In this document: positions 1-64,000 of the stretch, piece by piece
Position numbering within the stretch: the first letter of the stretch is position 1
Layout: each line of letters starts with the position of its first letter
Origin: Bilabrum cf. latius
Taxonomy: Eukaryota
Reading direction: 5' to 3'
DNA: 64,000 nucleotides
Assembly: GCA_965178125.1 (NCBI GenBank)
Contig: OZ237760.1
Location: 310,001-374,000 of the forward strand
Translations under genes and position numbers: made by a program
The notes under the pieces: model-generated
Told to the model about the DNA's origin: nothing
Databases searched by the model: none
Seen by the model: the letters and a program-made list of their open reading frames with translations, nothing else

Positions 1-3000
1 ATCCCCGCTTGTGCACTGCATTGCCAGCATCCCCACCACCCTGCTTTAGGTGCACCGCACGATCGCCCAGCCCTCTCGAGCTAGTGCTTGACCCCCGGCT
101 CCCCATGGAGGCCAGGCTCTCACCGCCGCTGTACTCGCTGCTGCCCTGACCCGGCCTGTCGATCGCCCGCCCGTATCCCAGCGCCACCCCAACGGACTCG
201 GAATCGGAATCGCCGGCCAGTTCCCTGGAGATGAGGAGCGTGTTGCTGACCCTCCGCTTCAGCTCCGAGTCTCCCCGCCTGTTCAACCCGTTGCCCCCGC
301 CCCCGCCGCTGCCACTGCCGCTGCCCCTGTTGCCCCCACCTCCCTCACCTTGCCCCTTCTCAACGGACATGAGTGCTCGCCCTTTTGCTTTTCCCTTGCC
401 CAGCCTCCCGTGGATCTCCCTCTTGGCCGCCTGTCTCGCCCTCTTCTTGTGTCTCCTCCTCGCCCTCTCCTGTCGCACCTGGCTCTTCCAGTCGTCCACA
501 GGCACGTCCACCATGGCGCTTGACAGCGAGCGAGAAGGGTCTCTCCCGTCTCCTGCCGATGCCCCGTCCTCCTCATCGTCCGTCTCCTCGTCTTCGTCGT
601 AGTAGGAGAAGCTGCTCCCGTTGGATGCACCCACGCTGCCTCCGCTGACCTGAGGACCAGCACCATGCCCATCCCCATGCCTCCTGTCCTTGGCCTTGGC
701 CCTGTCCTTTGACTTGGAGAAACTGCCTATCTTAGGCCCAGGGGCCTTCGTTGGTCGCAAGCCAGCGCCCGGCCCACTACCGGCTTCATTGGAGAGGCCA
801 TAGGCACGCGGCGGGTCACCGCTATGCAGCCGGAACAGCGACTCGTCTCTCAGCTGCTCGCTGTCGGAAGCAGTGGCAGGACCTAGTGCCCCTCCCATGC
901 GGTCTGTTGTTCCCTGGGTTGTTCCTCGGCTGCTTCCCTCGACTGGAACCACCTGCTACCACCCGAGCCGCGGCTGCACACCCTCCTGCCCTCCAGCGCT
1001 GGTGGGGCTGTTGCGTGCAACAGCCGAGGGGCCAGGCTCCATGTTACTACTAGTAGAACCACTGCCTGCTTCCAATATATCTGCTCCGAGACGATCGCCT
1101 ACGCTCTGCGAGCCCTCCACCAGCGGGGACATGGGCGGCGGCTTGGCGATCCCACTTGCGGCACCGCGCGATTTTGCGGAACTTATGTACCCCCCACGGA
1201 CCTCGGTCGGAATGATCACCTGCCCGCTATCCGACCTGTCTGCCACGGCAGGGCCCGCCTTTCCGTCGGTCAGCACATTCACTGCAGCATCGCTGGGCCG
1301 GGGCAGCGGCCCGCTGGTCCTGCTGTTAGTGGAGGACAGGCGCCTTGAGCCCAATCGCTTGCCCTTGCTGCTGCTGTGGAAGCCACCTGAGCTGCTGCCC
1401 GCCACAGACGAGCTGATCCAGCTCCCACCATCGTGGGCTCCGTTCCCAGGTGTGTTGATAGACCCGGAGGTGAGCATGCCGGAAGTCTCCATGGTGGCCT
1501 CCCGCACCGCCCTGAGCTCTGCGCCGTGGGACCGTATGGCGGGTCTGTGGGTGTATCCCTGCAGCCCGCTGGCAACCTCCATCGTGGGGGTGACACCTCC
1601 CGTGACCCTCGTGCCTGCCAAGCCCCCCGCAACACCCCAGCCCCTCACAACAGCATCCATGGGGCCAGCACCGCTACCGCTACCGCCGTTGCCGCCGCCA
1701 TCGACTGCCCCCAAATGGTCCTCCACAGCGGCGTCCGCTTCGTCTTCTCTAGCAATACCCGGCCCACCTGCACCTTGCACTGCACGATCGTGCCTTCCTT
1801 GTTCCCCCGAGGAATTTGTTCTCTGGGTCGTAAGCCTTCCAGTGCCGATAGTCACCCCTTGCAGGCTAGCGCTCCGCGACGTGCTGGGGTGGTCCCCGTC
1901 GCGATCGCCACACCCCTGGCTTGCCACGCTCCGTGTGGTGCTGTGGCCCGTGCCCGTGTATTCACGGGGGAGCGCCCGCTAGCCCTTGCCCCGCTCAGCA
2001 TGGCCTGCCTCTGCCTGTTTGTCAAAGGAGACTGCTGTCGGCGCCTCCCTTGCGTCCCTAAGGAGCCGTGCGGCCCTTCGCTTCCGGCTGCCCTTGAGGC
2101 ACGGGAGCATAGGGGAGGACTGGAACTGCCTGTGCTTGGGACCAGGAGCAACGGCGCCAGCGCCTTCCAGCGCCTGCATTGCACGGTAGTGCTCCGGGAT
2201 CGTGTCTGTGTCGGCTGCGCCGGCCCCGCGGGCGCCTCCCATGGCCAGTTTGGCGTGATCTGCGATCACGTCGCCGTGCACTTCGAACGTCAGCTCCTGC
2301 TACTGTCCTGTCACCCTGACTGACTTCAGGAGGGAGGCGGCGGCTGGGCTAATTCCTCTGACAACGCGCTTTCGCAACCGACTGACGTACACCTGGATTT
2401 GTGGAGGCGAGTAAACTTCCTCTCGCCGAGAGACAAGCGGCAAAACTTTGACTGGTATGTCTCGCAGCATGCTCAAAGCCTGGTCCAGGCTTGCGACGGC
2501 CGTTGGCGACGACGCTGCCATCGAACTTCGAAGGGCAGAAATCTGCGCCACGAGGCGCGACTGCTGCCGCTACAGCCATCGTTCCACCATTCCGCTCTCT
2601 TGTAGTCCGGGCGCAAAAAATACGCGAGAGCTGGTGTTTCGATGCGTTGCAAGCATCCACACTGCAGACTGGCCTTCTGCTCTCAGGAAGGGTTCCCCTG
2701 AAGAGCCTATCGTCCGAACACTGCACAAATCCAACGTACCATCATGTTTTGGTTCTGATTGATTGTGTGGCCTACGTACACCTAGATCTCTCGCATCCTG
2801 CGGTGACCAGCGGGATGCTTGCGACGACAAATGAGCTCTACTAAGCAGCAGCAACTGGTTCTCAAGCATTGATACACACCATAAAGTGTAAACTGAACAC
2901 GTTTCACTGCAGCAGGGGGGATTTGGAGCCGTGAGTGGCGGAATGCATCTCACTTCGTCGCTATACAACGTATTTGAGGCAGCCACTGATGACGTGCCAC

Positions 3001-3007
3001 ATCCCAT
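1..3007 (-). CDS. Hypothetical protein with N-terminal MGCG myristoylation/palmitoylation motif and long Gly/Ser-rich tail (paralog A; 3' end outside window)
   Basis: ORF pieces 2570-3007, 2300-2551, 1979-2281 and 956-1927 are in one frame, separated only by TAG; the frame stays open to base 1. Shares SRVFFxPG..xxExWL block with the 3166-6982 gene. 5' introns likely but unresolved. Confidence 0.65.
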
Positions 3008-3165
3008 GGCTCGTCAAAGTTACGGTTGCCGAGCAATACTAATTCAAATCAATTGAGTCTCGCCAATTTATGCGTGGATCGTCTGCCTCTCCGCCGGGAT
3101 GACCCGAATTGAACCTCTGATTACGGGCAATCTTGGTCGCAACACTACCATCATAATCTTCATCT

Positions 3166-6100
3166 TCATTTCACGTCGTCCAGCGCAAGCCTCACCACCA
3201 CGATGGACCCGATCCCCAAGTACTTTCTCATCCGCGAAAGAAACGCGCGGGATTTCATCAAAGCCGGCCAAACGTCGCCGGCGCTCGTCCTGACGAGAAA
3301 CAGCGGCGACAGGAGCACGAGGTTACGAGTGCCATCGGGAAGCACCGAAGGTGGCACCGAGTTGGAGCCCCGGCGCTGCGCCGTGTCGTCGCTGGAAACT
3401 TCGCAGCCGCGCCCTCGTGCAGAAGTGGGGAGCGGCCGCAGCTGCTGCGGCTGGGAGGAGCCTTCTCCGCCGGGGGTGCGAGAGCTGCCGATGTTGGGTG
3501 GCCCAAACTAGATCTATCTCGCACTCGCCGCACCCTGAGATTTGTGCCCAGCAGGCGCGCCGTCTCCAGAGCTTCCGTCTCCAGAGCTACCCTCACTACT
3601 AGGCTGCGCCTCAAGCCGCCCAGTGCCAAGCGCGCTGCTGGCGTCGCTGCAACCACCCAGGCTCTGGCCCCTGCCCTTGCTGCTCCTGCTTCCGGCGCTT
3701 GCGTCGATCGAGATGGGGCACAAATCGTCTTCGTCACACGTGAAGATCCCCGCCGCCCGATACGCTAGCATGCGTCGCTTGGGACTGCTGCCCGAAGTGT
3801 CCCCGCTCGTGTCTGGCCCTAGGCCTGCCGGCGAAACATGCGAAACATGCGAAACATGCGAAACATGCCCAGCGCTTGAGGCTAGCCCGCCAGCCGCGCC
3901 CTGCCCCTGCCCGCTCCTGGAGCCCGGCCCCATCGACGATTGCGCAAGCGAGGATGACTGCCGCCCGAGTCCCGAATCGTCCCTTTGGCGGATCATCGGA
4001 CTTAAACTCCCGCTCGGATTGTCGTTGATCGAGCTGCTAGGTAGGAACATGGAGCCGTCAGAGGCAGCCGAGTACAGCCCCAGATTACCGCTCCCATCGC
4101 GCCCCCACTCTTCGATCACGATCCCATCCGTGGATTCAGCGAACGTGCTCCCCGTAGCATCGCTCACCTCGTGCCGCGCTGCAGCGGCGGCCAGCGCCGG
4201 TGCAGCGCTAAGACCGCCGAAATGACCGCCTGCCAGTGGGGCTCGCTAGCTAAACTGCGGGGATGCATTCCTCGCTGTGGCGATTGCCGCACTCGAGGCA
4301 GAGGCAGACGCAGGTGTAGAAGCAGACCCGTCCAGACTGGGAGTAGGTGTGCTTGGAACATGCCCTGCCATACCACTGCCTCCGCCGGCTCCACTGCCAG
4401 GAGAATTGCCTGCCTCTGCCTCTGCCTCTACGTCTGTCTCTGCTTCGGCCCACATGGACCTGCTGAGGTTGCTTGAAGCTGCCGTGTCGGCGGAGGGCAG
4501 CGCAATGCCGGATCCCAATTCGGCTTCGAGTCGAGAGGCGCCGCTCGAGATGGCGCCAGATGCATCAGCGGCATGAGGTGATTCATGAGGGCCCCCTTCG
4601 CTGAGCGAGGAGGGCCCGCGGTTCAGCCGATTGCTGTCGATAGCGATGAACTTGCTGGACCGCTTGATGCCAATGCCCTGCATGCTGGTGGTGGAAGAGC
4701 TGCCCATGAGCCCGATGATGCGGTCGCGCACGGGTTCCTAGGTCTAGTCTGGTGCATTTGCGATCGCAGCTTTGGTTGGCCCTTCAAGCTGCTGCTTGCC
4801 GCCACTGGGCTGAGCGCCCTCTGCCAGTGCAGGACCGGTGCCGCCGACCCCATCCTGGTGCAGCCCAGCAGCTGGTATGCCGATATGGCCTCGTGCGAAG
4901 TATTCGCTGTGGGCTGTGGCCGGAGCAGCTGCTCCGAGTGGACGAGTGTCGACGTTCGTTCGCTCAGTCAGCGCCGGTAGTGCGTGTGTAAGACCCATGG
5001 GTCTTGCACCCATCAGTCGTGCACGTATCAGTGGCTGGGCTGTTGACGGGCGAGACTTCGGCTTGCTGGTCGTCGCGTGGTTGCCAGAGCCCATCATGAC
5101 GCTCAGTGGGCGGCGTCTGGAACGAGACTTTACATTCACGAAATCTGCCGAGACGAGCACCCTGTTGTCTACTCTGCTCACGTGGTTCCGCCGACTCTTG
5201 GCTGCAGTATTCTTATTCTACTTCTTCGTCGTCTTGCGCCCGCTCGCATCCTCCTAGTCAGCACCGCCCTTCCGCAGGGAACGTTCCTTTTTCATCCCAC
5301 TATTGCAATTCTTGCGTGTCGTATCAGACCCAACCATACCCTTGCCCTAAATCGGAGCCACAGCTGCCCTGGCGCTGGCTGTTGGAACATCAATCACGGC
5401 GTTTCGCAAACCGGATTCTGGTAACTACACGCTACTTCCAGACGACGGGTCCAGCTCCACTGTTTCACCGAAGATGTCGGCAGGCCCCCTGGTCCCGCTC
5501 CCTCCCTTCTCCCCGCCTTTCCGAGGATGCTCTGGACTGTGGACTGCGAGCGACTGGGCTTCCCCTGCTTGGCGTGTGCCGGGGACTTCGACACCGTGCG
5601 GCTCACCTGATCGATCGATGCAATGGGCTTCCCCTGCTTGGCGTGTGCCGGGGACTTCGACACCATGCGGCTCACCTGATCGATCGATGCAATGGTCGGC
5701 CACACCCGCCAATGTGACAGGGCCACTACCCCCTGTTGGTCTCGGTGCGAGGCCCCGCTGTTCCCCTTCCCGCGCCATGGCCCCTGACCCCGCAAGTACC
5801 CCGGCGCCTCCCCTATCCACAGAGGAGGAAGCGCTCCCTGCAGTGCCCCCTCGGGACCTGTCCTCTGCTTGAGGACTGAGGAACCCGAGCGGAACCGCAC
5901 TCGTCACACGCTCACCCCCGTGGCGCGGCGCGGTGGGCGAGAAGCTCCGCGACGACCGGTCGCCTGCTGCGTGCTGCCTCTTCCACCACTGCTCCCGGCT
6001 GTGCTTGAGGCAGGGAATTAACGGTGATATGTGAGCGTGGCGGTGCCTGGGCATCCATCTAGAGTTTCCGGGCTGCTGGGTGCAGGTGGATTCGATGCCA

Positions 6101-6982
6101 GTGGCGGGCGGCTGAGCAATCGGTCTGCTTGAGGCAAGTGCTTGCTCATGCTCTCCGCAAGTAGTTGTTGGCACCAGCTCCAGCGCCACGCTCGGCCCGG
6201 CGGGGACCGACGCGTGCATCCAACGATTGTCAGTTCTTCCTGGATTCATTGCCATGATGGATACGGAGTGTGAGTGCCTTGCATCACCTACCACGGGGTA
6301 CATCGTTTGCGCCCAAAGAGACGGTAGACGCAAGCCAGCCTACCGGACGATGGAGGCCACGGCAGCGTCCTTATCGCGGACACTACTACGAAAGCGCATG
6401 TATGGCCTCCCTATGTACAACTGCATTGTACTCGGGGACAATCCGTCGGCGATGCTCGCGGATAGTGATGTCACCTTGATCAGGCGCTAGTGCTCATGTG
6501 CCAACCTCCTCGCATGCCGGTGGCTAGCCCCTTTTGACCTTGCGATGACGACTCGATTATCTACCTTTCGCAACCAAGTCTCGATGGCTTCAGCCTCAGT
6601 TGATCCTGGTGAGAAGAATACACGAGAAACCTGGTTTCGGCATGCGGCAACCGCCCACAGCGCGTGCGGCTGGGCCCCTTCCCCAGATGGCCTAGGCGCA
6701 GACCTCTTCCGATCACGTACATAATCTGCACGATTGCTACCAATCATTGGCGGATTCGGACGGTTGTCGTCCTCGTGCGCGCGGGACACTAGTCTGTTGC
6801 TATCCTGCGGAAAACGACTTCAGGTTGCTGGAGGCCCAAGCTGAGCCTATGACATCAACAAGAGCTTGGGAGTATATCTGTCCATACAACATCCTCACCT
6901 TTCGGTTTGTTTGAATCATTTCGCTGTCTTCCGTACCATCATAGCCGGAAGGAGGTGCAACGGAGGACGCTCCACAACCCAT
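3166..6982 (-). CDS. Hypothetical protein with N-terminal MGCG acylation motif (paralog B), mostly low-complexity
   Basis: From ~6820 down to TGA at 3166 one frame is interrupted only by ~11 TAGs. Starts MGCGASS with a GTGAGG donor near 6899; exact 5' splicing and the last ~100 nt are uncertain. Confidence 0.6.
3831..3868. repeat. 9-bp tandem repeat (GCGAAACAT)x4, in-frame HVS repeat
   Basis: Directly visible. Confidence 0.95.
5555..5694. repeat. 69-bp tandem duplication (2 copies), in-frame 23-aa repeat
   Basis: TGGGCTTCCCCTGCTTGGCG...GATCGATGCAA at 5555 and 5624. Confidence 0.95.
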
Positions 6983-7234
6983 CTCGCAGCCTTTACTAAT
7001 CGTATGGACTTTTCTTCAAGCCTGGTTAGGCTAACTCTACTAATTAGCGACTCACAGCAAGTACAGACCGAGACGATACTCCGTGATAGAGTACTTTCTG
7101 GTCACTGGGACAGGGACGCCGAGGTCGGCCTCAACAACAATTTTATTATCTTCATCTCGTGGGGGTCGCAACAACATCTGGTCGCAAGGAGAGTGCGAGG
7201 GCAAGCAAATTGCGCAATCTACAAACTAAGAACG

Positions 7235-8704
7235 ATGCTATTCAGCAGATTTCCGTCCACACTTACTGCAGCCTACATAGTTGGTGCAGCCTACATAGTT
7301 GGTGCAGGTGCAGCCTACGCGGCATGTGCACCACAGCCGTCACCTGTTGCACCTTAGCAGCCACCTGGCTATGTGGACCACCTCCCTCCACCTTGGTGGA
7401 AGCCATCCAGTATGCAATGCGGCCCAAGCATTCCATATCCATACCGAAACTTTTCGATGGCCCCGCCGTGTCCAGCAACTGACGATGGGGGTCATCTGTG
7501 CACCTGCTACAAGAAAGAGTTCACGGTGTGTCCTTGGCAGGACTCCTTCTCGGAATGCCCGAAAAATGCCTCAACCGGAAGGTATAATTCGGTACGACAG
7601 GAGTGCTACGGAGCAATCGGACCGCAGTGGGGTGCGATCCTGTCGACTTGCGACAGCATTGGTCCGGGAGGCACACACCCAATCGGTGCCGCGTGCCTGA
7701 CGAACCCATTCTCCGAGGTAAACGTGCGGTACATGGCATCATACCAGCTAGTTATTGATGAAGAGAGGCCCGAGACGGGATCTAAGTGGCAGTTACGGGA
7801 CGACATGAGCATAAACTCGCAAGGCGAGCATGGTCGACTCGCGAACCTCTCTCGCATCGCGCAGCCGAGCGTGGGTGCCGAGTGGGGAGCGGGCTATTAC
7901 TTTAAAGATAGCATGAAAAGTCCACGAGGGCTAGGACCACCGGGCATGCTCTTCGTTCTGAGCGTGGACTCCCTCTGGAACGCAGCTTGGTTTCTGGTCA
8001 ACCAAAGGACTCTTGACCTAGGACCAGAGGTAGCGCTGCCCAACTGCAGGCTCGGTGATGACCCATCACACCCGATCCGCCCCACAAATTGCTGGGGCGA
8101 CGCCCCTGGCGCGGAAGCGGGCGAGCTGGACCTCCTGGAGACGCCCTTCTGGGATTCGACCCTGCGCAGCGACGAGGGCTACAGGCGCATGTACCTCACC
8201 ACATACGAGTCCACCGGGTTCTGCAACCCGCAGAGGAACAGCGCCTACAAGCAGTACAACAACGGCGCGGGCGGGCACGGCACCACGAGCTACTTCGAGG
8301 ACGACCCAGTGCCGGCGCCGCACCTGTACGCCGCCGTGGTAGACGCGGCCGGAGTGACGGTCTACAGGGACCCGGACTGGCCGGGCCTCACCGCAGGTAG
8401 AGCTGCTTCCACGCTGCCCCTCCGTCCTAGGACCCAGCCGGCCTCTAAGGGAGCCCCCTGCCCCGCCTCGGCCTCCTCGTGCGTGCGATTCAACCCGCTG
8501 TGCGTGACCGTGCCGAGCAACGAGACGACCTACAAGATCGTGGGGGGGCCAGGGAACAGCAAGGTGGTGCGGTGCCCCGGGGTGGCCTCCTTCGGGATGA
8601 CACCGCAGTGCGTTGCATCTTCGTGGTGGAACCTGTTCGCAGACACGGGGCAGTGGGAGGCCGACATCAGCGGTAAGGAGGGCAGGGAGCATCGAGATGG
8701 ATGA
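7235..8704 (+). CDS. Secreted Cys-rich protein with GH16-like ExDxxE motif (putative beta-glucanase/transglycosylase)
   Basis: ATG 7235 gives hydrophobic signal-like MLFSRFPSTLTAAYIVGAAYIVGAGAAYA, joined to the 7373-8704 ORF through one TAG (7355). Contains NCW...GELDLLET; ends TGA. Confidence 0.6.
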
Positions 8705-8938
8705 TGCAGCAGTGCGATGCACCAGGAGCCAGGATTGAGGCAAAGTAGGGGGGTTTCATCTAGGCGAGTGCGCGCCTTGTGCTTCTGACGCCCTACTAGC
8801 ATTGCGGGCTGCTCAGCGCCGCGTGGTATATTTGATGCGTTCTATGTTGTCTTATTTACGCGTTTTATTGTAGCATGACTGTGTGCGCGTGCATCAGCAC
8901 CTGCTGCAAGCAACAGGTGCATTCACGGGCACAATCGC
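8534..8938 (+). repeat. ~400-bp direct repeat, copy 1 (3' end and 3' flank of the GH16-like gene)
   Basis: AAGATCGTGGGGGG...CACGGGCACAATCGC recurs at 13358-14009. Confidence 0.95.
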
Positions 8939-9510
8939 AATCCCAATTTTGGATCAGTGCTGCGACGCCCTCGCAGCTCGGGCGCTGGAATTCACCCGAG
9001 ATCGAGTTCGCGAGGGCCCTGGACGCCGAGGGTCTCCCGATGAGTCAAAAAGGGTGTGGACAGTGGGGCAGGCCGCTGGGAGCGGAGCCTCGGGAAAATA
9101 GCAGAAGCAAAAAAACATCATCTGGCGGAGTCGCTGGCTCTGGTTCTTCCGGTTAGGGTTCTTCTGCACGGGCGGGAAGCGCGTCGGTCGCAGTCACAGG
9201 TGCCTCGGGGGGGAGGGGCAGTAGCAAGCGCAGTAGGGCGCCTCAGGGGCAGCACAGGGGGGGGGGGAATAGTCCAGAGAAACCTCTCAGACGCCCAAAT
9301 GGGTGGGCCGGGGGTTGAGGGGGGCGCTGCTCAAACTGGTCGCAAACCGAAAGCACTTGGGGGTAGGGGTGATGAGGGGGGGCTACGACGTGAAGAGCGA
9401 GCCTGATAAATTTCCAAGGCAATGAATTCAATAAAAAATACTAAGTGCGTCTGACTAGCTTCAACATCATATCACTTTATACCGCACTTGGGGCCAAACA
9501 CCTCGAACAA

Positions 9511-11451
9511 TCACCTGTCGCTCAGCAGCGCTCCCGTGGCAGCTACGGCCAGCACCATCGACAGCCAGGCAAGTGCCTCGAGCGACCCTGCGCCCGGTCG
9601 CAGGCCAGAACTGGGGCTCGAACTCGGAGTCGGGGACGCAGACGCCCCGTGAGACACAGACGGCCCCGCGGGAGAGGGGGAAGAGGAGGCACTTGGGGGC
9701 AGCTGGCTCGTGCTCGGGGTGGGGGACGGGGGCGTCGAAGGCGCTGCGGGCGGCGGGGACGGCTGCACGTCGTCGTACTTGAACCCGAAATGCACCGCAG
9801 CGCCGCCTTGAGGGTACTGTGACCCGGCGAAGGCGCCAGCATCGGTTGCAATCAGCTCTCTAGGTCCGAGCTGCAGCTTCAGGTCGTGGGGGTACATGGC
9901 CGCTGTGACGAGTACTAGGCTGCCGGAGGTGCGGTCGGGCTGCAGCGACAGCACAGTTGAGTTGACTGTGTCCAGACACAGCACGGTCATGGGCTCCGCT
10001 GCAGATCGCCCTGGCTGCGCGGCGCACGCACGGGTGCCTCCGCCGTAGTATGGCACTTCGCTGAGGCCAGAGCGTACCTGTTGCATCCTGCCCGACGAAT
10101 CCATGGTCATTTCTACCCAGACCATGGCGGATGTCTCCATCTGGAAGTAGGCGTACCACTTGCCCTGGCTAGAAGCGATGGCGCTCGTGCTCCCCCGCTT
10201 GCTCCCTGCAGGAGGACTGTTCCCTGGCCCTGGGAGCCCCCCTACAAGAAATCGACGAGCCTCATGGTGCGGGAACCAGCTGCTCGGATCGGTGGCCTTG
10301 GACGCGTAGGCGAGCGTGAGGCCGGATCCGTCGGGCGTGATCTCCACGATCGCAATGCCGGTGTCGGTGAGGTAGGCAGCGTCGTTGTCGTCGTGCAGAG
10401 GCGCCTAACTCGTGAGGATTAGCAGCCAGAACGAATTTGTGGGCTCCATCGGCCTGGCTGCAAGCACCATTAGTGAATCATCTGTTTGTACCCACCCCCT
10501 GGTGTCGATCGGCGCGCCAGCGGTTGCGACCGATGGCGACAGAGTGAGCACCTGACCGTGCTCGCCCGCGTTGGGACGGAGTGGGGAAGTGAGTATCCTG
10601 ACCTTTGGCGCGATTCCGGGACCGTCGCTTTGCCTCCGTGTCCACGCAATGCCCACAATGTAGTTGTTGCTGGGAGAGATGCCATTGATTCGACGCACGG
10701 CAATCCCACCGTTTGCAGCCATGCTCGCTTCGTACAGGTACACCACGTCGTTGTACGATGGTGAGGCGGCGAGGTACACTTTCGCAGAGCCTGCCTAGGT
10801 GCTATCTCCCGGCCAGACATCTGCCTCCAATGGCCTGATGGACGAGTATTGCTCGCTTCCAGGGAGTGGAATCTTGCCGTTTCCCAGGATGCAGCTTGTC
10901 GGCAATCCGCCGGCAGAGCCAAGCTTCCATTCGCACGTGACCACCATCAAGCCAGTGAATGAGTAGTACTGATTCGGCTGCCATACCACAGTAGCAGCGT
11001 GGCGGAAGCTGCCGTCTGGCATCTGCATAGCAAGAGGTGCAGAATACGAAGCCACGGAGCTCGCCCCGTCTACTTCCAGGTGGCCGATGGATGCGACATT
11101 TGCTGTCATCCCACCCGGCATAACTGCAGTAATACTAACCGTGCCATTCCCATCATTGAGTGCGTTCAAGTGATAGACAAGCCCGAAAGGCCCACCGCTG
11201 ATTGCGCCAAGATTGGATCTGTCAGAGCTGCTCCACTAGCTCCTTCTTCCAGTCAAAGCGGCGGATCCAGCACCACGGCATGCAGTGCCAGATGCGTATT
11301 TTTGGATATCATACGAGCACACCGGAATGTCTGATCCAACACACGCACGTGAAACCAAAACAAGTAAAAGCGAGACTACAACTGCCAATCGCTCCTGGTG
11401 CAATACCAAATACCTTCGCGAACCACTACTGGCAGGGAGTGTACACTGCAT
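9511..11451 (-). CDS. Probable GPI-anchored or membrane-tethered surface protein
   Basis: Four same-frame ORFs joined by TAGs at 11236, 10795 and 10405. Hydrophobic LAVVVSLLLVLVSRACVG near the N-terminus, Pro/Ser stalk, hydrophobic C-terminal tail, TGA stop. Confidence 0.7.
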
Positions 11452-11737
11452 ACAGTATGCTCGGAATATGCCTTTAGTATTTTATGCTCCTTATCAGGCG
11501 CCGGCCAATGTGTGTGTGAACAAATCGTACCATTACATTCAATCTTCATCATCACCTCTGGCTGGCGAGGGTAGCACGCGACTTCAACCTACACAGTACG
11601 AGTAGTTACTCGGATTTTCGGGTTGTGTGCTTATAACCTTATCGTGAATTGCATCTTAAACCAGAATTCCTTCCTGCCTTCCTTTCCTGCTACACCTGCA
11701 AGGGGCGCTCAACCAGTGGGATCCGGCGGAGGAGGTC

Positions 11738-13243
11738 GTGGAAGGTGCGGCGGCAGGTGCCGGGGAGGCACCCCCTCTGCTGAACCCACTGCGAGGGCGC
11801 ACCGCGCGCCAGATCTCCCTTGTGGACACTGTGATGACCGCAATCTCGAAGTACGGGATACTCGTACAAGAGGGGAAGCAAGACAATTTCGGGATGGCGG
11901 GTTTCCCGAGTCCGTTGCTTCCACTTGTTCCGGAGACTGACGCCTCCCCACGCTATGGCATGGTGTGGGACACAGCCCGCACTTCGGAGTTCCTGGGCAG
12001 CCCAGCCGAGAAGGCAGCCCGTATGGAGCTGTGCGGTGGGGCCACTGAACCCTGGCGCCTGGAGGTGAAGGACCTTTGGGCATGGGTGACGAGGCAGCTG
12101 GCTGGGGAGCAGCCGGCACCCACCGCATCGCAGGCGGTTATTCGTTTTCTCGAAGGTGCCGCAGGAGGGCACAACCAGAGCCATGTGGCGGCACTGGCTG
12201 GGCGAATGCAGGTGGAGAGGCTCCTCTGGGATGCCTCATCTCCGCTTGCGCACGACAGACTCGCTCCAGTCGATGCAGTCACCAGAGAGTACGCAGGAGT
12301 GGCGCGAGCCACAATCCGCGCCGCCAGGTCCCAAGGAGCCGGGTCTTGGCTGCATGTGCCGCTCTCTGTCCTGAGCCGAGTCCAGCCTGAAGATGCCCGG
12401 GGCATGTTCTGCCAGCGCCTCGCCATCCCATAGCCGTGCAGCTGTCCCCCATAACCTCTTGGGGCAACGCACGGAGCATGTGGGGAGCCAGAAGCAGGGC
12501 AGGGTAGTCGAACTGATCTAGTCAGTTCGCCACGGTGCCACGTGTGCAAGGACAAGCGAGTCTGCAGAGGCCTCCCAGGCCGCAGGCACTTCCGGGTGCT
12601 CAACGTGCTCGAGCAGGTGGTCCGCGAGGCCACGGGCAGACGCCCTATCCGGGAGCCAGAGGGCCAAGTGGCCCGGCTGCCGAGTCGGCGCGGTCCGCTC
12701 GTGCCACGAGGCGACCTGTTCTTTGAGCACGAGGGGACGGCTTATCTCATCGATGTCACGGTGGTTGATTCCACTGCGGCAACTTACCGGTGGAACCGCT
12801 CGTCGTGGAGAATTGGTAGCGACTGGCAAGAGGGGTCTGCTTTGCGGGCCGCGCATGCCACGAAGCTGGCCAGCTACGGCAGGCCCGTCGACCTCGAAGC
12901 GCTCGGCGTCCGGATCGGAGATGAAGACAAGTGGTGTCCAGGGACTGAGAGGACACAGGAAGGGGCGGTGCGCAGTGGCGTGCGGGTCGTACCCTTTGTG
13001 GTGGACGTGTTGGGGGGGATCGGGGAAAAGTCGGTCGAGTTCCTGCAGGTGCTCGACACGTTGCGGAAGAAGCGGTAGGAGGACAAAGGGCGGCGGGTTT
13101 CGACTCGTCCGGCCAACGCGCACCTCTCGTGGTCTTCTGTGGCTAAGGCTCCCCTCTCCGTCGCCGCCAAGCACCAGCATGTGTGCGTTCACCAGGGTCA
13201 GCAGCTGCGACTGCTCCTCCTTGGACTCCACTCTGCGCGTTGA
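11738..13243 (+). mobile_element. 5'-truncated non-LTR retrotransposon remnant (CRE/R2-group, zinc-knuckle region plus restriction-like endonuclease; no RT domain seen)
   Basis: GAGSWL..P, QRLAIP, Cys-rich segment, RH, EP, RGDL..IDVTV, K..SY and VPFVVDVLGG motifs typical of REL-type element C-termini. One frame with TAG at 12431 and 13076 and TAA at 12452; TGA at 13241. Confidence 0.75.
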
Positions 13244-13357
13244 GTGCGACCGAAATTACTCCCTGATGCTAGTAAATGTGTGTAGCAGATGCATGAGCAC
13301 GCAACTGAGCGCAAAACAGACGCCCCCGGCTATGCTCAGCCCCTCACTTCTCATAAG

Positions 13358-14009
13358 AAGATCGTGGGGGGGGGCAGGGAACAGCAAGGTGGTGCAGTGC
13401 CCCGGGGTGGCCTCCTTCGGGATGACACCGCAGTGCGTTGCATCTTCGTGGTGGAACCTGTTCGCAGACACGGGGCAATGGGAGGCCGACATCAGCGGTG
13501 AGGAGGAGGAGGGCAGGGAGCATCGAGATGGATGATGCAGCAGTGCGATGCATCTTCGTGGTGGAACCTGTTCGCAGACACGGGGCAGTGGGAGGCCGAC
13601 ATCAGCGGTGAGGAGGAGGAGGGCAGGGAGCATCGAGATGGATGATGCAGCAGTGCGATGCATCTTCGTGGTGGAACCTGTTCGCAGACACGGGGCAGTG
13701 GGAGGCCGACATCAGCGGTAAGGAGGAGGAGGGGAGGGAGCATCGAGATGGATGATGCAGCAGTGCGATGCACCAGGAGCCATATAGACTACAAAGTAGA
13801 TGTCTAGACAGGATTGAGGCAGAGTGAGGGGGGCTAGATCTAGGCGAGTGCGCGCCTTGTGCTATTGACGCCCTGTTGCCGGCTGTTCAGCGTGGTTTAT
13901 TTGATGCGTTCTATGTTTTCTTGTTTGCGCGTTTTATTGTAGCATGACTGTGTGTGCGCGTGCATCAGCATCTGCTGCAAGCAACGGGTGCATTCACGGG
14001 CACAATCGC
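13358..14009 (+). pseudogene. Direct repeat copy 2: duplicated 3' fragment of the GH16-like gene with a 110-bp unit in 3 tandem copies (13441, 13551, 13661)
   Basis: Near-identity to 8534-8938; each unit contains the GATGGATGA stop region. Confidence 0.9.
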
Positions 14010-14046
14010 CACCAGTGCGGCAGGGCCCTTGCAGCTTGAAGCCACA

Positions 14047-14954
14047 TCACATCATAGAGTCGTCCGCGAACGGTGCGCGGCGGTCCGATTTGACGTATTC
14101 AGCCAGCCGTGGGCGGGCCATCAGCGCGCTCTCGAGCGCCTCCAGGGCAGCCAGGCCGTCGGGAGCCGCCTCCTCCGCTCCCGACGAGATCTTCTTCGTC
14201 TCGTCCGGGAACTGCGCCCTGGCCCGCGTGAGCGAGTGAGCGAGCGCAAAGTCTGCGTAGCACGGCGACTCGCGGCCGAACAGGTAAGGTCCCTTCGATT
14301 CGGGAGCTGCTGCAGGCTCGGCACCTCCTGTGCTTGCTGCCAGCGGCTTCGACCCGTACTGCACTGCTCGGTTCAGGTAGCCCAGCAGCTTCGGCAGGCG
14401 ATCCTTGGCGAATGCTTCGATAAAGGGCTTGGTCTCTTCCTTCTAGACCGTGTAGCTCTCCTGCGAGGGACGATACTCATGTTTCAAAACCAATAGTATC
14501 AATTAGCACGATAGAGGCAGCTGTGGTGCTCTTCCAACGAGATGGTTCTCACAAACCACTTCACGCCATGGAAGCAGTTCCGCCCTTCCACGAAAAGATC
14601 CTGAACTGTCAGCACAACCTGCATGGCAAGGGCATCCTGATCATCCGAATCCAGGCCGTACCCCAGCTTGCGTCCAATGTGGGCCAGGATCGCACTCGTT
14701 TGGGATAGGACGAGCCCATCTGGCATTTTTACGAAAGGGAAAGCGAATGCGGGAAACTGCGTTGGTGGCTGCGACTTCCAAATTTTAACGCACTCTGGAA
14801 ACTCGGCAGACGCAGTAGGCTCGTCCCATTTGGCTCCAGAATCCTCAAGAAGCATGCGAATCGGCTCTGGCCGTCCGACAATAGCACGTGGCCAGTACAT
14901 CAGCTCGTACTTGCCTTTCGCACTAGTGTCTCCTGATTCAGCTGCAGATGCCAT
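14047..14954 (-). CDS. Glutathione S-transferase
   Basis: YELMYWP...GRPEPIRMLL, FAFP, LSQTSAILAHIG, CYADFAL. One intron (~14461-14558); in-frame TAG at 14443 (YTV*KEE); TGA stop. Confidence 0.9.
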
Positions 14955-15307
14955 ATTTATATATATCGCGCAGATGTAGGCTAGATTGAGTGACGTGGAT
15001 CCAGCCGCAATAATATAGACTCCGGACCGATCTAGCCCAAACCAAGACCTTGCCTTGATGGCTTCGTTCCCCACTAGTGCTGATACCATCGAATGTAGTA
15101 GCTTTGCAAGCCAATCGCTAGTCGGAACGAAGCAACGAAATGGCCAGAGTTCGAGCGCCCACCAAACTCCTTCCTCCTTGGACAACCACCAAGCACCAGC
15201 TAAGCGACTTTTAGGAAGCCCGCTGAAAGAACTCGCCACCTTCAGCAATCGTCGACAAGCGGGCCAAAACCCATATCCACAGCCACACACACACCCCATC
15301 CACCGCA

Positions 15308-17073
15308 TCAGTGCATACCCACGGGCTTCTCCTCCTGCCCCATCTTGTATAGGTAGCTCAGATGCGCGCCCAGGGCATCCAGAAAGCCGCTCCTGCAGTT
15401 GTACGGCAGGCCCTTCCTCTCGCAGTGTTCCTTGACGATGGGCGCGATGGCGGGGTAGTGGTACTGGGAGACCCCAGGGAACAAGTGGTGCTCGATCTGG
15501 TAGTTGAGCGCGCCGCACATGTAGTCGGGGATGGCCCCGCCCACGTAGTTCACCGACGTGCGGACCTGGTTCTCCGCCCACTCAACGGCTATTTTCTTGG
15601 CCTTGGGGTCCTCCACCGGCTCCTGGTTCAGCGGGAAATCCGCGTCCACGCTCACGTGCGACACCTGGAAGTTCAGGGCGAGGTACCACCCGGTGGTCGC
15701 CTCCGCGATGGCAAAGAGGGTCCAGTACCTCGCCGGGTCCACGCCCAGCACTGCCAGCGGGAGGGCGATCCTCCACGCGGCCCACACCGCCTTGGTGACC
15801 CAGACCCTCCACACGGGCGAGTCGAACCAGTTCACCCGAATGGGCCCGTCCCTCTGCTTCATGTACACCTCAAAGATGTCGTCATACCTCATCTTCATGC
15901 CCAGGGTCGAGTACAGCAGAGGCAGGTAGATCCACTGCCAGCGGTACACCCATCCCCACGCCTGCCTGTCCACCAACCGCCTCGCGTCTCCGTCCGTCTG
16001 CGGCAGATCAGGGTCGGCCTCGAATAGGTTCGTGTAGACGTGGTGCCCTACCACGTGCTGGTGCTGCCAAGAGAGGATGGAGGAACCCGCGATCCAGTCC
16101 ATAGGCACCCTCCCCGCCCACTGCCAGAGGGACTGGCTGCGTCCGAAGGCGGTGTGGCAGCTGTCGTGCATCACGTGGAGAAGAGGCATGGCCTGCGACC
16201 AGCCGAAGGCCAGGGCCGCGAGGACCAGCACGACCCACGAGTCGGTCGCGAAGGGCCCGATGCCGTTCATGGTGCAGTAGGCCCAAGCCATGGTGAGAGC
16301 GACGGGCACCATCCGCCACGCGCCGTACCGCCAGTCCTTAGGGTCCAGCTTGTGCTTTTCAAAGTAAGCCGCCACGTCGTCGGAAAGCTCCTTGTAGAAG
16401 CCAGAGTCCTCCTTAAACACGGGAAACTCGCTCTCTGTGCATGGGCCGAGCTTCTCCCAGCCCGCAAAGTACTTGTCTACCTTCTCCATCGAGAACGGGT
16501 GGTACATGGCCACCAGGTCGGTCACGTCGCGTCCGGCACAAAGGAGAATTTGCTCCGTGCCACCGGGATGGCGGTCCACCCAAGCTGCGGGGTGAAGACG
16601 CGCGGGCTAGGGCGGGAAAGGACGTGCTCTGATGAAAACCGCAGCGTGCTTCCCTGCCTGCCGGCAGAAGATGCCCTCTTGCCCACATGGTACTAGCGGT
16701 TCAAGCAAAGCAGAGGAGAGATAGCACGATCGACAACTCACAGGTTACGTCGTACACATACCCGCGATAAACGACCCAGGCATCGCCTTTCTTATTGTGC
16801 TTTGCGACCTCCTCCCATGAGAAGCCCTTCGACCCAGATGCCTTGGCTTGGGTAGGCCCGTTATTGGAGCTTAGATCGAGGAGATCGGTCTCAACTGCGA
16901 TACTGGTGATGGTGGCCCTAGTTAGCTAGAAATGATCAATTGCGCAGATGATGCGAAGTATATTTGTCTCGATGTGGGACCCGTCGCAAATCCGACAATG
17001 TAGCCGCAATATGTGCGTATATGCCAATTAAGCCCACGCAGTACTGACCTTCATTTAGCTTATCTTTGGGCAT
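15308..17073 (-). CDS. Front-end (cytochrome b5-fused) fatty acid desaturase, delta-5-like
   Basis: HPGG haem motif; His boxes HDSCH, HVVGHH and QIEHHLFP; upstream exon FSWEEVAKHN..DAWVV..VYDVT with GTGAGT donor. Start at 17073 is tentative. Confidence 0.92.
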
Positions 17074-17230
17074 GGCAAATACGCGGCCACACTAAGCCCC
17101 AGTCTGCCAATATTGACTGTTGACGTCAGGTGCAGCGATCGGTTGCAACCGGATTTTGGCTCCAAGCGAACGTTCGTTCGCTGAGCAAATTGCAATTTGC
17201 AAATTCGACTATTGATTCAGATTTGGAGCA

Positions 17231-18118
17231 ATGAGACGGGCATTCGGCCGGATCGGACCAGCATACCAATCACTAACCTCGCGCTTGTCTGTGCTACAGC
17301 CCGCCAAAGTATCATTGCGTTCTGTGAAGCACATTCGAAGCTGCGCAGTGTCTAGGCTGCATAGATCGAATCCCATACTTTTGGATGAGCCCAACAAAGA
17401 GAGTGTAGATAGCGTGCCAAAAGAGTCTAGGCCGGTACCGACTGGATTTGGGCCTGTGGATGCGTTCAATGAGGCCATTTGGAGGTCTCCAATGGCAGCC
17501 GGCGCAGTTATGCTCGGTGCAGAAATGGTCGGCGTATTTGGATGCTACGGGGCTATACTCGCGCTTGGCATACCAGTGTCTGCCGAATTTGCTCTAGCCT
17601 TTGCGATATCCAGGCCAATCCGCAAGATCCGACTGCCAGTTGAGATCCTTGTCGCTGAGGGCATGGCGCGCGCCGTGCCTGTGCTGACAAAAGCAAGGAT
17701 ATCAAGGCTTTTAGCGGTCATGACACCAGGCAAGGAAGCACTGAAGCTAGAAGACAAGATATCCGCGGGTCTCATCAAGGCCAAGATCAGCGACTTGTGG
17801 AACTTTCAAGGTGGGGTAAGCGCCTGGATGGAGCGAACCTTCGTCCTGAGCATGTTCTTCACGAACAGGTACGGCGTGTGCTTCCAGCTGGCTTCTAGAA
17901 TCGTGGGGGTGGTGGTCATCGCCCTGCTGTACGCACTCATCAGCGCGGGCGTGGACGTGCAGGGCTTTTTGGAGGCTAGGGGGCTGGGCGGTCTGGGCAG
18001 TGCCGCGGGGCACTGGGCTATGGCAGTTGTGGCTGCTAGCGTGGTGTACCCTGCGACTTTGGCGGCCACAGGGTATGCGGCGCTTTGGGTGATCAACCAG
18101 GTCTCGAACAAGGTGTGA
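17231..18118 (+). CDS. Multi-pass membrane protein with basic presequence-like N-terminus (possibly FAM210/DUF1279-like, mitochondrial)
   Basis: Intact 295-aa ORF; AEFALAFAISRPIRKIRLP resembles FAM210-type segment; TGA stop. Confidence 0.55.
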   Translation: MRRAFGRIGPAYQSLTSRLSVLQPAKVSLRSVKHIRSCAVSRLHRSNPILLDEPNKESVDSVPKESRPVPTGFGPVDAFNEAIWRSPMAAGAVMLGAEMVGVFGCYGAILALGIPVSAEFALAFAISRPIRKIRLPVEILVAEGMARAVPVLTKARISRLLAVMTPGKEALKLEDKISAGLIKAKISDLWNFQGGVSAWMERTFVLSMFFTNRYGVCFQLASRIVGVVVIALLYALISAGVDVQGFLEARGLGGLGSAAGHWAMAVVAASVVYPATLAATGYAALWVINQVSNKV

Positions 18119-18308
18119 GAGATGGAAGTGGGCGCGCGCGCTGCGAGACAGTACGTACAGATCCAGGGGTGTTGCAGGCAAACTAAGATTAAAGGAAAGA
18201 AGACAAACGTATGGTATCCGAAAATCAATCAGCCCCGGCCTGCGCCACCACGCGGGGCCGCGCTCCATCGCGCCGCGGCGAATCCAATAGCAAGGCAAGC
18301 TCCCCCGA

Positions 18309-19859
18309 TCACGGCCCCTTGCAGCAGTCCCGGCGATGCCCATTGCGAGCTGGCAGGTGATGTGTCCTTGTCCTTTTCTCTAGCCTTACTACTCCCACCA
18401 TTCTTCTACGCCTTCTTCTCCTCCTCTTCCTACTCCTTTCTCTCCTTCTCCTCCTTGTCTTTCTTCTCCTTTTCCCTCCGCTTTGTCTCTGACTCTTCCA
18501 GCGTCTCGCAGCCGAACATTCGCCTCGCGTCCTCGCACACCATGCAGCCCACCACGGGATCCACCACGGACTTTGCGATGTCCCACCTCTGGAGGCCCTT
18601 GAAGTACTCGGTCTGCCCCACCCGGAGCCCCCCAGAGGTCCAGTTGATCACGCCCGCTTCCCCCTGCATCACCATGTTCACCCACACATTCACAGACATC
18701 AGCGATCCGATCGCGCAGACGACCACCCACGACCCGACGTCCATTGTGCCGGTGGCTACGTCCTTGGGTACGAAGGCCAGGCTATCGTAGGATCGGATCA
18801 ACGAGGGAACAAGAAGCTCTTTGGTCCTCTATTCGAGGGCGCCCAGAAAGGCGTACAGCTGCTTCTTCCCGAGGCCAGCTGTGGGTTTCGCTGATTGCGC
18901 GGCGCCGCTGGAAGATGCAGCGCCCGAGGGCTCGGTGGAGGAAGAGGTGGCCGAGGCTTGGGAGGCGGGTCGCTTGTAGCCGTCCAAAGGCTTTCCCACT
19001 GCGACGCCCACGTCCCTAAGGCACTCCCGGACCAGCCCCGGCATGGATGGGTGGTCCATCCGGTTGACTCTGCGGAGCTCCTCGAGTATTTCGGACTCGG
19101 ACACAGTGGGCTCGACCGGTTCCGCAGGTTCCGCGGCGCCGCTGCCGGTGCTCGCCTTCGCGAGCTGCTCCTCTTTCTGCTCCAGCAGCCGCGGGACGGA
19201 CATCGGGGGCTCCAGGAAATTGTTGCATGCCCAGCATGGCTGCGTCGGTGCGCCGTGAAACACGTCGCATTGGAACTGCATGCTGTACGTCGACGCGGTC
19301 ACGAACGGGATGCGCAGCGACTTTGCCAGTGCCATTATGGCGTAGTCCATCCATCCGCCGTAGTCTGCGCCTTGGAACAGAGCTGTGCATTTCTCGGCCT
19401 CGGACACGACGTCGCCCCAGTGCGTGATCGCGTTGCAGTGCATCGTTTTGACCGTGGTGCGCACTGCAACCTCGCGCACAGATGCGGCGAGCGCCTCAAC
19501 CTTTCGCATCCCAACCTAGGACGTTTTAAACATAATCTGCCGGTTGAGGTTCGATGCGTCCACTACATCCATATCTAGAAGGGTAATGTGTCCCACACCC
19601 ATCCTGACAAGAGCCATGGCAAACGAGTTGCCAATCCCCCCAGAACCTACGATAAACACCCTTTGCTTCTTCATAGCATCCTGCGAGGACATTTTCAACA
19701 TAGTTAGGAAGATTCTATATCTATCTACTCGCCCCCGTTACGCAAGTATCGCTGCGATCGATGCGTTCTTACGTCGTTCCAGCCGTCAACTGCAACCTGC
19801 CTGCTAAATACGTCCTCAGGTTTCAGATCGGCTGCAGTGGGTCGTGAGCTGGCAGCCAT
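18309..19859 (-). CDS. ThiF/MoeB/E1-like adenylyltransferase
   Basis: FSRQ, VFIVGSGGIGN, LLDMDVVDASNLNRQ, CWAC and CMVC zinc pairs. One 5' intron; TAGs at 19516, 18829, 18430 and in the K/E tail; TGA at 18309. Confidence 0.85.
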
Positions 19860-20008
19860 GTTAAGTCGTATTGCCTGCGTATTATTATTGTGGGGTAGAA
19901 GGATGGGTTTGAAAGGTTGCAATCGTCACCGCCAACAACGATCTTCATCCGGAGCAAAGGCAACCACCGTGTGACAGCCTCGAAGTAATCACAATCGATC
20001 TTTGAATC

Positions 20009-22384
20009 ATGGAAGACAGCAAAGTGCGCAGAGCAGACTTTCTCATACCGCTCGTCCTGGACGCAGCAACGAAGCACGCTGGATGTGATCCTGCTACGCT
20101 TGGCAGGATTGAAGCCATTGATGAAGCGGGAGCGGCTTCGCTTCAGAGTGGTGCACAGCTCGCCATAGTGGCAGCCACAGGAACAGCTGGTCATGACACT
20201 ATCCGAATTGTCACCCCAGCTGGGTGCGATGACAAGATTGTGCAGGCAGCCAAGAGGGTCGAAGAGGCTTGCTATTCACTGCGAATACTCTCCAGAGTGG
20301 GCTGTGGGCTTTCTCCGTACGAGTTTCAAATGCCCCAGCTCAGTGATTCCGACCTATGTTTGTATTTTGGGACAAGAAAGGTTCAATTTAGCACTGTGGG
20401 GGGGGAATGCCTGGAGTATGCCCCCGGCGGCCTGGCGCAGCCGCCCAACACGGACGCCGAGGCGATCAAGGCGAGCACGGCTCGAATGGACGGATCCGGG
20501 GCTCTCGGCAAGGAGTACGAGCACGTCTATGAGCCTGTGCCACCGGCAGCAGACATCGTATGGGCGAAGACAGGCGACGCAGCGAAAGCGAGCGCGAGCC
20601 CGTCCATGCCTGCCATCCTCCGTAGACCGCTCCTCAAGACGGCAGACGGGAGCGACGCGGAAGGCATCCGGTCCGGGGGCCGCAGCGCAATCATCTGGGA
20701 TACCAGCAGCAGGACCGCCTATCGCCTCAAGGGCTGCGGCAACTACTGCAACGGCAGCTACGGCGGGAAGAGCCTGCAGTTCCCCTACCCTGGCCTGCCC
20801 GTGGCCCCCATGGAGAAGATGAACCTGGCGACGTTCGAAACCGACGCAGAGGCGGTGGAGGTGCGGGGCTGCGCGTTCCCTCACACGGCCACGCGGGAGC
20901 TGTACATGTCCACGAGGGTGGAGTGGTGCCTCGAGGGCACGGGAATCCCTTGTGCCCTGCAGCCCGCTGCGGTGTGGGTCTACGACATCGGGGACGAGGA
21001 ACCGCTGCCCAAGCTAAAGAAGGCATGTGCCGTGTGCAAGACTCTGGGTGAGAGGCGACTCGCTGCGCACGCCATACCTGGAATCGAAATGCTCGTCCTG
21101 GAGCACCTGCTCCCGTTCCGAGGAGGCAGACGAGCATCACCAGCGTTGCCGCCAAGTACGGCTCCCTCGCTCGACTAGATCCGCGCTCTCCTGCACGAAA
21201 AGAGAAGGGTGCCCACGACGGCGAGAGAATACGACGTGGATGCGGACGGGATGGTGGACAAAGAGTATCCATGCGTGCCAACGACTCTCGCGGTGGCTGG
21301 GCCCGAGGACAAGCACGGGCCTGTGTGCAACCCATGCCTGGTGGAGCAAACAGCAGCATCGGCGTGGGAACACCTTCGAGAATCCCTGCCGGATAAAGGC
21401 TTAGGTCCTGCTTCGAGCCGCGATGGTGGAGGTACGTCTACCAACGATGCGGATCGAAAACCTGCCGCAGGCGGCCCGGCAGCGTCTGGGGCCGGTACCG
21501 TAAGCAATGATGCGGCTGAGACGGCCGAGCCTGACGCAGCCTTCAAGGAGCGCTGGACGCGGGCTTGCAAATGCCTTGCATCCACCATGGAGGAAGCGAG
21601 GACTGCCCTCAGGTCGCACGGATCAGCAGGTGGCGGCGGAGCTGCGGCGGGCGCAGTAGCAGCAGCGAAGTCTTCCTCACCGGGCATCGTGGCATTCTCG
21701 CTGTGCTACCGCCTGGGTTACGAATCTGGCCTGGTGCGCCGGTCTATGACAGCAGCTGACATCTCCTGGGGAAACTACATGGACCACATCCTAGAGCCGC
21801 ACAACAACTGCCACCCCAACAACTTTGTGCTGCTGCCGCCGTGCAGAGGGGCCGGGTATCTGGCTGCAATCCAAGGAACTGAGGATGCAAGCAAGCCTAC
21901 TGGATCACCAAGCAGTGCTGCGACAGGCGCATCATCTTCGGCTGCAGCCCCAGCCTCAGCCCCAGGTCCCAACGCCCTGGACTGCACCGCCCTGGTGGCT
22001 CCCCTCGACCTCGACATGGCATTCGAGAGGCGGGCCTACGTGCTCAACGCCACGCGCGCGCCCGACGACGAAGAGTTCTCGGCCTCGCTTCGCCGTGAGG
22101 AGGTGGAACTGCGGAAGAACCTGGCGGGGAACAACTCTTCCACGGGTTTGATGGGGATGGCGACGGCCGGGGAGGGTCCAGAGGGCGAGGACGAGGATAC
22201 GAAGCGAGCCCGTGCAGAGTACAACGCAGCCATGCGGATCCTGTTGCGGGACTGCTACGTCAGTGGGTATGACGACGCGATGTGTGGCAGGGCCTCGGTG
22301 CTGCCGCTCGCTCCAGTGCTGGGATTTGCGCAGCGGGCCATGCTGGAGCTGTCCCTGGTGTTGTCGTCATCCAGAGTATCGTAA
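20009..22384 (+). CDS. Uncharacterised ~790-aa protein, possibly SelO-like kinase fold
   Basis: ORFs 20009-21178 and 21209-22384 are in frame across TAG 21176; ends TAA. Motifs SGGRSA, RLKGCG, RGCAF..TRELYM, HPNNF, PLDLD. Confidence 0.6.
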
Positions 22385-22732
22385 TGAAACAAATCCCATT
22401 CTTGTAGATAGGGCTATCCAAGGATAGAGCCAGTGTTGGTTGAAGGCGCGAATTCGTCCCCGGATGGTGGGTATTCGAGGGGTACAACGCGTGTATCGTC
22501 ACGATGTTATCGTGCACCTACTTATGCTGCTGGCAGTTTCGTAATAAGCTTGGACATGGAACATTGACATGCAAAGAGGGATGCGAGGTGAAACCATCGC
22601 GAGCATCACTCACAAAGCAACACCATAGCAGACGACAGCGTCACGACACACCGCAGTGGCAGACACTACTTCAGCACCAACGTGGCTCGTCCAGAATGGA
22701 GCCAAGCAGCAGCAGATCCATCGAGTGGTCAT

Positions 22733-25700
22733 TCACTCGTCAAAGAAGGCCTTCTCCTCAAGCACCACCAGCTAGTCCACCAGTGGAGCGAACTTGGTCT
22801 TGCCGTCCGCTTTGAGCTGGGCTCGGATCGCAACACCGAGGCCGCTAACGATGGCTGCCTGCCTGTCCGTCAGCCGCATGCCGGTTGCCTTGCACGCCTT
22901 CGTGGCTTCCGGTGAGATCCTATCGACGTAAGACCCGCCGCTGCTCCCTGCTGGGCTAGTGAGACCCACGCTGCTCTGTGGCGACGCCACCCCGCGCATT
23001 GGCTCGTTGCGAGCAGCCCCGTCCATTTCGTCCACGATCACGCCCCTCGACACGCAAATCTGCTGGTACAGCCGGATGAAGGTCACGTCTCCCAGGTTGT
23101 CCTGAAGGAACTGCCTGAGGGCTTCAATACGGTGGGTCAGCGGCTCCTATTGATACCCACTCGCTGCACAGTGCTGCCCTCCTGTGGGACCCTCCGATGG
23201 TGACCTGCCGTCAATCGCACCGCCAAAGCACTCGTCATCTCGCGGAGCACCTGCACTGGGACCATTGAGAAGGACGAGCGTCTTGCCAGCCAGCACGAAC
23301 TTCTCCTGCTGCGGCTCTACCGGGCTCTGCCCGTCGCTTCCGGCAGTAAGGTCGTCCCTCTGCTACCGCTCCACGCACTCGGCATGCAGCTGCAGAGAAG
23401 CTCTCCGACGCGCACTCTCACCGTCATCATCATCATCATCATCGTCGTCATCATCATCATCGTTTCGCTCTTCGTCTTCGACTTTGCCTTCGCCGCTGCC
23501 GTCAGCGGGGCTGTCCACGCTGTCGGCCTCGATCGCGCCGTCGCTGCGCACGCCTTCTGAGCGGCTGGGTCCCTCTGCAGCCCCTCCAGATGGACGGTTG
23601 TAACCTCTGGGCAGAGAGGGGGTCGGGCCCACGTCTTGCTCGGTCATGGCGCGTCCACCCAGGATCCGGCCCCTGGAAGGCTAGTCGCTATGCCCAGCAC
23701 GACCACCCCTTGACATGCGATTGGCACCCGTCGAATGAGTACCACAGTCCCGCACATCACCGCCAGCAGCAGAAGAGAAAGCCTCCTCCCGGCCTCCCAG
23801 TCCTGCCTTTTCGGCCTCAGCTTCCATGTCGCCGGAGGCCTTTGCCTCACCTGCTGACCGCTCAAGGTCTGCGTCCCCACGGAACGCCACAGACGGCTGC
23901 CGCGCGTGACCCCGGCCACTGGCGTCGGAACCGGATCGGCCGCGGCGGTTCTGCTCCGGGCTTTGGTCCAGAGAGGCAGGTCGGCGGCTAGGTGCTGAGT
24001 CCGGTGACACCGCTGCGACGCCGCGCAAGAGGTTCGCAGAGCTCTTGCCCAGTGCTGATGGGGAGCCTTGCGGCGGAGATACGATCGGCTCGGACTAGTT
24101 GACCTGCGCTGCCGCTCGCTCTGCGGCCGCTGCAACTTCTTCATATGGGTTGCTGCCAGGTGGGCGGAATGGTCGTTGAGGAAGAGGCGGGTCATATTTT
24201 GCTCGTGCTGCATGCCTCGCTTCGGAGCTGCCGTCCGCCGCGCGATGCGATGCTGCGTCGTCCTGGTCTAGCCCTTCGTCCTGGTGCTTGCCCTCTCGAA
24301 TCTTCGCGGCGACGTCTGCTTGCAGGTCCTTGAAGAGGAACCCACCAGCAGGGACAGCTGCAGCAGACGGGCAAGGTTCCCGCTGCTTCGATGCCCCTTC
24401 ATTTGCAGACTGCTTGCCAACGACCGGTTGGGCTGCCGCCTGTTCTTTTCCGGCTCGTGACCCGCGGCGCATGGCGGTACGACGCACCTTGTCCTCCCGC
24501 AGTGGGGGCAGGTCTCGAGGTCGACGTGCCGCAATTGGCTGCACCTTGTCAGGCGCACCTGGCAGTTTTGCATTTGTTGCCGTGGGGAACGCCGCTCCTG
24601 CAGCAGCTGCACCCTTCACCAGGGCCTTGCGCGCGTACCCGCCCTGTGCTGCATACCCGCCACTGTCACGACTTCGCCGGGGTCGATCCTGTCTCGCTTC
24701 ACCACTGATAGGCTGCTCCCTCGTTCGAGGGGGTGTCGCTCGGGCGGCTTTGCCGACCCTGGCGGGCATGTCGTTCCTGACCTTTGATCTGGGCACCACG
24801 CGCTGTTGTCTGGTCGGAGCATTCACTCGCCTGCCAGCTGTCTGCGGCCGGCGCTTTGCATCTCGGTCAGGAGATACCCTTGGCTCTGTAGCAGCACCAG
24901 CACCAGCACCAGCAGCGGCAGCACGAGAGCTCTTGTCGCTACCACTGCGAGGACGGCCGTGTGCTCGTGGGTCGGGATGGCTCTCTCTGGCCCGGTGCTC
25001 GTCGCGCCCTGCCGTTGCCTCTGGCTATGGCTGCGGCCTGACATCATCGGCCATGCCGTGAGCTTGAACCGAAGGCGCCGCACCACCGTGCGCTGCAGCT
25101 CGAGCGTGCGCCTGCCGCCTGTCACTTGCAGACCCTGGTTGCGGCTCCCCGATGGCGATGACACGCCCACCGGCAGTGATGGGCCTGTGGCGGGCAGGAC
25201 GTGCTCCAGCCGACCCTTGTCTTGCAATGGCCCGCGGGACAGGCCGCTCCATGGCAGCGTAATGAGTCGCAATCTCATCAGGAAGTGCTTTGGCAGGGAG
25301 AGGCACGCCTCTCTGCTGGCATCTCTTGATGTAAGAGTGCACGTAGGGCTGGAGGAAGGGCAGTTGCAGGATGGCACCCACGGCCGGACGCGCAGAGGGA
25401 CTCTGGGACAGCATGAGGTTGACAAGCCCTCGTAGATTGGGAGAGTACTCGCTGCTGATGGGGGCGAACCTTCCCCTGATAATCCTCCTGACGAGTGACT
25501 GGATGGAGCTTCCGTCGAACGGGTGTCGCTGCATGGCCAGCTCGTACAAGATGCAGCCGATCGCCCACACGTCACTTTTGCCGTTGTACGGCCGGCCTTG
25601 GGCAAGCTCTGGGCTGAGGTAGTAGGGAGTCCCCAATACTGTTTTCGCCTGCTCCAGCGTGTACTTGAGCACTCTTGCGATCCCAAAATCGCCCAGGCGA

Positions 25701-26378
25701 AGGGTAGAGTCGGCCGAGAGGAAGATGTTGGCGGTTTTAAGGTCGCGGTGCAGCACTTTCCTGGAGTGGCAGTAGTGCATCGCGGAGGCTAGCTCCACAA
25801 GCCAAGTGAGTATGAGCGCCTCGGGCATGGGCACTCCTCGCCTGCCCTTGAGCTTCACCTGCAGGTCGCCCCCCGCCGCAAATTCCGTGACGATGCACAA
25901 CTTGCCGTTCTCTGCGGTAGGGAGCGGGGTGCGGGGGCATGGATCTGGATCTTGCCCAGCAGCAGAGGCGGAGGGTCCGTGCATGGCAGTCAGTGAGGCT
26001 TTGCGAATTTGTACCCAGATACTCGTCTTAAATAGCATAGATTTATCTGCAGCCTCACCTTCAAAGGACTCAAAGTGGTGCACGATGGATGGGTGCTTAT
26101 TCAGACTAGCTAGCAAGATGCTCTCGCCGCGCGCTGCTCGCCTCTCTTCGTGAGACATTCCCGATACATCGATCAGCTTTATGCATACTTTAGTACCAGT
26201 TTTAATGTGTGTGCATAAAACTGCGCTCCCAAAGCTGCCCTTGCCTGCGCATTGGTGGGCGCGAGCAACATCGGAGCAGGTGGCGTTTCGCACGGAAATC
26301 GGTACAATGGTTCTCAGAAACGCGTCCCGAATGCGCTTGCAGCTCACCAAGCAGTTTTTCCTGACGGTACCGTTGCAT
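22733..26378 (-). CDS. NIMA-related kinase (NEK1-like) with long disordered middle and conserved C-terminal helical motif
   Basis: MQRYRQEKLL|GKGSFG, HRDLKTANIFL, GDFG, GTPYYLSPE; two 5' introns. Six TAGs join the kinase to C-terminal RIEALRQFLQDNLG...LVD*LVVLEE; TGA at 22733. Confidence 0.9.
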
Positions 26379-26567
26379 TGAGCCTCGGTATTTTTACAGC
26401 GATACCTATTCGTCTCCAGAGTAGATGCGAGTGCGCGTAGTTGCAGTTGCTCCAAGCTCGAGCAGCTTTGTGCCTCACGACGCTATGAACGACCGGAGCT
26501 GGTATTTCCCAAACGGCCTGACTGAACACATTCATAGAAGCTACAACTAAACACTATTTGCAACTCA

Positions 26568-29500
26568 TCAATCCTCATGATCCCCGCCCCCTTCTTCATC
26601 GACCTCCTGCACGTCGTCCAGCGGCTAGTTGGGCCGCTCCTCGGTCTGCAGAGTGCCCGGACGATCCCCACTTGCACCAGACACCTTACCTCCGGTATGA
26701 TCCACCGCCCCTCCTATCTGGCCCAATGCACCCGCCGCATCCTCAGGAGCACCCAAACCCACAGCTCCAGCTCCAGCACCCGCCCCTAGATCCTCGCTGC
26801 TCTGCATGCCGCCCGCCAGCCTGGGTGAGGGCACCTCGTCCAACTCACGGATCCTGTCCCCCACATCATCGCCGCTGCGGCTGTCCCCCGGGTCAGACTC
26901 GAGCGACACGTGACCCGTATGTATGTCAAACTCGGAGCTAGAACAGCTACCTCCGCTGCCTGGACTCTGACCACCACCACCTCTGCCTGTACCTGTACCG
27001 CGATGGGGATGACGATGAGGCCGGTCCCTGTGCCTGCCACCTCTCCGGCGCCTTCGCGGGTCATTCCGCGTCCCCTCGCCCCGCGGGCTCCCACCACCAC
27101 TTTGACCACCCCCATCCACAACCCCTCGCTGTTCCCTGAGGTCCCTTAGGCTCGCCAACAGCGGGTTCTGGCGGGCCCACAGCTCTGGGATCGCCATGAC
27201 CCCCTGCATCAGGATGGACCCGGAGCGGTTACTGCGACGCCGTGACCCAGACGACGCCGAGTGGCGCCGCGGGGACTCGGAGCCCAAACCCTGGTCCGAG
27301 TTGTATCCCTGGCCGGTGTCCCGGCTGCCCCCTTCCCGCCCCGAGTACATGGAATCGACGGCGGTCGACCTGTCCCCGGTGCTCCCGGCCTCTCCCCCTC
27401 CGCGATACCTCTTCCCGCCGTCCTCGTCGACCGAGCTGCCACTTCTGCTACCACCACCGTCAGAATTCGTCCTGCCACTTTGGCCACCCATGGTGTCGCC
27501 TGTCCTCGTGGAGTCGGCCCCGATCGATTCACCCCGTGACCGCGACGCCAGCCGCCTCCTTATTCCCTCGCGAGAGCCCGGTGATGCTGGTTGAGATGGA
27601 ACCGCATGCGCACCGGAATCGTGAGACCCGCGGGAGCTACCGTGGGTGGTAGCAGTCCCAGATTCCACAACCGTGGGCTGGGTGCTTCGCAGCCGACTCG
27701 GCTTCCAACCCGCTCGTGGCCGAAGCGCGGCGCCGCTCAGAGACACGGATCGGTTCCGTCCCCTCGGCAGGGCAGACAACAATGCAGCTTGGTGCTGCAG
27801 TGCAGGCGGTCGTGGCGGGGGCGGCGCTGGATCGGCGAGATCCTCCACATCTACCGCATGTGGCGGTTGCCGGGCCACTGGCGTGCCTGGTGCGGCAGCT
27901 AGAGCAGGCGCTGGCTCAGAACCGCCGGCTTCCGGAAGCTTGGGTTGATCCGACTGTGCCGCGTTCCGTTCACTCGTTGAATTCGAGTACGTTTCCGCTT
28001 GCTCATTTACCGGGACAGGCTGCTCCTTCGCCGCCGTACCGCCGCTGCTGCCTGCTGTCGGTGGCGGTGATGATGCGGCAGGTTCGGGTGCATGAGCAGC
28101 GTTGTGCCTGACCGCATCCTTATGGCTTGCCACCGATGCGTTGCGCTCGTTGGGCAACTCAGAACCGCTGTGATCCCGGCTAGATGCATGACCTCCACCG
28201 CTGGCATCTGCGGAGCCTCGTGGTGCTGCCTGCCGCTTGATCCTGTGCGCCGACTCGCCTGCCGAACTGCCTTGTGTCCCTGGTGGCGGCTGCTGCAACC
28301 CCCTCACTCTTCGCTTAGATGTGCTGGTGCCAGTGGCAGATGATCCATGACCACCCTCCATGCTGCCTATCCCGGCCGATGCAATGACTGCCTCCAGCTC
28401 CTTCACTCGGCTAAGAAGCCCTTGCACGTACGTCTTGTATGCAGCCGCCACGAAACGGGCAGCCAATGAGGCAACCTAGTGGGTCTGCACTCGACTGGCA
28501 TCCGGGTGCGTGGTGGGCTGCGTGCCATCGCTCGGCACCCGCCGAGGGTAGGTATCTCCATAGTCAGACTCAAGTCGCTCTGCCGAGGCATCGCTGAAGG
28601 GCCGCAGGATACCGCCCTCTGCTGTGCTGCCCTGCGGAGTGTCGACTGGGGGCAGCCCAGGGTCCGATATGGCAGGCACGAGCGGAAGCGGTCGTAGTTT
28701 CTGGTCAAAGCCGGTACCCTGGCTTGTTCCCTGCGACGAAGGCGCGCCAGAGGCAGTGCCGTCTGCCTATCCATCCTTTCCCTTGCTAGATCCGCCCTCG
28801 CTGTCTGTCGCTCGGGTGCCTCGCTGCTGATGCTGATGCTGATGCTGAGGCTGAGGCTGCTCTGCGATTCCGACAGCGTCACGTGCCACGCACGTTTCAT
28901 TGCGGCTGGATGCACTCCCTGACTGCTGCTCTGTTGCTCGCAAACGAGACCGCCTTGCGGAACCGTCGTCGCTGCCAGACTCCCTCCTTGTCCCTTCCAG
29001 CACCGTGCGGACGTGCTGCGCCGCCATGGCAGCGACCAGTGATTCATCGGGAGGTTCGGGGACAGTGACGGCGCGGTACTGCACGCGGTGTGACGAGCCC
29101 GACAGCCGTTCCCTGGAGCTGCGTCGCTGTGACGAGTTGAGTGTGGACGACCCGGCTGCGGCTGCCGCACCGGCAATGGCAGACGCTAACATGGCCTGCT
29201 GGGTCGCCTGCTGCATCGCCTGTCCAACACCGACACTCCCGCTTGGCGATTTTCCGAACAGACCTTCGCTGCCCAGCACGAGTGATCCCGGCCTTACCTG
29301 AGTTGAGGCCCTACGTCTGCCTGCAGCTGCCGCGGCAGTACCAGGTAGCCGCGCGCTGTATTTGCGGCTTCCGAGCAGGCCCTGGCTGTGTCTCGGCAAC
29401 GCCTCATCGTGGGCAGCAGAAGGGGCCATGGCACGCGACACGCTGGGAGGGGGCATCCAGCTTCCCGCCAGTGGTCCGAATCTCGCGCTTGCTCTGGTGG

Positions 29501-32500
29501 TCGTGCTGCTCGCGTGTGACGCGACGGAGCCGTGCCTCGGGTGGCGCTGCTGCTCCGAGTCGCCGGCGCCCGCCGAGTCTCTGAGGTTGCCACCGCGATG
29601 GGATCGCCGCGCCGGCATCGTGCCTTGCCTCCGGAACGGCGGGGGTGCTTGCAGCGGGCTGCGAGACGGGGGCCGTCCCGCGTCCACAGAGCCCCTTCCC
29701 CGGCGGCGATGCCGAACGTCACGGCGGCTGTTTGCCCGGGCCAGCTCGCCGTGACTTCCGCCGGCCTGCACCAAATGATCTTCCAGATCTGCTATGCCGG
29801 TCACCTGCTTGGTATCCGCGTTCTCGGAGGCGTCAGCGGTCGCCAAAGCCGGTGCACCCTCCACCGTTGCACTGTCGTCCTCGTCTTTCTGAGATTCAGC
29901 GGAGGTCGTCTCGACGTCTTCTTTCTTTCCTTCGATCGATTCGGCGGCGGTTCTGTCAGGCCCGTCTTTGCTCTCGCTTGCGCTTCCGGGCGCACCGGCA
30001 TCTGGCGCTAGCCTTGGGACATCGTCTTGGCTGGGTGGAGCACCTACGCCTTCCAATACGGATGCAATCTGTTTCTCATCCAAGACCTCCGGCCCAGCAG
30101 CTGCAAACGGTCGCCTGGCACCACCAGATAGAGATGACGGATCGCCGGTGCCATCGACAACATCGCTCCCGGCTCCCCTGCCTCCCGCCTGTTGCCCGCT
30201 GCGGGCCGACCTGGTACCACTGGATCCGGATCTATGCAGGGCCAGCTTGCTGCCCATCGGAGTCTCCCTGGCCCCTCCGCTCGACGAGCCGGTGCGGTGG
30301 GCGGACCTGTGCCGCCTCGATGGCTGCCTAGCCACGCGACCTCGTCTCGAGGAGGACCTGCTCTTGCGAGAGACCGGCTGGCTGTGCAGCCGCTGGGTCC
30401 GCTTGCGCCTGCGGACTACAGCTGCGATGCTCTGCAGCACCACGGCTCTCATCTTGGGGAAGAGCTGCAAGCACTGCAGCAGATCGACGTAGGACAAGGC
30501 CCTTAGGTCGCAATAGCTGGCAGCCACGGCGCTCTGCTTCCTGTAGCAGCGCTCGGGCGGTTCAAGCAACGGAGCCTCGCCGAAGAACGGGTCCTCCAGT
30601 TCGGAGCGAACCTTCAGTAGGACCCTGCCGTATCTCTGAAACGCGCGTGTCTGGGTGGGTGCGTGCCCGGAAGGTGTTCGTGGCCGTGCCTGGCGGCGCA
30701 CTCCCGGTCCATCTCGGTGCGGTGCTCCATAATTGCCGCCCCCGCCGCCACTGTCGCCCCCACTTGCGCTTTGGCCGTGGTAGGCTTCAACACCGACAGC
30801 CGGTACTGCTGTGGCAGGCGACGATAGATCCGTGGGTGGCCTGGAAGACGCAGGAGGTGCACTCCGGGGCACTTTGCTCCGGGTGTGAGGTCCAGTCGGT
30901 GTCTGTGAGGACTGCGCTTGCGCTGCAGGCTTGCCGTCAGAGTAGGCTGGGCTGGCAGCGGGTGCATGAATCAGCCGCACCCCGTCACCACCGCCACCGG
31001 CGTCCTCCTCTTCCTTTACTTCCTGGGTTTGCACACCCTCTTTGCCCTCTACGCCTCCTGTCGCGGTACTCGTCGCACTACTGCCTGCCCTCAGCATCAC
31101 AGGCGACTTCATGGCCTGCAAATCGGCGGCTTCGGCGTACCCACTAGCGCCCCCCTGTCCCGCTGTGAACGATATGGCAGTGGTGAGCGGCCGCACTGCC
31201 GCGCGCGCGTCGGCGTCACTCGACGCCTCTCCGCTGGAGCCGTGCCACACGGAATGCGTGCTTGCCCTCTTCCTCCGCCCGTCACCAGCTGCTGCTGAGC
31301 CGTACGGGAGGGGCGAACTACCATCTCCCCGGGATCCGTTCCGGCTGCTGCTACCATCGCGCCCACGGCTGTTCGACCCCCTCGAGGACGACGAGGACGA
31401 TGACTTCTTGCACAGCGCCACCTGGCCTTTCACCACGATCCACAGGCGGTCAGCGGCGTCGCCCTCCTTCGCGATCGCCTCCCCGGGGGCGTAGAACTCC
31501 GCCGACATGGAGAGCAGCAGCTCCGTCGCGAACCTCGGCGTGGCGTCCATGAAAAAGGAAACCCTCCGAATGATGTCTTTGTTCACCATGAGCACCAGTT
31601 TAGTGCGAAGGGACGGGCTCAGCTCCATCATGAGCCGCCTTTCCTCTGCCAGCAGGTCCAGCCACTGCTGCTCGCCCGATTTCTCGAAGAAGAACTGCCG
31701 AACCTCTGCCTTGAGCCTGGGTGGCAGCCCCCTCAGCGCGAGGTACTTGTTCAAGCGATCGATCCTCTCCCTGAACTGCACCCTTTCCGTGTCCATGCTC
31801 TGGAAGATCACCAGGACGCTGGTGAGGCCGAATGAGAACATCCCAGTGCCGATGATCATGCCGATGCAGGCCACGACCCTCTCTCCGGAAGATTCCGCGG
31901 AAATGTCCCCGAAACCAGTGGTGGTCGCAAGGGTGAGACTGAGGTAGAGGCTGTGCACGTACTGGTCCGATAGGGTGGCCCCTCCCTCCGAGAGGGGCAC
32001 CCCCACGAGATTGTTGATCTCGACCCAGCTGTCCCTCCCGTCCCTGTACTCTTGCACGCCGACGTAGAAAAAGAGGCAGGCGATCCAGTGGGAGACCAGC
32101 AGCACGCTCACGAGGTACTTGAGGACGGCCGAAACGCTGTGTCGGAGCAAAAGGCCTCGCTCCCAGCGGGCAAACACCTAGAATAGGCGGACCAACCTAG
32201 TCAGCTTGATGAGCTTGAACACCTGTCCGATCGTGAACGACTCTGCCAGCACGGGCTGGCCCCAGCCCGGTACTTGGTCGTTGAATGCTATCATCATTAT
32301 GATTTCGTATGGGATGGAAGACACCAGATCGAGGGTAAACCAGCCCGTCAGATACTCCCAGACGATCGACTGCCGGTGAAGAGACACTCGCCCGGTCGTG
32401 CTGACTGTGCCCGTGAAGAAGTTTAAGGCCAAGTCGGCAATAAGAAACGTGTCAATTAAACGGTCAAATACGAAGAAACTGCGAGGGGTAAGACGCGTAT

Positions 32501-32938
32501 GGAAATGTGTGGTTGCACATCGAGACGTGTCACATGCAGCTAATGGCTGGGCCACATCGGTACCTCTCACGAGTCGAGTCGATCCACGACCTCAAAGCCA
32601 AGCCTAAGACTAATTGAACATGCGTTGTAGAGCAGCAGCAAAATAAGCACTATGTCCCAGCGCATGCGTACGGTCTGAAAAGGGTGTACTACACATGCAG
32701 CCGGAGCAGCGTCCGACTCCTGATCGTCCTGCCCCTCAGGCTTTGTGGCATTGTATTGTGCAGATTCCAAGTAAGCGAATACGCTCGCTACGTCCTTCTT
32801 GGAACCTATGCGAGACATGGAGCCCCGGTGGTTCTTAGCCCGCGGAGAATCCGCGCCGTCGTCGCTCGAATCGTGCTCAATTGTGCGCTAGGAGCGCGCC
32901 AGCAGTAAAGCCTAGGAACCCCTTCTACTATCGCTCAT
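26568..32938 (-). CDS. Voltage-gated cation channel with cyclic-nucleotide-binding domain (KCNH/HCN-like), ~2,000 aa
   Basis: HPFQTVRMRWD, YLTGWFTLDLVSSIP, S4 KLIKLTRLVRLF, pore TTTGFGD, C-linker, FFGE...YCDL. One intron near 32480-32568; TAGs at 32178, 28767, 28476, 26625 and two near the start; TGA stop. Confidence 0.88.
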
Positions 32939-33128
32939 GTATTTATTTTGTAGTATAATTCGTTGCGTTTGATTTGATCTTCCACTATTTGGACTCAAGC
33001 GGTCGCAACCACGAACCCGGAACCTTTACACTCCGAGACTGAGTCGTTTGGTCGCACACGTTCTGGGGCAGAACGACCCGAGCCCCTGGGCGGATGATCG
33101 AAACTCATGCAAAATTACGCAGGCGCGC

Positions 33129-35150
33129 TCAATAATCAAACTGCGAGGCCCACCTGGCCTCATGGTCCTCGATGGAATCGTCGGTAGGCACTGGTCCGAA
33201 CGGCGCCCAGTCGTCTCCCTTCTTGCCGTCGAAAGGAGATGAGCCTTTGCCGACGCCTTCCGAACCACCGGCGGAATCCACCCTAGAGCTCTCTCGCAGG
33301 TTCTAAGGGTCGAAGGAAGGATACGTGACGTCTGTGCGCCCGTAGTACACAGGCTGCCGCTGACCGCGGCCAGTCACGAACTGCCTAGAGCCCTCAATGT
33401 ACGGGTCGCTAAAGAAAGAAAAGTACTGCTTGCCCGTCTGCAGAAGCGTCTGCGCGAGTGCCAGCGCATTCTGTCCGTCTTTGGATGCTGCTTCAAGCCC
33501 CGACCGACCCCCCACCACGGTCAGATTTGCCGGGTACGCCTGCGCTCCCCCGGGGTAGGCAGGTACGCCCGCACCGGACAGGACGGGCAAGGCCGTCGGC
33601 AGCATGTTTGTTGTTTCGTTCGGGTCGTTCTTGAGGTCGAACAGCTCGTCGTAGCTGTTTTCCCTGTGGATCAGCTTGTACCCGCCCCCTCGGATCGCAC
33701 GCATCTCGCCGTATTCGTGGAATGTAAGCGAGTCTTCCGCGTCCAAGCCTAGCACGAGCAACTCGGAGTCGGAATCGGTCAGCGGCGCATTCTGCGATGA
33801 GGAAGACGCGCGGGAGGAATGCCTGAGCAGGCCACCGCCCGACACCGAGCGACTCTTCCTGATCCGATCCTTGATCCGATCCGCCTCCCCTGGGGAGAGC
33901 AGCAGCGAGCTGTAGTCCCGTCCCGCCACGTTGTCCTTCTTGGGGAACGACAGGCCGACGTATCCCAGCAGCGTGGTGGCAAAATCGACCACCATGACGG
34001 GTTCCTGCCTGGTGACGCCGCCCGCTATCGAGCCCGGGTGCATGATCATCAGCGGGATCTTTAGTGCGGTGTCGAAGGCGTTCAAGGGCCAGAAGCTGTT
34101 GCCCTTGCCCACGACCCCGTGGTGCGTGAGCGAAAAACCATGGTCCGACGCGAACGTGACCACCGTGTCATTTTCGATTCCGAGTGATCGGATCGAGTCG
34201 AGCACGGTGCCGATCGCGGTGTCCATCGCCTCGGTGGCGGCGTAGTACCCCGCCCAGCACTGCCTGTCGGTGAGACAGCCTTCCGTGAGCCCGCTCGTGT
34301 GGTAGGCGTAAGGGTACTCCTTCAGCCGAGGCAGGTCTCGGAACGTCGCGTTAAGGTACTTGTCGCAGAGGCCCTTGGGGTGCATCGAGTCGCACCGTCC
34401 GTCGGGGCCCGTGTAGGGGGAGTGCGGGGAGGTGAAGTGGAGGAGGTGCAGCCACGGTGTAGAGGGGTCCTTGGCGTTGTATCCTCTGATCGCGGAGATG
34501 GCGTCTTCTGCGAGCACGTCTGTGATGTACACATCGTGCAGAGTGTCGCACGTTCCGTTGATCACCAGCGGGGGGTCTCTGTAGCTCCCGCCTCCAGATT
34601 GGTGCACGAACCAGTGGTCTTCGAATCCGTGCTGGTTTGTCTCATTCTGGGCGCCAGTGTGGAGCTTGCCACTGATACCGCAAAAGTAGCCAGCTTTTTT
34701 GAATTCGTCGGAGTACCAGGCTTCTTGCGAGGTGGGCATGTACTGTATAGCAGGCTAGTTGTTGCACCCGTTGCCACCCGAGATCCAGTCCTCCACGCCG
34801 TGCTGGGTTGGGAGCCTCCCCGTCAGGTAGCTAGCGCGAGACGCGCTGCACACAGGGGTATTGCAAACCGCGTTTGTGAACCGATGTCCGTTCGCCGCAA
34901 TGCTGTCCAGCACTGGAGTCGTTAGCTCAGAGTTACCGTACGCCGACGTCGCCCACTGTCCCATGTCATCTGCGCGTATTGGTGCGGCAATGGCAGGGGA
35001 GGTAATAATATACGGTACCTGAAACACGTAGCTATTCCACACTGCTGACGCTTAACACTTACCGGCTAGAATCACGAGTACGTTTGGCTTCTTGCCGGCC
35101 GTTGCACGGTTCGCAACAGCCAGCAGCAATGCTGCCATCATGGACCGCAT
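33129..35150 (-). CDS. Secreted formylglycine-dependent sulfatase
   Basis: Signal peptide, KPNVLVILA|DDMG, CSASRASYLTGR, GKLH, SDHG, GK, ELFDLKNDPNETTN. TAG at 34755 and 33303; TGA at 33129. Confidence 0.9.
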
Positions 35151-35328
35151 CACTATTGCACGCAGATTTCAAACACAAGAGCTACTATGCTAGGCAAAAG
35201 ACCAGCGCCCAGTAAGCTATGGACAAGTTCGAGTACAAAGCAGTAGATATCTACGGCGAGCATGGCGGTAGTTGCAACCGCCCCTCGCGTGGCACTCTAA
35301 ACTAGCTTCTGTTGAAACATCGCTCAGT

Positions 35329-36819
35329 TCAAGACTGACCAGCCTTGACTTCGCCGTCCCTCCAGCTGCTCGCAGCAGAAGCCGCCTCCTTGGACCCAGC
35401 GGCCGTGAACCCCTGCTGCTTCTTGCCCCCAGCGCCACCCACACCCCCGCTCGTGCCAGCGGCTGCTCTGCCCTTCTGCTTCTTGCCAGACCAGTGAGAT
35501 CCAACCATCCCACTCTTTGGCAAATGCCCCTTGCTGTCGCCTACCCCATCCTGGGGTCCCAACCCCGGGGGCGGGCCCCTGACCCCACCCCCATTCGATG
35601 ACGATGACGATGACGACCCCTCCCAGTGCGGAACCTAGAATCCGCGGCGCCGGATCTCACCCTCCAGCGCCCGAACCCGAGACATGGCCCGCGACAGGTC
35701 ACCCGCGGCGGCACCCAGTTGTTCCCCAAGCTCCCTGGAATTCTCCCTTTCCTTCTCAAGCAACTCAGCAAGCTCTGCTCTAGGCCGGAGCTCGGCTTCG
35801 CGCAGCCGCGCGCGCAGAACGTTCCTGTCCTGCCTAAAGCTCGCCCCCTCGGCCCGCGCCTGTTCCAGCGCCGCCTCTTTGTCCACAAGCAGCCTCGTCA
35901 GGCGGGCCACGCCCGCAGCATCCAGGCCGCCCTCTTCCGGTTTGGGGGCTGGCAAGCCGGCGCCCGGGTTCCGCACGGGAAGCATCACCGGCGCCGCGGC
36001 GCCGACTGCGGAACCATTAGAACGCGCGGCGCCTCCGGACAGCGCCGTGCTCAGCCTGTCGGCGATGAGCGCCCTCTGCACCTCTGCCTCGATCGATGCG
36101 AGCGACGACGCAACCCCCGCCCCACGACCACCGCGCAGCCCCTCCACGCTCGTCACACCGGTTGAACCAGAGGGTCCATGCCCAAAGAGCCCCGGCGGCG
36201 CGGCCGCGGCTCGCAGGTGCGGGCTAGTCTCAGCCTTGCTCTTCGGCAGCAGCCCGCCCAGCAGGGAGGCTCCCTGCCCCTCCTCGCCGACATGGATTCG
36301 CTCCGATCCCGGGATTGTGGCACTTGGTGCGGTGGCTGGACCAGACCCTGATGTGCCGCGCTTGCGGCCTTTCTTGCCTTTGCGTTTGCTGCCTCCCGTT
36401 CCCGCAGTGCCAGCAACAGGCACGGGTTTTCCAGGCTGAGGCAGTTTCTGGTCGCTATGCATGCTCTGCTACAGAGCAGCCCGAAGATCTGATTCAAACT
36501 ATTCAGCAGCCATCTATTCGGCGCGTAGCTGCTGCTTGGACTGGCTGCTGCTGCCTGCCTCTCCCGCAGGAACGCCGTCAGAATCAAGTTTGGGCGTAGC
36601 TTCAACCGCCCCAGCGGAAATATCCGAACTGACTTGTCGCTTCTTAGATCGCTTGCCAGTTTTCTTCGGAGGACCTGTCGTAGCGACGTTCTTGAGAGAG
36701 TTCTTTGCAGAATGTCGCTGTCGCTGTCGCTTCTTCTTTTCGATACGCGAAACTTCCTGGCGAATCTCTGCATCTTCCTCCTCAGAGTCAGATAGTGCAA
36801 GCATTTTCCTGCCAGACAT
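35329..36819 (-). CDS. Hypothetical coiled-coil protein with UIM-like segment
   Basis: MSGRKMLALSDSEEED...; E*FESDLRAAL*QS; heptad-rich region; four TAGs join three same-frame ORFs; TGA stop. Confidence 0.6.
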
Positions 36820-37323
36820 GTTGAACGGTTCGTTCGTGCCTTTAACCGAGTTCTGTGTGGCATAGAAGGCACCTGGTGGCGGAAGGGGCAACTGGCGGGA
36901 TGTGATGAGTGCATCACAAGCAGGGACAGACAGACTGCACTGCACTCAGCTGGAAAGCTGGCAGTTGTTGACAGTGCACGTATCCTCCCATTCTGGCAGC
37001 ACGAGACTTCTACACGCGGCCATTCTTGTCAATAGCATCACACATTGTCTGGCACCCCCTGCTCCCCCTCGCCCCCACATTGAACATAGATCGGGCCACC
37101 GCCCACAGCATCCAGGATGGAACCGCTCTGCTGCTCGTCCGACCAGTCCCAAGGCCGAGCACCGCCAGGAATGGGCAGAGCACCGCCCGTCTCAGGAGAA
37201 CTCAAGACCGCTGCATACAGCGGTACGAAGGCGCGAGTGTATGGCACGTGCGGCCGTGCTCTGCTCGGCAGTGATCGCTGCGGGAAAGCGCGCGTTTCTT
37301 TGTGAGTAAAGCTGGCCGTGCAC

Positions 37324-37555
37324 GCCTGTTGCAGCAGCTGTTCCGGTTCCGTCTCCAGTTGGCGCCGCAGCGGAACCATGGGCCGGCGGGCGGCGGCAGT
37401 ACCTGAGCCAAACTTTTCGGCTCGGGGACGGGACAACTCCACCCAAGCCGACTATTTTTGTATTTGAACTGGGTTTGCCGCGATTTCAGCGATCACAGGG
37501 GCTGCGCTCCCCCCTCAGGGGGGGCTGAACGAGACAAAACGCTTGGTGCAGAATT
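37324..37555 (+). repeat. ~232-bp direct repeat, copy 1 (immediately upstream of NTPase-nuclease gene copy 1)
   Basis: GCCTGTTGCAGCAG...GGTGCAGAATT, near-identical to 41718-41950. Confidence 0.95.
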
Positions 37556-37567
37556 GTCTGTTCAACA

Positions 37568-40500
37568 ATGAGCAAGAGGTTGGCATTGTGCTCATCCAGA
37601 CTACGCAGCCAAATGCATCTATTCAAATCGATGGTGCGCCTACCACGGTCTGTAGGTGCCTTGACGAAGGCCAGTTGGAACATGCTACGTGTGAGCCACT
37701 CATTTCGATTCGATTCGCTCGTTTGCGGCACCCGAGACGAAGCCGTTGACCATCTGAACCCGTTTTAAGACTGATCTGTATTTTGCGTTATCCACGTTCC
37801 CACTGCAGGGCGGCAACAATCTGAGCGTCTGTTCACTTCCTCGAGGTGGCTCTGCTTAGCGCTGGTCAACAGCGGGGCTGATCATGTGCCATCCTAGGCA
37901 GACTAAGTTGATATGGAGACCAGGGCAGTCGCTGGCACAAGCGAGACTTCTTTCAGGGGAACCTGATAGCCATAAGGATGTGCCTTCCCTCCAGTTCGTG
38001 TGGAAACAGAAGATGAACGCTGATGCTATGGTGGTTTCATGGCAGCCGCTTTCCAAATCGACCCCGCTCAGCGCAACCATTAGGCGTGTACAGGTGATCC
38101 AGCAAGCCCAGCAGGATGGAATAGTCATGGCCAAAGCCTTGGACGCCGGTACAGTCAAGCAACTTGAATCAATCTCGAAGGACTCACCAACATCGAGCAT
38201 CGGCGCGAAGCTGGAGCTTCCGAGGACCTAGCTTGAATCCGCAGAGCGCCTTCACGAGGTGGGGCTGCTTTCGGAGCTTGGGTCCGATGTCGTCCTGGAG
38301 TATCTCAGGAGCGACAAGGCGCAGGCAGACCTGGACAGCTTCAACGTGCAGGCCCAGGAAAGGATGTCGGAGGAAGAGATGCGGATACATGAGCTCAACA
38401 AAGACCTAGAGCTGATGGGATTGCCCCACTCCGACTACCTCTACAAAGCCAAAAAAGTGGTGGTTCCCGACATTGAGAAATTCGTCACTGATCTCAGTGA
38501 GCTTGCGGAGAAGCAGCGTTTTGAGATACCGCCGCCGTTCAAGGGCGCGACTCTGCTCGATGCCGTCCGAGAGCGCACATAGCGAGTTGTGGACGCGACC
38601 GAATCGTGGATGGCCGATGCCGTGCTGGATTGTCTTCGGTTGATCGGAGACGCAGTCGTCCACGTGCATGCTTCCACCGGACGAAGCTTGGATATGATCG
38701 CCGAGACCTACGTCTTGCCAATTGTGGACTCCGGGTTCAGGACGCAAAGGGAAAGGCTCCTGCATCGACTTCTCTACGAAGCGTTCAAGTCGAGGCTGAA
38801 TATTACCCGTGGTGGGGTTGTGCTGGGATATGAAGGCTTTGGCAAGTCTCAGCTGGTGCGCCAGCTGGTGCTTGGCAAGGAGCTGTGGCAGTGGACCACA
38901 GACAACCGCAAAGGCCATGTCGGGATGTATGTCCATAACCCGAACGAATTGGACGATGCGCTTCGATTGGGATGCCCCCCGGCACTCCTGGCTGCAGGTC
39001 TGTGCAACGCGGGAGTGATTGAACGCGAGAAAGCACCAGCCTGGACGGAGTCTGGCGAGTCGGGATTGGATTCTTTTGACGCAGCGGGATGGGTGTATAA
39101 AAACGATGTTGATGCCCTGCTGGTGATCGACGAGGCGCAGCAGGCGAAGGTAGATCCTGCTGGTGAGGCAGTGACCAAGGCATTGATCGCGCGGTCGAGG
39201 AAGTTCTGGGACTCCCTTGATGCATGCTGTCAGAATCCGCACTTTCCGATGACGGTGATCACGGGCACAGGGTCAGAGGTAGCGTACTTGGTGTATGATC
39301 GGCCTCGAGGCGTGAAATGGAAGATGCAGAAGGACAAGTTCCACATGCACTGGCTCGACTACGAGTACTCTGAGGTGGAGATTTGCCTCATGCTGACCCG
39401 GCAGGGTAAGATGACACAGCTGCCCAAGGATGGCATGCGCTGGACACCGTCGTACTCTCCGGACGATAGGCCGCTCGATATTGAGTCACTGACGGCCATG
39501 GTGGACCAGGTTCATCTAGAGGACGTGACTTTGGCCCTTGCGTTGGCTGTTGCGAGAGCTTCTGGATGCGACCCCGCGTCAGACCCGAAGTCAAGCAGTG
39601 CAGAGCCAGTAGTGGATAGCCACTGGATTGAGACGGGGCAGGTGGTGCATCCCAGGCTCGAGCACGTAGTGGAGGGAATCCAGGCCGATGCCAGGGGGGA
39701 CCTCGAGGCGTGGCAACAAATCAAGGTCAAGCCCGATCGGCTGACCTTGCAGGCTGCCACTGAGGCGCTGAAAGACGAACGGGTGCTGCATGCAGCCTAT
39801 GCATCACGATCCAAGATCCTGCGACGTGTGTGGCAGACCGGCATGACAGCCCGCAGCTTGAGCGGGATTAATGCGGAAGACCAGCAGATGAACAAGAAAC
39901 TGCGAGTCTGGTACGAGTCCATGGCTAGGGACACTGACGGGTTCCAGCAGATCATGCTAGCGCTCCTAGAATGTATGCGCGACGAGGACTCGGACTGGCA
40001 GCGTGATGCTTTCGCTAACCCTCTCAAGCCACCAAAACCTGTCGCGGTTGAGGCGCTGGTAGAGAAGTTCGAGCTTATGCACCCTGACGTCAAAGTTGAG
40101 GATACTGATCAGTTCGAAGAAAAGCTTAGCGAGTGGAGGCTTAAGCAGCTTGTGGCCTACCGGGCGGCATCGGAGCAAGCTGGCTTTGAAGACGAAAACC
40201 TGCCTGCTACAGTCGGTTTCATGAGCAGTATGTTTGCTTTCCTGGCGTTGCGGTGGAGCCTGACGCGGGGTCTGTTCGTGACGAGGCGGGAGTTCTGGGC
40301 GATCCACAAGCAGACGGGCGACCTCGGTAAAGACTACGAGCTAGTGGTGGCCGAGTCTTTGCACCGCAACTTCGTGTCCAAGGTGCTGGCCAGGGAGCTC
40401 ATGCCGTCTGTCCCTCGGTACCTGTGGGAGAAAGAGGACGGTGCTCTAAAGGAGGATCTTGTGAAACACGACAGGACGCAGGTGTTTGAAAGCGGGAAAA

Positions 40501-41333
40501 TCTCGATCCAGCTGACTCAGACCAATTGGGGCTAGAACCCGAGCAGGGAGGAGCTCCTCGGTCGAGTGCTGAAGGAGGTGCCTGACAAATATGGAGGAGA
40601 TCTGGTGGTGATCCTCGAAGATACATAGGAGCGGGATCCGCAGAAGTACCACTTGATTCGGATCCAGGTCAAGGCAGGCAGTGTCGACAGCAAAATCGAG
40701 CCGCGGGGATTGAACGGTTTCTTGTCTCGCGAGAAGGCGCAGACTGTCCTGCAGCTGTACGCCGGAGCCCTTGGTGTGCGACCTGACCAGGTTGTCATGC
40801 ATAGGTTGCTGGTGACTCCGAAAGAGCTGGTACCCAGTATTACTGATCTGTTTCCCAAGCGTAATCGCAGCGAAGACCGTGAGATGGAATCAGGCATTGC
40901 AGAGCCGAGTACCTCTGAGCCTATCGGGGCCGATGACCAAGGCAAGGCAGAGTCGGACATGGATGGTACCTACGACAGGTCGAACCTCTTCTACCTCGAT
41001 CACAACGACTACCACGAGTTTCTGTTCGCGGATGCGCGGTTGCTCTCTGCGAGGATCTGGGCCAACTCTGCGAGCAAGTTCGAGGAGAGGCAGCGGCGGA
41101 GGAAGCTAGCAGAAGAGCTCGCCAATAGCTTGAGACGCTTAGGCTTGTTGAACGATTCGCGCAAGGTCAAGGCGGGCGAGCCTTCCAACATGGAGAATTG
41201 GTCGGAGCAATTCGGAATGGATGGCACGTCTAAGGACCTTGGTAGAGGCCGTGGCCGAGGCCGAGGCAAGGGGAAGGGCCGAGGCAAGGGAAAGGACCTG
41301 AGCGAGGCCCGCGCGGCCAGCTCGGAAGATTGA
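37568..41333 (+). CDS. P-loop NTPase + PD-(D/E)xK nuclease protein (Crinkler/RHS-like), copy 1, ~1,215 aa, with mitochondrial-presequence-like N-terminus
   Basis: Exon 37568-37690, GT-AG intron 37691-37808, exon 37809-41333 with TAGs at 37857, 38229, 38580, 40533 and 40626. Walker A GYEGFGKS, Walker B LLVIDEAQ, nuclease GKDYE...GGDLVV...IQVK; TGA stop. Confidence 0.75.
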
Positions 41334-41633
41334 TTGGTAGGATCCTGGGAGATCCATGTTGGTGATGCCAGCAAGGTCTCTGAGATTGAGGTCGCTCGGT
41401 GGGCGCAGGACCCGCTCGAGGTGCAGGCCCAGATGCGACGAAGTGATGCGGAGGAGAGAAAATAGAATATGTTTGAGTCAAAGCACACACCACCCAATTG
41501 CAACGACCACCCGAGGGGGTAATCGCACTGGGTAGGTCGAACGGACCAGCAATCTCACGCCATGGGCTCCGCAAGCTGGACTCCATGGGGGAGTTGCGCT
41601 GCTTGCGGTCCATCCGCGTTCGCGATCAGGAGC

Positions 41634-41669
41634 GAGAGAGAGAGAGAGAGAGAAGGACAGAGAGAGAGA
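41634..41669. repeat. (GA)n microsatellite
   Basis: Directly visible. Confidence 0.9.
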
Positions 41670-41717
41670 AAGGCCGCAAGCGCCGCGCATCAGGCTCTGG
41701 TCCAGCTACCGCACCAA

Positions 41718-41950
41718 GCCTGTTGCAGCAGCTGTTCCGGTTCCGTCTCCAGTTGGCGCCGCAGCGGAACCATGGGCCGGCGGGCGGCGGCAGTACCTGA
41801 GCCAAACTTTTCGGCTCGGGCACGGGACAACTCCACCCAAGCCGACTATTTTTGTATTTGAACTGGGTTTGCCGCGATTTCAGCGATCACAGGGGCTGCG
41901 CTCCCCCCTCAGGGGGGGGCTGAAAGAGACTAAACGCTTGGTGCAGAATT
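41718..41950 (+). repeat. ~233-bp direct repeat, copy 2
   Basis: Near-identical to 37324-37555. Confidence 0.95.
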
Positions 41951-42972
41951 CCGCAACTAGACACCCCCGTCGACAGGCAACGTGTTGCACTCGGCTGGAT
42001 CCAATCGAGGCTAGCTGCAGACCTCACTCAGGACTCATGACGAACTCGGAATCAAGGGGTCCCGGATTGCTCTGGCATTGAAACACACTAGAACGATTTC
42101 GGTAGGCTGGCCGAAGCGCATCAATCTAACAAATCCTTCCAGTACCTGCACGATGCACCCATTCACGCGGTCTCCTCCTTGGTCTCCGCCACCCCAGACC
42201 CGGCCGCCAACTTGGCTCCACGCTCCTCCTCCTCCGCTGCAGCACCCGCTGTCTCCTTCACTACGCTACCCCCAAGCACCACCCGACCGGCAGACCCGCC
42301 CGCAGCACCGCTCTCCCGCACGACACCGCCAGCTCCCACCGCCAGCCCCCCTCGCTGCTCCCTGGCGAGCGCATCCTGAAGCACCCGTTCCGCCTCGGCC
42401 ACCGAGGGAATCTCCTTCTGAATACCAGTCAGGTCGTGGAAATCGCGCCCCGCGATCGTCGGGGCCACAAACCCGGATCGGATCACCCAGTCCCCGAAGG
42501 ACTCGAACTCCTGGGCCTGGCCCCGCCGGAGCAGAGGACCGCCGGCCTTGGCGTCGTCGGGCACACGCAGGCGGAGCAGCCCATCGGGACCCTCGCTCGC
42601 CAGCGGAACCGGCGCCGCGCCAGCAGAGGACTCATACCCCAGCGACAAACCCCCGGATGCGGACCCGCCGGCAGTGCCCAGGCCCTTGCCCTGCTGCCCT
42701 CCCTCCTCGAGCGCCAGCCCGCGGGTGGCCGCCGACTTGGCGGGTCGCCTGGTGGCCCTGTACAGCCGCAGCAGAGAGGCTAGCGTCCTGACGATCTCGT
42801 CCTCGTCGGCGCCCTCCAGGACGAGTTTGGCCACCCGGGTGCCGTCGTGCGCGCCCCCGAGGAACACGTTGTACAGCCCGGGGGCCTTGCCCACCAGTGC
42901 GATCTCGGCCACGTAGGGCCTACAGCACCCATTGGGGCAACCCGACGATCGGATCACGATGTCCGTGTCTCG
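41951..42972 (-). pseudogene. Duplicated 3' fragment of the sulfite reductase gene and its 3' flank
   Basis: Matches 47670-48693. Keeps SGCPNGC but lacks all upstream domains, including the first siroheme/Fe-S Cys pair. Confidence 0.9.
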
Positions 42973-43735
42973 CCAAGGGGTTTCTGCTACCTTGGCCATT
43001 CCTTTTCACTTCTTGAGACGCCGTGTTAGCTCCACATTCATATTCAGTTCAAAGTTTGAATAGGGCTCCACCACATCGGGAGGCAATCCATTTGTCCCAC
43101 TAGTTCGCTCGACACTTTCATCAACTCAACAAGGCCGCCTCGATCGCGTACATCTGCGCCAAGCTGCTGCGCGCGATCCTACAACTTCACCGACAGCATA
43201 CTGGCACGCATGAGTGCGTACCTGCTAGTCCTACCTGCATACACCCCTCGGAAAAGCCGAGACAATCGCATAACCGTGAGACCAAGTTTAGAGCCGCTGA
43301 ACTCATGTCTGCCAGGATTCCCCTGAGCGGGACTAAATGTCCATATCAACGCGCATATCCAAATGTCGTATTCCGGTATGCACCAAAACTCAAGCCAAGC
43401 CAAACCTGCCAAGCTATACGATATCTTGGATATATTCTTGATGTTGTACAAGTTCCGTCAGGTGGCGTGCGCGGCGCCTCAGCGCTGTCACGGTGGCACC
43501 CCACAAAATATGATTTCGTGCGCGGATGCTATAGGCTAGCTGAGCTAATGGACTTCAGTAGGGGCAGGATGCTAACGATGCGCCCAGGAATATAGTCAAT
43601 GCGGCGGATCCGGGAGTAGCGCAAGGGCACTTCGCTCAAGCCGACCCGGATACAGGCGCACCAAGGTTTGTTGTGTGTGATTATCTCAATACGATTACTT
43701 CTGCGGACGGATGCCATAGACTAGACTGTTCTACA

Positions 43736-46700
43736 ATGATGAGGACGCTGGCACTGTGCTCGTCCAAACGTCGCAGCCAAATGCATCTATTCAAATCGAT
43801 GGTACGCCTACCACGGTCTGTAGGTGTCGTGACGAAGGCCAGTTGGAACATGCTACGTGTGAGCCACTCATTTCGATTCGATTCGCTCGTTCGCGGCACC
43901 CGAGACGAAGCCTTTGAGAATCTGAACCCGTTTTAAGACTGATCTGTATCTCGCGTTACCCGCTTTCCTCCTGCAGGGCGGCAACAATCTGAGCGTCTGT
44001 TCACTTCCTCGAAGTGGCTCTGCTTAGCGCCGGTCAACAGCAGTGATCATGTACCATCCAAGGCAGACTAAGTTGATATGGAGACCAGGGCAGTCGCTGG
44101 CACAAGCGAGACTTCTTTCAGGGGAACCTGATAGCCATAAGGATGTGCCTTCCCTTCAGTTCGTGTGGAAACAGAAGATGAACGCTGATGCTATGGTGGT
44201 TGCATGGCAGCCGCTTTCCAAATCGACCCCGCTCAGCGCAACCATTAGGCGTGTACAGGTGATTCAGCAAGCCCAGCAGGATGGAATAGTCATGGCTAAT
44301 GCCTTGGACGCCGGTACAGTCAAGCAACTTGAATCAATCTCGAAGGACTCACCAACATCGAGCATCAGGGCGAAGCTGGAGCTTCCGAGGACCTAGCTTG
44401 AATCTGCAGAGCGCCTTCACGAGGTGGGGCTGCTTTCGGAGCTTGGGTCCGATGTCGTCCTGGAGTATCTCAGGAGCGACAAGGCACAGGCAGACCTGGA
44501 CAGCTTCAACGTGCAGGCCACCATGCTTTCCAAAGCAGAACAAGATAGGATGTTGGAGGAGGAGATGCGGATACATGAGCTCAACAAAGACCTAGAGCGG
44601 ATGGGATTGCCCCACTCCGACTACCTCTACAAAGCCAAAAAAGTGGTGGTTCCCGACATTGAGAAATTCGTCACTGATCTCAGTGAGCTTGCGGAGAAGC
44701 AGCATTTTGAGATCCCGCCGCCGTTCAAGGGCGCGACTCTGCTCGATGCCGTCCGAGAGCGCACATAGCGAGTTGTGGACGCGACCGAATCGTGGATGGC
44801 CGATGCCGTGCTGGATTGTCTTCGGTTGATCGGAGACGCAGTCGTCCACGTGCATGCTTCCACCGGACGAAGCTTGGATATGATCGCCGAGACCTACGTC
44901 TTGCCAATTGTGGACTCCGGGTTCAGGACGCAAAGGGAAAGGCTCCTGCATCGACTTCTCTACGAAGCGTTCAAGTCGAGGCTGAACATTACCCGTGGTG
45001 GGGTTGTGCTGGGATATCAAGGCTTTGGCAAGTCTCAGCTGGTGCGCCAGCTGGTGCTTGGCAAGGAGCTGTGGCAGTGGACCACAGACAACCGCAAAGG
45101 CCATGTCGGGATGTATGTCCATAACCCGAACGAATTGGACGATGCGCTTCGATTGGGATGCCCCCCGGCACTCCTGGCTGCAGGTCTGTGCAACGCGGGA
45201 GTGATTGAACGCGAGAAAGCACCAGCCTGGACGAAGTCTGGCGAGTCGGGATTGGATTCTTTTGACGTAGCGGGATGGGTGTATAAAAACGATGTTGATG
45301 CCCTGCTGGTGATCGACGAGGCGCAGCAGGCGAAGGTAGATCCTGCTGGTGAGGCAGTGACCAAGGCATTGATCGCGCGGTCGAGGAAGTTCTGGGACTC
45401 CCTTGATGCATGCTGTCAGAATCCGCACTTTCCGATGACGGTGATCACGGGCACAGGGTCAGAGGTAGCGTACTTGGTGTATGATCGGCCTCGAGGCGTG
45501 AAATGGAAGATGCAGAAGGACAAGTTCCACATGCACTGGCTCGACTACGAGTACTCTGAGGTGGAGATTTGCCTCATGCTGACCCGGCAGGGTAAGATGA
45601 CACAGCTGCCCAAGGATGGCATGCGCTGGACACCGTCGTACTCTCCGGACGATAGGCCGCTCGATATTGAGTCACTGACGGCCATTGTGGACCAGGTTTA
45701 TCTAGAGGACGTGACTTTGGCCCTTGCGTTGGCTGTTGCGAGAGCTTCTGGATGCGACCCCGCGTCAGACTCGAAGTCAAGCAGCGCAGAGCCAGTAGTG
45801 GATAGCCACTGGATTGAGACGGGGCAGGTGGTGCATCCCAGGCTCGAGCACGTAGTGGAGGGAATCCAGGCCGATGCCAGGGGGGACCTCGAGGCGTGGC
45901 AGCAAATCAAGGTCAAGCCCGATCGGCTGACCTTGCAGGCTGCCACTGAGGCGCTGAAAGACGAACGGGTGCTGCATGCAGCCTATGCATCACGATCCAA
46001 GATCCTGCGACGTGTATGGCAGACCGGCATGACAGCCCGCAGCTTGAGCGGGATTAATGCGGAAGACCAGCAGATGAACAAGAAACTGCGAGTCTGGTAT
46101 GAGTCCATGGCTAGGGACACTGACGGGTTCCAGCAGATCATGCTAGCGCTCCTAGAATGTATGCGCGACGAGGACTCGGACTGGCAGCGTGATGCTTTCG
46201 CTAACCCTCTCAAGCCACCAAAACCTGTCGCGGTTGAGGCGCTGGTAGAGAAGTTCGAGCTTATGCACCCTGACGTCAAAGTTGAGGATACTGACCAGTT
46301 CGAACAAAAGCTTAGCGAGTGGAGGCTAAAGCAGCTTGTGGCCTACCGGGCGGCATCGGAGCAAGCTGGCTTTGAAGGCAGAAACCTGCCTGCTACAGTC
46401 GGTTTCATGAGCAGTATGTTTGCTTTCCTGGCGTTGCGGTGGAGCCTGACGCAAGGTCTGTTCGTGACGAGGCGGGAGTTCTGGGCGATCCACAAGCAGA
46501 CGGGCGACCTTGGTAAAGACTACGAGCTAGTGGTGGCCGAGTCTTTGCACCGCAACTTCGTGTCCAAGGTGCTGGCCAAGGAGCTCATGCCGTCTGTCCC
46601 TCGGTACCTATGGGAGAAAGAGGACGGTGCTTTAAAGGAGGATCTTGTGAAACACGACAGGACGCAGGTGTTTGAAAGCGGGAAAATCTCGATCCAGCTG

Positions 46701-47519
46701 ACTCAGACCAATTGGGGCTAGAACCCGAGCAGGGAGGAGCTCCTCGGTCGAGTGCTGAAGGAGGCGCCTGACAAATATGGAGGAGATCTGGTGGTGATCC
46801 TCGAAGATACATAGGAGCGGGATCCGCAGAAGTACCACTTGATTCGGATGCAGGTCAAGGCGGGCGGTGTCGACAGCAAAATCGAGCCGCGGGGATTGAA
46901 CGGTTTCTTGTCTCGCGATAAGGTGCAGACTGTCCTGCAGCTGTACGCCGGAGCCCTTGGTGTGCGACCTGACCAGGTTGTCATGCATAGACTGCTGGTG
47001 ACTCCGAAAGAGCTGGAACCCAGTATAACTGATCTGTTTCCCAAGCGTAATCGCAGCGAAGACCGTGAGATGGATTCAGGCATTGCAGAGCCGAGCACCT
47101 CTGAGCCTGTCGGGGCCGATGACCAAGGCAAGGCAGAGTCGGACATGGATGGTACCTACGACAGGTCGAACCTCTTCTACCTCGATCACAACGACTACCA
47201 CGAGTTTCTGTTCGCGGATGCGCGGTTGCTCTCTGCGAGGATCTGGGCCAACTCTGCGAGCAAGTTCGAGGAGAGGCAGCGGCGGAGGAAGCTAGCAGAA
47301 GAGCTCGCCAATAGCTTGAGACGCTTAGGCTTGTTGAACGATTCGCGCAAGGTCAAAGCGGGCGAGCCTTCCAACATGGAGAATTGGTCGGAGCAATTCG
47401 CAATAGATGGCACGTCTGAGGACCTTGGTAAAGGCCGAGGCCGAGGCCTAGGCAAGGGAAAGGGCCGAGGCAAGGGAAAAGACCTGAGCGAGGCCCGCGC
47501 GGCCAGCTCGGAAGATTGA
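43736..47519 (+). CDS. P-loop NTPase + PD-(D/E)xK nuclease protein, copy 2, ~1,221 aa
   Basis: Exon 43736-43858, intron 43859-43976, exon 43977-47519. Same TAG positions as copy 1; differences are substitutions plus in-frame 3-nt and 21-nt indels. Confidence 0.75.
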
Positions 47520-47883
47520 TTGGTAGGATCCTGGGAGATCCATACGGATAGTTGATGGAAATGACGGAGTACGTAGTCTACTGGCTCGAGCGGCTTCTAC
47601 CAGGATCCAACACCTGTAGGATAAATCAAGCCCGAGAATCCTAAGGATCCGGATGGATCGGATCAGATCCCGCAACTAGACACCCCCGTCGACAGGCAAC
47701 GTGTTGCACTCGGCTGGATCGAGGCTTGCTGCAGACCTCACTCGGGACTCCTGACGAACCCGGAATCCAAGATCTAGGGGCCCCGGATTGCTCTGGCATT
47801 GAAACACACTAGAACGATTTCGGTAGGCTGGCCGAAGCGCATCAATCAAACAAATCCTCCCAGTGCCTGTACGTTGCACCCAT

Positions 47884-49734
47884 TCACGCGGTCTCCTCCT
47901 TGGTCTCCGCCACCCCAGACCCGGCCGCCAACTTGGCTCCACGCTCTTCCTCCTCCGCTGCAGCACCCGCCGTCTCCTTCACTACGCTACCCCCGAGCAC
48001 CAACCGACCAGCAGACCCGCCCGCAGCACCGCTCTCCTGCACGACACCGCCAGCTCCCACCGCCAGCCCCCCTCGCTGCTCCCTGGCGAGCGCCTCCTGA
48101 AGCACCCGTTCCGCCTCGGCCACCGAGGGAATCTCCTTCTGAAGACCAGTCAAGTCGTGGAAATCGCGCCCCGCGATCGTCGGGGCCACAAACCCGGATC
48201 GGATCACCCAGTCCCCGAAGGACTCGAACTCCTGGGCCTGGCCCCGCCGGAGCAGAGGACCGCCGGCCTTGGCGTCGTCGGGCACACGCAGGCGGAGCAG
48301 CCCATCGGGACCCTCGCTCGCCAGCGGAACCGGCGCCGCGCCAGCAGAGGACTCATACCCCAGCGACAACCCCCCGGCTGCGGACCCGCCGGCCGTGCCC
48401 AGGCCCTTGCCCTGCTGCCCTCCCTCCTCGAGCGCCAGCCCGCGGGTGGCCGCCGACTTGGCGGGTCGCCTGGTGGCCCTGTACAGCCGCAGCAGAGAGG
48501 CTAGCGTCCTGACGATCTCGTCCTCGTCGGCGCCCTCCAGGACGAGTTTGGCCACCCGGGTGCCGTCGTGCGCGCCCCCGAGGAACACGTTGTACAGCCC
48601 GGGGGCCTTGCCCACCAGTGCGATCTCGGCCACGTATGGCCTGGAGCACCCATTGGGGCACCCCGACGATCGGATCACGATGTCCGTGTCTCGAAGCCCC
48701 GCTGGATCCACGGCCTCTTTTTCGATCCTAGAAATAAGCGCGGGCAAGTATCGCTCCGACTCGGCCATGGCCAAACCACAGGTGGGCAAAGCCACGCAGG
48801 CGATGGAGCTGAGCCTGAGTCCGGAGAGGCGGGTCTGACCAGTCCCCTGCCGGTGATGCAGGTCTTTGGCCACCTAAGATCCAAACCGTTGAGCCCCATC
48901 AGGATCCAGAGCGAAATCGGGGTTGATAGCGCCACCATCCAGAGCCCCCGCCACGGCCGGCGCCTGGTCTCGCAGGGCCCACCGGAGCAGCGCGTGGCTC
49001 GGCTGTTCCCTGGCCGCACGCAGGCCCATCTCTACGATCTCAGGGGGCAGCTGCACGCCTGCCAACCGCATGCCGTGTGCCTCGAGGAGTCTCTGCACCG
49101 CCAGCGCGTTCTGAGGCTGCACGCTTCCCACCACCACGTTCTGGTTAGCCGTCAGCCTGAAGTCACCGTCGTGCACCTCCGCCAGCTTACGGAGTGCGGA
49201 CCTCATGGCGTGGCCTGGATCATCGCGAACCCTCCCGTTCTGCACCCACAGCAGGGCGTGGAACAGACCGTCCGTGCCTGCCCTCCAGCCGTACTGGTCC
49301 GTGGTTGAATCGAACTCCACGGCTCGCGGCGCCTGCAGCCTCCGACCCAGGCGACGCTCTACCTCCCCGCGGAACCAGGCAAGCCCCCTGTCGTCGATCG
49401 TGTACTTCATCCTGGCGTGCTTTCGGTTTACCCTGTCCCCGAAGTCCCTCTGCACGGTCACGATCGCCTCCGCAAGCTCGTTGACCTCCTCTGGCCTGCA
49501 GAAGCAGAGGGCCTCGGCGAGGCGTGGGAAGGTGGCCTTGTTCCCGTGGGTGGCGCCCATGCCCCCGCCCACCGTCACGGTGAAGCCAACCAGCCGCTCC
49601 CTGTGCGTGGGCTGCCTGGCGTACCTGACCCCTGCCTCCTCGTCCAGCCCCTTCTTGCTCTCGTCAACCCCTTCCTCCGATTGTTCCCCCTCCTCCTCCT
49701 CCTCGCCGTCGTCGCTCTTGCCCTCGATCACCGC

Positions 49735-49766
<32 letters not shown>

Positions 49767-52470
49767 CACCGGATACGGGTCCCTCGGCGCCTTTGACCAC
49801 CTCCAGCACCCCCCGCTCCCCCTGCTCCCCCTCGGGCACGCGCTCCGTCACCGCCACGAGGCCAAGGTCGTGTGCCAGCACGTCCACGTCGTTGTTGGGC
49901 GGGATGGCGAACGCGATCTTGAACTTCCTGGGCAGGTATGTCTTCCCGTAGATGGGCTCCTCCTCCAGCGGCGCCCCCCCACCCACTTGCTTCTTGTCCA
50001 GCCACACCTCGTGGTAGGCTCCGCTCCTGGGGGTCAGGTGGTCGCTCACCGACTGCACGCAGCGGAGCACCTCGTGGTACACGCCGTCGTCCGGAGCCGA
50101 AGATCCGAGCATCGCATTGCGGTTGACATCACCGCATGCAGCGAGGCTGTCCATGAGCGCAGCGTTGAAGGCACGCACCGTCGCCTTGAGCTCCTTCTTC
50201 ACTACACCGTGCAGCTGGTACGCCTGACGGGTGGTCAGCTTGAGAGTGCCGTTACCCCTGGTCTGGGCCAGTTCGTCCATGACCACCCACTGCGCAGGGG
50301 TAGAGATACCCCCCGGCAGCCTCACTCGGATCATGAATGAATACGCGGGCTCCAAACCGGCTCGCATGCGGGCGGGCGCAATGTCCCTATCGTGCTACAT
50401 GTAGATCCCATGAAACTTGGAGATCTTGGTGTCCTCGAATGGGATGGCCCCCGTGCTCTCATCCAGCAGAGAGGAGGCAAGAGTCCCCCTCAGGTGGTTG
50501 GAGTCCTCCTTGATGTCGTCGTCTGGACGGTGAGCTGCCGCAGGGGCGGTATCCCCCTCCCCACTCTGTTCCCTGTCAGAGTCCTTCCCCACCCCTAGAG
50601 ACTCCCACAGGGAAGGCGCCCACTGGCGGTACCCGTCCTCGAACCCGTCGTCGTCCTGGTCATCGCCCAGGCCGATGGGGGTCAGGGGGTCCGCGCCCAG
50701 CTGGGCCAGCCGGGCGTACACGTCCTTCGAGGCCTTGTTGTAGAGGTGCTTCTGGTCCTCCCTGGGCCAGTAGTGGCTGTCCCCGAGTCCGAACACCGTG
50801 AACTTGACTGAGTCGTCTAGCTGCGGCATGTCCGTTGACTGCAGGCCCTTCCAGAACTCGCGGCAGTTGGCCGGCACGTCGCCCTGGCCGGCCGTGGACA
50901 CGATAACCGCCACGCGGGGAGTGGCGGTCAGCCTCCGGGGGTCGCACTCGTCAGCCGCCTTGCACTCCGCCTTGAGGCCCCTCTTCTTTGCCTCACTCGT
51001 CACACGCTTGGCCACGGCAGAGGCGTTGCCGCCGTCGCTGCCGTAGAGCACCAGCAGCGACTGGTCCCCGCCCTCCCCGTCTCCCGAATCGCCCGCCTTT
51101 CCGGCTCCGAGTCGAGACGCCATCCGGCCGAAGGATCGGATGAGGCTCTCCCGGCCCAGAGCGGCGGCGCTGGCAGCGGCTGGGTCAGACGAGGTGGATG
51201 CGGAACCGGACCCGCCGGCCCCTGCTCCCTGCCCCACCTAGGCTCCGCTGCGGCGGGTCATGAGCGACAGCACCGTTTCCTGCTCCGCGAATGCGCGCAG
51301 CTGGGCGCTGACGTGTGACGAGTGCACCTCGAGCGCTCCGTCGGGGGTACCCTCCCGCCTCGGGTCCCACGCGAACAGAGGCCACGCCCCCGATGTGACG
51401 AGTGCGCCCACGGCACCCCCAAACGGTCCCCGACTGGCTCCGGCGCTGCTCACCAGCGTCGCGCCATCCCCACCTTCGCTTGTTCCCTGGATTGTTCCCT
51501 CGGACGCGTGGTCCTCCACGGCGCCCTCTGCCCCCGCCGACGCGCCGGCTAGCACCACCAGCACGGCGGGCCCCTCAAAGCTGCCCGCCCGCCTGGCAAG
51601 CTCCACCAAGTGACTCTCCCCGCCCTCGGTCGCCGCGGCGGACGGAACCGGTTCCGCAGCGACAAGCGCCGCGGCGCCGACGAAGGCCGAGCCGAACTGC
51701 AGCGCGAGAGCGGCGAGGGCCTTGGAGCGGCCTGCCTCGCTCTTCAGCGGGAGGCGAGCATCGGTAACGGATGCTGCTCGCACGGATTCGGGCAGCGCGG
51801 CTTCCACTGCGGCTTTCTGCGCTGCCTTGCGGCCCGCACGGCTGGCGGGGTTTGCGCCGTCTGCCTGCTGCGCGGCCTGCTTGCCCTTCGCCTTGGTTTT
51901 CGCGGCGAGTTCACGCTGTTCCTTTTGCCGAGTGAGCGTACGGAGAGCGGCAAATGCATCTTGCTCGCCCGCTCTGGCTGCGACGACCAGCACGGCTTTT
52001 CTGCCGGAGCGAAGCAGCGAGCGAGCGCCAGACAGCTGCTCGCCGAGCGCCTGCTCGCTCCCTCCCACGACGATGAAACGGCCGCCGGCGGAGCCTGCCG
52101 CCCCGGTGGCATCCTGCGCAGCAATCATCCCTAGACCAGATTCGGCCGTGCGGGCCTCGCTCACGGACGCTGCGGGGAGTGACCGGCGGATGACGTCCGC
52201 GACGCATCTCGCAAGACCCAGACGGGCGGGAACGTCAGGCGCCCGGCTCTCCGATTCCCCCACCAGACTAGGACCAGCAGATATGCTCTGGTGTGCCTGA
52301 TGTGCTTGTTCGTGTGAATGCTGCACATCGTTCGAGGCAGACTTGGAGACTTGCTGGTCGACGGGGCGTGTTGACGATGCGTCAGCACCGGCCCCAAGCG
52401 CAATGGCACCGGCCGCGGCAACTGCAGCGACAGCCGCGCCGGCGAGTGCAGCCCTAGCATTATCAGCCAT
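47884..52470 (-). CDS. MET5: Assimilatory sulfite reductase beta (hemoprotein) subunit, Met5-like fusion with flavodoxin domain
   Basis: LYGSDGGNA, STAGQG, FGLGDSHYW flavodoxin; KFHGIYM*HDRD, TTRQ, LPRKFK, CVALPTC, SGCPNGC. TAGs at 51238, 50395 and 48874; TGA stop. Confidence 0.92.
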
Positions 52471-54215
52471 AGTTGAGTTTGACTGCGACAGAAAAGTTTC
52501 CAGGTGAGGGGAGACTTGGTGCTGTGGGACTGCTATGACGCGCATGGCTCGAGGCGGTGCTATTGGCATAACCGACTCTCTCCACGCCGCGCGACAAAGT
52601 TGCGCGATATTGCTATCACACAAACTAATACGAATATGGGCTGGTAGTACCTGGGTTTTAAATGGCTTACATCAACTTCTAAAGCGGCGTGCAAGTGTGT
52701 TTCTTGTGTCGGGATCATGCATTGCGTTTCATGTTGGATGGTGCATCGCACTGAGCGTCGAAACGCACCGTTCGATGCAACTGCTTGCGGCAAAATCTGG
52801 CGTGGTGGCACACGAACCAAAGTTGGCTGCAATAATTAATCCTATTGCATCTTTTCGAGCATGCATACCATGTATTTCAAGCTGGCAGGTCTGCTAGAAG
52901 TGCACCGTACTCGCAGTGTGCGACCACTGGCATCCTGTGCGACATGCCAATGACATTCGCGGTGGAACTTGTAATCGGCAGCCACGCTTTTCACGCGAGG
53001 CAAAAGCAAGATAGCCTTTGAATAATGGGCTGTGAATGTATCGACTGTAGTTGGTATGGCTCTGTGCCTTGGGTCGACGGCCCGCTTTAAGCTGTCCTCG
53101 TGAAGCTCCTTTTGACAAGCTTGGATTGCAGTTCACAGACATCTGTTTTGCAATTCGTATGTAGTTTGTGTCAAGACTTTGGATGCGAGCGGTCAAACCG
53201 TAGTAGGCGGCTGGCCTCCACAGGACGGACTGGCAGCACCCTTGCTGCATTCCTGTCCGAGGCACACCTGGTGGGCCACGTGCAGCGAGGTGTGTAGCTT
53301 CTCCGCGCACCTGTCAAAGTAGCCCTCGCCTAGTGCACAGACTGGTCCGGTGGCTCGGCTTCCGCTACCCAGAGTGATTGTCTTATATCGGTCAGCGTAG
53401 CGTTGCGTGACAAACAATGTATGAATCATCTTCTTCAATGCTGGTCAACGGCTACAACTAGACTATCACACACGGGACCGACACACGCCCCGTGGGTGCA
53501 CAGCCGCCCCAGCTGGCAGTGGCGCGCAGTAGTACTAGTAGTTCCGGCATGCGGGTGGGTGGGTCATGCGAGCAGCAGGCTCTGGTCACCGGCCACGTCG
53601 GCTCTAACAACCACTCGCATGTGCGCGAATAGTACCGCACGTCGCTGCATTTCTGCACCATCAGGCAACACAAATCGAGAATGGTCACCTCTCAGTCCCA
53701 GTCCCAGTCCCAGTCTTGTTCAGTCAGCGACTAAACGAGACAGCAGAGCAAAGGGCACCTTCGGCCCCCGCATTTACCATCCCTGTCCTGCCAGCATCCC
53801 AAACAGACTTGCGCAAGTAGCAACAGCGGTCTGAATCGCTACCTCCACTGCCATGCCGGCGCCATCATCCTTTCCTGGCTTATCTGGTCGATCAGCAGAG
53901 GAGCTGCAGCAACCTGGGATGTGGGTGCACTGCCCTGCACCGGCAGGCGCTCGCTCCTCGTGGCGATGCTGGCGCAGATGCGCCCAAGTGAACCTGAAAT
54001 CAATGACATCGCGTGCATCGCGAAAACCATCGCTGCCATTTTTTGGTATTTGACTCCTGCCTCGCTGCCAGCCACTGCAACTCCTGCCTCGCTGCACTGC
54101 CACTGCCACTGCGCTTTAGTATCCATGCGAGAGGGGTGCACGGCCCGCGGTGCACGATTCACCGGCAGCTCTGGATATCATCCACCGCATTCCAAGTCAA
54201 AACTTGATAGCATGG

Positions 54216-54702
54216 TCAGGAGCCAGCAGCTCCACCTCCAGCCGAGCCGGCCTCGCCGCCGTCCGAGTGCCGCACAAGTTGCGATACCCTGGCCATGATG
54301 GGATCATGTGATGCGCTGGGATCTTGGCCTCGTGCTGGCAGTTCTAGGACAGTTGGCAATGGTTTGGAATGCCGCGTGATTTGTGGTCGAACCAAGTCAG
54401 CAATATCCTACGTGACAACGATTACGGCCAGGTCATCGCGCCCTGCAAGCTCTGAGAATCGAGCGGCCAGCTCAGTCTTGCTTGTCTCTGCTTAGGTGAT
54501 ACAAAAAACATAGAATAGGCTACTACGATGCGCATAGACTGGCGTGACTGTCAGTGCGAGTAGACGAATCGCTCTTACTGGCATCAGCAACAACAAAAGT
54601 AGATCCTCTGGAATCCTTCTAACCGCACCCAGCCAATAGCATCCCAGACACAGTATCTTCATCACCTATTACAGCGACGCCCAATTCCGGAAGACCCGCC
54701 AT
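54216..54702 (-). CDS. ATP6V1F: V-type proton ATPase subunit F
   Basis: VAVIGDEDTVSGMLLAGCG*KD, intron, RDDLAVIVVT*DIADLVR...PTVLELP...DPIMARV. TAGs at 54619 and 54408; TGA stop. Confidence 0.9.
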
Positions 54703-54868
54703 TTGCCTGCAGTGAGCCTGCAGTGATTTCCGGCAATTGGCGCCGCGCACAAGCACTGGCGGCTCCGCAAGAACGAACCGAGCACTCCGGACTCTGAAAA
54801 AGTACACTGACACGTCCAAATAGTCTGCAACATAGCTTATGTTGTTCCAGTAGTGATATATATCTTCA

Positions 54869-56885
54869 ATGTCTTCGCGAGTCCAGCCATCTGACAGCAA
54901 GCTGCTGTCACAGCTACGCAAAAGCGCCATGCAGGAGAGCGAAGGCGCCCAGGGCAGCAAATCCGTTGCTCCACCAATCAAAACGACATTCTTGGCGTCA
55001 TAGAAGCGCCATGAAGAGGAAAAGGCTGCAAGAGCGGAGAAGCAGAAGCGGCGGCGGAAACAGGCAACTGCAGTAGCAGTAGCCGGGGGCGGTGCAGCGG
55101 GTGCGTTGGCTCTGCTTCCGTCGGGCGGGGCAGGCACCGAATCTAAAGCCGCCGGAACGCGAGTGCTCCCATCATCGGCGCCCACTAAACGGCAGAAAAA
55201 GGCAGCATCAGCTCGCCTGAAGCGCAAGAAGTTTGGCAGAGATGTCGAGCCAGTTAAGAAAGAGCTGGAAGCTGTCGCCAGAGGCGCCATCGCCGGCCTT
55301 GACGACCCCGTGAAACGAGGAGCTCTGGGCGAAAACGTGAGTGCCCCGAAATCGACGAAATCGAGCGGCATTACCGACCCAAAGAAGGGGTAGGGCACGG
55401 AGAAGCCAGAGGAGGGGACCGTAGCGGCTGCTCTGCAGGGCGAGCGTGAGGGCGATGTCAGCGAGAAGCTCGCAGAAACCGAAACTGCCAACCCGTTTTA
55501 CGTGCGATAGCACAACCTCCTGTGCAAGCTGCGAGATGGACACTTGCTAGGCGTGTTTGCGACAGATTTCGCCGACGACGGGAGGCACATCGCCTCCGCT
55601 TCGTTCGATGCCTCGGTGAACGTCTGGGACATCGACACGCAGCGCGTTCGGCGAAAATACAGGGGACATACCGGGCCAGTCACTTCGATTCGTTTCATTC
55701 CAACCGCTGGCAACGAGAGGCTGGCGACAGCATCGGAGGACGGGACCGTGAGGGTGTGGGACAAGAGGAGCGCCAGGACGCTCTACACGTTCCAAGGGCA
55801 GTTTGCGACCGCAGTGCGATCTGTGCGATGGTTTCCGAACGGAAAGCATCTCGTTGCATCCAGTGATGATGGGAACGTGATCGTGTGGGACGCTGAAGCA
55901 GCGGTGCTGACCGCCGACGACCCCACGCAAACGATGGACGACGTGACCGTTGCTCGCATTTTTGAGGCTCCGTTCACGACGGATGGGCACAAAGGATCGA
56001 TTAAAGCCCTCGAGGTCAGCATAGACGGGAGAACCTTCTATACTGGTGGCATCGATGGCACGGTTCGCCAGTGGAAACTGGACGCAGTGGCCGGAAAGAT
56101 CACCCTCCGTCGCAAAATGGAGGAAGCCAAAGGAGAAATCATGCAGGTGGCGGTCAACCCGGACGGGACTATGTTTGCCACTGCCTGCAGCGATAGTGCC
56201 GTGAGGGTGTACTCGTCCAGGACTGGCGCTTGCCTGCACACACTGACCGAGCATGCCGGGTGAGACAAGAACCCAGCTCTCGAGCAAGTGATCGCAACTG
56301 CCGCGCCGCGTTATGCAGCGAACCCGATAGACTCCGCAACGACTTCTCCATGCACGTTCTCGCCTGGAATCACGTCGCCAGCATGATTTCTCTTGATACT
56401 AGCTGGAGCGATGCAGGGTGCCCTCGTTTTCCCCATGCAAATCACCGCAGCCCAGTGTATACGGTGGCGTTCTCCCCAGAGGGGAACGGCAGGCGGCTCA
56501 TCTCTGGTGGGCACGACCTGAGTATCAACATATATATGACGAATACGGGAGAGCTGCAGGAGAGGCTGCAGCGCGTCCATCGCTCCTACATCATGGACTT
56601 GCGGTGGCGCAAGGACGCCCTCGTGTTCGCCTCGGCGTCTGGAGACAGGACCGTGGGACTCTGGAGGGGGCTGCCACGCACGTGGCGTGAATACGTGAGT
56701 ATAGACGAAATGGCCGCCTGCAATCGCCCTGGTCTCCTTGGCTCCAGGGGCGGAAGCTAAAGTAGGTACCGAGCACTGAAACTATGCCTTTTCTACTGGT
56801 AGCGCAGCTGGGCGACATGGCGTACGCGGGGTGGGTATGGACGAGCCAGTGCATAATGGAAATGTGCAGTGACGAAGACGATTGA
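54869..56885 (+). CDS. WD40-repeat protein with charged N-terminal extension
   Basis: Multiple GH...WD repeats; TAGs near 55001, 55391 and 55508; introns near 56260-56450 and 56695-56807; TGA at 56883. Confidence 0.85.
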
Positions 56886-57248
56886 GGTCTGCGCAGCGGC
56901 TGTCCTTGGGTTGACGTACCAAAGGACTGCAGCAAGTGCTGGGCATCAGCATCAGGCAGTCCTTTGGTGCGGTGCGGGTGCTGCAATGATGCAAGCTACG
57001 GCGGACTGTCTGAGAAACCTGCATATGCATCGATATTCTATTCAAATCACGGGCCGTAATTGCGACCCAAGACCTGATGCGATGCATCCGCAGGCACGAG
57101 ATCCTAGCGTCCCACCGCGAACGCATGGCCCTCCCACCCCCAACTCCAGAACTACCCCTGAAACCACAGACAGCAAGAATGATCTGCCTGTTGCATCCGA
57201 TAATCAGCGACGCTATGCCTAGCAGACGCCCTGAATGACTCGGTGCAT

Positions 57249-57866
57249 TTACCGGCGGCGCTTCCTCATCTTCTCCTCAAGGAGGGCCTTCACGTCGGGG
57301 ATGATGAAGGCGCGCATGATGCGCTCACGCACAGCCCCAGCGCTAAGAGTGCCACCGTAAGCACGAGACACGGTGCGCTCGTTCTTGTTCATCCGGCGAG
57401 CGGTCTTGCTGCGCACGGCACGCACCTGCGAATTCGGCTAGTTGCAACCCAAGAAGTTGAAGCTGGCGTGCGGATACAAGGGCTATCACGATTGCTTAGC
57501 ACCCATACTATTGTTATATAAAAACACAAACTCACGCCGAACAGCGGCACGCCAGTGTCGCCGCACTTGGCTACGTTGGTTGCCTTGGTCAGGTACTGCC
57601 TCACGAAGCGGCCACCTGTGCACACAGAGGGGAGTACCAAGGTACAAACTGGTATTTCAGAACTTGAAAAATTAACTGTGCGCTAGCCGTGGTGTTCAAT
57701 ACACATGAAACCAGCTATACCTGAGTTGCACTAGCTGTTGCAGGACCACTGCGGCCCAGTACATCCCTACAACTCTCTCACCCGGGGTCTTCACAACACG
57801 AGTCTTGTTAGACTTGGTGCGGTAGCTATGGCGGCGCCTGTATGTGGTCCTGACGTCCTTCACCAT
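57249..57866 (-). CDS. RPL34: 60S ribosomal protein L34 (eL34)
   Basis: [24 protein letters not shown]...KCGDTG...VSRAYGG...VRERIMRAF; two introns; ends TAA at 57249. Confidence 0.95.
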
Positions 57867-59512
57867 GCTGCAATCCTCCTTTATAGGTTCTATTGGCCTG
57901 GTTGGTGTGTGATCCGATCCTGCGGAACCATTGGCCGCGCAAAGTGGTCCACCGAGACTGTGTTGTACCAGCTGCTACAAAAGACCCAATCAAGCACTGC
58001 AAACATGAGCATGGCACGTTTTGCACGCGCAGCTTGTAGCATGAGTAAGTGTTCTATGTCCTTAGAGTTGGATTGACTGCTTGTAGGCTGTGAAAAACGC
58101 TGGCGTGCCCAGCTCGTTTTCCGGATGACCGAATCATGTCCTTGTCAAGCCTCCAGCTTGCCTTTCATGCCACTATGGATCCCATCGATGCTATATCTCA
58201 TTAATGGCGTTTATTTCGCTTTATGTTTGGATGTTTGAGACCCGAATATATCGAGAGCTTCTCGTTGACTACATGTCGCCGGTCCCTTGCTCGCAGCCCG
58301 CGCCACGTCTGCTCTCCCTCGGGCCCGGGTGGGTCTCGCCGTCCGTGCTATGTCTACGGAGGGGAAGACGCCTAAACAGATTCTTGCTGAGATGGAGGAG
58401 ACCGCCCACAAGCAGTGGATGTCGGAGTGAGTTCGTCGTCTGCACACTGTCAGTTAGGCCGATGCGGCAACGAGCCTTTCGATCAACGCTGCTTGCGCCA
58501 ACGGCTCGCCTGTATTTTATTCGCAGTGTGAAGACTTACCCCGTCAGGGAGATCTTGGAGCATGAGATGCATGCCACGCTGGAGTGGGTCTTGCCGTCGC
58601 CAATGCCTCAGCATTGCTTCGAGCAGTCCCCGATTGTCATTGAGGTCAAGAACAGGAACCCCGCCACCCAAGACGAGCACTGATAGGTTTGATTAAGTAC
58701 GCTGCCGTGTGTAGCGAGCAGGTGGAGTGATCTTCAGAGATGGTCTCAGGCGGTGGAAGCAGCGGCAGTGGCACTTTGATTAGTTGCTGCCCAGGCATGG
58801 GAAGAGACATGGTTCATTACTCGCAACTCACACATTATCTGTGCATACATAATGAGCAAGCAGCAAACATTTTGCTCTGAGAACTTCCCCGGACTCCCAG
58901 CTACCTGAGAGCTCCCAAGACCCATCGCAGCTCACAGGGCGCGCGTGCACTCGAGCTTCACTCACTACGATGCGTTCCATGCCGTGCCCACCACATCCTA
59001 CATCTAAAAGCTATCAACAGGCTGTTGAAAAATTGCGCCTGGGTCTAGCCTGTCCATGCATCGAGTGATTCAGGCCTGCCCACCTGCCTGTGGTGCGGGG
59101 CCACATGTGGTCACCTGCCACCGTGCCACTGGGCTGCCTTTGGTTCAGACCAGGACCAGATTTGGCCCGCGGTCTCAGTGCCTAGATCTTAATCTAAAGC
59201 CCTTGGCACGGCGAGCTTGCACCCCCATGCATTTGCACAGGCGGGCAAAACGACTAGAATCGATCGGCCTGACCCTAGTGTCAGCTGCAGAGGTTGGTGA
59301 CGACCTGTCCGTCCCGCACGGTTGACCCTCTGATCGCAGTGGAACGCGGCTAGCGACCGCTCGCAAAATCATCGATCAAACAGCCGCAGCACTCCTGACC
59401 AACTGCCCTGCTGGGCGACCATCGAAGAGCATCATCGAAAGGCATCATCGAGAGCCGGTCCACTCGTGTGCGAAGCATGCCATGGCCCCTCCAGGGTGCA
59501 ATGCACTGCATT

Positions 59513-60363
59513 TCACGTGGACTTCATGCCCCCCATGAAAGTGCGAGGATCGGGCGCCGACCCGTTGAACTCCGCGTTGCTAAAGTCGAAGCCGGGGTGC
59601 TCTGCTTGGAACCGCTCCAGCATGAGCTTCTTCTGCATCTCCATGGCGCCCGCCTCGTCGAGCTGAGGGGGAAATCGTTTGGAAGTAGAGCTCGTTCAAA
59701 TCAATATGCGTTGTGGTAAGGACTGTTTGCGAAAGGGGCGTGTATAGCAGAGGCGCGCTCACGTGGCCGTGGCTCTTGAAGACGCTTCTCCACGTCTCGC
59801 CCGGGGCTGCTTTCACCATCGTCACGGACAGCTCTTCTCCATCTGCGGAATTCATAGGACTAGGTAGCACATACATAATGATATCTGCGGCGCTCTAGTA
59901 CGCCAAAACTTCCGCAGCACCCAATAACATACCCATTGTCCACAAGCTCTCGTCTTCGTTGATCGTGCTGGCGAGCTCTTCATCCAAGAAAGGGGCGTTG
60001 CCTTTCAGGCCGATTGAGAACCTATCTGTACTGATAGTCACTTCAAGGTCCTTGGCTCGCACACCTGGTGGAGGTTTCAAGAACAGGTTGATATCTTCCA
60101 AAGTCTGTGACCATTCATACACCTTCTTGCCTGCGATACTTCTAATTCGACAGCCACTTCAGGACATGGCGTTGTGTTGTCTGTTATATATAGCAGGTGC
60201 CAAATCGCTTACCTTGGTGAGCGAACACGTGTCGGCCCTCCTCTGATGGCTCTAAGTCCGGTGCAGCTGCAACTGCGGCCCCTTCCTCTACCCCGACGCC
60301 CTTTGATGCGGGTTCAGCGGCTGGACTGGCATCGGTACTGGATTTATCTGACGCAGCAGCCAT
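59513..60363 (-). CDS. NudC/CS-domain co-chaperone (NudCD2-like)
   Basis: [46 protein letters not shown]; three introns; TGA stop. Confidence 0.88.
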
Positions 60364-60872
60364 TCTTGCACTACTGCAACGAAAACCAACCGTTAAGGCA
60401 AATCTGTCAACCTTGCCGCGTGGCGCATTAAAAAGAGAGTGAGGTGCAATCTAAGCAGTTGCCGGAAGACCCATTGCTCTCGTACAGGCCATGAGGGACT
60501 CGTGCTCAGAGCAGCAGCGACCCAGTTTCCGAATGGTTTTCACATTCAATGACCCGCCACGTGGTAGGAGCGGTTAGCTCCAGTGGACTGGCATCACGCA
60601 GCGATGTCTGTGCCACAGACTCTGTGGCAGGTGCAGCGTCCCAGTGCTGCTGGTGTTCGTGTACCATCGATGCGTGCATGAGCTCCGTCCGGATGCTATT
60701 AAAGGGCAACACATGCGTGACCGGGACTTTGACTGCTACCCGTACATTCTAGCATGCTTGCGGCAGATAGGCGGGTTTACGTATTTACCGTTTGCCTCCT
60801 TATTCTGCACGTTACAATAAGCAACTGCTCGTTTTGCTGTTGACACGAATTACTTTCGATCTGGTGCAAAAA

Positions 60873-61817
60873 ATGGCATAGTACGGTGACGCTACGTGAG
60901 AAATTATCAACTTATCTGTACTGGCCCTAAAGGCTTTTTATTCTGCTTACACATTTTCGAGTTTCTTGATAGTACATTTCACGTTTCGATCTCCGAATCG
61001 ATCGCAGGTACTGGGAGGAGAGATACACGAAGTGAGTCCTAAATTTCCGCCTCCTAATTTGACAATAAAATGCTACATCCATGGGCCAGGCGATTAATCG
61101 CTCGTTCGCGAATTAGGCTCGACTTCCAACTCCATTCTTGCGAGTGTTGGAGGCTTCAGTTGCATTTATCTTAGGATTTGGGTATAATTGGATTCTTAAT
61201 TGCATGTGATAGCTATCATTTCTATTGTGCTGTTTGGCGCGCGCAGGGATGCCATGGAGCCGTTCGACTGGTACCAGCGGTACAGCGGACTGAAGGACCT
61301 TCTCAGCAAGTACATGAAGAAATCGGACTACATCATGCATGCAGGGGCAGGCAATTCTCGAATGCCCGCCGAAATGCTCGAGGACGGCTACGCGAACCAC
61401 GTGTGCATCGATGTCTCGAAGGCTTGCGTGGACGTGATGGCTGAGCAGCACAAGGAGAAGCGAGGCATCGAGTGGCGAGTCATGGACGTGCTGGCGCTTG
61501 ATTTCCCGGCGAGCACATTTGATGTCGTTTTGGACAAGGGGACGCTCGACTCCATCCTATGCGGAGAGAATTCCACGGCCAACGCCGCCAAGACACTCGC
61601 TGGCATCAGCAGGATCCTCAAACCGACGGGCACTTACATCGCGGTAAGCTATGGCACGCCAGAGGCTAGGCTCACGTACCTGGAAAATGACGCGTACGGG
61701 TGGAACGTGGTGGTGCACACGGTAGCCAAGCCCACAGTCAGTGCAGCGGCCGCGTCTGCCGAGGCGTCTGATGCAACTGCTGTGCACTACGTGTACGTTT
61801 GCACAAAGGGAGACTGA
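60873..61817 (+). CDS. Class I SAM methyltransferase, EEF1AKMT4/METTL13-N family
   Basis: Exons give MA*YGDAT|YWEERYTK|DAMEPFDWYQRY; GAGNSR; DVVLDKGTLDSILCG. Third codon is TAG (60879); TGA stop. Confidence 0.9.
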
Positions 61818-62048
61818 AAGGCGTCTGATGCAACTGCTGTGCACTACGTGTACGTTTGCACAAAGGGAGACTGAAAGGCGTCTGATGCAACTGCTGTGCA
61901 CTACGTGTACGTTTGCACAAAGGGAGACTGAAAGGCGTCTGATGCAACTGCTGTGCACTACGTGTACGTTTGCACAAAGGGAGACTGAAAGGCGTCTGAT
62001 GCAACTGCTGTGCACTACGTGTACGTTTGCACAAAGGGAGACTGAAAG
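61762..62048 (+). repeat. 57-bp unit x5 containing the last codons and TGA of the methyltransferase gene
   Basis: AGGCGTCTGATGCAAC...GGGAGACTGAA at 61762, 61819, 61876, 61933 and 61990. Confidence 0.97.
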
Positions 62049-62278
62049 ACCGATTTTTAAGTCCGAGACGTTTACTGACGGGTGCAAGAGAGCCGCGATC
62101 AGGCGGTTTTCGTGCTTTTTGTTGAGAAGAGTGATGGCTGATTGTGATACATGTACGATGTTCGATGATGTACCACCTCTCCCGCGTCGCACGATGTGAT
62201 GGATGCTTGGGTGATCGAATACAATTTGGCACCAGCTACACCAAGCAGCAGCGCGCGCGCACCTCATTATAGTCTTGC

Positions 62279-64000
62279 TCATCGACCAGAGCCGCTCGAG
62301 GAGGCAGCACCCGAACCACCTTGTGGGACACGCCCAGCCCCTCCCCCTCTCCCCTCCTCCCCCCCACCCGCAAGGAGGTCAAACACGTCCCACACGATCA
62401 CACACCCGTCCTCTCCAACACTCACGACCTGCCTGTCATCAGGACTAAAGTGTACCCCGAGCACTGCCTGCGAGTGCCCCTCACCCACCGCAATGCATCT
62501 GGCACTCGTCAGGTCCCACAGGCGAACCGTCGAATCGGTGCCGCCCGTCACCACCCAATCGTGCTCAGAAGCACCCGCGATACAGGTGGCCTCGCCCCGC
62601 TCCCCGTGCGCCGCCGGGATCATGGATACCGGCTCCGGATCCCTCAGGTCCCAGAAGGTGACCCGCCGCTCCTGCCCCACCGTGAGCACCAGGCTCTCGT
62701 CCCTGGACAGCGCCAGCCCGTGCACGCCCCCCATCCTCTGCGTGTGGTTGGACACCATCCTCTCCTTCTCGAGGTCCCAGCACACGATGCTCTTGTCGCT
62801 GCTGCACGTGACCGCGTGCTTCCCGTCACCGTACAGCTCGATCCCCGTCACCCTCCCCGCGTGCTCCCTCATGTCTCCGACCAAAGACCTCGATCGCACG
62901 TCCCACAGCCGTAGCTCACCACGGATGCCTCCCGTGACCGCGAACCTCTGGTTGGCAGCCACCTTGGTGGCAGACACGCCGCCTTTGTGCGCGTTTGGAA
63001 TCTCCCAGAGGAAGGCCCCGTCCTCGGCCGAGTGCGACCTGACGATCCCGTCCTCCCACCCGCTGACGATCAGGTCCGGGGAACAAGCCAGGGACAGGGG
63101 GTGTCCGGCCCCCCGGCTGCTAATCACTGCCTCGGCCTCGTACGTGGTCCCGTCCCACACACGGACGGTGTTGTCGTCCCCCGCTGTGACGAACGCGTCG
63201 CTGATGCCGGGCGCGAAGGCCACGGCAACAACCGATGCTGCAGGCTTGCCGGACAGGCCCACGGAAGGATCAAGCTCTTTGCCCGCCACGGCCGAGGCAC
63301 CGCCTTTGCCCACCCCTTCTCCCGCCGCGGCAGATCGTTTCTCGTGCGCTTCCAGAATCACGTCTCTGGGCCCCAGGGCTGGAGGCTTTGTGGCGGTCCT
63401 CGGACCCGTGTCGCGACCCGCGCGAATGACGTCATCGAGCGCAACACGGCACACAACGCTGTTGCAGCAACCAAACAGAACGTCCCCAAAACCGGAACTG
63501 GGTTTCTCCTCCACTACGGGCACGATAGAACTGACACCACCGGGCGCCTCGCACCGCGCCAGCTCCCTGCACACTCCACCGCTGGATTGAACCGACCCCG
63601 AGTGCTGGCTGTGGCAGATCTCCACCGCCACGGCCACATCCACAGCGACCACCGTGCCATCACCGCACCCTGCAAGCAGCACGCCCCTCTCCCCCGCACT
63701 ACCGTGCGATGCCCCTGCAGCACCGTGCGATGCACCCACGTAGCAGAGGCTCATGACGCCTCCGGAGGAGGTAGGAAACCTTCCTATCACCTGCCTGTGC
63801 CTCACTGACACGAGAAGCACCTCCCCGCTGGCAGTGCCGCACGCCAGCAGGCTCCGATCGTCCGTGAGGCACAGCGCGGTGAAATCCCTCGCGCCGGAGT
63901 CGGTGGGCATGGGCAGCTTGCCCACGTCCACATGCCCGGTCAAGGGGTTCAAGGCGTAGACAGAGACGCCCCCGCGACCAGAGAGGCAGAACTGGTACAG
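62279..64000 (-). CDS. CFAP52/WDR16-like ciliary WD40 protein (5' part outside window)
   Basis: IPNAHKGGVS..AVTGG..GELRLWD..MREH, GHSQAV..FSPDDRQVVSVGEDG; TGA stop. Confidence 0.75.
   Translation of the reverse strand: MYQFCLSGRGGVSVYALNPLTGHVDVGKLPMPTDSGARDFTALCLTDDRSLLACGTASGEVLLVSVRHRQVIGRFPTSSGGVMSLCYVGASHGAAGASHGSAGERGVLLAGCGDGTVVAVDVAVAVEICHSQHSGSVQSSGGVCRELARCEAPGGVSSIVPVVEEKPSSGFGDVLFGCCNSVVCRVALDDVIRAGRDTGPRTATKPPALGPRDVILEAHEKRSAAAGEGVGKGGASAVAGKELDPSVGLSGKPAASVVAVAFAPGISDAFVTAGDDNTVRVWDGTTYEAEAVISSRGAGHPLSLACSPDLIVSGWEDGIVRSHSAEDGAFLWEIPNAHKGGVSATKVAANQRFAVTGGIRGELRLWDVRSRSLVGDMREHAGRVTGIELYGDGKHAVTCSSDKSIVCWDLEKERMVSNHTQRMGGVHGLALSRDESLVLTVGQERRVTFWDLRDPEPVSMIPAAHGERGEATCIAGASEHDWVVTGGTDSTVRLWDLTSARCIAVGEGHSQAVLGVHFSPDDRQVVSVGEDGCVIVWDVFDLLAGGGEEGRGGGAGRVPQGGSGAASSSGSGR

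What the first reader, a model, noticed from the sequence alone, without database searches (positions are those of the whole stretch)
37568..47519. Hidden pair of putatively mitochondrion-targeted NTPase-nuclease proteins
Only with TAG=Gln and one phase-0 intron do the fragments form two ~1,220-aa ORFs. The first 91 residues of copy 1 have no Asp/Glu and about 15 Arg/Lys, ending ..QARLLSGE, which looks like a mitochondrial presequence. Next come Walker A/B motifs and a C-terminal E...D...QxK restriction-endonuclease-like motif. NTPase+REase is the core architecture of Crinkler/RHS (CR) effectors, which normally carry ubiquitin-like or helical headers and act in nuclei. An organelle-addressed version could act in mtDNA elimination or inheritance conflict, cell death, or defence against endosymbionts or viruses (inference).
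Basis: partly seen in the sequence, partly recalled or inferred. Interest (0 to 1): 0.8.

Follow-up and report, generated by a model that had tools for sequence, protein, structure and literature searches.

The report
Hidden duplicated NTPase–nuclease gene pair
Two neighbouring gene copies that are only readable if the stop codon TAG means glutamine encode a large protein joining an ATP-driven switch to a DNA-cutting domain; its proposed delivery to mitochondria is still unproven.

Summary
The pair is real. With TAG read as Gln, two frames of 1,191 and 1,197 codons open. With the proposed 118-nt phase-0 intron they give proteins of 1,215 and 1,221 aa. TAG is sense in this genome: in the neighbouring sulfite reductase a TAG aligns with a conserved Gln of E. 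coli CysI. The copies are 97% identical, with dN/dS 0.36 and only in-frame indels.

No curated library names the protein. An exhaustive search found 44 relatives, all fragments of 54-575 aa.

The centre has Walker A/B motifs. It models as an AAA+/STAND fold whose weak best matches are ORC/Cdc6, Apaf-1/CED-4 and TnsC. The C-terminus models as an alpha-beta-beta-beta-alpha-beta core carrying conserved E...D-X21-QxK. Its weak best match is the MspJI restriction endonuclease, and three relatives give sub-threshold DUF4365 hits.

The acid-free basic N-terminus exists. However, such runs are common in arbitrary frames of this GC-rich DNA, and that stretch evolves almost neutrally.

Verdict: a new NTP-gated nuclease family with Crinkler/RHS-like architecture. 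Organellar targeting remains untested.

The parts
37568..37690 (+). copy 1, proposed exon 1 (41 codons, starts at ATG)
   Evidence: First in-frame ATG after TGA at 37526, with A at -3. Open in both copies. 13 differences in 123 nt, 10 of them in the first 36 nt.
37691..37808 (+). copy 1, proposed phase-0 intron (GTGAG...CAG, 118 nt)
   Evidence: Same style as the kinase-gene intron. 11 differences in 118 nt against 12 in 418 nt of flanking exon sequence, Fisher p=0.007.
37809..41333 (+). copy 1, exon 2 (1,174 codons plus TGA); in-frame TAG codons at 37857, 38229, 38580, 40533 and 40626
   Evidence: Substitutions by codon position 15/15/36. dN/dS 0.36.
37809..37958 (+). exon-2 part of the acid-free basic N-terminal region (50 codons, ends ..QARLLSG)
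   Evidence: no Asp/Glu before residue 92. Not covered by any relative, since coverage starts at exon-2 residue 83.
38055..38744 (+). conserved alpha-helical N-terminal domain, unnamed
   Evidence: Relatives P0026, P0030, P0003 and P0009 align here. Helices at pLDDT 83-95 in the model.
38745..39296 (+). P-loop NTPase core (AAA+/STAND-like); Walker A 38826-38852, Walker B 39114-39140, sensor-1-like strand 39249-39275
   Evidence: Motif coordinates. Strands and helices. Foldseek top matches are ORC/Cdc6, Apaf-1, CED-4 and TnsC at E 0.03-0.07. Sub-threshold AAA_16 in 8 of 32 aligned sequences.
39297..40322 (+). helical linker (lid, possible winged-helix, long helices)
   Evidence: Secondary structure. 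Conserved blocks. An HTH is not shown.
40323..40817 (+). restriction-endonuclease-like (PD-(D/E)xK) domain; E 40353-40355, D 40599-40601, Q 40665-40667, K 40671-40673
   Evidence: Alpha-beta-beta-beta-alpha-beta core at pLDDT 70-92. Foldseek top match MspJI, prob 0.84-0.96. DUF4365 sub-threshold in 3 of 12.
41241..41294 (+). Arg/Gly/Lys-rich C-terminal tail
   Evidence: 18-nt repeat family D6.
43736..43858 (+). copy 2, proposed exon 1
43859..43976 (+). copy 2, proposed intron
43977..47519 (+). copy 2, exon 2 (1,180 codons plus TGA); TAG codons at 44025, 44394, 44766, 46719 and 46812
37321..37555 (.). flank X, repeated at 41715-41950 (98%)
41944..42972 (-). 96% copy of the 3' end of the sulfite reductase gene (true copy 47664-48693), lying between the two genes

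Best explanation
These are two recently duplicated, selectively maintained nuclear genes of a GC-rich eukaryote that reads TAG as glutamine. Each encodes a ~1,200-aa protein built from these parts: a poorly conserved basic N-terminus, a conserved helical domain, an AAA+/STAND-type P-loop NTPase, a helical linker, a C-terminal PD-(D/E)xK-type nuclease with a D-X21-QxK active site, and an Arg/Gly-rich tail.

Most likely mechanism (inferred): the NTPase acts as a nucleotide-dependent switch or oligomerisation module that licenses the nuclease to cut nucleic acid. This is the logic of Crinkler/RHS NTPase-HTH-REase toxins and of prokaryotic STAND or Argonaute-linked nucleases, so the likely role is in genetic conflict or defence.

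Shown: the genes, the code, purifying selection, the motifs and their conservation, and the predicted folds. Inferred: enzymatic activity, gating by NTP and biological role. Unresolved: where in the cell the protein acts.
For: Genetic code:
- A TAG codon in the sulfite reductase ORF aligns with the conserved Gln of CysI in a block matched at E 2.8e-128.
- A TAG lies inside a continuous sulfatase alignment.
- Four other ORFs of 1,200-2,000 codons open only with TAG=Q.
- 11 of the 12 long ORFs that have a stop end in TGA.

Genes:
- The copies are 97.0% identical over 3,821 nt.
- Exon-2 substitutions fall 15/15/36 by codon position, chi-square p=0.0013.
- dN/dS is 0.36 and dS is 0.038.
- Indels are 3 and 21 nt.

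Family:
- 44 relatives at E<=0.001, 29 of them at E<=1e-10, with 26-77% identity, tile exon-2 residues 83-1132.
- 4 of 23 fragment ends fall just before a Gln of the query, twice at DEA|Q, binomial p=0.024. This fits a TAG=Gln source for some fragments.

NTPase:
- Walker A and B motifs are present.
- The model has mean pLDDT 73.8 and pTM 0.74, with Walker B on a strand and the P-loop before a helix.
- Every Foldseek row shown is an AAA+ or STAND ATPase. In the top 10, 6 are ORC/Cdc6-type and the rest are Apaf-1, CED-4, TRIP13 and TnsC.
- AAA_16 matches below threshold in 8 of 32 aligned sequences.

Nuclease:
- The core models as alpha-beta-beta-beta-alpha-beta at pLDDT 70-92. The conserved E lies in helix 1, D at the start of strand 2, and QxK at the end of strand 3.
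- 7 of the top 10 Foldseek PDB rows are restriction-type nucleases or Avs3, led by MspJI at E 0.016-0.019 and prob 0.84-0.96.
- MspJI uses a DX20QAK motif with Gln in place of the second acid (PMC3479186, passages).
- DUF4365 matches 3 of 12 relatives at the same profile positions, best E 0.0087.
- DUF4365/DREN is a proven PD-(D/E)xK DNase. Its putative active-site residues are Gln62 and Lys64, and the Q62A/K64A protein served as the inactive control (PMC10810196, passages; PMC12205087, passages).
Against: - No structural match reaches E<=0.001 in either PDB search, and TM-scores are only 0.17-0.25.
- The window protein itself matches no Pfam family at E<=0.01. Its best AAA_16 score is 15.5 bits against a cut-off of 32.6, and it has no DUF4365 hit.
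- PDB sequence and profile searches found nothing. Best E-values were 0.37, 0.076, 0.056 and 0.21.
- The alignments behind the models are shallow, at 12 and 32 rows, mostly fragments.
- The P-loop segment itself is modelled at pLDDT below 50.
- 3 of 17 relatives have a degenerate Walker A, so some family members may not hydrolyse NTP.
- There are no expression data, and no activity has been shown.
- GC3 is 0.67-0.68 against 0.78-0.81 in four neighbouring genes. That could mean low expression or a foreign or mobile history.
Confidence: 0.6

Rival explanations
1. One reading: the NTPase-nuclease carries a cleavable mitochondrial (or other organellar) presequence and acts on organelle DNA.
For: - With the exon-1 model the first 91 (copy 2: 90) residues have no Asp/Glu and 15 (16) Arg+Lys, against 15.7% Asp+Glu in the rest.
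- The first 41 residues have net charge +9.
- The 18-residue window from residue 12 has hydrophobic moment 0.63, against a protein-wide 95th percentile of 0.44.
- There is no hydrophobic signal-like segment; the maximum KD over 15 residues is 0.65.
- The ATG, the frame and the splice sites are kept in both copies.
- The intron diverges more than the flanking exon sequence, p=0.007.
- No relative covers this region, as expected for an exchangeable address.
Against: - No targeting predictor was available.
- Acid-free, stop-free runs are common in arbitrary frames here: 21 of at least 90 codons and 259 of at least 50 codons.
- The first 36 nt of exon 1 differ at 10 positions, and the first 87 nt of exon 2 show 6 changes, mostly non-synonymous. 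There is therefore no sign of protein-level constraint before about position 37896.
- An alternative start at the ATG at 37884, just before constraint begins, would leave only about 25 acid-free residues.
- I recall Arg/Gly-rich tails as typical of nuclear or RNA-binding proteins (recalled).
- 91 residues is long for a presequence (recalled).
Confidence: 0.25
2. The unit is, or derives from, a mobile element, and the protein serves the element's own transposition or maintenance (a TnsC/TnsA-like ATPase plus nuclease) rather than host defence.
For: - Homology between the copies starts 10 nt before the ATG and ends 24 nt after the stop.
- Flank X abuts copy 1, flank Y' follows copy 2, and X'|Y lie contiguous between them like an empty site.
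- GC3 is lower than in neighbouring genes.
- TnsC appears among the top 10 structural matches of the NTPase.
- A review states that NTPase+REase modules in prokaryotes are linked with transposable elements (PMC5289972, section 11).
Against: - There are no inverted repeats around either copy, and no target-site duplication is apparent at the junctions.
- No transposase, integrase or reverse-transcriptase domain was found.
- Only two copies are visible in 64 kb.
- The gene uses the host's TAG=Gln code and a host-style intron.
- The arrangement is equally explained by recombination or template switching within a segmental duplication.
Confidence: 0.12
3. The frames are dead: pseudogenes or chance open frames interrupted by genuine TAG stops.
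For: - Five in-frame TAGs per copy.
- No full-length relative in about 15 billion predicted proteins.
- No Pfam family.
Against: - TAG is read through in conserved housekeeping domains of the same window.
- Substitutions show a third-position excess, and dN/dS is 0.36.
- Indels are only in-frame.
- 44 relatives share conserved catalytic motifs.
Confidence: 0.03
4. The protein is a non-catalytic, ORC/Cdc6-like DNA-binding ATPase or scaffold, and its nuclease-like domain is inactive because Gln replaces the second acidic residue.
For: - The best NTPase structural matches are ORC/Cdc6.
- The motif is QxK rather than (D/E)xK.
Against: - QxK is catalytic in MspJI, as DX20QAK, and is the putative active site of the DUF4365 nuclease.
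- E, D and QxK are kept in 7-8 of 8 relatives.
Confidence: 0.1

Closest known systems
Crinkler/RHS (CR) effectors with NTPase + HTH + REase C-termini (Zhang et al. 2016, known to me only through the review PMC5289972, passages and section 11)
   Same: The same order of a P-loop NTPase followed by a REase-superfamily nuclease, with a variable N-terminal region in front. Also multi-copy or tandem, and eukaryotic.
   Different: No sequence or profile link could be tested. The Pfam Crinkler header and RHSP were not matched. The N-terminus is a basic, acid-free stretch rather than a ubiquitin-like LxLFLAK header. An HTH between the domains is not shown. The protein is also much longer (about 1,215 aa), with an extra conserved helical domain.
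MspJI-type modification-dependent restriction endonuclease, C-terminal catalytic domain
   Same: Best structural match of the C-terminal domain. It has the same variant motif, with Gln replacing the second acid at nearly the same spacing: DX20QAK in MspJI against D-X21-QVK here.
   Different: Identity is only 8-10% and the match is weak (E 0.016-0.019, TMq about 0.2). MspJI has an SRA-like DNA-binding domain instead of an NTPase.
DUF4365 / DREN nuclease (Pfam PF14280) of short-Argonaute SPARDA systems
   Same: Sub-threshold Pfam matches of three relatives over the D...QVK core. It has a QxK active site and a PD-(D/E)xK fold, and is an effector nuclease switched on by a sensor module.
   Different: Scores of 14-17 bits fall below the 24.3-bit cut-off, and the window protein itself gives no hit. 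DREN is fused to APAZ and activated by Argonaute filament formation rather than by an NTPase. It is prokaryotic.
ORC/Cdc6 and STAND (Apaf-1, CED-4, Dark, Avs) NTPases; Pfam AAA_16
   Same: Walker A/B motifs, strand order and a following helical lid. These are the top Foldseek matches. AAA_16 is the commonest weak Pfam match.
   Different: No match is significant (E 0.03-0.07). There are no repeat sensor domains (TPR, WD40 or LRR). The nuclease is C-terminal here, whereas I recall it as N-terminal in Avs proteins (recalled).
Tn7 TnsC (AAA+) with TnsA (REase-fold) transposition proteins
   Same: An AAA+ regulator working with a REase-fold nuclease. TnsC ranks 10th among the NTPase structural matches.
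   Different: These are separate polypeptides in Tn7. There is no transposase here and no element ends.

Membership tests
PD-(D/E)xK (restriction-endonuclease-like) superfamily | alpha-beta-beta-beta-alpha-beta core fold | tested here: met
   In the AF2 model the elements occur in this order at pLDDT 70-92: H60-81, E140-145, E153-159, E167-175, H186-209, E216-223. This is a prediction from a 12-row alignment, not a solved structure.
PD-(D/E)xK (restriction-endonuclease-like) superfamily | Acidic residue at the start of strand 2 and (D/E/Q)xK on strand 3, conserved in the family | tested here: met
   D at model residue 152, just before E153-159. Q174 and K176 at the end of E167-175. D is kept in 7 of 8 and QVK in 7 of 8 sequences covering the sites.
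PD-(D/E)xK (restriction-endonuclease-like) superfamily | Significant structural or profile similarity to a known member | tested here: inconclusive
   Foldseek against PDB gave 0 hits at E<=0.001; the best is MspJI at E 0.016 and prob 0.91-0.96. Against BFVD the best E is 0.0045, and the named hits include PD-(D/E)XK, Mrr and VRR-NUC proteins. PDB profile searches were negative.
DUF4365 / DREN (PF14280) | Pfam score at or above the gathering cut-off (24.3 bits) | tested here: not met
   The window segment gives no hit. Relatives P0036, P0033 and P0022 score 16.6, 15.1 and 14.1 bits, so 3 of 12 aligned sequences match, all below threshold.
DUF4365 / DREN (PF14280) | QxK catalytic motif | tested here: met
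   QVK at 40665-40673. In the DUF4365 protein TmuRE, Q62 and K64 are the putative active-site residues (PMC10810196, passages).
AAA+/STAND P-loop NTPases (AAA_16, ORC/Cdc6-like) | Walker A GxxxxGK[ST] and Walker B hhhhDE | tested here: met
   Motifs at 38826-38852 and 39114-39140. GK[ST] is present in 14 of 17 and DE in 8 of 8 covering sequences.
AAA+/STAND P-loop NTPases (AAA_16, ORC/Cdc6-like) | Pfam family score above the cut-off | tested here: not met
   AAA_16 scores 15.5 bits against 32.6, and AAA_22 scores 14.3 against 27, for the window segment. AAA_16 is seen in 8 of 32 members, best E 0.0016.
AAA+/STAND P-loop NTPases (AAA_16, ORC/Cdc6-like) | Fold similarity to solved members | tested here: inconclusive
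   All listed Foldseek rows are AAA+/STAND ATPases, but E-values are 0.03-0.2 and none reaches 0.001.
Crinkler/RHS (CR) proteins | CR header (ubiquitin-like with LxLFLAK, or one of the helical headers) | tested here: not met
   No Pfam Crinkler match for the window proteins at E<=0.01, nor among the 32 sequences of A3 at E<=5. The helical headers of Zhang et al. could not be tested because no profiles were available.
Crinkler/RHS (CR) proteins | C-terminal module P-loop NTPase + HTH + REase | tested here: inconclusive
   The NTPase and the REase-like domain are present in that order. An HTH in the linker is not demonstrated.
Crinkler/RHS (CR) proteins | Sequence or profile relationship to known CR NTPase or REase families | not testable with these tools
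   No CR sequences or profiles were obtainable. The primary paper is not held. Pfam RHSP did not appear among the matches.
Mitochondrial presequence | Positively charged, acid-free, amphipathic N-terminus without a hydrophobic core | tested here: met
   The same composition is frequent in arbitrary frames of this DNA.
Mitochondrial presequence | Positive call by a trained predictor, or experimental import and cleavage | not testable with these tools
   No TargetP, MitoFates or DeepLoc was available, and no expression data exist.

The most novel reading that the evidence does not exclude
A Crinkler/RHS-type NTP-gated nuclease toxin whose exchangeable header has been replaced by an organellar presequence. 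A eukaryote would then send a restriction-like nuclease into its own mitochondria (or plastids), for example to destroy one parent's or a competitor's organelle DNA, or to police organelle-resident selfish elements. One relative (P0003) carries an N-terminal LKLFLAQ string resembling the Crinkler LxLFLAK motif. If that resemblance is real, the family would be tied to CR proteins and the window's genes would be a header-swapped form.
Probability: 0.12. Interest if true: 0.85.

Novelty: new variant of a known kind. Interest (0 to 1): 0.5.

Why it matters
The family is invisible to standard annotation. It needs TAG=Gln and an intron to be read. No curated library names it, and every public relative is a fragment.

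It adds a distinct, long form to the eukaryotic NTPase-plus-restriction-nuclease proteins, which so far are mostly discussed as pathogen Crinkler effectors and trypanosome RHS proteins. It does so in an organism with a reassigned stop codon.

If the N-terminus really is an organellar address, this would be a concrete candidate for an enzyme that degrades organelle DNA. That question could be tested directly with a localisation experiment and a nuclease assay.

Tried and rejected
Searches that found no named relative:
- Pfam at E<=0.01, PADLOC, NCBIfam and PHROGs. The only hit was one weak PADLOC match for P0036, at E 0.03.
- PDB by sequence and by three profiles.
- tblastn against phage and plasmid records.
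- One scan of prokaryotic genome contigs. Ten pattern hits appeared and none was confirmed. The alignment query was rejected for lack of conserved columns.
- The word-indexed protein search. It found none at similar lengths, 2 shorter proteins, and with the A3 profile only 3 already-known fragments.

Checks on the N-terminus and flanks:
- Similarity of the window's N-terminal 171 residues to the N-termini of P0003 and P0009. Scores fell below the shuffled means, with 270 and 164 of 300 shuffles reaching the score.
- A suppressor tRNA gene in the window: none found. Rfam: no family.
- Terminal inverted repeats around the copies: none.
- A sigma-70-type promoter scan of 37000-38000 gave nothing and does not apply to a eukaryote.

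Left unchecked:
- The metagenome contigs and viral contigs collections, which were closed.
- AlphaFold DB, which was not on hand.
- The primary CR paper by Zhang et al. 2016, which is not held.

Other notes:
- The organism was not identified. A search on Amoeboaphelidium and variant codes was used only for background.

Full report
1. The observation.

The window is GC-rich, at 0.52-0.68 per 2 kb. Under the standard stops the region yields only pieces; the longest are 650 aa at 38583-40535 and 44769-46721. With TAG read as Gln, two stop-to-stop frames open: 37758-41333 (1,191 aa) and 43926-47519 (1,197 aa). Each holds five TAGs at homologous positions and ends in TGA.

- The ATG at 37568 (copy 2: 43736) is the first in-frame ATG after an upstream stop and has A at -3.
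- Exon 1 is 41 codons.
- A GTGAG...CAG intron of 118 nt (37691-37808; copy 2: 43859-43976) is in phase 0.
- The proteins are 1,215 and 1,221 aa.
- A NEK-type kinase gene elsewhere in the window has an intron of the same kind, GTGAGG...CCGCAG.

2. Is TAG really sense?

Yes, as far as this window can show.
- The neighbouring 1,595-codon frame 47884-52671 (-) carries Flavodoxin_1 and NIR_SIR domains. It aligns with E. coli sulfite reductase hemoprotein at E 2.8e-128. Its TAG at codon 759 sits opposite the conserved Gln of the FHGMYQQDDRD block.
- A TAG at codon 99 of a sulfatase frame lies inside a continuous alignment to solved sulfatases.
- Four other frames of 1,200-2,000 codons open only with TAG=Q.
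- Of the 12 long frames that have a stop, 11 end in TGA and 1 in TAA.
- No tRNA gene lies in the window, so the decoding tRNA was not seen.

3. Are the genes alive?

The two units are 97.0% identical over 3,821 nt. In exon 2 the 66 substitutions fall 15/15/36 by codon position (chi-square p=0.0013). Nei-Gojobori dN/dS is 0.36, with dS 0.038. The only indels are 3 and 21 nt. This is purifying selection on this frame in both copies.

Divergence is very uneven along the unit.
- Nearly zero across the NTPase core.
- About 2.8% in the nuclease part.
- 9.3% in the intron.
- 10 differences in the first 36 nt of exon 1.

The intron diverges more than the adjoining exon segments: 11 of 118 nt against 12 of 418 nt, p=0.007. 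This gives modest support to the exon-intron model. Upstream of about 37896, however, nothing shows constraint at the protein level.

4. Relatives.

No curated library recognises the protein: Pfam at E<=0.01, PADLOC, NCBIfam and PHROGs. PDB sequence and profile searches were negative. So were phage and plasmid tblastn and a scan of prokaryotic genomes.

The exhaustive search of 1.84 billion representatives found 44 proteins at E<=0.001, of which 29 were at E<=1e-10 and 5 at E<=1e-30. All are 54-575 aa long, 26-77% identical, and tile exon-2 residues 83-1132. No full-length relative exists in that library.

Of the 23 fragments whose alignment reaches their C-terminal end, 4 stop just before a Gln of the query, twice at the conserved DEA|Q of Walker B. 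The background Gln frequency is 4.9%, giving p=0.024. This fits some fragments coming from TAG=Gln organisms whose genes were cut at TAG by standard-code gene callers. That reading is an inference.

5. The domains.

(a) NTPase.
- Walker A (GYEGFGKS) and Walker B (LLVIDEAQ) are present. They are conserved: GK[ST] in 14 of 17 and DE in 8 of 8 sequences covering the sites.
- The AlphaFold2 model of exon-2 residues 130-720 used 32 alignment rows and has mean pLDDT 73.8 and pTM 0.74. The P-loop lies between a strand and a helix, Walker B is on a strand, and a TGT-containing strand follows.
- Foldseek against PDB gives no hit at E<=0.001. Every row shown is nonetheless an AAA+ or STAND ATPase. The top ten are six ORC/Cdc6-type chains, Apaf-1, CED-4, TRIP13 and TnsC.
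- Pfam AAA_16 is the commonest weak match, seen in 8 of 32 aligned sequences with best E 0.0016. The window segment scores 15.5 bits against a cut-off of 32.6.

(b) Nuclease.
- The model of residues 780-1110 used 12 rows and has mean pLDDT 67.4 and pTM 0.68. Its core is at pLDDT 70-92.
- The core has the order helix, strand, strand, strand, helix, strand. The conserved Glu of ..VVAES.. lies in the first helix, the Asp at the start of the second core strand, and Gln-Val-Lys at the end of the third.
- This gives the motif E...D-X21-QxK. It is kept in 7-8 of 8 relatives covering each site; the exception, P0037, diverges after this point.
- Foldseek against PDB again has no hit at E<=0.001. Seven of the top ten rows are restriction-type nucleases or the nuclease-bearing Avs3, led by three MspJI chains at E 0.016-0.019 and prob 0.84-0.96. 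The other three rows are XopD, a desumoylase and TRiC.
- Three relatives match Pfam DUF4365 at the same profile positions, with E 0.0087, 0.025 and 0.051, all below the cut-off.
- DUF4365/DREN is the collateral DNase of short-Argonaute SPARDA systems. It has a PD-(D/E)xK fold, with Gln62 and Lys64 as the putative active site (PMC10810196 and PMC12205087, passages).
- The BFVD search gave only weak hits. The named ones include PD-(D/E)XK, Mrr, VRR-NUC and 'restriction endonuclease' proteins.

(c) Other parts.
- A conserved helical domain precedes the NTPase.
- A ~340-residue helical linker follows it. I could not show an HTH there.
- After the nuclease comes a conserved FLFADAR.LSAR helix shared with P0027, and then an Arg/Gly/Lys-rich tail.

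6. Mechanism.

The best-supported reading is an NTP-dependent switch or oligomeriser coupled to a restriction-type nuclease. Nucleotide state or assembly licenses cleavage of nucleic acid. Three systems use this logic:
- CR proteins, where the review says the REase specifies toxicity and the NTPase regulates it (PMC5289972, section 11).
- STAND or Avs-type immune nucleases.
- SPARDA, where the nuclease is active only when assembled.

Activity, gating and substrate are inferred; nothing here measures them.

7. The mitochondrial claim.

With the exon-1 model the statement is literally true. There is no Asp/Glu before residue 92 (copy 2: 91), with 15 (16) Arg+Lys, against 15.7% acidic residues in the rest of the protein. 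The chance of that in a coding sequence of such composition is about 2e-7. The first 41 residues have net charge +9. One 18-residue window has a helical hydrophobic moment of 0.63, above the protein's 95th percentile of 0.44. There is no hydrophobic signal-like stretch.

Three results weaken the inference.
- Acid-free, stop-free runs are ordinary in arbitrary frames of this DNA: 21 of at least 90 codons and 259 of at least 50 codons in 64 kb. The composition says little unless translation is shown.
- The first ~70 codons diverge about as fast as the intron and mostly non-synonymously. That fits a fast-evolving presequence, but equally an untranslated leader, with translation starting at the ATG at 37884 just before constraint begins.
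- No predictor could be run.

The window's N-terminus also shows no similarity to the N-termini of the two relatives that have one. I put organellar targeting at about one in four.

8. Comparison with known systems, and novelty.

By architecture the closest kind is the CR NTPase-HTH-REase module. Membership cannot be claimed. The header test failed. No CR profile was available. The primary paper is not held.

At domain level the nuclease resembles the Q-variant REases (MspJI, DUF4365), and the NTPase resembles the ORC/Cdc6-STAND assemblage. All of these links are below significance thresholds.

I therefore file it as a new variant of a known kind: an unannotated, lineage-restricted family of NTPase-nuclease proteins in a TAG=Gln eukaryote.

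9. The locus.

The homology between the copies starts 10 nt before the ATG and stops 24 nt after the TGA. Flank X (37321-37555) recurs at 41715-41950. A 1,029-nt copy of the sulfite reductase 3' end (41944-42972) lies between the genes. X' and Y are contiguous, like an empty site.

There are no inverted repeats. GC3 is 0.67-0.68, against 0.78-0.81 in four neighbours.

A mobile history is possible but not shown. Recombination or template switching within a segmental duplication explains the order equally well.

Noticed in passing
whole window; e.g. 47884-52671 (-), 33129-35051 (-), 22733-27145 (-), 26568-32591 (-), 3166-6819 (-): TAG is used as a sense codon (Gln at one conserved site) throughout this GC-rich nuclear DNA. 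11 of the 12 long frames with a stop end in TGA and one in TAA. Whether TAA is also reassigned was not settled.
   Followed up: partly
41944-42972 versus 47664-48693; 37321-37555 versus 41715-41950: A 96% copy of the last ~270 codons plus 3' UTR of the sulfite reductase gene sits between the two NTPase-nuclease genes, directly joined to a 98% copy of the sequence that lies upstream of copy 1. The order X-G1-s1-X'-Y-s2-G2-s3-Y' is not a simple tandem duplication and remains unexplained.
   Followed up: partly
protein P0003 residues 41-47 and P0009 residues 43-49 (relatives, not in the window): Two relatives share an N-terminal header with the strings LKLFLAQ and LKMFILQ, which resemble the Crinkler LxLFLAK motif. 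Pfam Crinkler did not match them at E<=5. The two headers are only weakly similar to each other, with 1 of 300 shuffles reaching the score.
   Followed up: partly
2-3013 (-) and 3166-6819 (-): Two adjacent long low-complexity frames (4 and 11 TAGs) are paralogues, 28% identical over 235 aa at E 3e-15. Neither has a Pfam family.
   Followed up: partly
8534-8938 versus 13358-14009; 13430-13772: The last 43 residues of the frame 6845-8704 recur at 95% identity near 13.4 kb. There they form part of a 110-nt unit repeated 3.1 times.
   Followed up: no
61762-62048: A perfect tandem array of a 57-nt unit, five copies, lying just beside the WD40-repeat gene 62279-64000 (-).
   Followed up: no
37809-41330 and 43977-47516 versus neighbours: Third-position GC of the two genes is 0.67-0.68, against 0.78-0.81 in the sulfite reductase, sulfatase, WD40 and channel genes. 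This could reflect weaker codon bias, lower expression or a different history.
   Followed up: no
47884-52671 (-): The sulfite reductase frame carries a flavodoxin domain fused in front of the hemoprotein part, and a long acidic/Ser-rich insertion inside the NIR_SIR region.
   Followed up: no

Follow-up and report, generated by a model that had tools for sequence, protein, structure and literature searches.

The genes in the window, by which we mean the whole 64,000-nucleotide stretch analyzed here, very probably follow a nuclear code equal to NCBI translation table 15, in which UAG encodes glutamine and UAA and UGA are stop codons. The window is eukaryotic nuclear DNA with a GC content of 56-68% and spliceosomal introns. 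The first-pass annotation, made from the sequence alone, had proposed that UAG was reassigned while UAA and UGA were kept as terminators, and the gene models support this proposal, with 61 in-frame TAG against 0 TAA and 0 TGA, and with TAG at conserved glutamine sites.

In-frame TAG codons and transcript-like contigs

The 61 in-frame TAG were found in 15,648 codons of 21 gene models, are distributed over 17 of them with up to 11 in one gene, and represent about 10% of the glutamine codons of these models (CAG 450, CAA 122). Open reading frames (ORFs) delimited by TAA or TGA and with TAG inside reach 2007, 1595, and 1470 codons, and the one with 2007 codons is broken by nothing except four TAG. 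According to Pfam, the ORFs contain ion channel, flavodoxin plus sulfite reductase, protein kinase, sulfatase, desaturase, ThiF, and WD40 domains. Raw ORF-length statistics were rejected as an argument, since in DNA of 60% GC dropping TGA lengthens the ORFs more than dropping TAG. ORF length being a weak proof in GC-rich DNA, independent evidence was sought.

Contigs of run X1 show a flat depth of 12-37 over the stretch, whereas in runs X5, X6, and X8 the depth ranges between 0.4 and 1303 and the contigs skip segments bounded by GT..AG which are not skipped in X1. Because these joints are missing in X1 and the depth is very uneven, X5, X6, and X8 were taken as probably transcript-derived, the kind of run given by a program guess being "RNA?", and "probably DNA" for X5. 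Stretches without contig cover were left out of this transcript-like evidence. Ten TAG codons, in three genes, show neither a joint nor a base change in the splice-bearing contigs of X5, X6, and X8, which rules out introns and editing as their origin. The contig joints also define the models of the V-ATPase subunit F, a gene of 77 amino acids, a NudC-like gene and a methyltransferase, and the introns have 82-252 nt and GT..AG ends.

The WD40 gene is located on the forward strand with exons at 54869-56258, 56450-56694, and 56808-56882, followed by a TGA at 56883-56885, according to contig joints and gene models. It contains three in-frame TAG (55001, 55391, and 55508), and X6 record 18 covers the region 54828-55935 with 0 other letters. 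Contig joints show the introns 56259-56449 and 56695-56807; since the first of them begins there, the TGA at 56261 which ends the ORF is not the real stop of the gene.

Paralogue B (43926..47516, forward strand, 1197 codons) shows in-frame TAG at 44025, 44394, 44766, 46719, and 46812, and the five are common to its tandem paralogue A (37758-41330), from which it is separated by 29 synonymous and 39 non-synonymous differences. Contigs are unbroken over 44001-46578 and 46633-47400 of paralogue B, and no listed difference falls on any TAG.

Both paralogues are part of a tandem segmental duplication (37758-43900 and 43926-48726), which holds two copies of a gene of 1191 and 1197 codons, identical at 1151 of 1190 residues. 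The 3' end of the sulfite reductase is partially copied in the duplication as well, 42166-43005 compared to 47887-48726, with 266 of 278 residues identical, and the copy at 42166-43005 is probably a truncated relic. Furthermore, two adjacent long low-complexity genes at the start of the window (2-3013 and 3169-6819) have a common conserved N-terminal region, and the metagenome contig L001 described below has a gene related to them (8594-9778). No Pfam match was obtained for any of the three, and no other gene of the window has as many in-frame TAG as the one at 3169-6819, with 11.

TAG at glutamine positions

L001 is a metagenome contig of 9.8 kb and 54% GC, syntenic with the region 15.3-19.7 kb of the window, to which it is 70-78% identical in DNA sequence, and its orthologues were compared with the window genes together with database homologues and solved structures. 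The sulfite reductase TAG (50395..50397, reverse strand), at residue 759 of the ORF 47887-52671, lies in an ungapped conserved motif where 119 of 120 homologues, and CysI of E. coli, have glutamine and the remaining one leucine. In the V-ATPase subunit F, the exon 2 TAG (54408..54410, reverse strand) corresponds to the glutamine of a motif conserved in the three solved chains shown, and it is covered by X5 contig record 11 with 0 other letters; the second TAG of this gene, in exon 1 (54619..54621, reverse strand), is opposite glutamic acid in the three solved chains shown. The ThiF-family gene (18232-19737), assigned by Pfam and solved-structure alignments, has a TAG at residue 74 (19516..19518, reverse strand) which is CAA in the L001 orthologue, and seven codons upstream the window shows CAG and L001 shows TAG. 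The same exchange, CAG in the window and TAG in L001, is found in a desaturase motif whose flanking residues agree at 16 of 17 positions.

Altogether, the partner of TAG is glutamine, CAG or CAA in five of the five well-conserved sites tested, and none of them is a conserved serine or leucine column. In weakly conserved regions, TAG is found opposite E, R, K, V, M, L, and C. On these alignments UAG is read as glutamine. Apart from its TAG, the sulfite reductase (47887-52671) shows a flavodoxin domain and long alanine- and glycine-rich inserts, and no pyruvate-oxidoreductase-like N-terminal domain was found in it by Pfam.

UAA and UGA as terminators

The 15,648 codons contain 0 in-frame TAA and 0 in-frame TGA, counts which are partly built in since most models are delimited by TAA and TGA. 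If TAA was used like TAG, between 6.5 and 24 in-frame TAA would be expected, 16.5 according to the CAA:CAG ratio (P ~7e-8) and 6.5 according to the TTA:TTG ratio (P ~0.0015). The A:G ratios of the codon pairs are 0.27 for CAA:CAG, 0.39 for GAA:GAG, 0.38 for AAA:AAG, and 0.11 for TTA:TTG.

As a control, all stop triplets in the six frames were examined with a codon-usage score which ignores stops, and those whose flanks of 40 codons are open and score as coding were counted. Both flanks scored as coding around 22 TAG, one TAA (of 415 TAA triplets) and three TGA, and at a score threshold of 8 around 14 TAG, 0 TAA, and 0 TGA. The sole TAA with two coding flanks is antisense to a gene. Another TAA, at 35052..35054 on the reverse strand, was considered as a possible sense codon and rejected, as it lies inside the first intron of the sulfatase gene. 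This intron (34950-35063) is in frame with its flanking exons, and introns of this kind can mimic read-through codons in ORF-based scans. The triplets with only one coding flank show an asymmetry for TGA (27 upstream-only vs. 9 downstream-only), and for TAA they are five and five, a test without power. The frequent in-frame TAA that would contradict the first-pass annotation were not found, either in the window models (0) or as TAA joining two coding stretches (0), and TAG ends 0 of 22 models.

The 3' end is visible in 22 models, of which 20 terminate in TGA, two in TAA and none in TAG; a 23rd model runs off the window and was left out of this tally. The 20 TGA-ended models are close to the "about 19" counted previously. 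Two of the TGA stops are at, or within one codon of, the TGA of the L001 orthologue, with conserved C-termini, and in the front-end desaturase (TGA at 15308..15310, reverse strand) the L001 orthologue has its TGA at the same codon. As stated before by the first-pass annotation, no gene needs TAG as terminator (0 of 22 models), although in two of them the tail after the last in-frame TAG is short: only 12 codons in the NEK kinase and only 18 in the ion channel, so that a TAG stop is conceivable in both. These tails score as coding, with 0.74 and 0.47 per codon, respectively. At the 3' end of the methyltransferase gene, five perfect tandem repeats of 57 bp (61762-62048) duplicate its last 18 codons and the TGA stop.

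The two TAA-ended models are gene 20009 and RPL34. Gene 20009 (20009..22387, forward strand) has 791 codons with one in-frame TAG, and its TAA at 22382-22384 is followed by a TGA at 22385-22387. It does end in TAA, as had been reported, yet its value as proof of UAA termination is rejected: with the TGA directly after, the end of the protein is the same, plus or minus one residue, either way, and the gene is uninformative about TAA. Therefore, the TAA of RPL34 is the sole discriminating TAA terminator in the window.

The ribosomal protein gene RPL34

RPL34 is located on the reverse strand, and its coding region comprises three exons (57782-57866, 57536-57615, and 57252-57425) according to splice joints and eL34 matches. 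The spliced gene starts with an ATG at 57866, encodes 113 amino acid residues without in-frame TAG, and ends at the TAA in 57249..57251, with the next in-frame stop, a TGA, 14 codons downstream. Its introns of 166 and 110 nt have GT..AG ends and match the contig joints 57612>57779 and 57422>57533, both present in run X5, with X6 and X8 showing just the second one. Neither of these joints is present in run X1, where one contig is unbroken through 49773-61791. The segment 56808-57422, which includes the TAA, is covered by X5 contig record 13 with 0 other letters.

The solved eL34 chains mostly have 104-129 amino acids, and exon 3 matches residues ~56-110 in them; the alignment and the chain lengths indicate that 113 residues is the expected length, although by length alone a protein of 128 residues, ending at the downstream TGA, is also compatible. 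The stretch beyond the TAA has a coding score of -1.7, which is non-coding. The claim that RPL34 ends in TAA at its expected length is thereby sustained by the spliced model, the joints and the eL34 alignment, and support for UAA as a stop comes from this TAA, with its transcript-like contigs, and from two TAA-ended ORFs of L001.

RPL34 and the WD40 gene are convergent, with overlapping transcripts at 56500-57430, and a single high-depth contig extends from the 5' end of RPL34 across the last exons of the WD40 gene.

Stop codons in the related contig L001

In L001, 1,533 codons contain eight in-frame TAG and 0 TAA. TAA ends two of the four ORFs of this contig judged to be coding, which is a small sample. 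Furthermore, the frame is open for more than 54 codons past one TAA, which counts against the reading of UAA as a stop, and the ThiF orthologue has a TGA seven codons after its TAA.

Alternative readings of the code

A code of the table 6 type, in which UAA and UAG both encode glutamine, UGA is the sole stop and TAA is rare as a consequence of the high GC content, is considered very unlikely. Under this code the RPL34 protein would be 15 residues longer, up to the TGA, and the product of gene 20009 longer by one, and the reading gains some ground from the TGA found soon after both TAA ends of the window (14 and 0 codons), from the TGA seven codons past the TAA in the L001 ThiF orthologue, and from the fact that UAR as glutamine is by far the commoner variant according to PMC5304391. 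However, it leaves the absence of in-frame TAA beside 61 TAG, when 6.5 to 24 would be expected, to be explained; furthermore, no TAA joins coding stretches once the antisense case and the intron are set aside, and the sequence after the RPL34 TAA does not score as coding (-1.7). In Condylostoma or Blastocrithidia a context-dependent meaning has been described for stop codons other than UAG, which could in the same way encode glutamine inside genes while terminating the translation of some mRNAs close to their 3' end. The short distances from the last TAG to the TGA in the NEK kinase (12 codons) and in the ion channel (18 codons) would suit such a code, which we regard as most improbable: a TAG stop is needed in 0 of 22 models, the two tails score 0.74 and 0.47 per codon, and TAA and TGA together account for 22 of 22 terminators, behaving as dedicated stops with 0 in frame.

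The TAG codons could also exist without a dedicated tRNA, as pseudogene lesions, unrecognized introns, sites edited to CAG or sites of low-level readthrough. The lack of a tRNA(CUA) gene in the window, L001, and L002 would agree with this explanation, which is nevertheless hardly credible for 61 TAG spread over 17 of 21 models with up to 11 per gene. Five of five TAG are kept between paralogues that have accumulated 29 synonymous and 39 non-synonymous codon differences, the TAG are unspliced and unchanged in the transcript-like contigs, and L001 uses TAG likewise. Finally, UAG might encode another amino acid, e.g., serine or leucine. TAG opposite E, R, K, V, M, L, and C in poorly conserved regions could be taken in this sense; against it, Q, CAG or CAA is found at five of five well-conserved sites, with leucine in one of the 120 homologues at the sulfite reductase site, and the probability of this assignment is negligible.

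Under table 15, the reading that we prefer, UAG would be decoded by a tRNA-Gln that carries the anticodon CUA and that, with its C34, would be unable to pair with the A of UAA, following the reasoning of PMC5304391. A tRNA with anticodon UUA would be absent, and eRF1 would have lost or weakened its recognition of UAG while keeping that of UAA and UGA. The eRF1 N-domain residues concerned with the third base of the stop codon are discussed in PMC5304391, in the GTS, NIKS, and YxCxxxF regions and at the equivalents of human T32 and L69. UGA is the usual terminator in the window, and UAA, rare in a genome of 60% GC, is used by the highly expressed RPL34. No tRNA genes were found within the window, L001 or L002, and no eRF1 gene within the window.

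Comparison with known genetic codes

Ciliate nuclear genomes are usually AT-rich and their introns very short, in contrast to the 56-68% GC and the introns of 82-252 nt with GT..AG ends of the window. UAG alone has been reassigned to glutamine in the ciliates Protocruzia tuzeti and some phyllopharyngeans, according to PMC11687900, and their code is table 15, as in the window, where both test genes are read correctly under this table. In the fornicate Iotanema spirale UAG also encodes glutamine, with UAA and UGA as stops and UAA as the primary one (PMC5304391). Its codon table equals that of the window, and so does the mechanism inferred for it, based on a tRNA-Gln(CUA) together with an eRF1 of weakened UAG recognition. 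However, UAA is the primary stop in Iotanema and TGA ends 20 of 22 models in the window organism. The latter is further distinguished by its GC content of 60% and by genes for an O2-dependent desaturase and for an assimilatory sulfite reductase.

Codes of the table 6 type are reported for hexamitid diplomonads, several ulvophyte green algae, oxymonads and many ciliates, and TAG and TAA both encode glutamine in Amoeboaphelidium protococcarum (PMC5304391, PMC6299283). The table 6 type codes share with the window UAG as glutamine and UGA as the main stop, and differ from it in that the window has 0 in-frame TAA in 15,648 codons and that TAA ends RPL34. UAG alone is reassigned, with UAA kept as a stop, in the rhizarian exLh, where it encodes leucine (PMC5304391), and in Scotinosphaera, where TAG encodes serine and TAA and TGA are stops (PMC8271138); both resemble the window in this respect, whereas the window shows glutamine at five of five conserved sites. 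The literature searched, supplements apart, names no GC-rich organism outside ciliates and fornicates with UAG as glutamine and UAA as a stop.

Coordinated changes of UAA and UAG amount to at least 13 cases according to PMC5304391, and since both codons nearly always change together, each case restricted to UAG tests how tRNA and eRF1 discriminate between them. The rarity of this uncoupling, pointed out in the first-pass annotation, agrees with the literature (PMC5304391, PMC11687900, PMC8271138), with a list of cases longer than the one given there. The study on Iotanema and the rhizarian (PMC5304391) stated that the reading of tRNA and eRF1 awaited genome sequences. The combination of genomic DNA, transcript-like data and one or more sequenced relatives would here give direct access to the predicted tRNA(CUA) gene and to the changes expected in eRF1. 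Furthermore, if the genome were annotated under the standard code or table 6, proteins would be cut short or wrongly extended, as 17 of 21 models in the window contain TAG.

Relatives and lineage placement

Homologues of the sulfite reductase belong to opisthokonts, with 52-61% identity, and in a tree of 46 rows the window sequence is on a long branch (1.01) and in no supported clade. Matches of the desaturase are mostly from stramenopiles, with ~50% identity, and those of the CFAP52-like protein, beyond close relatives, do not exceed ~54% across one third of the query, or ~40% across the greater part of the query. In these searches, identity to the nearest homologues beyond close relatives is no more than 40-61%, and none of them, with the sulfite reductase, the desaturase or the CFAP52-like protein, pointed to a relationship to fornicates. 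Close relatives known as proteins only include CFAP52-like sequences 94 and 77% identical and a desaturase 75% identical.

The group which contains L001 appears to be one of GC-rich flagellates. We tentatively suggest that the window organism, L001 and the relatives known as proteins may form an undescribed lineage outside ciliates and fornicates with its own uncoupling of UAG and UAA, although we hold this placement with somewhat less than even confidence; a lineage outside both groups would represent another independent uncoupling of the two codons.

A naturally TAG-free protein of the window gave a FAM210-like lead only, with a protein atlas score of 0.89. Between the FAM210-like gene and the desaturase, L001 has an extra 3.3 kb (3181-6490) in relation to the window, with an ORF that ends in TAA and shows a weak O-fucosyltransferase match (E 3e-5), below the Pfam cut-off. 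Finally, the ThiF-family protein of the window has a hydrophobic, tail-anchor-like C-terminal stretch (18232-18410) downstream of two TAG codons, whereas the orthologue in L001, terminated by a TAA, is 22 residues shorter at this end and lacks the tail-anchor-like stretch.
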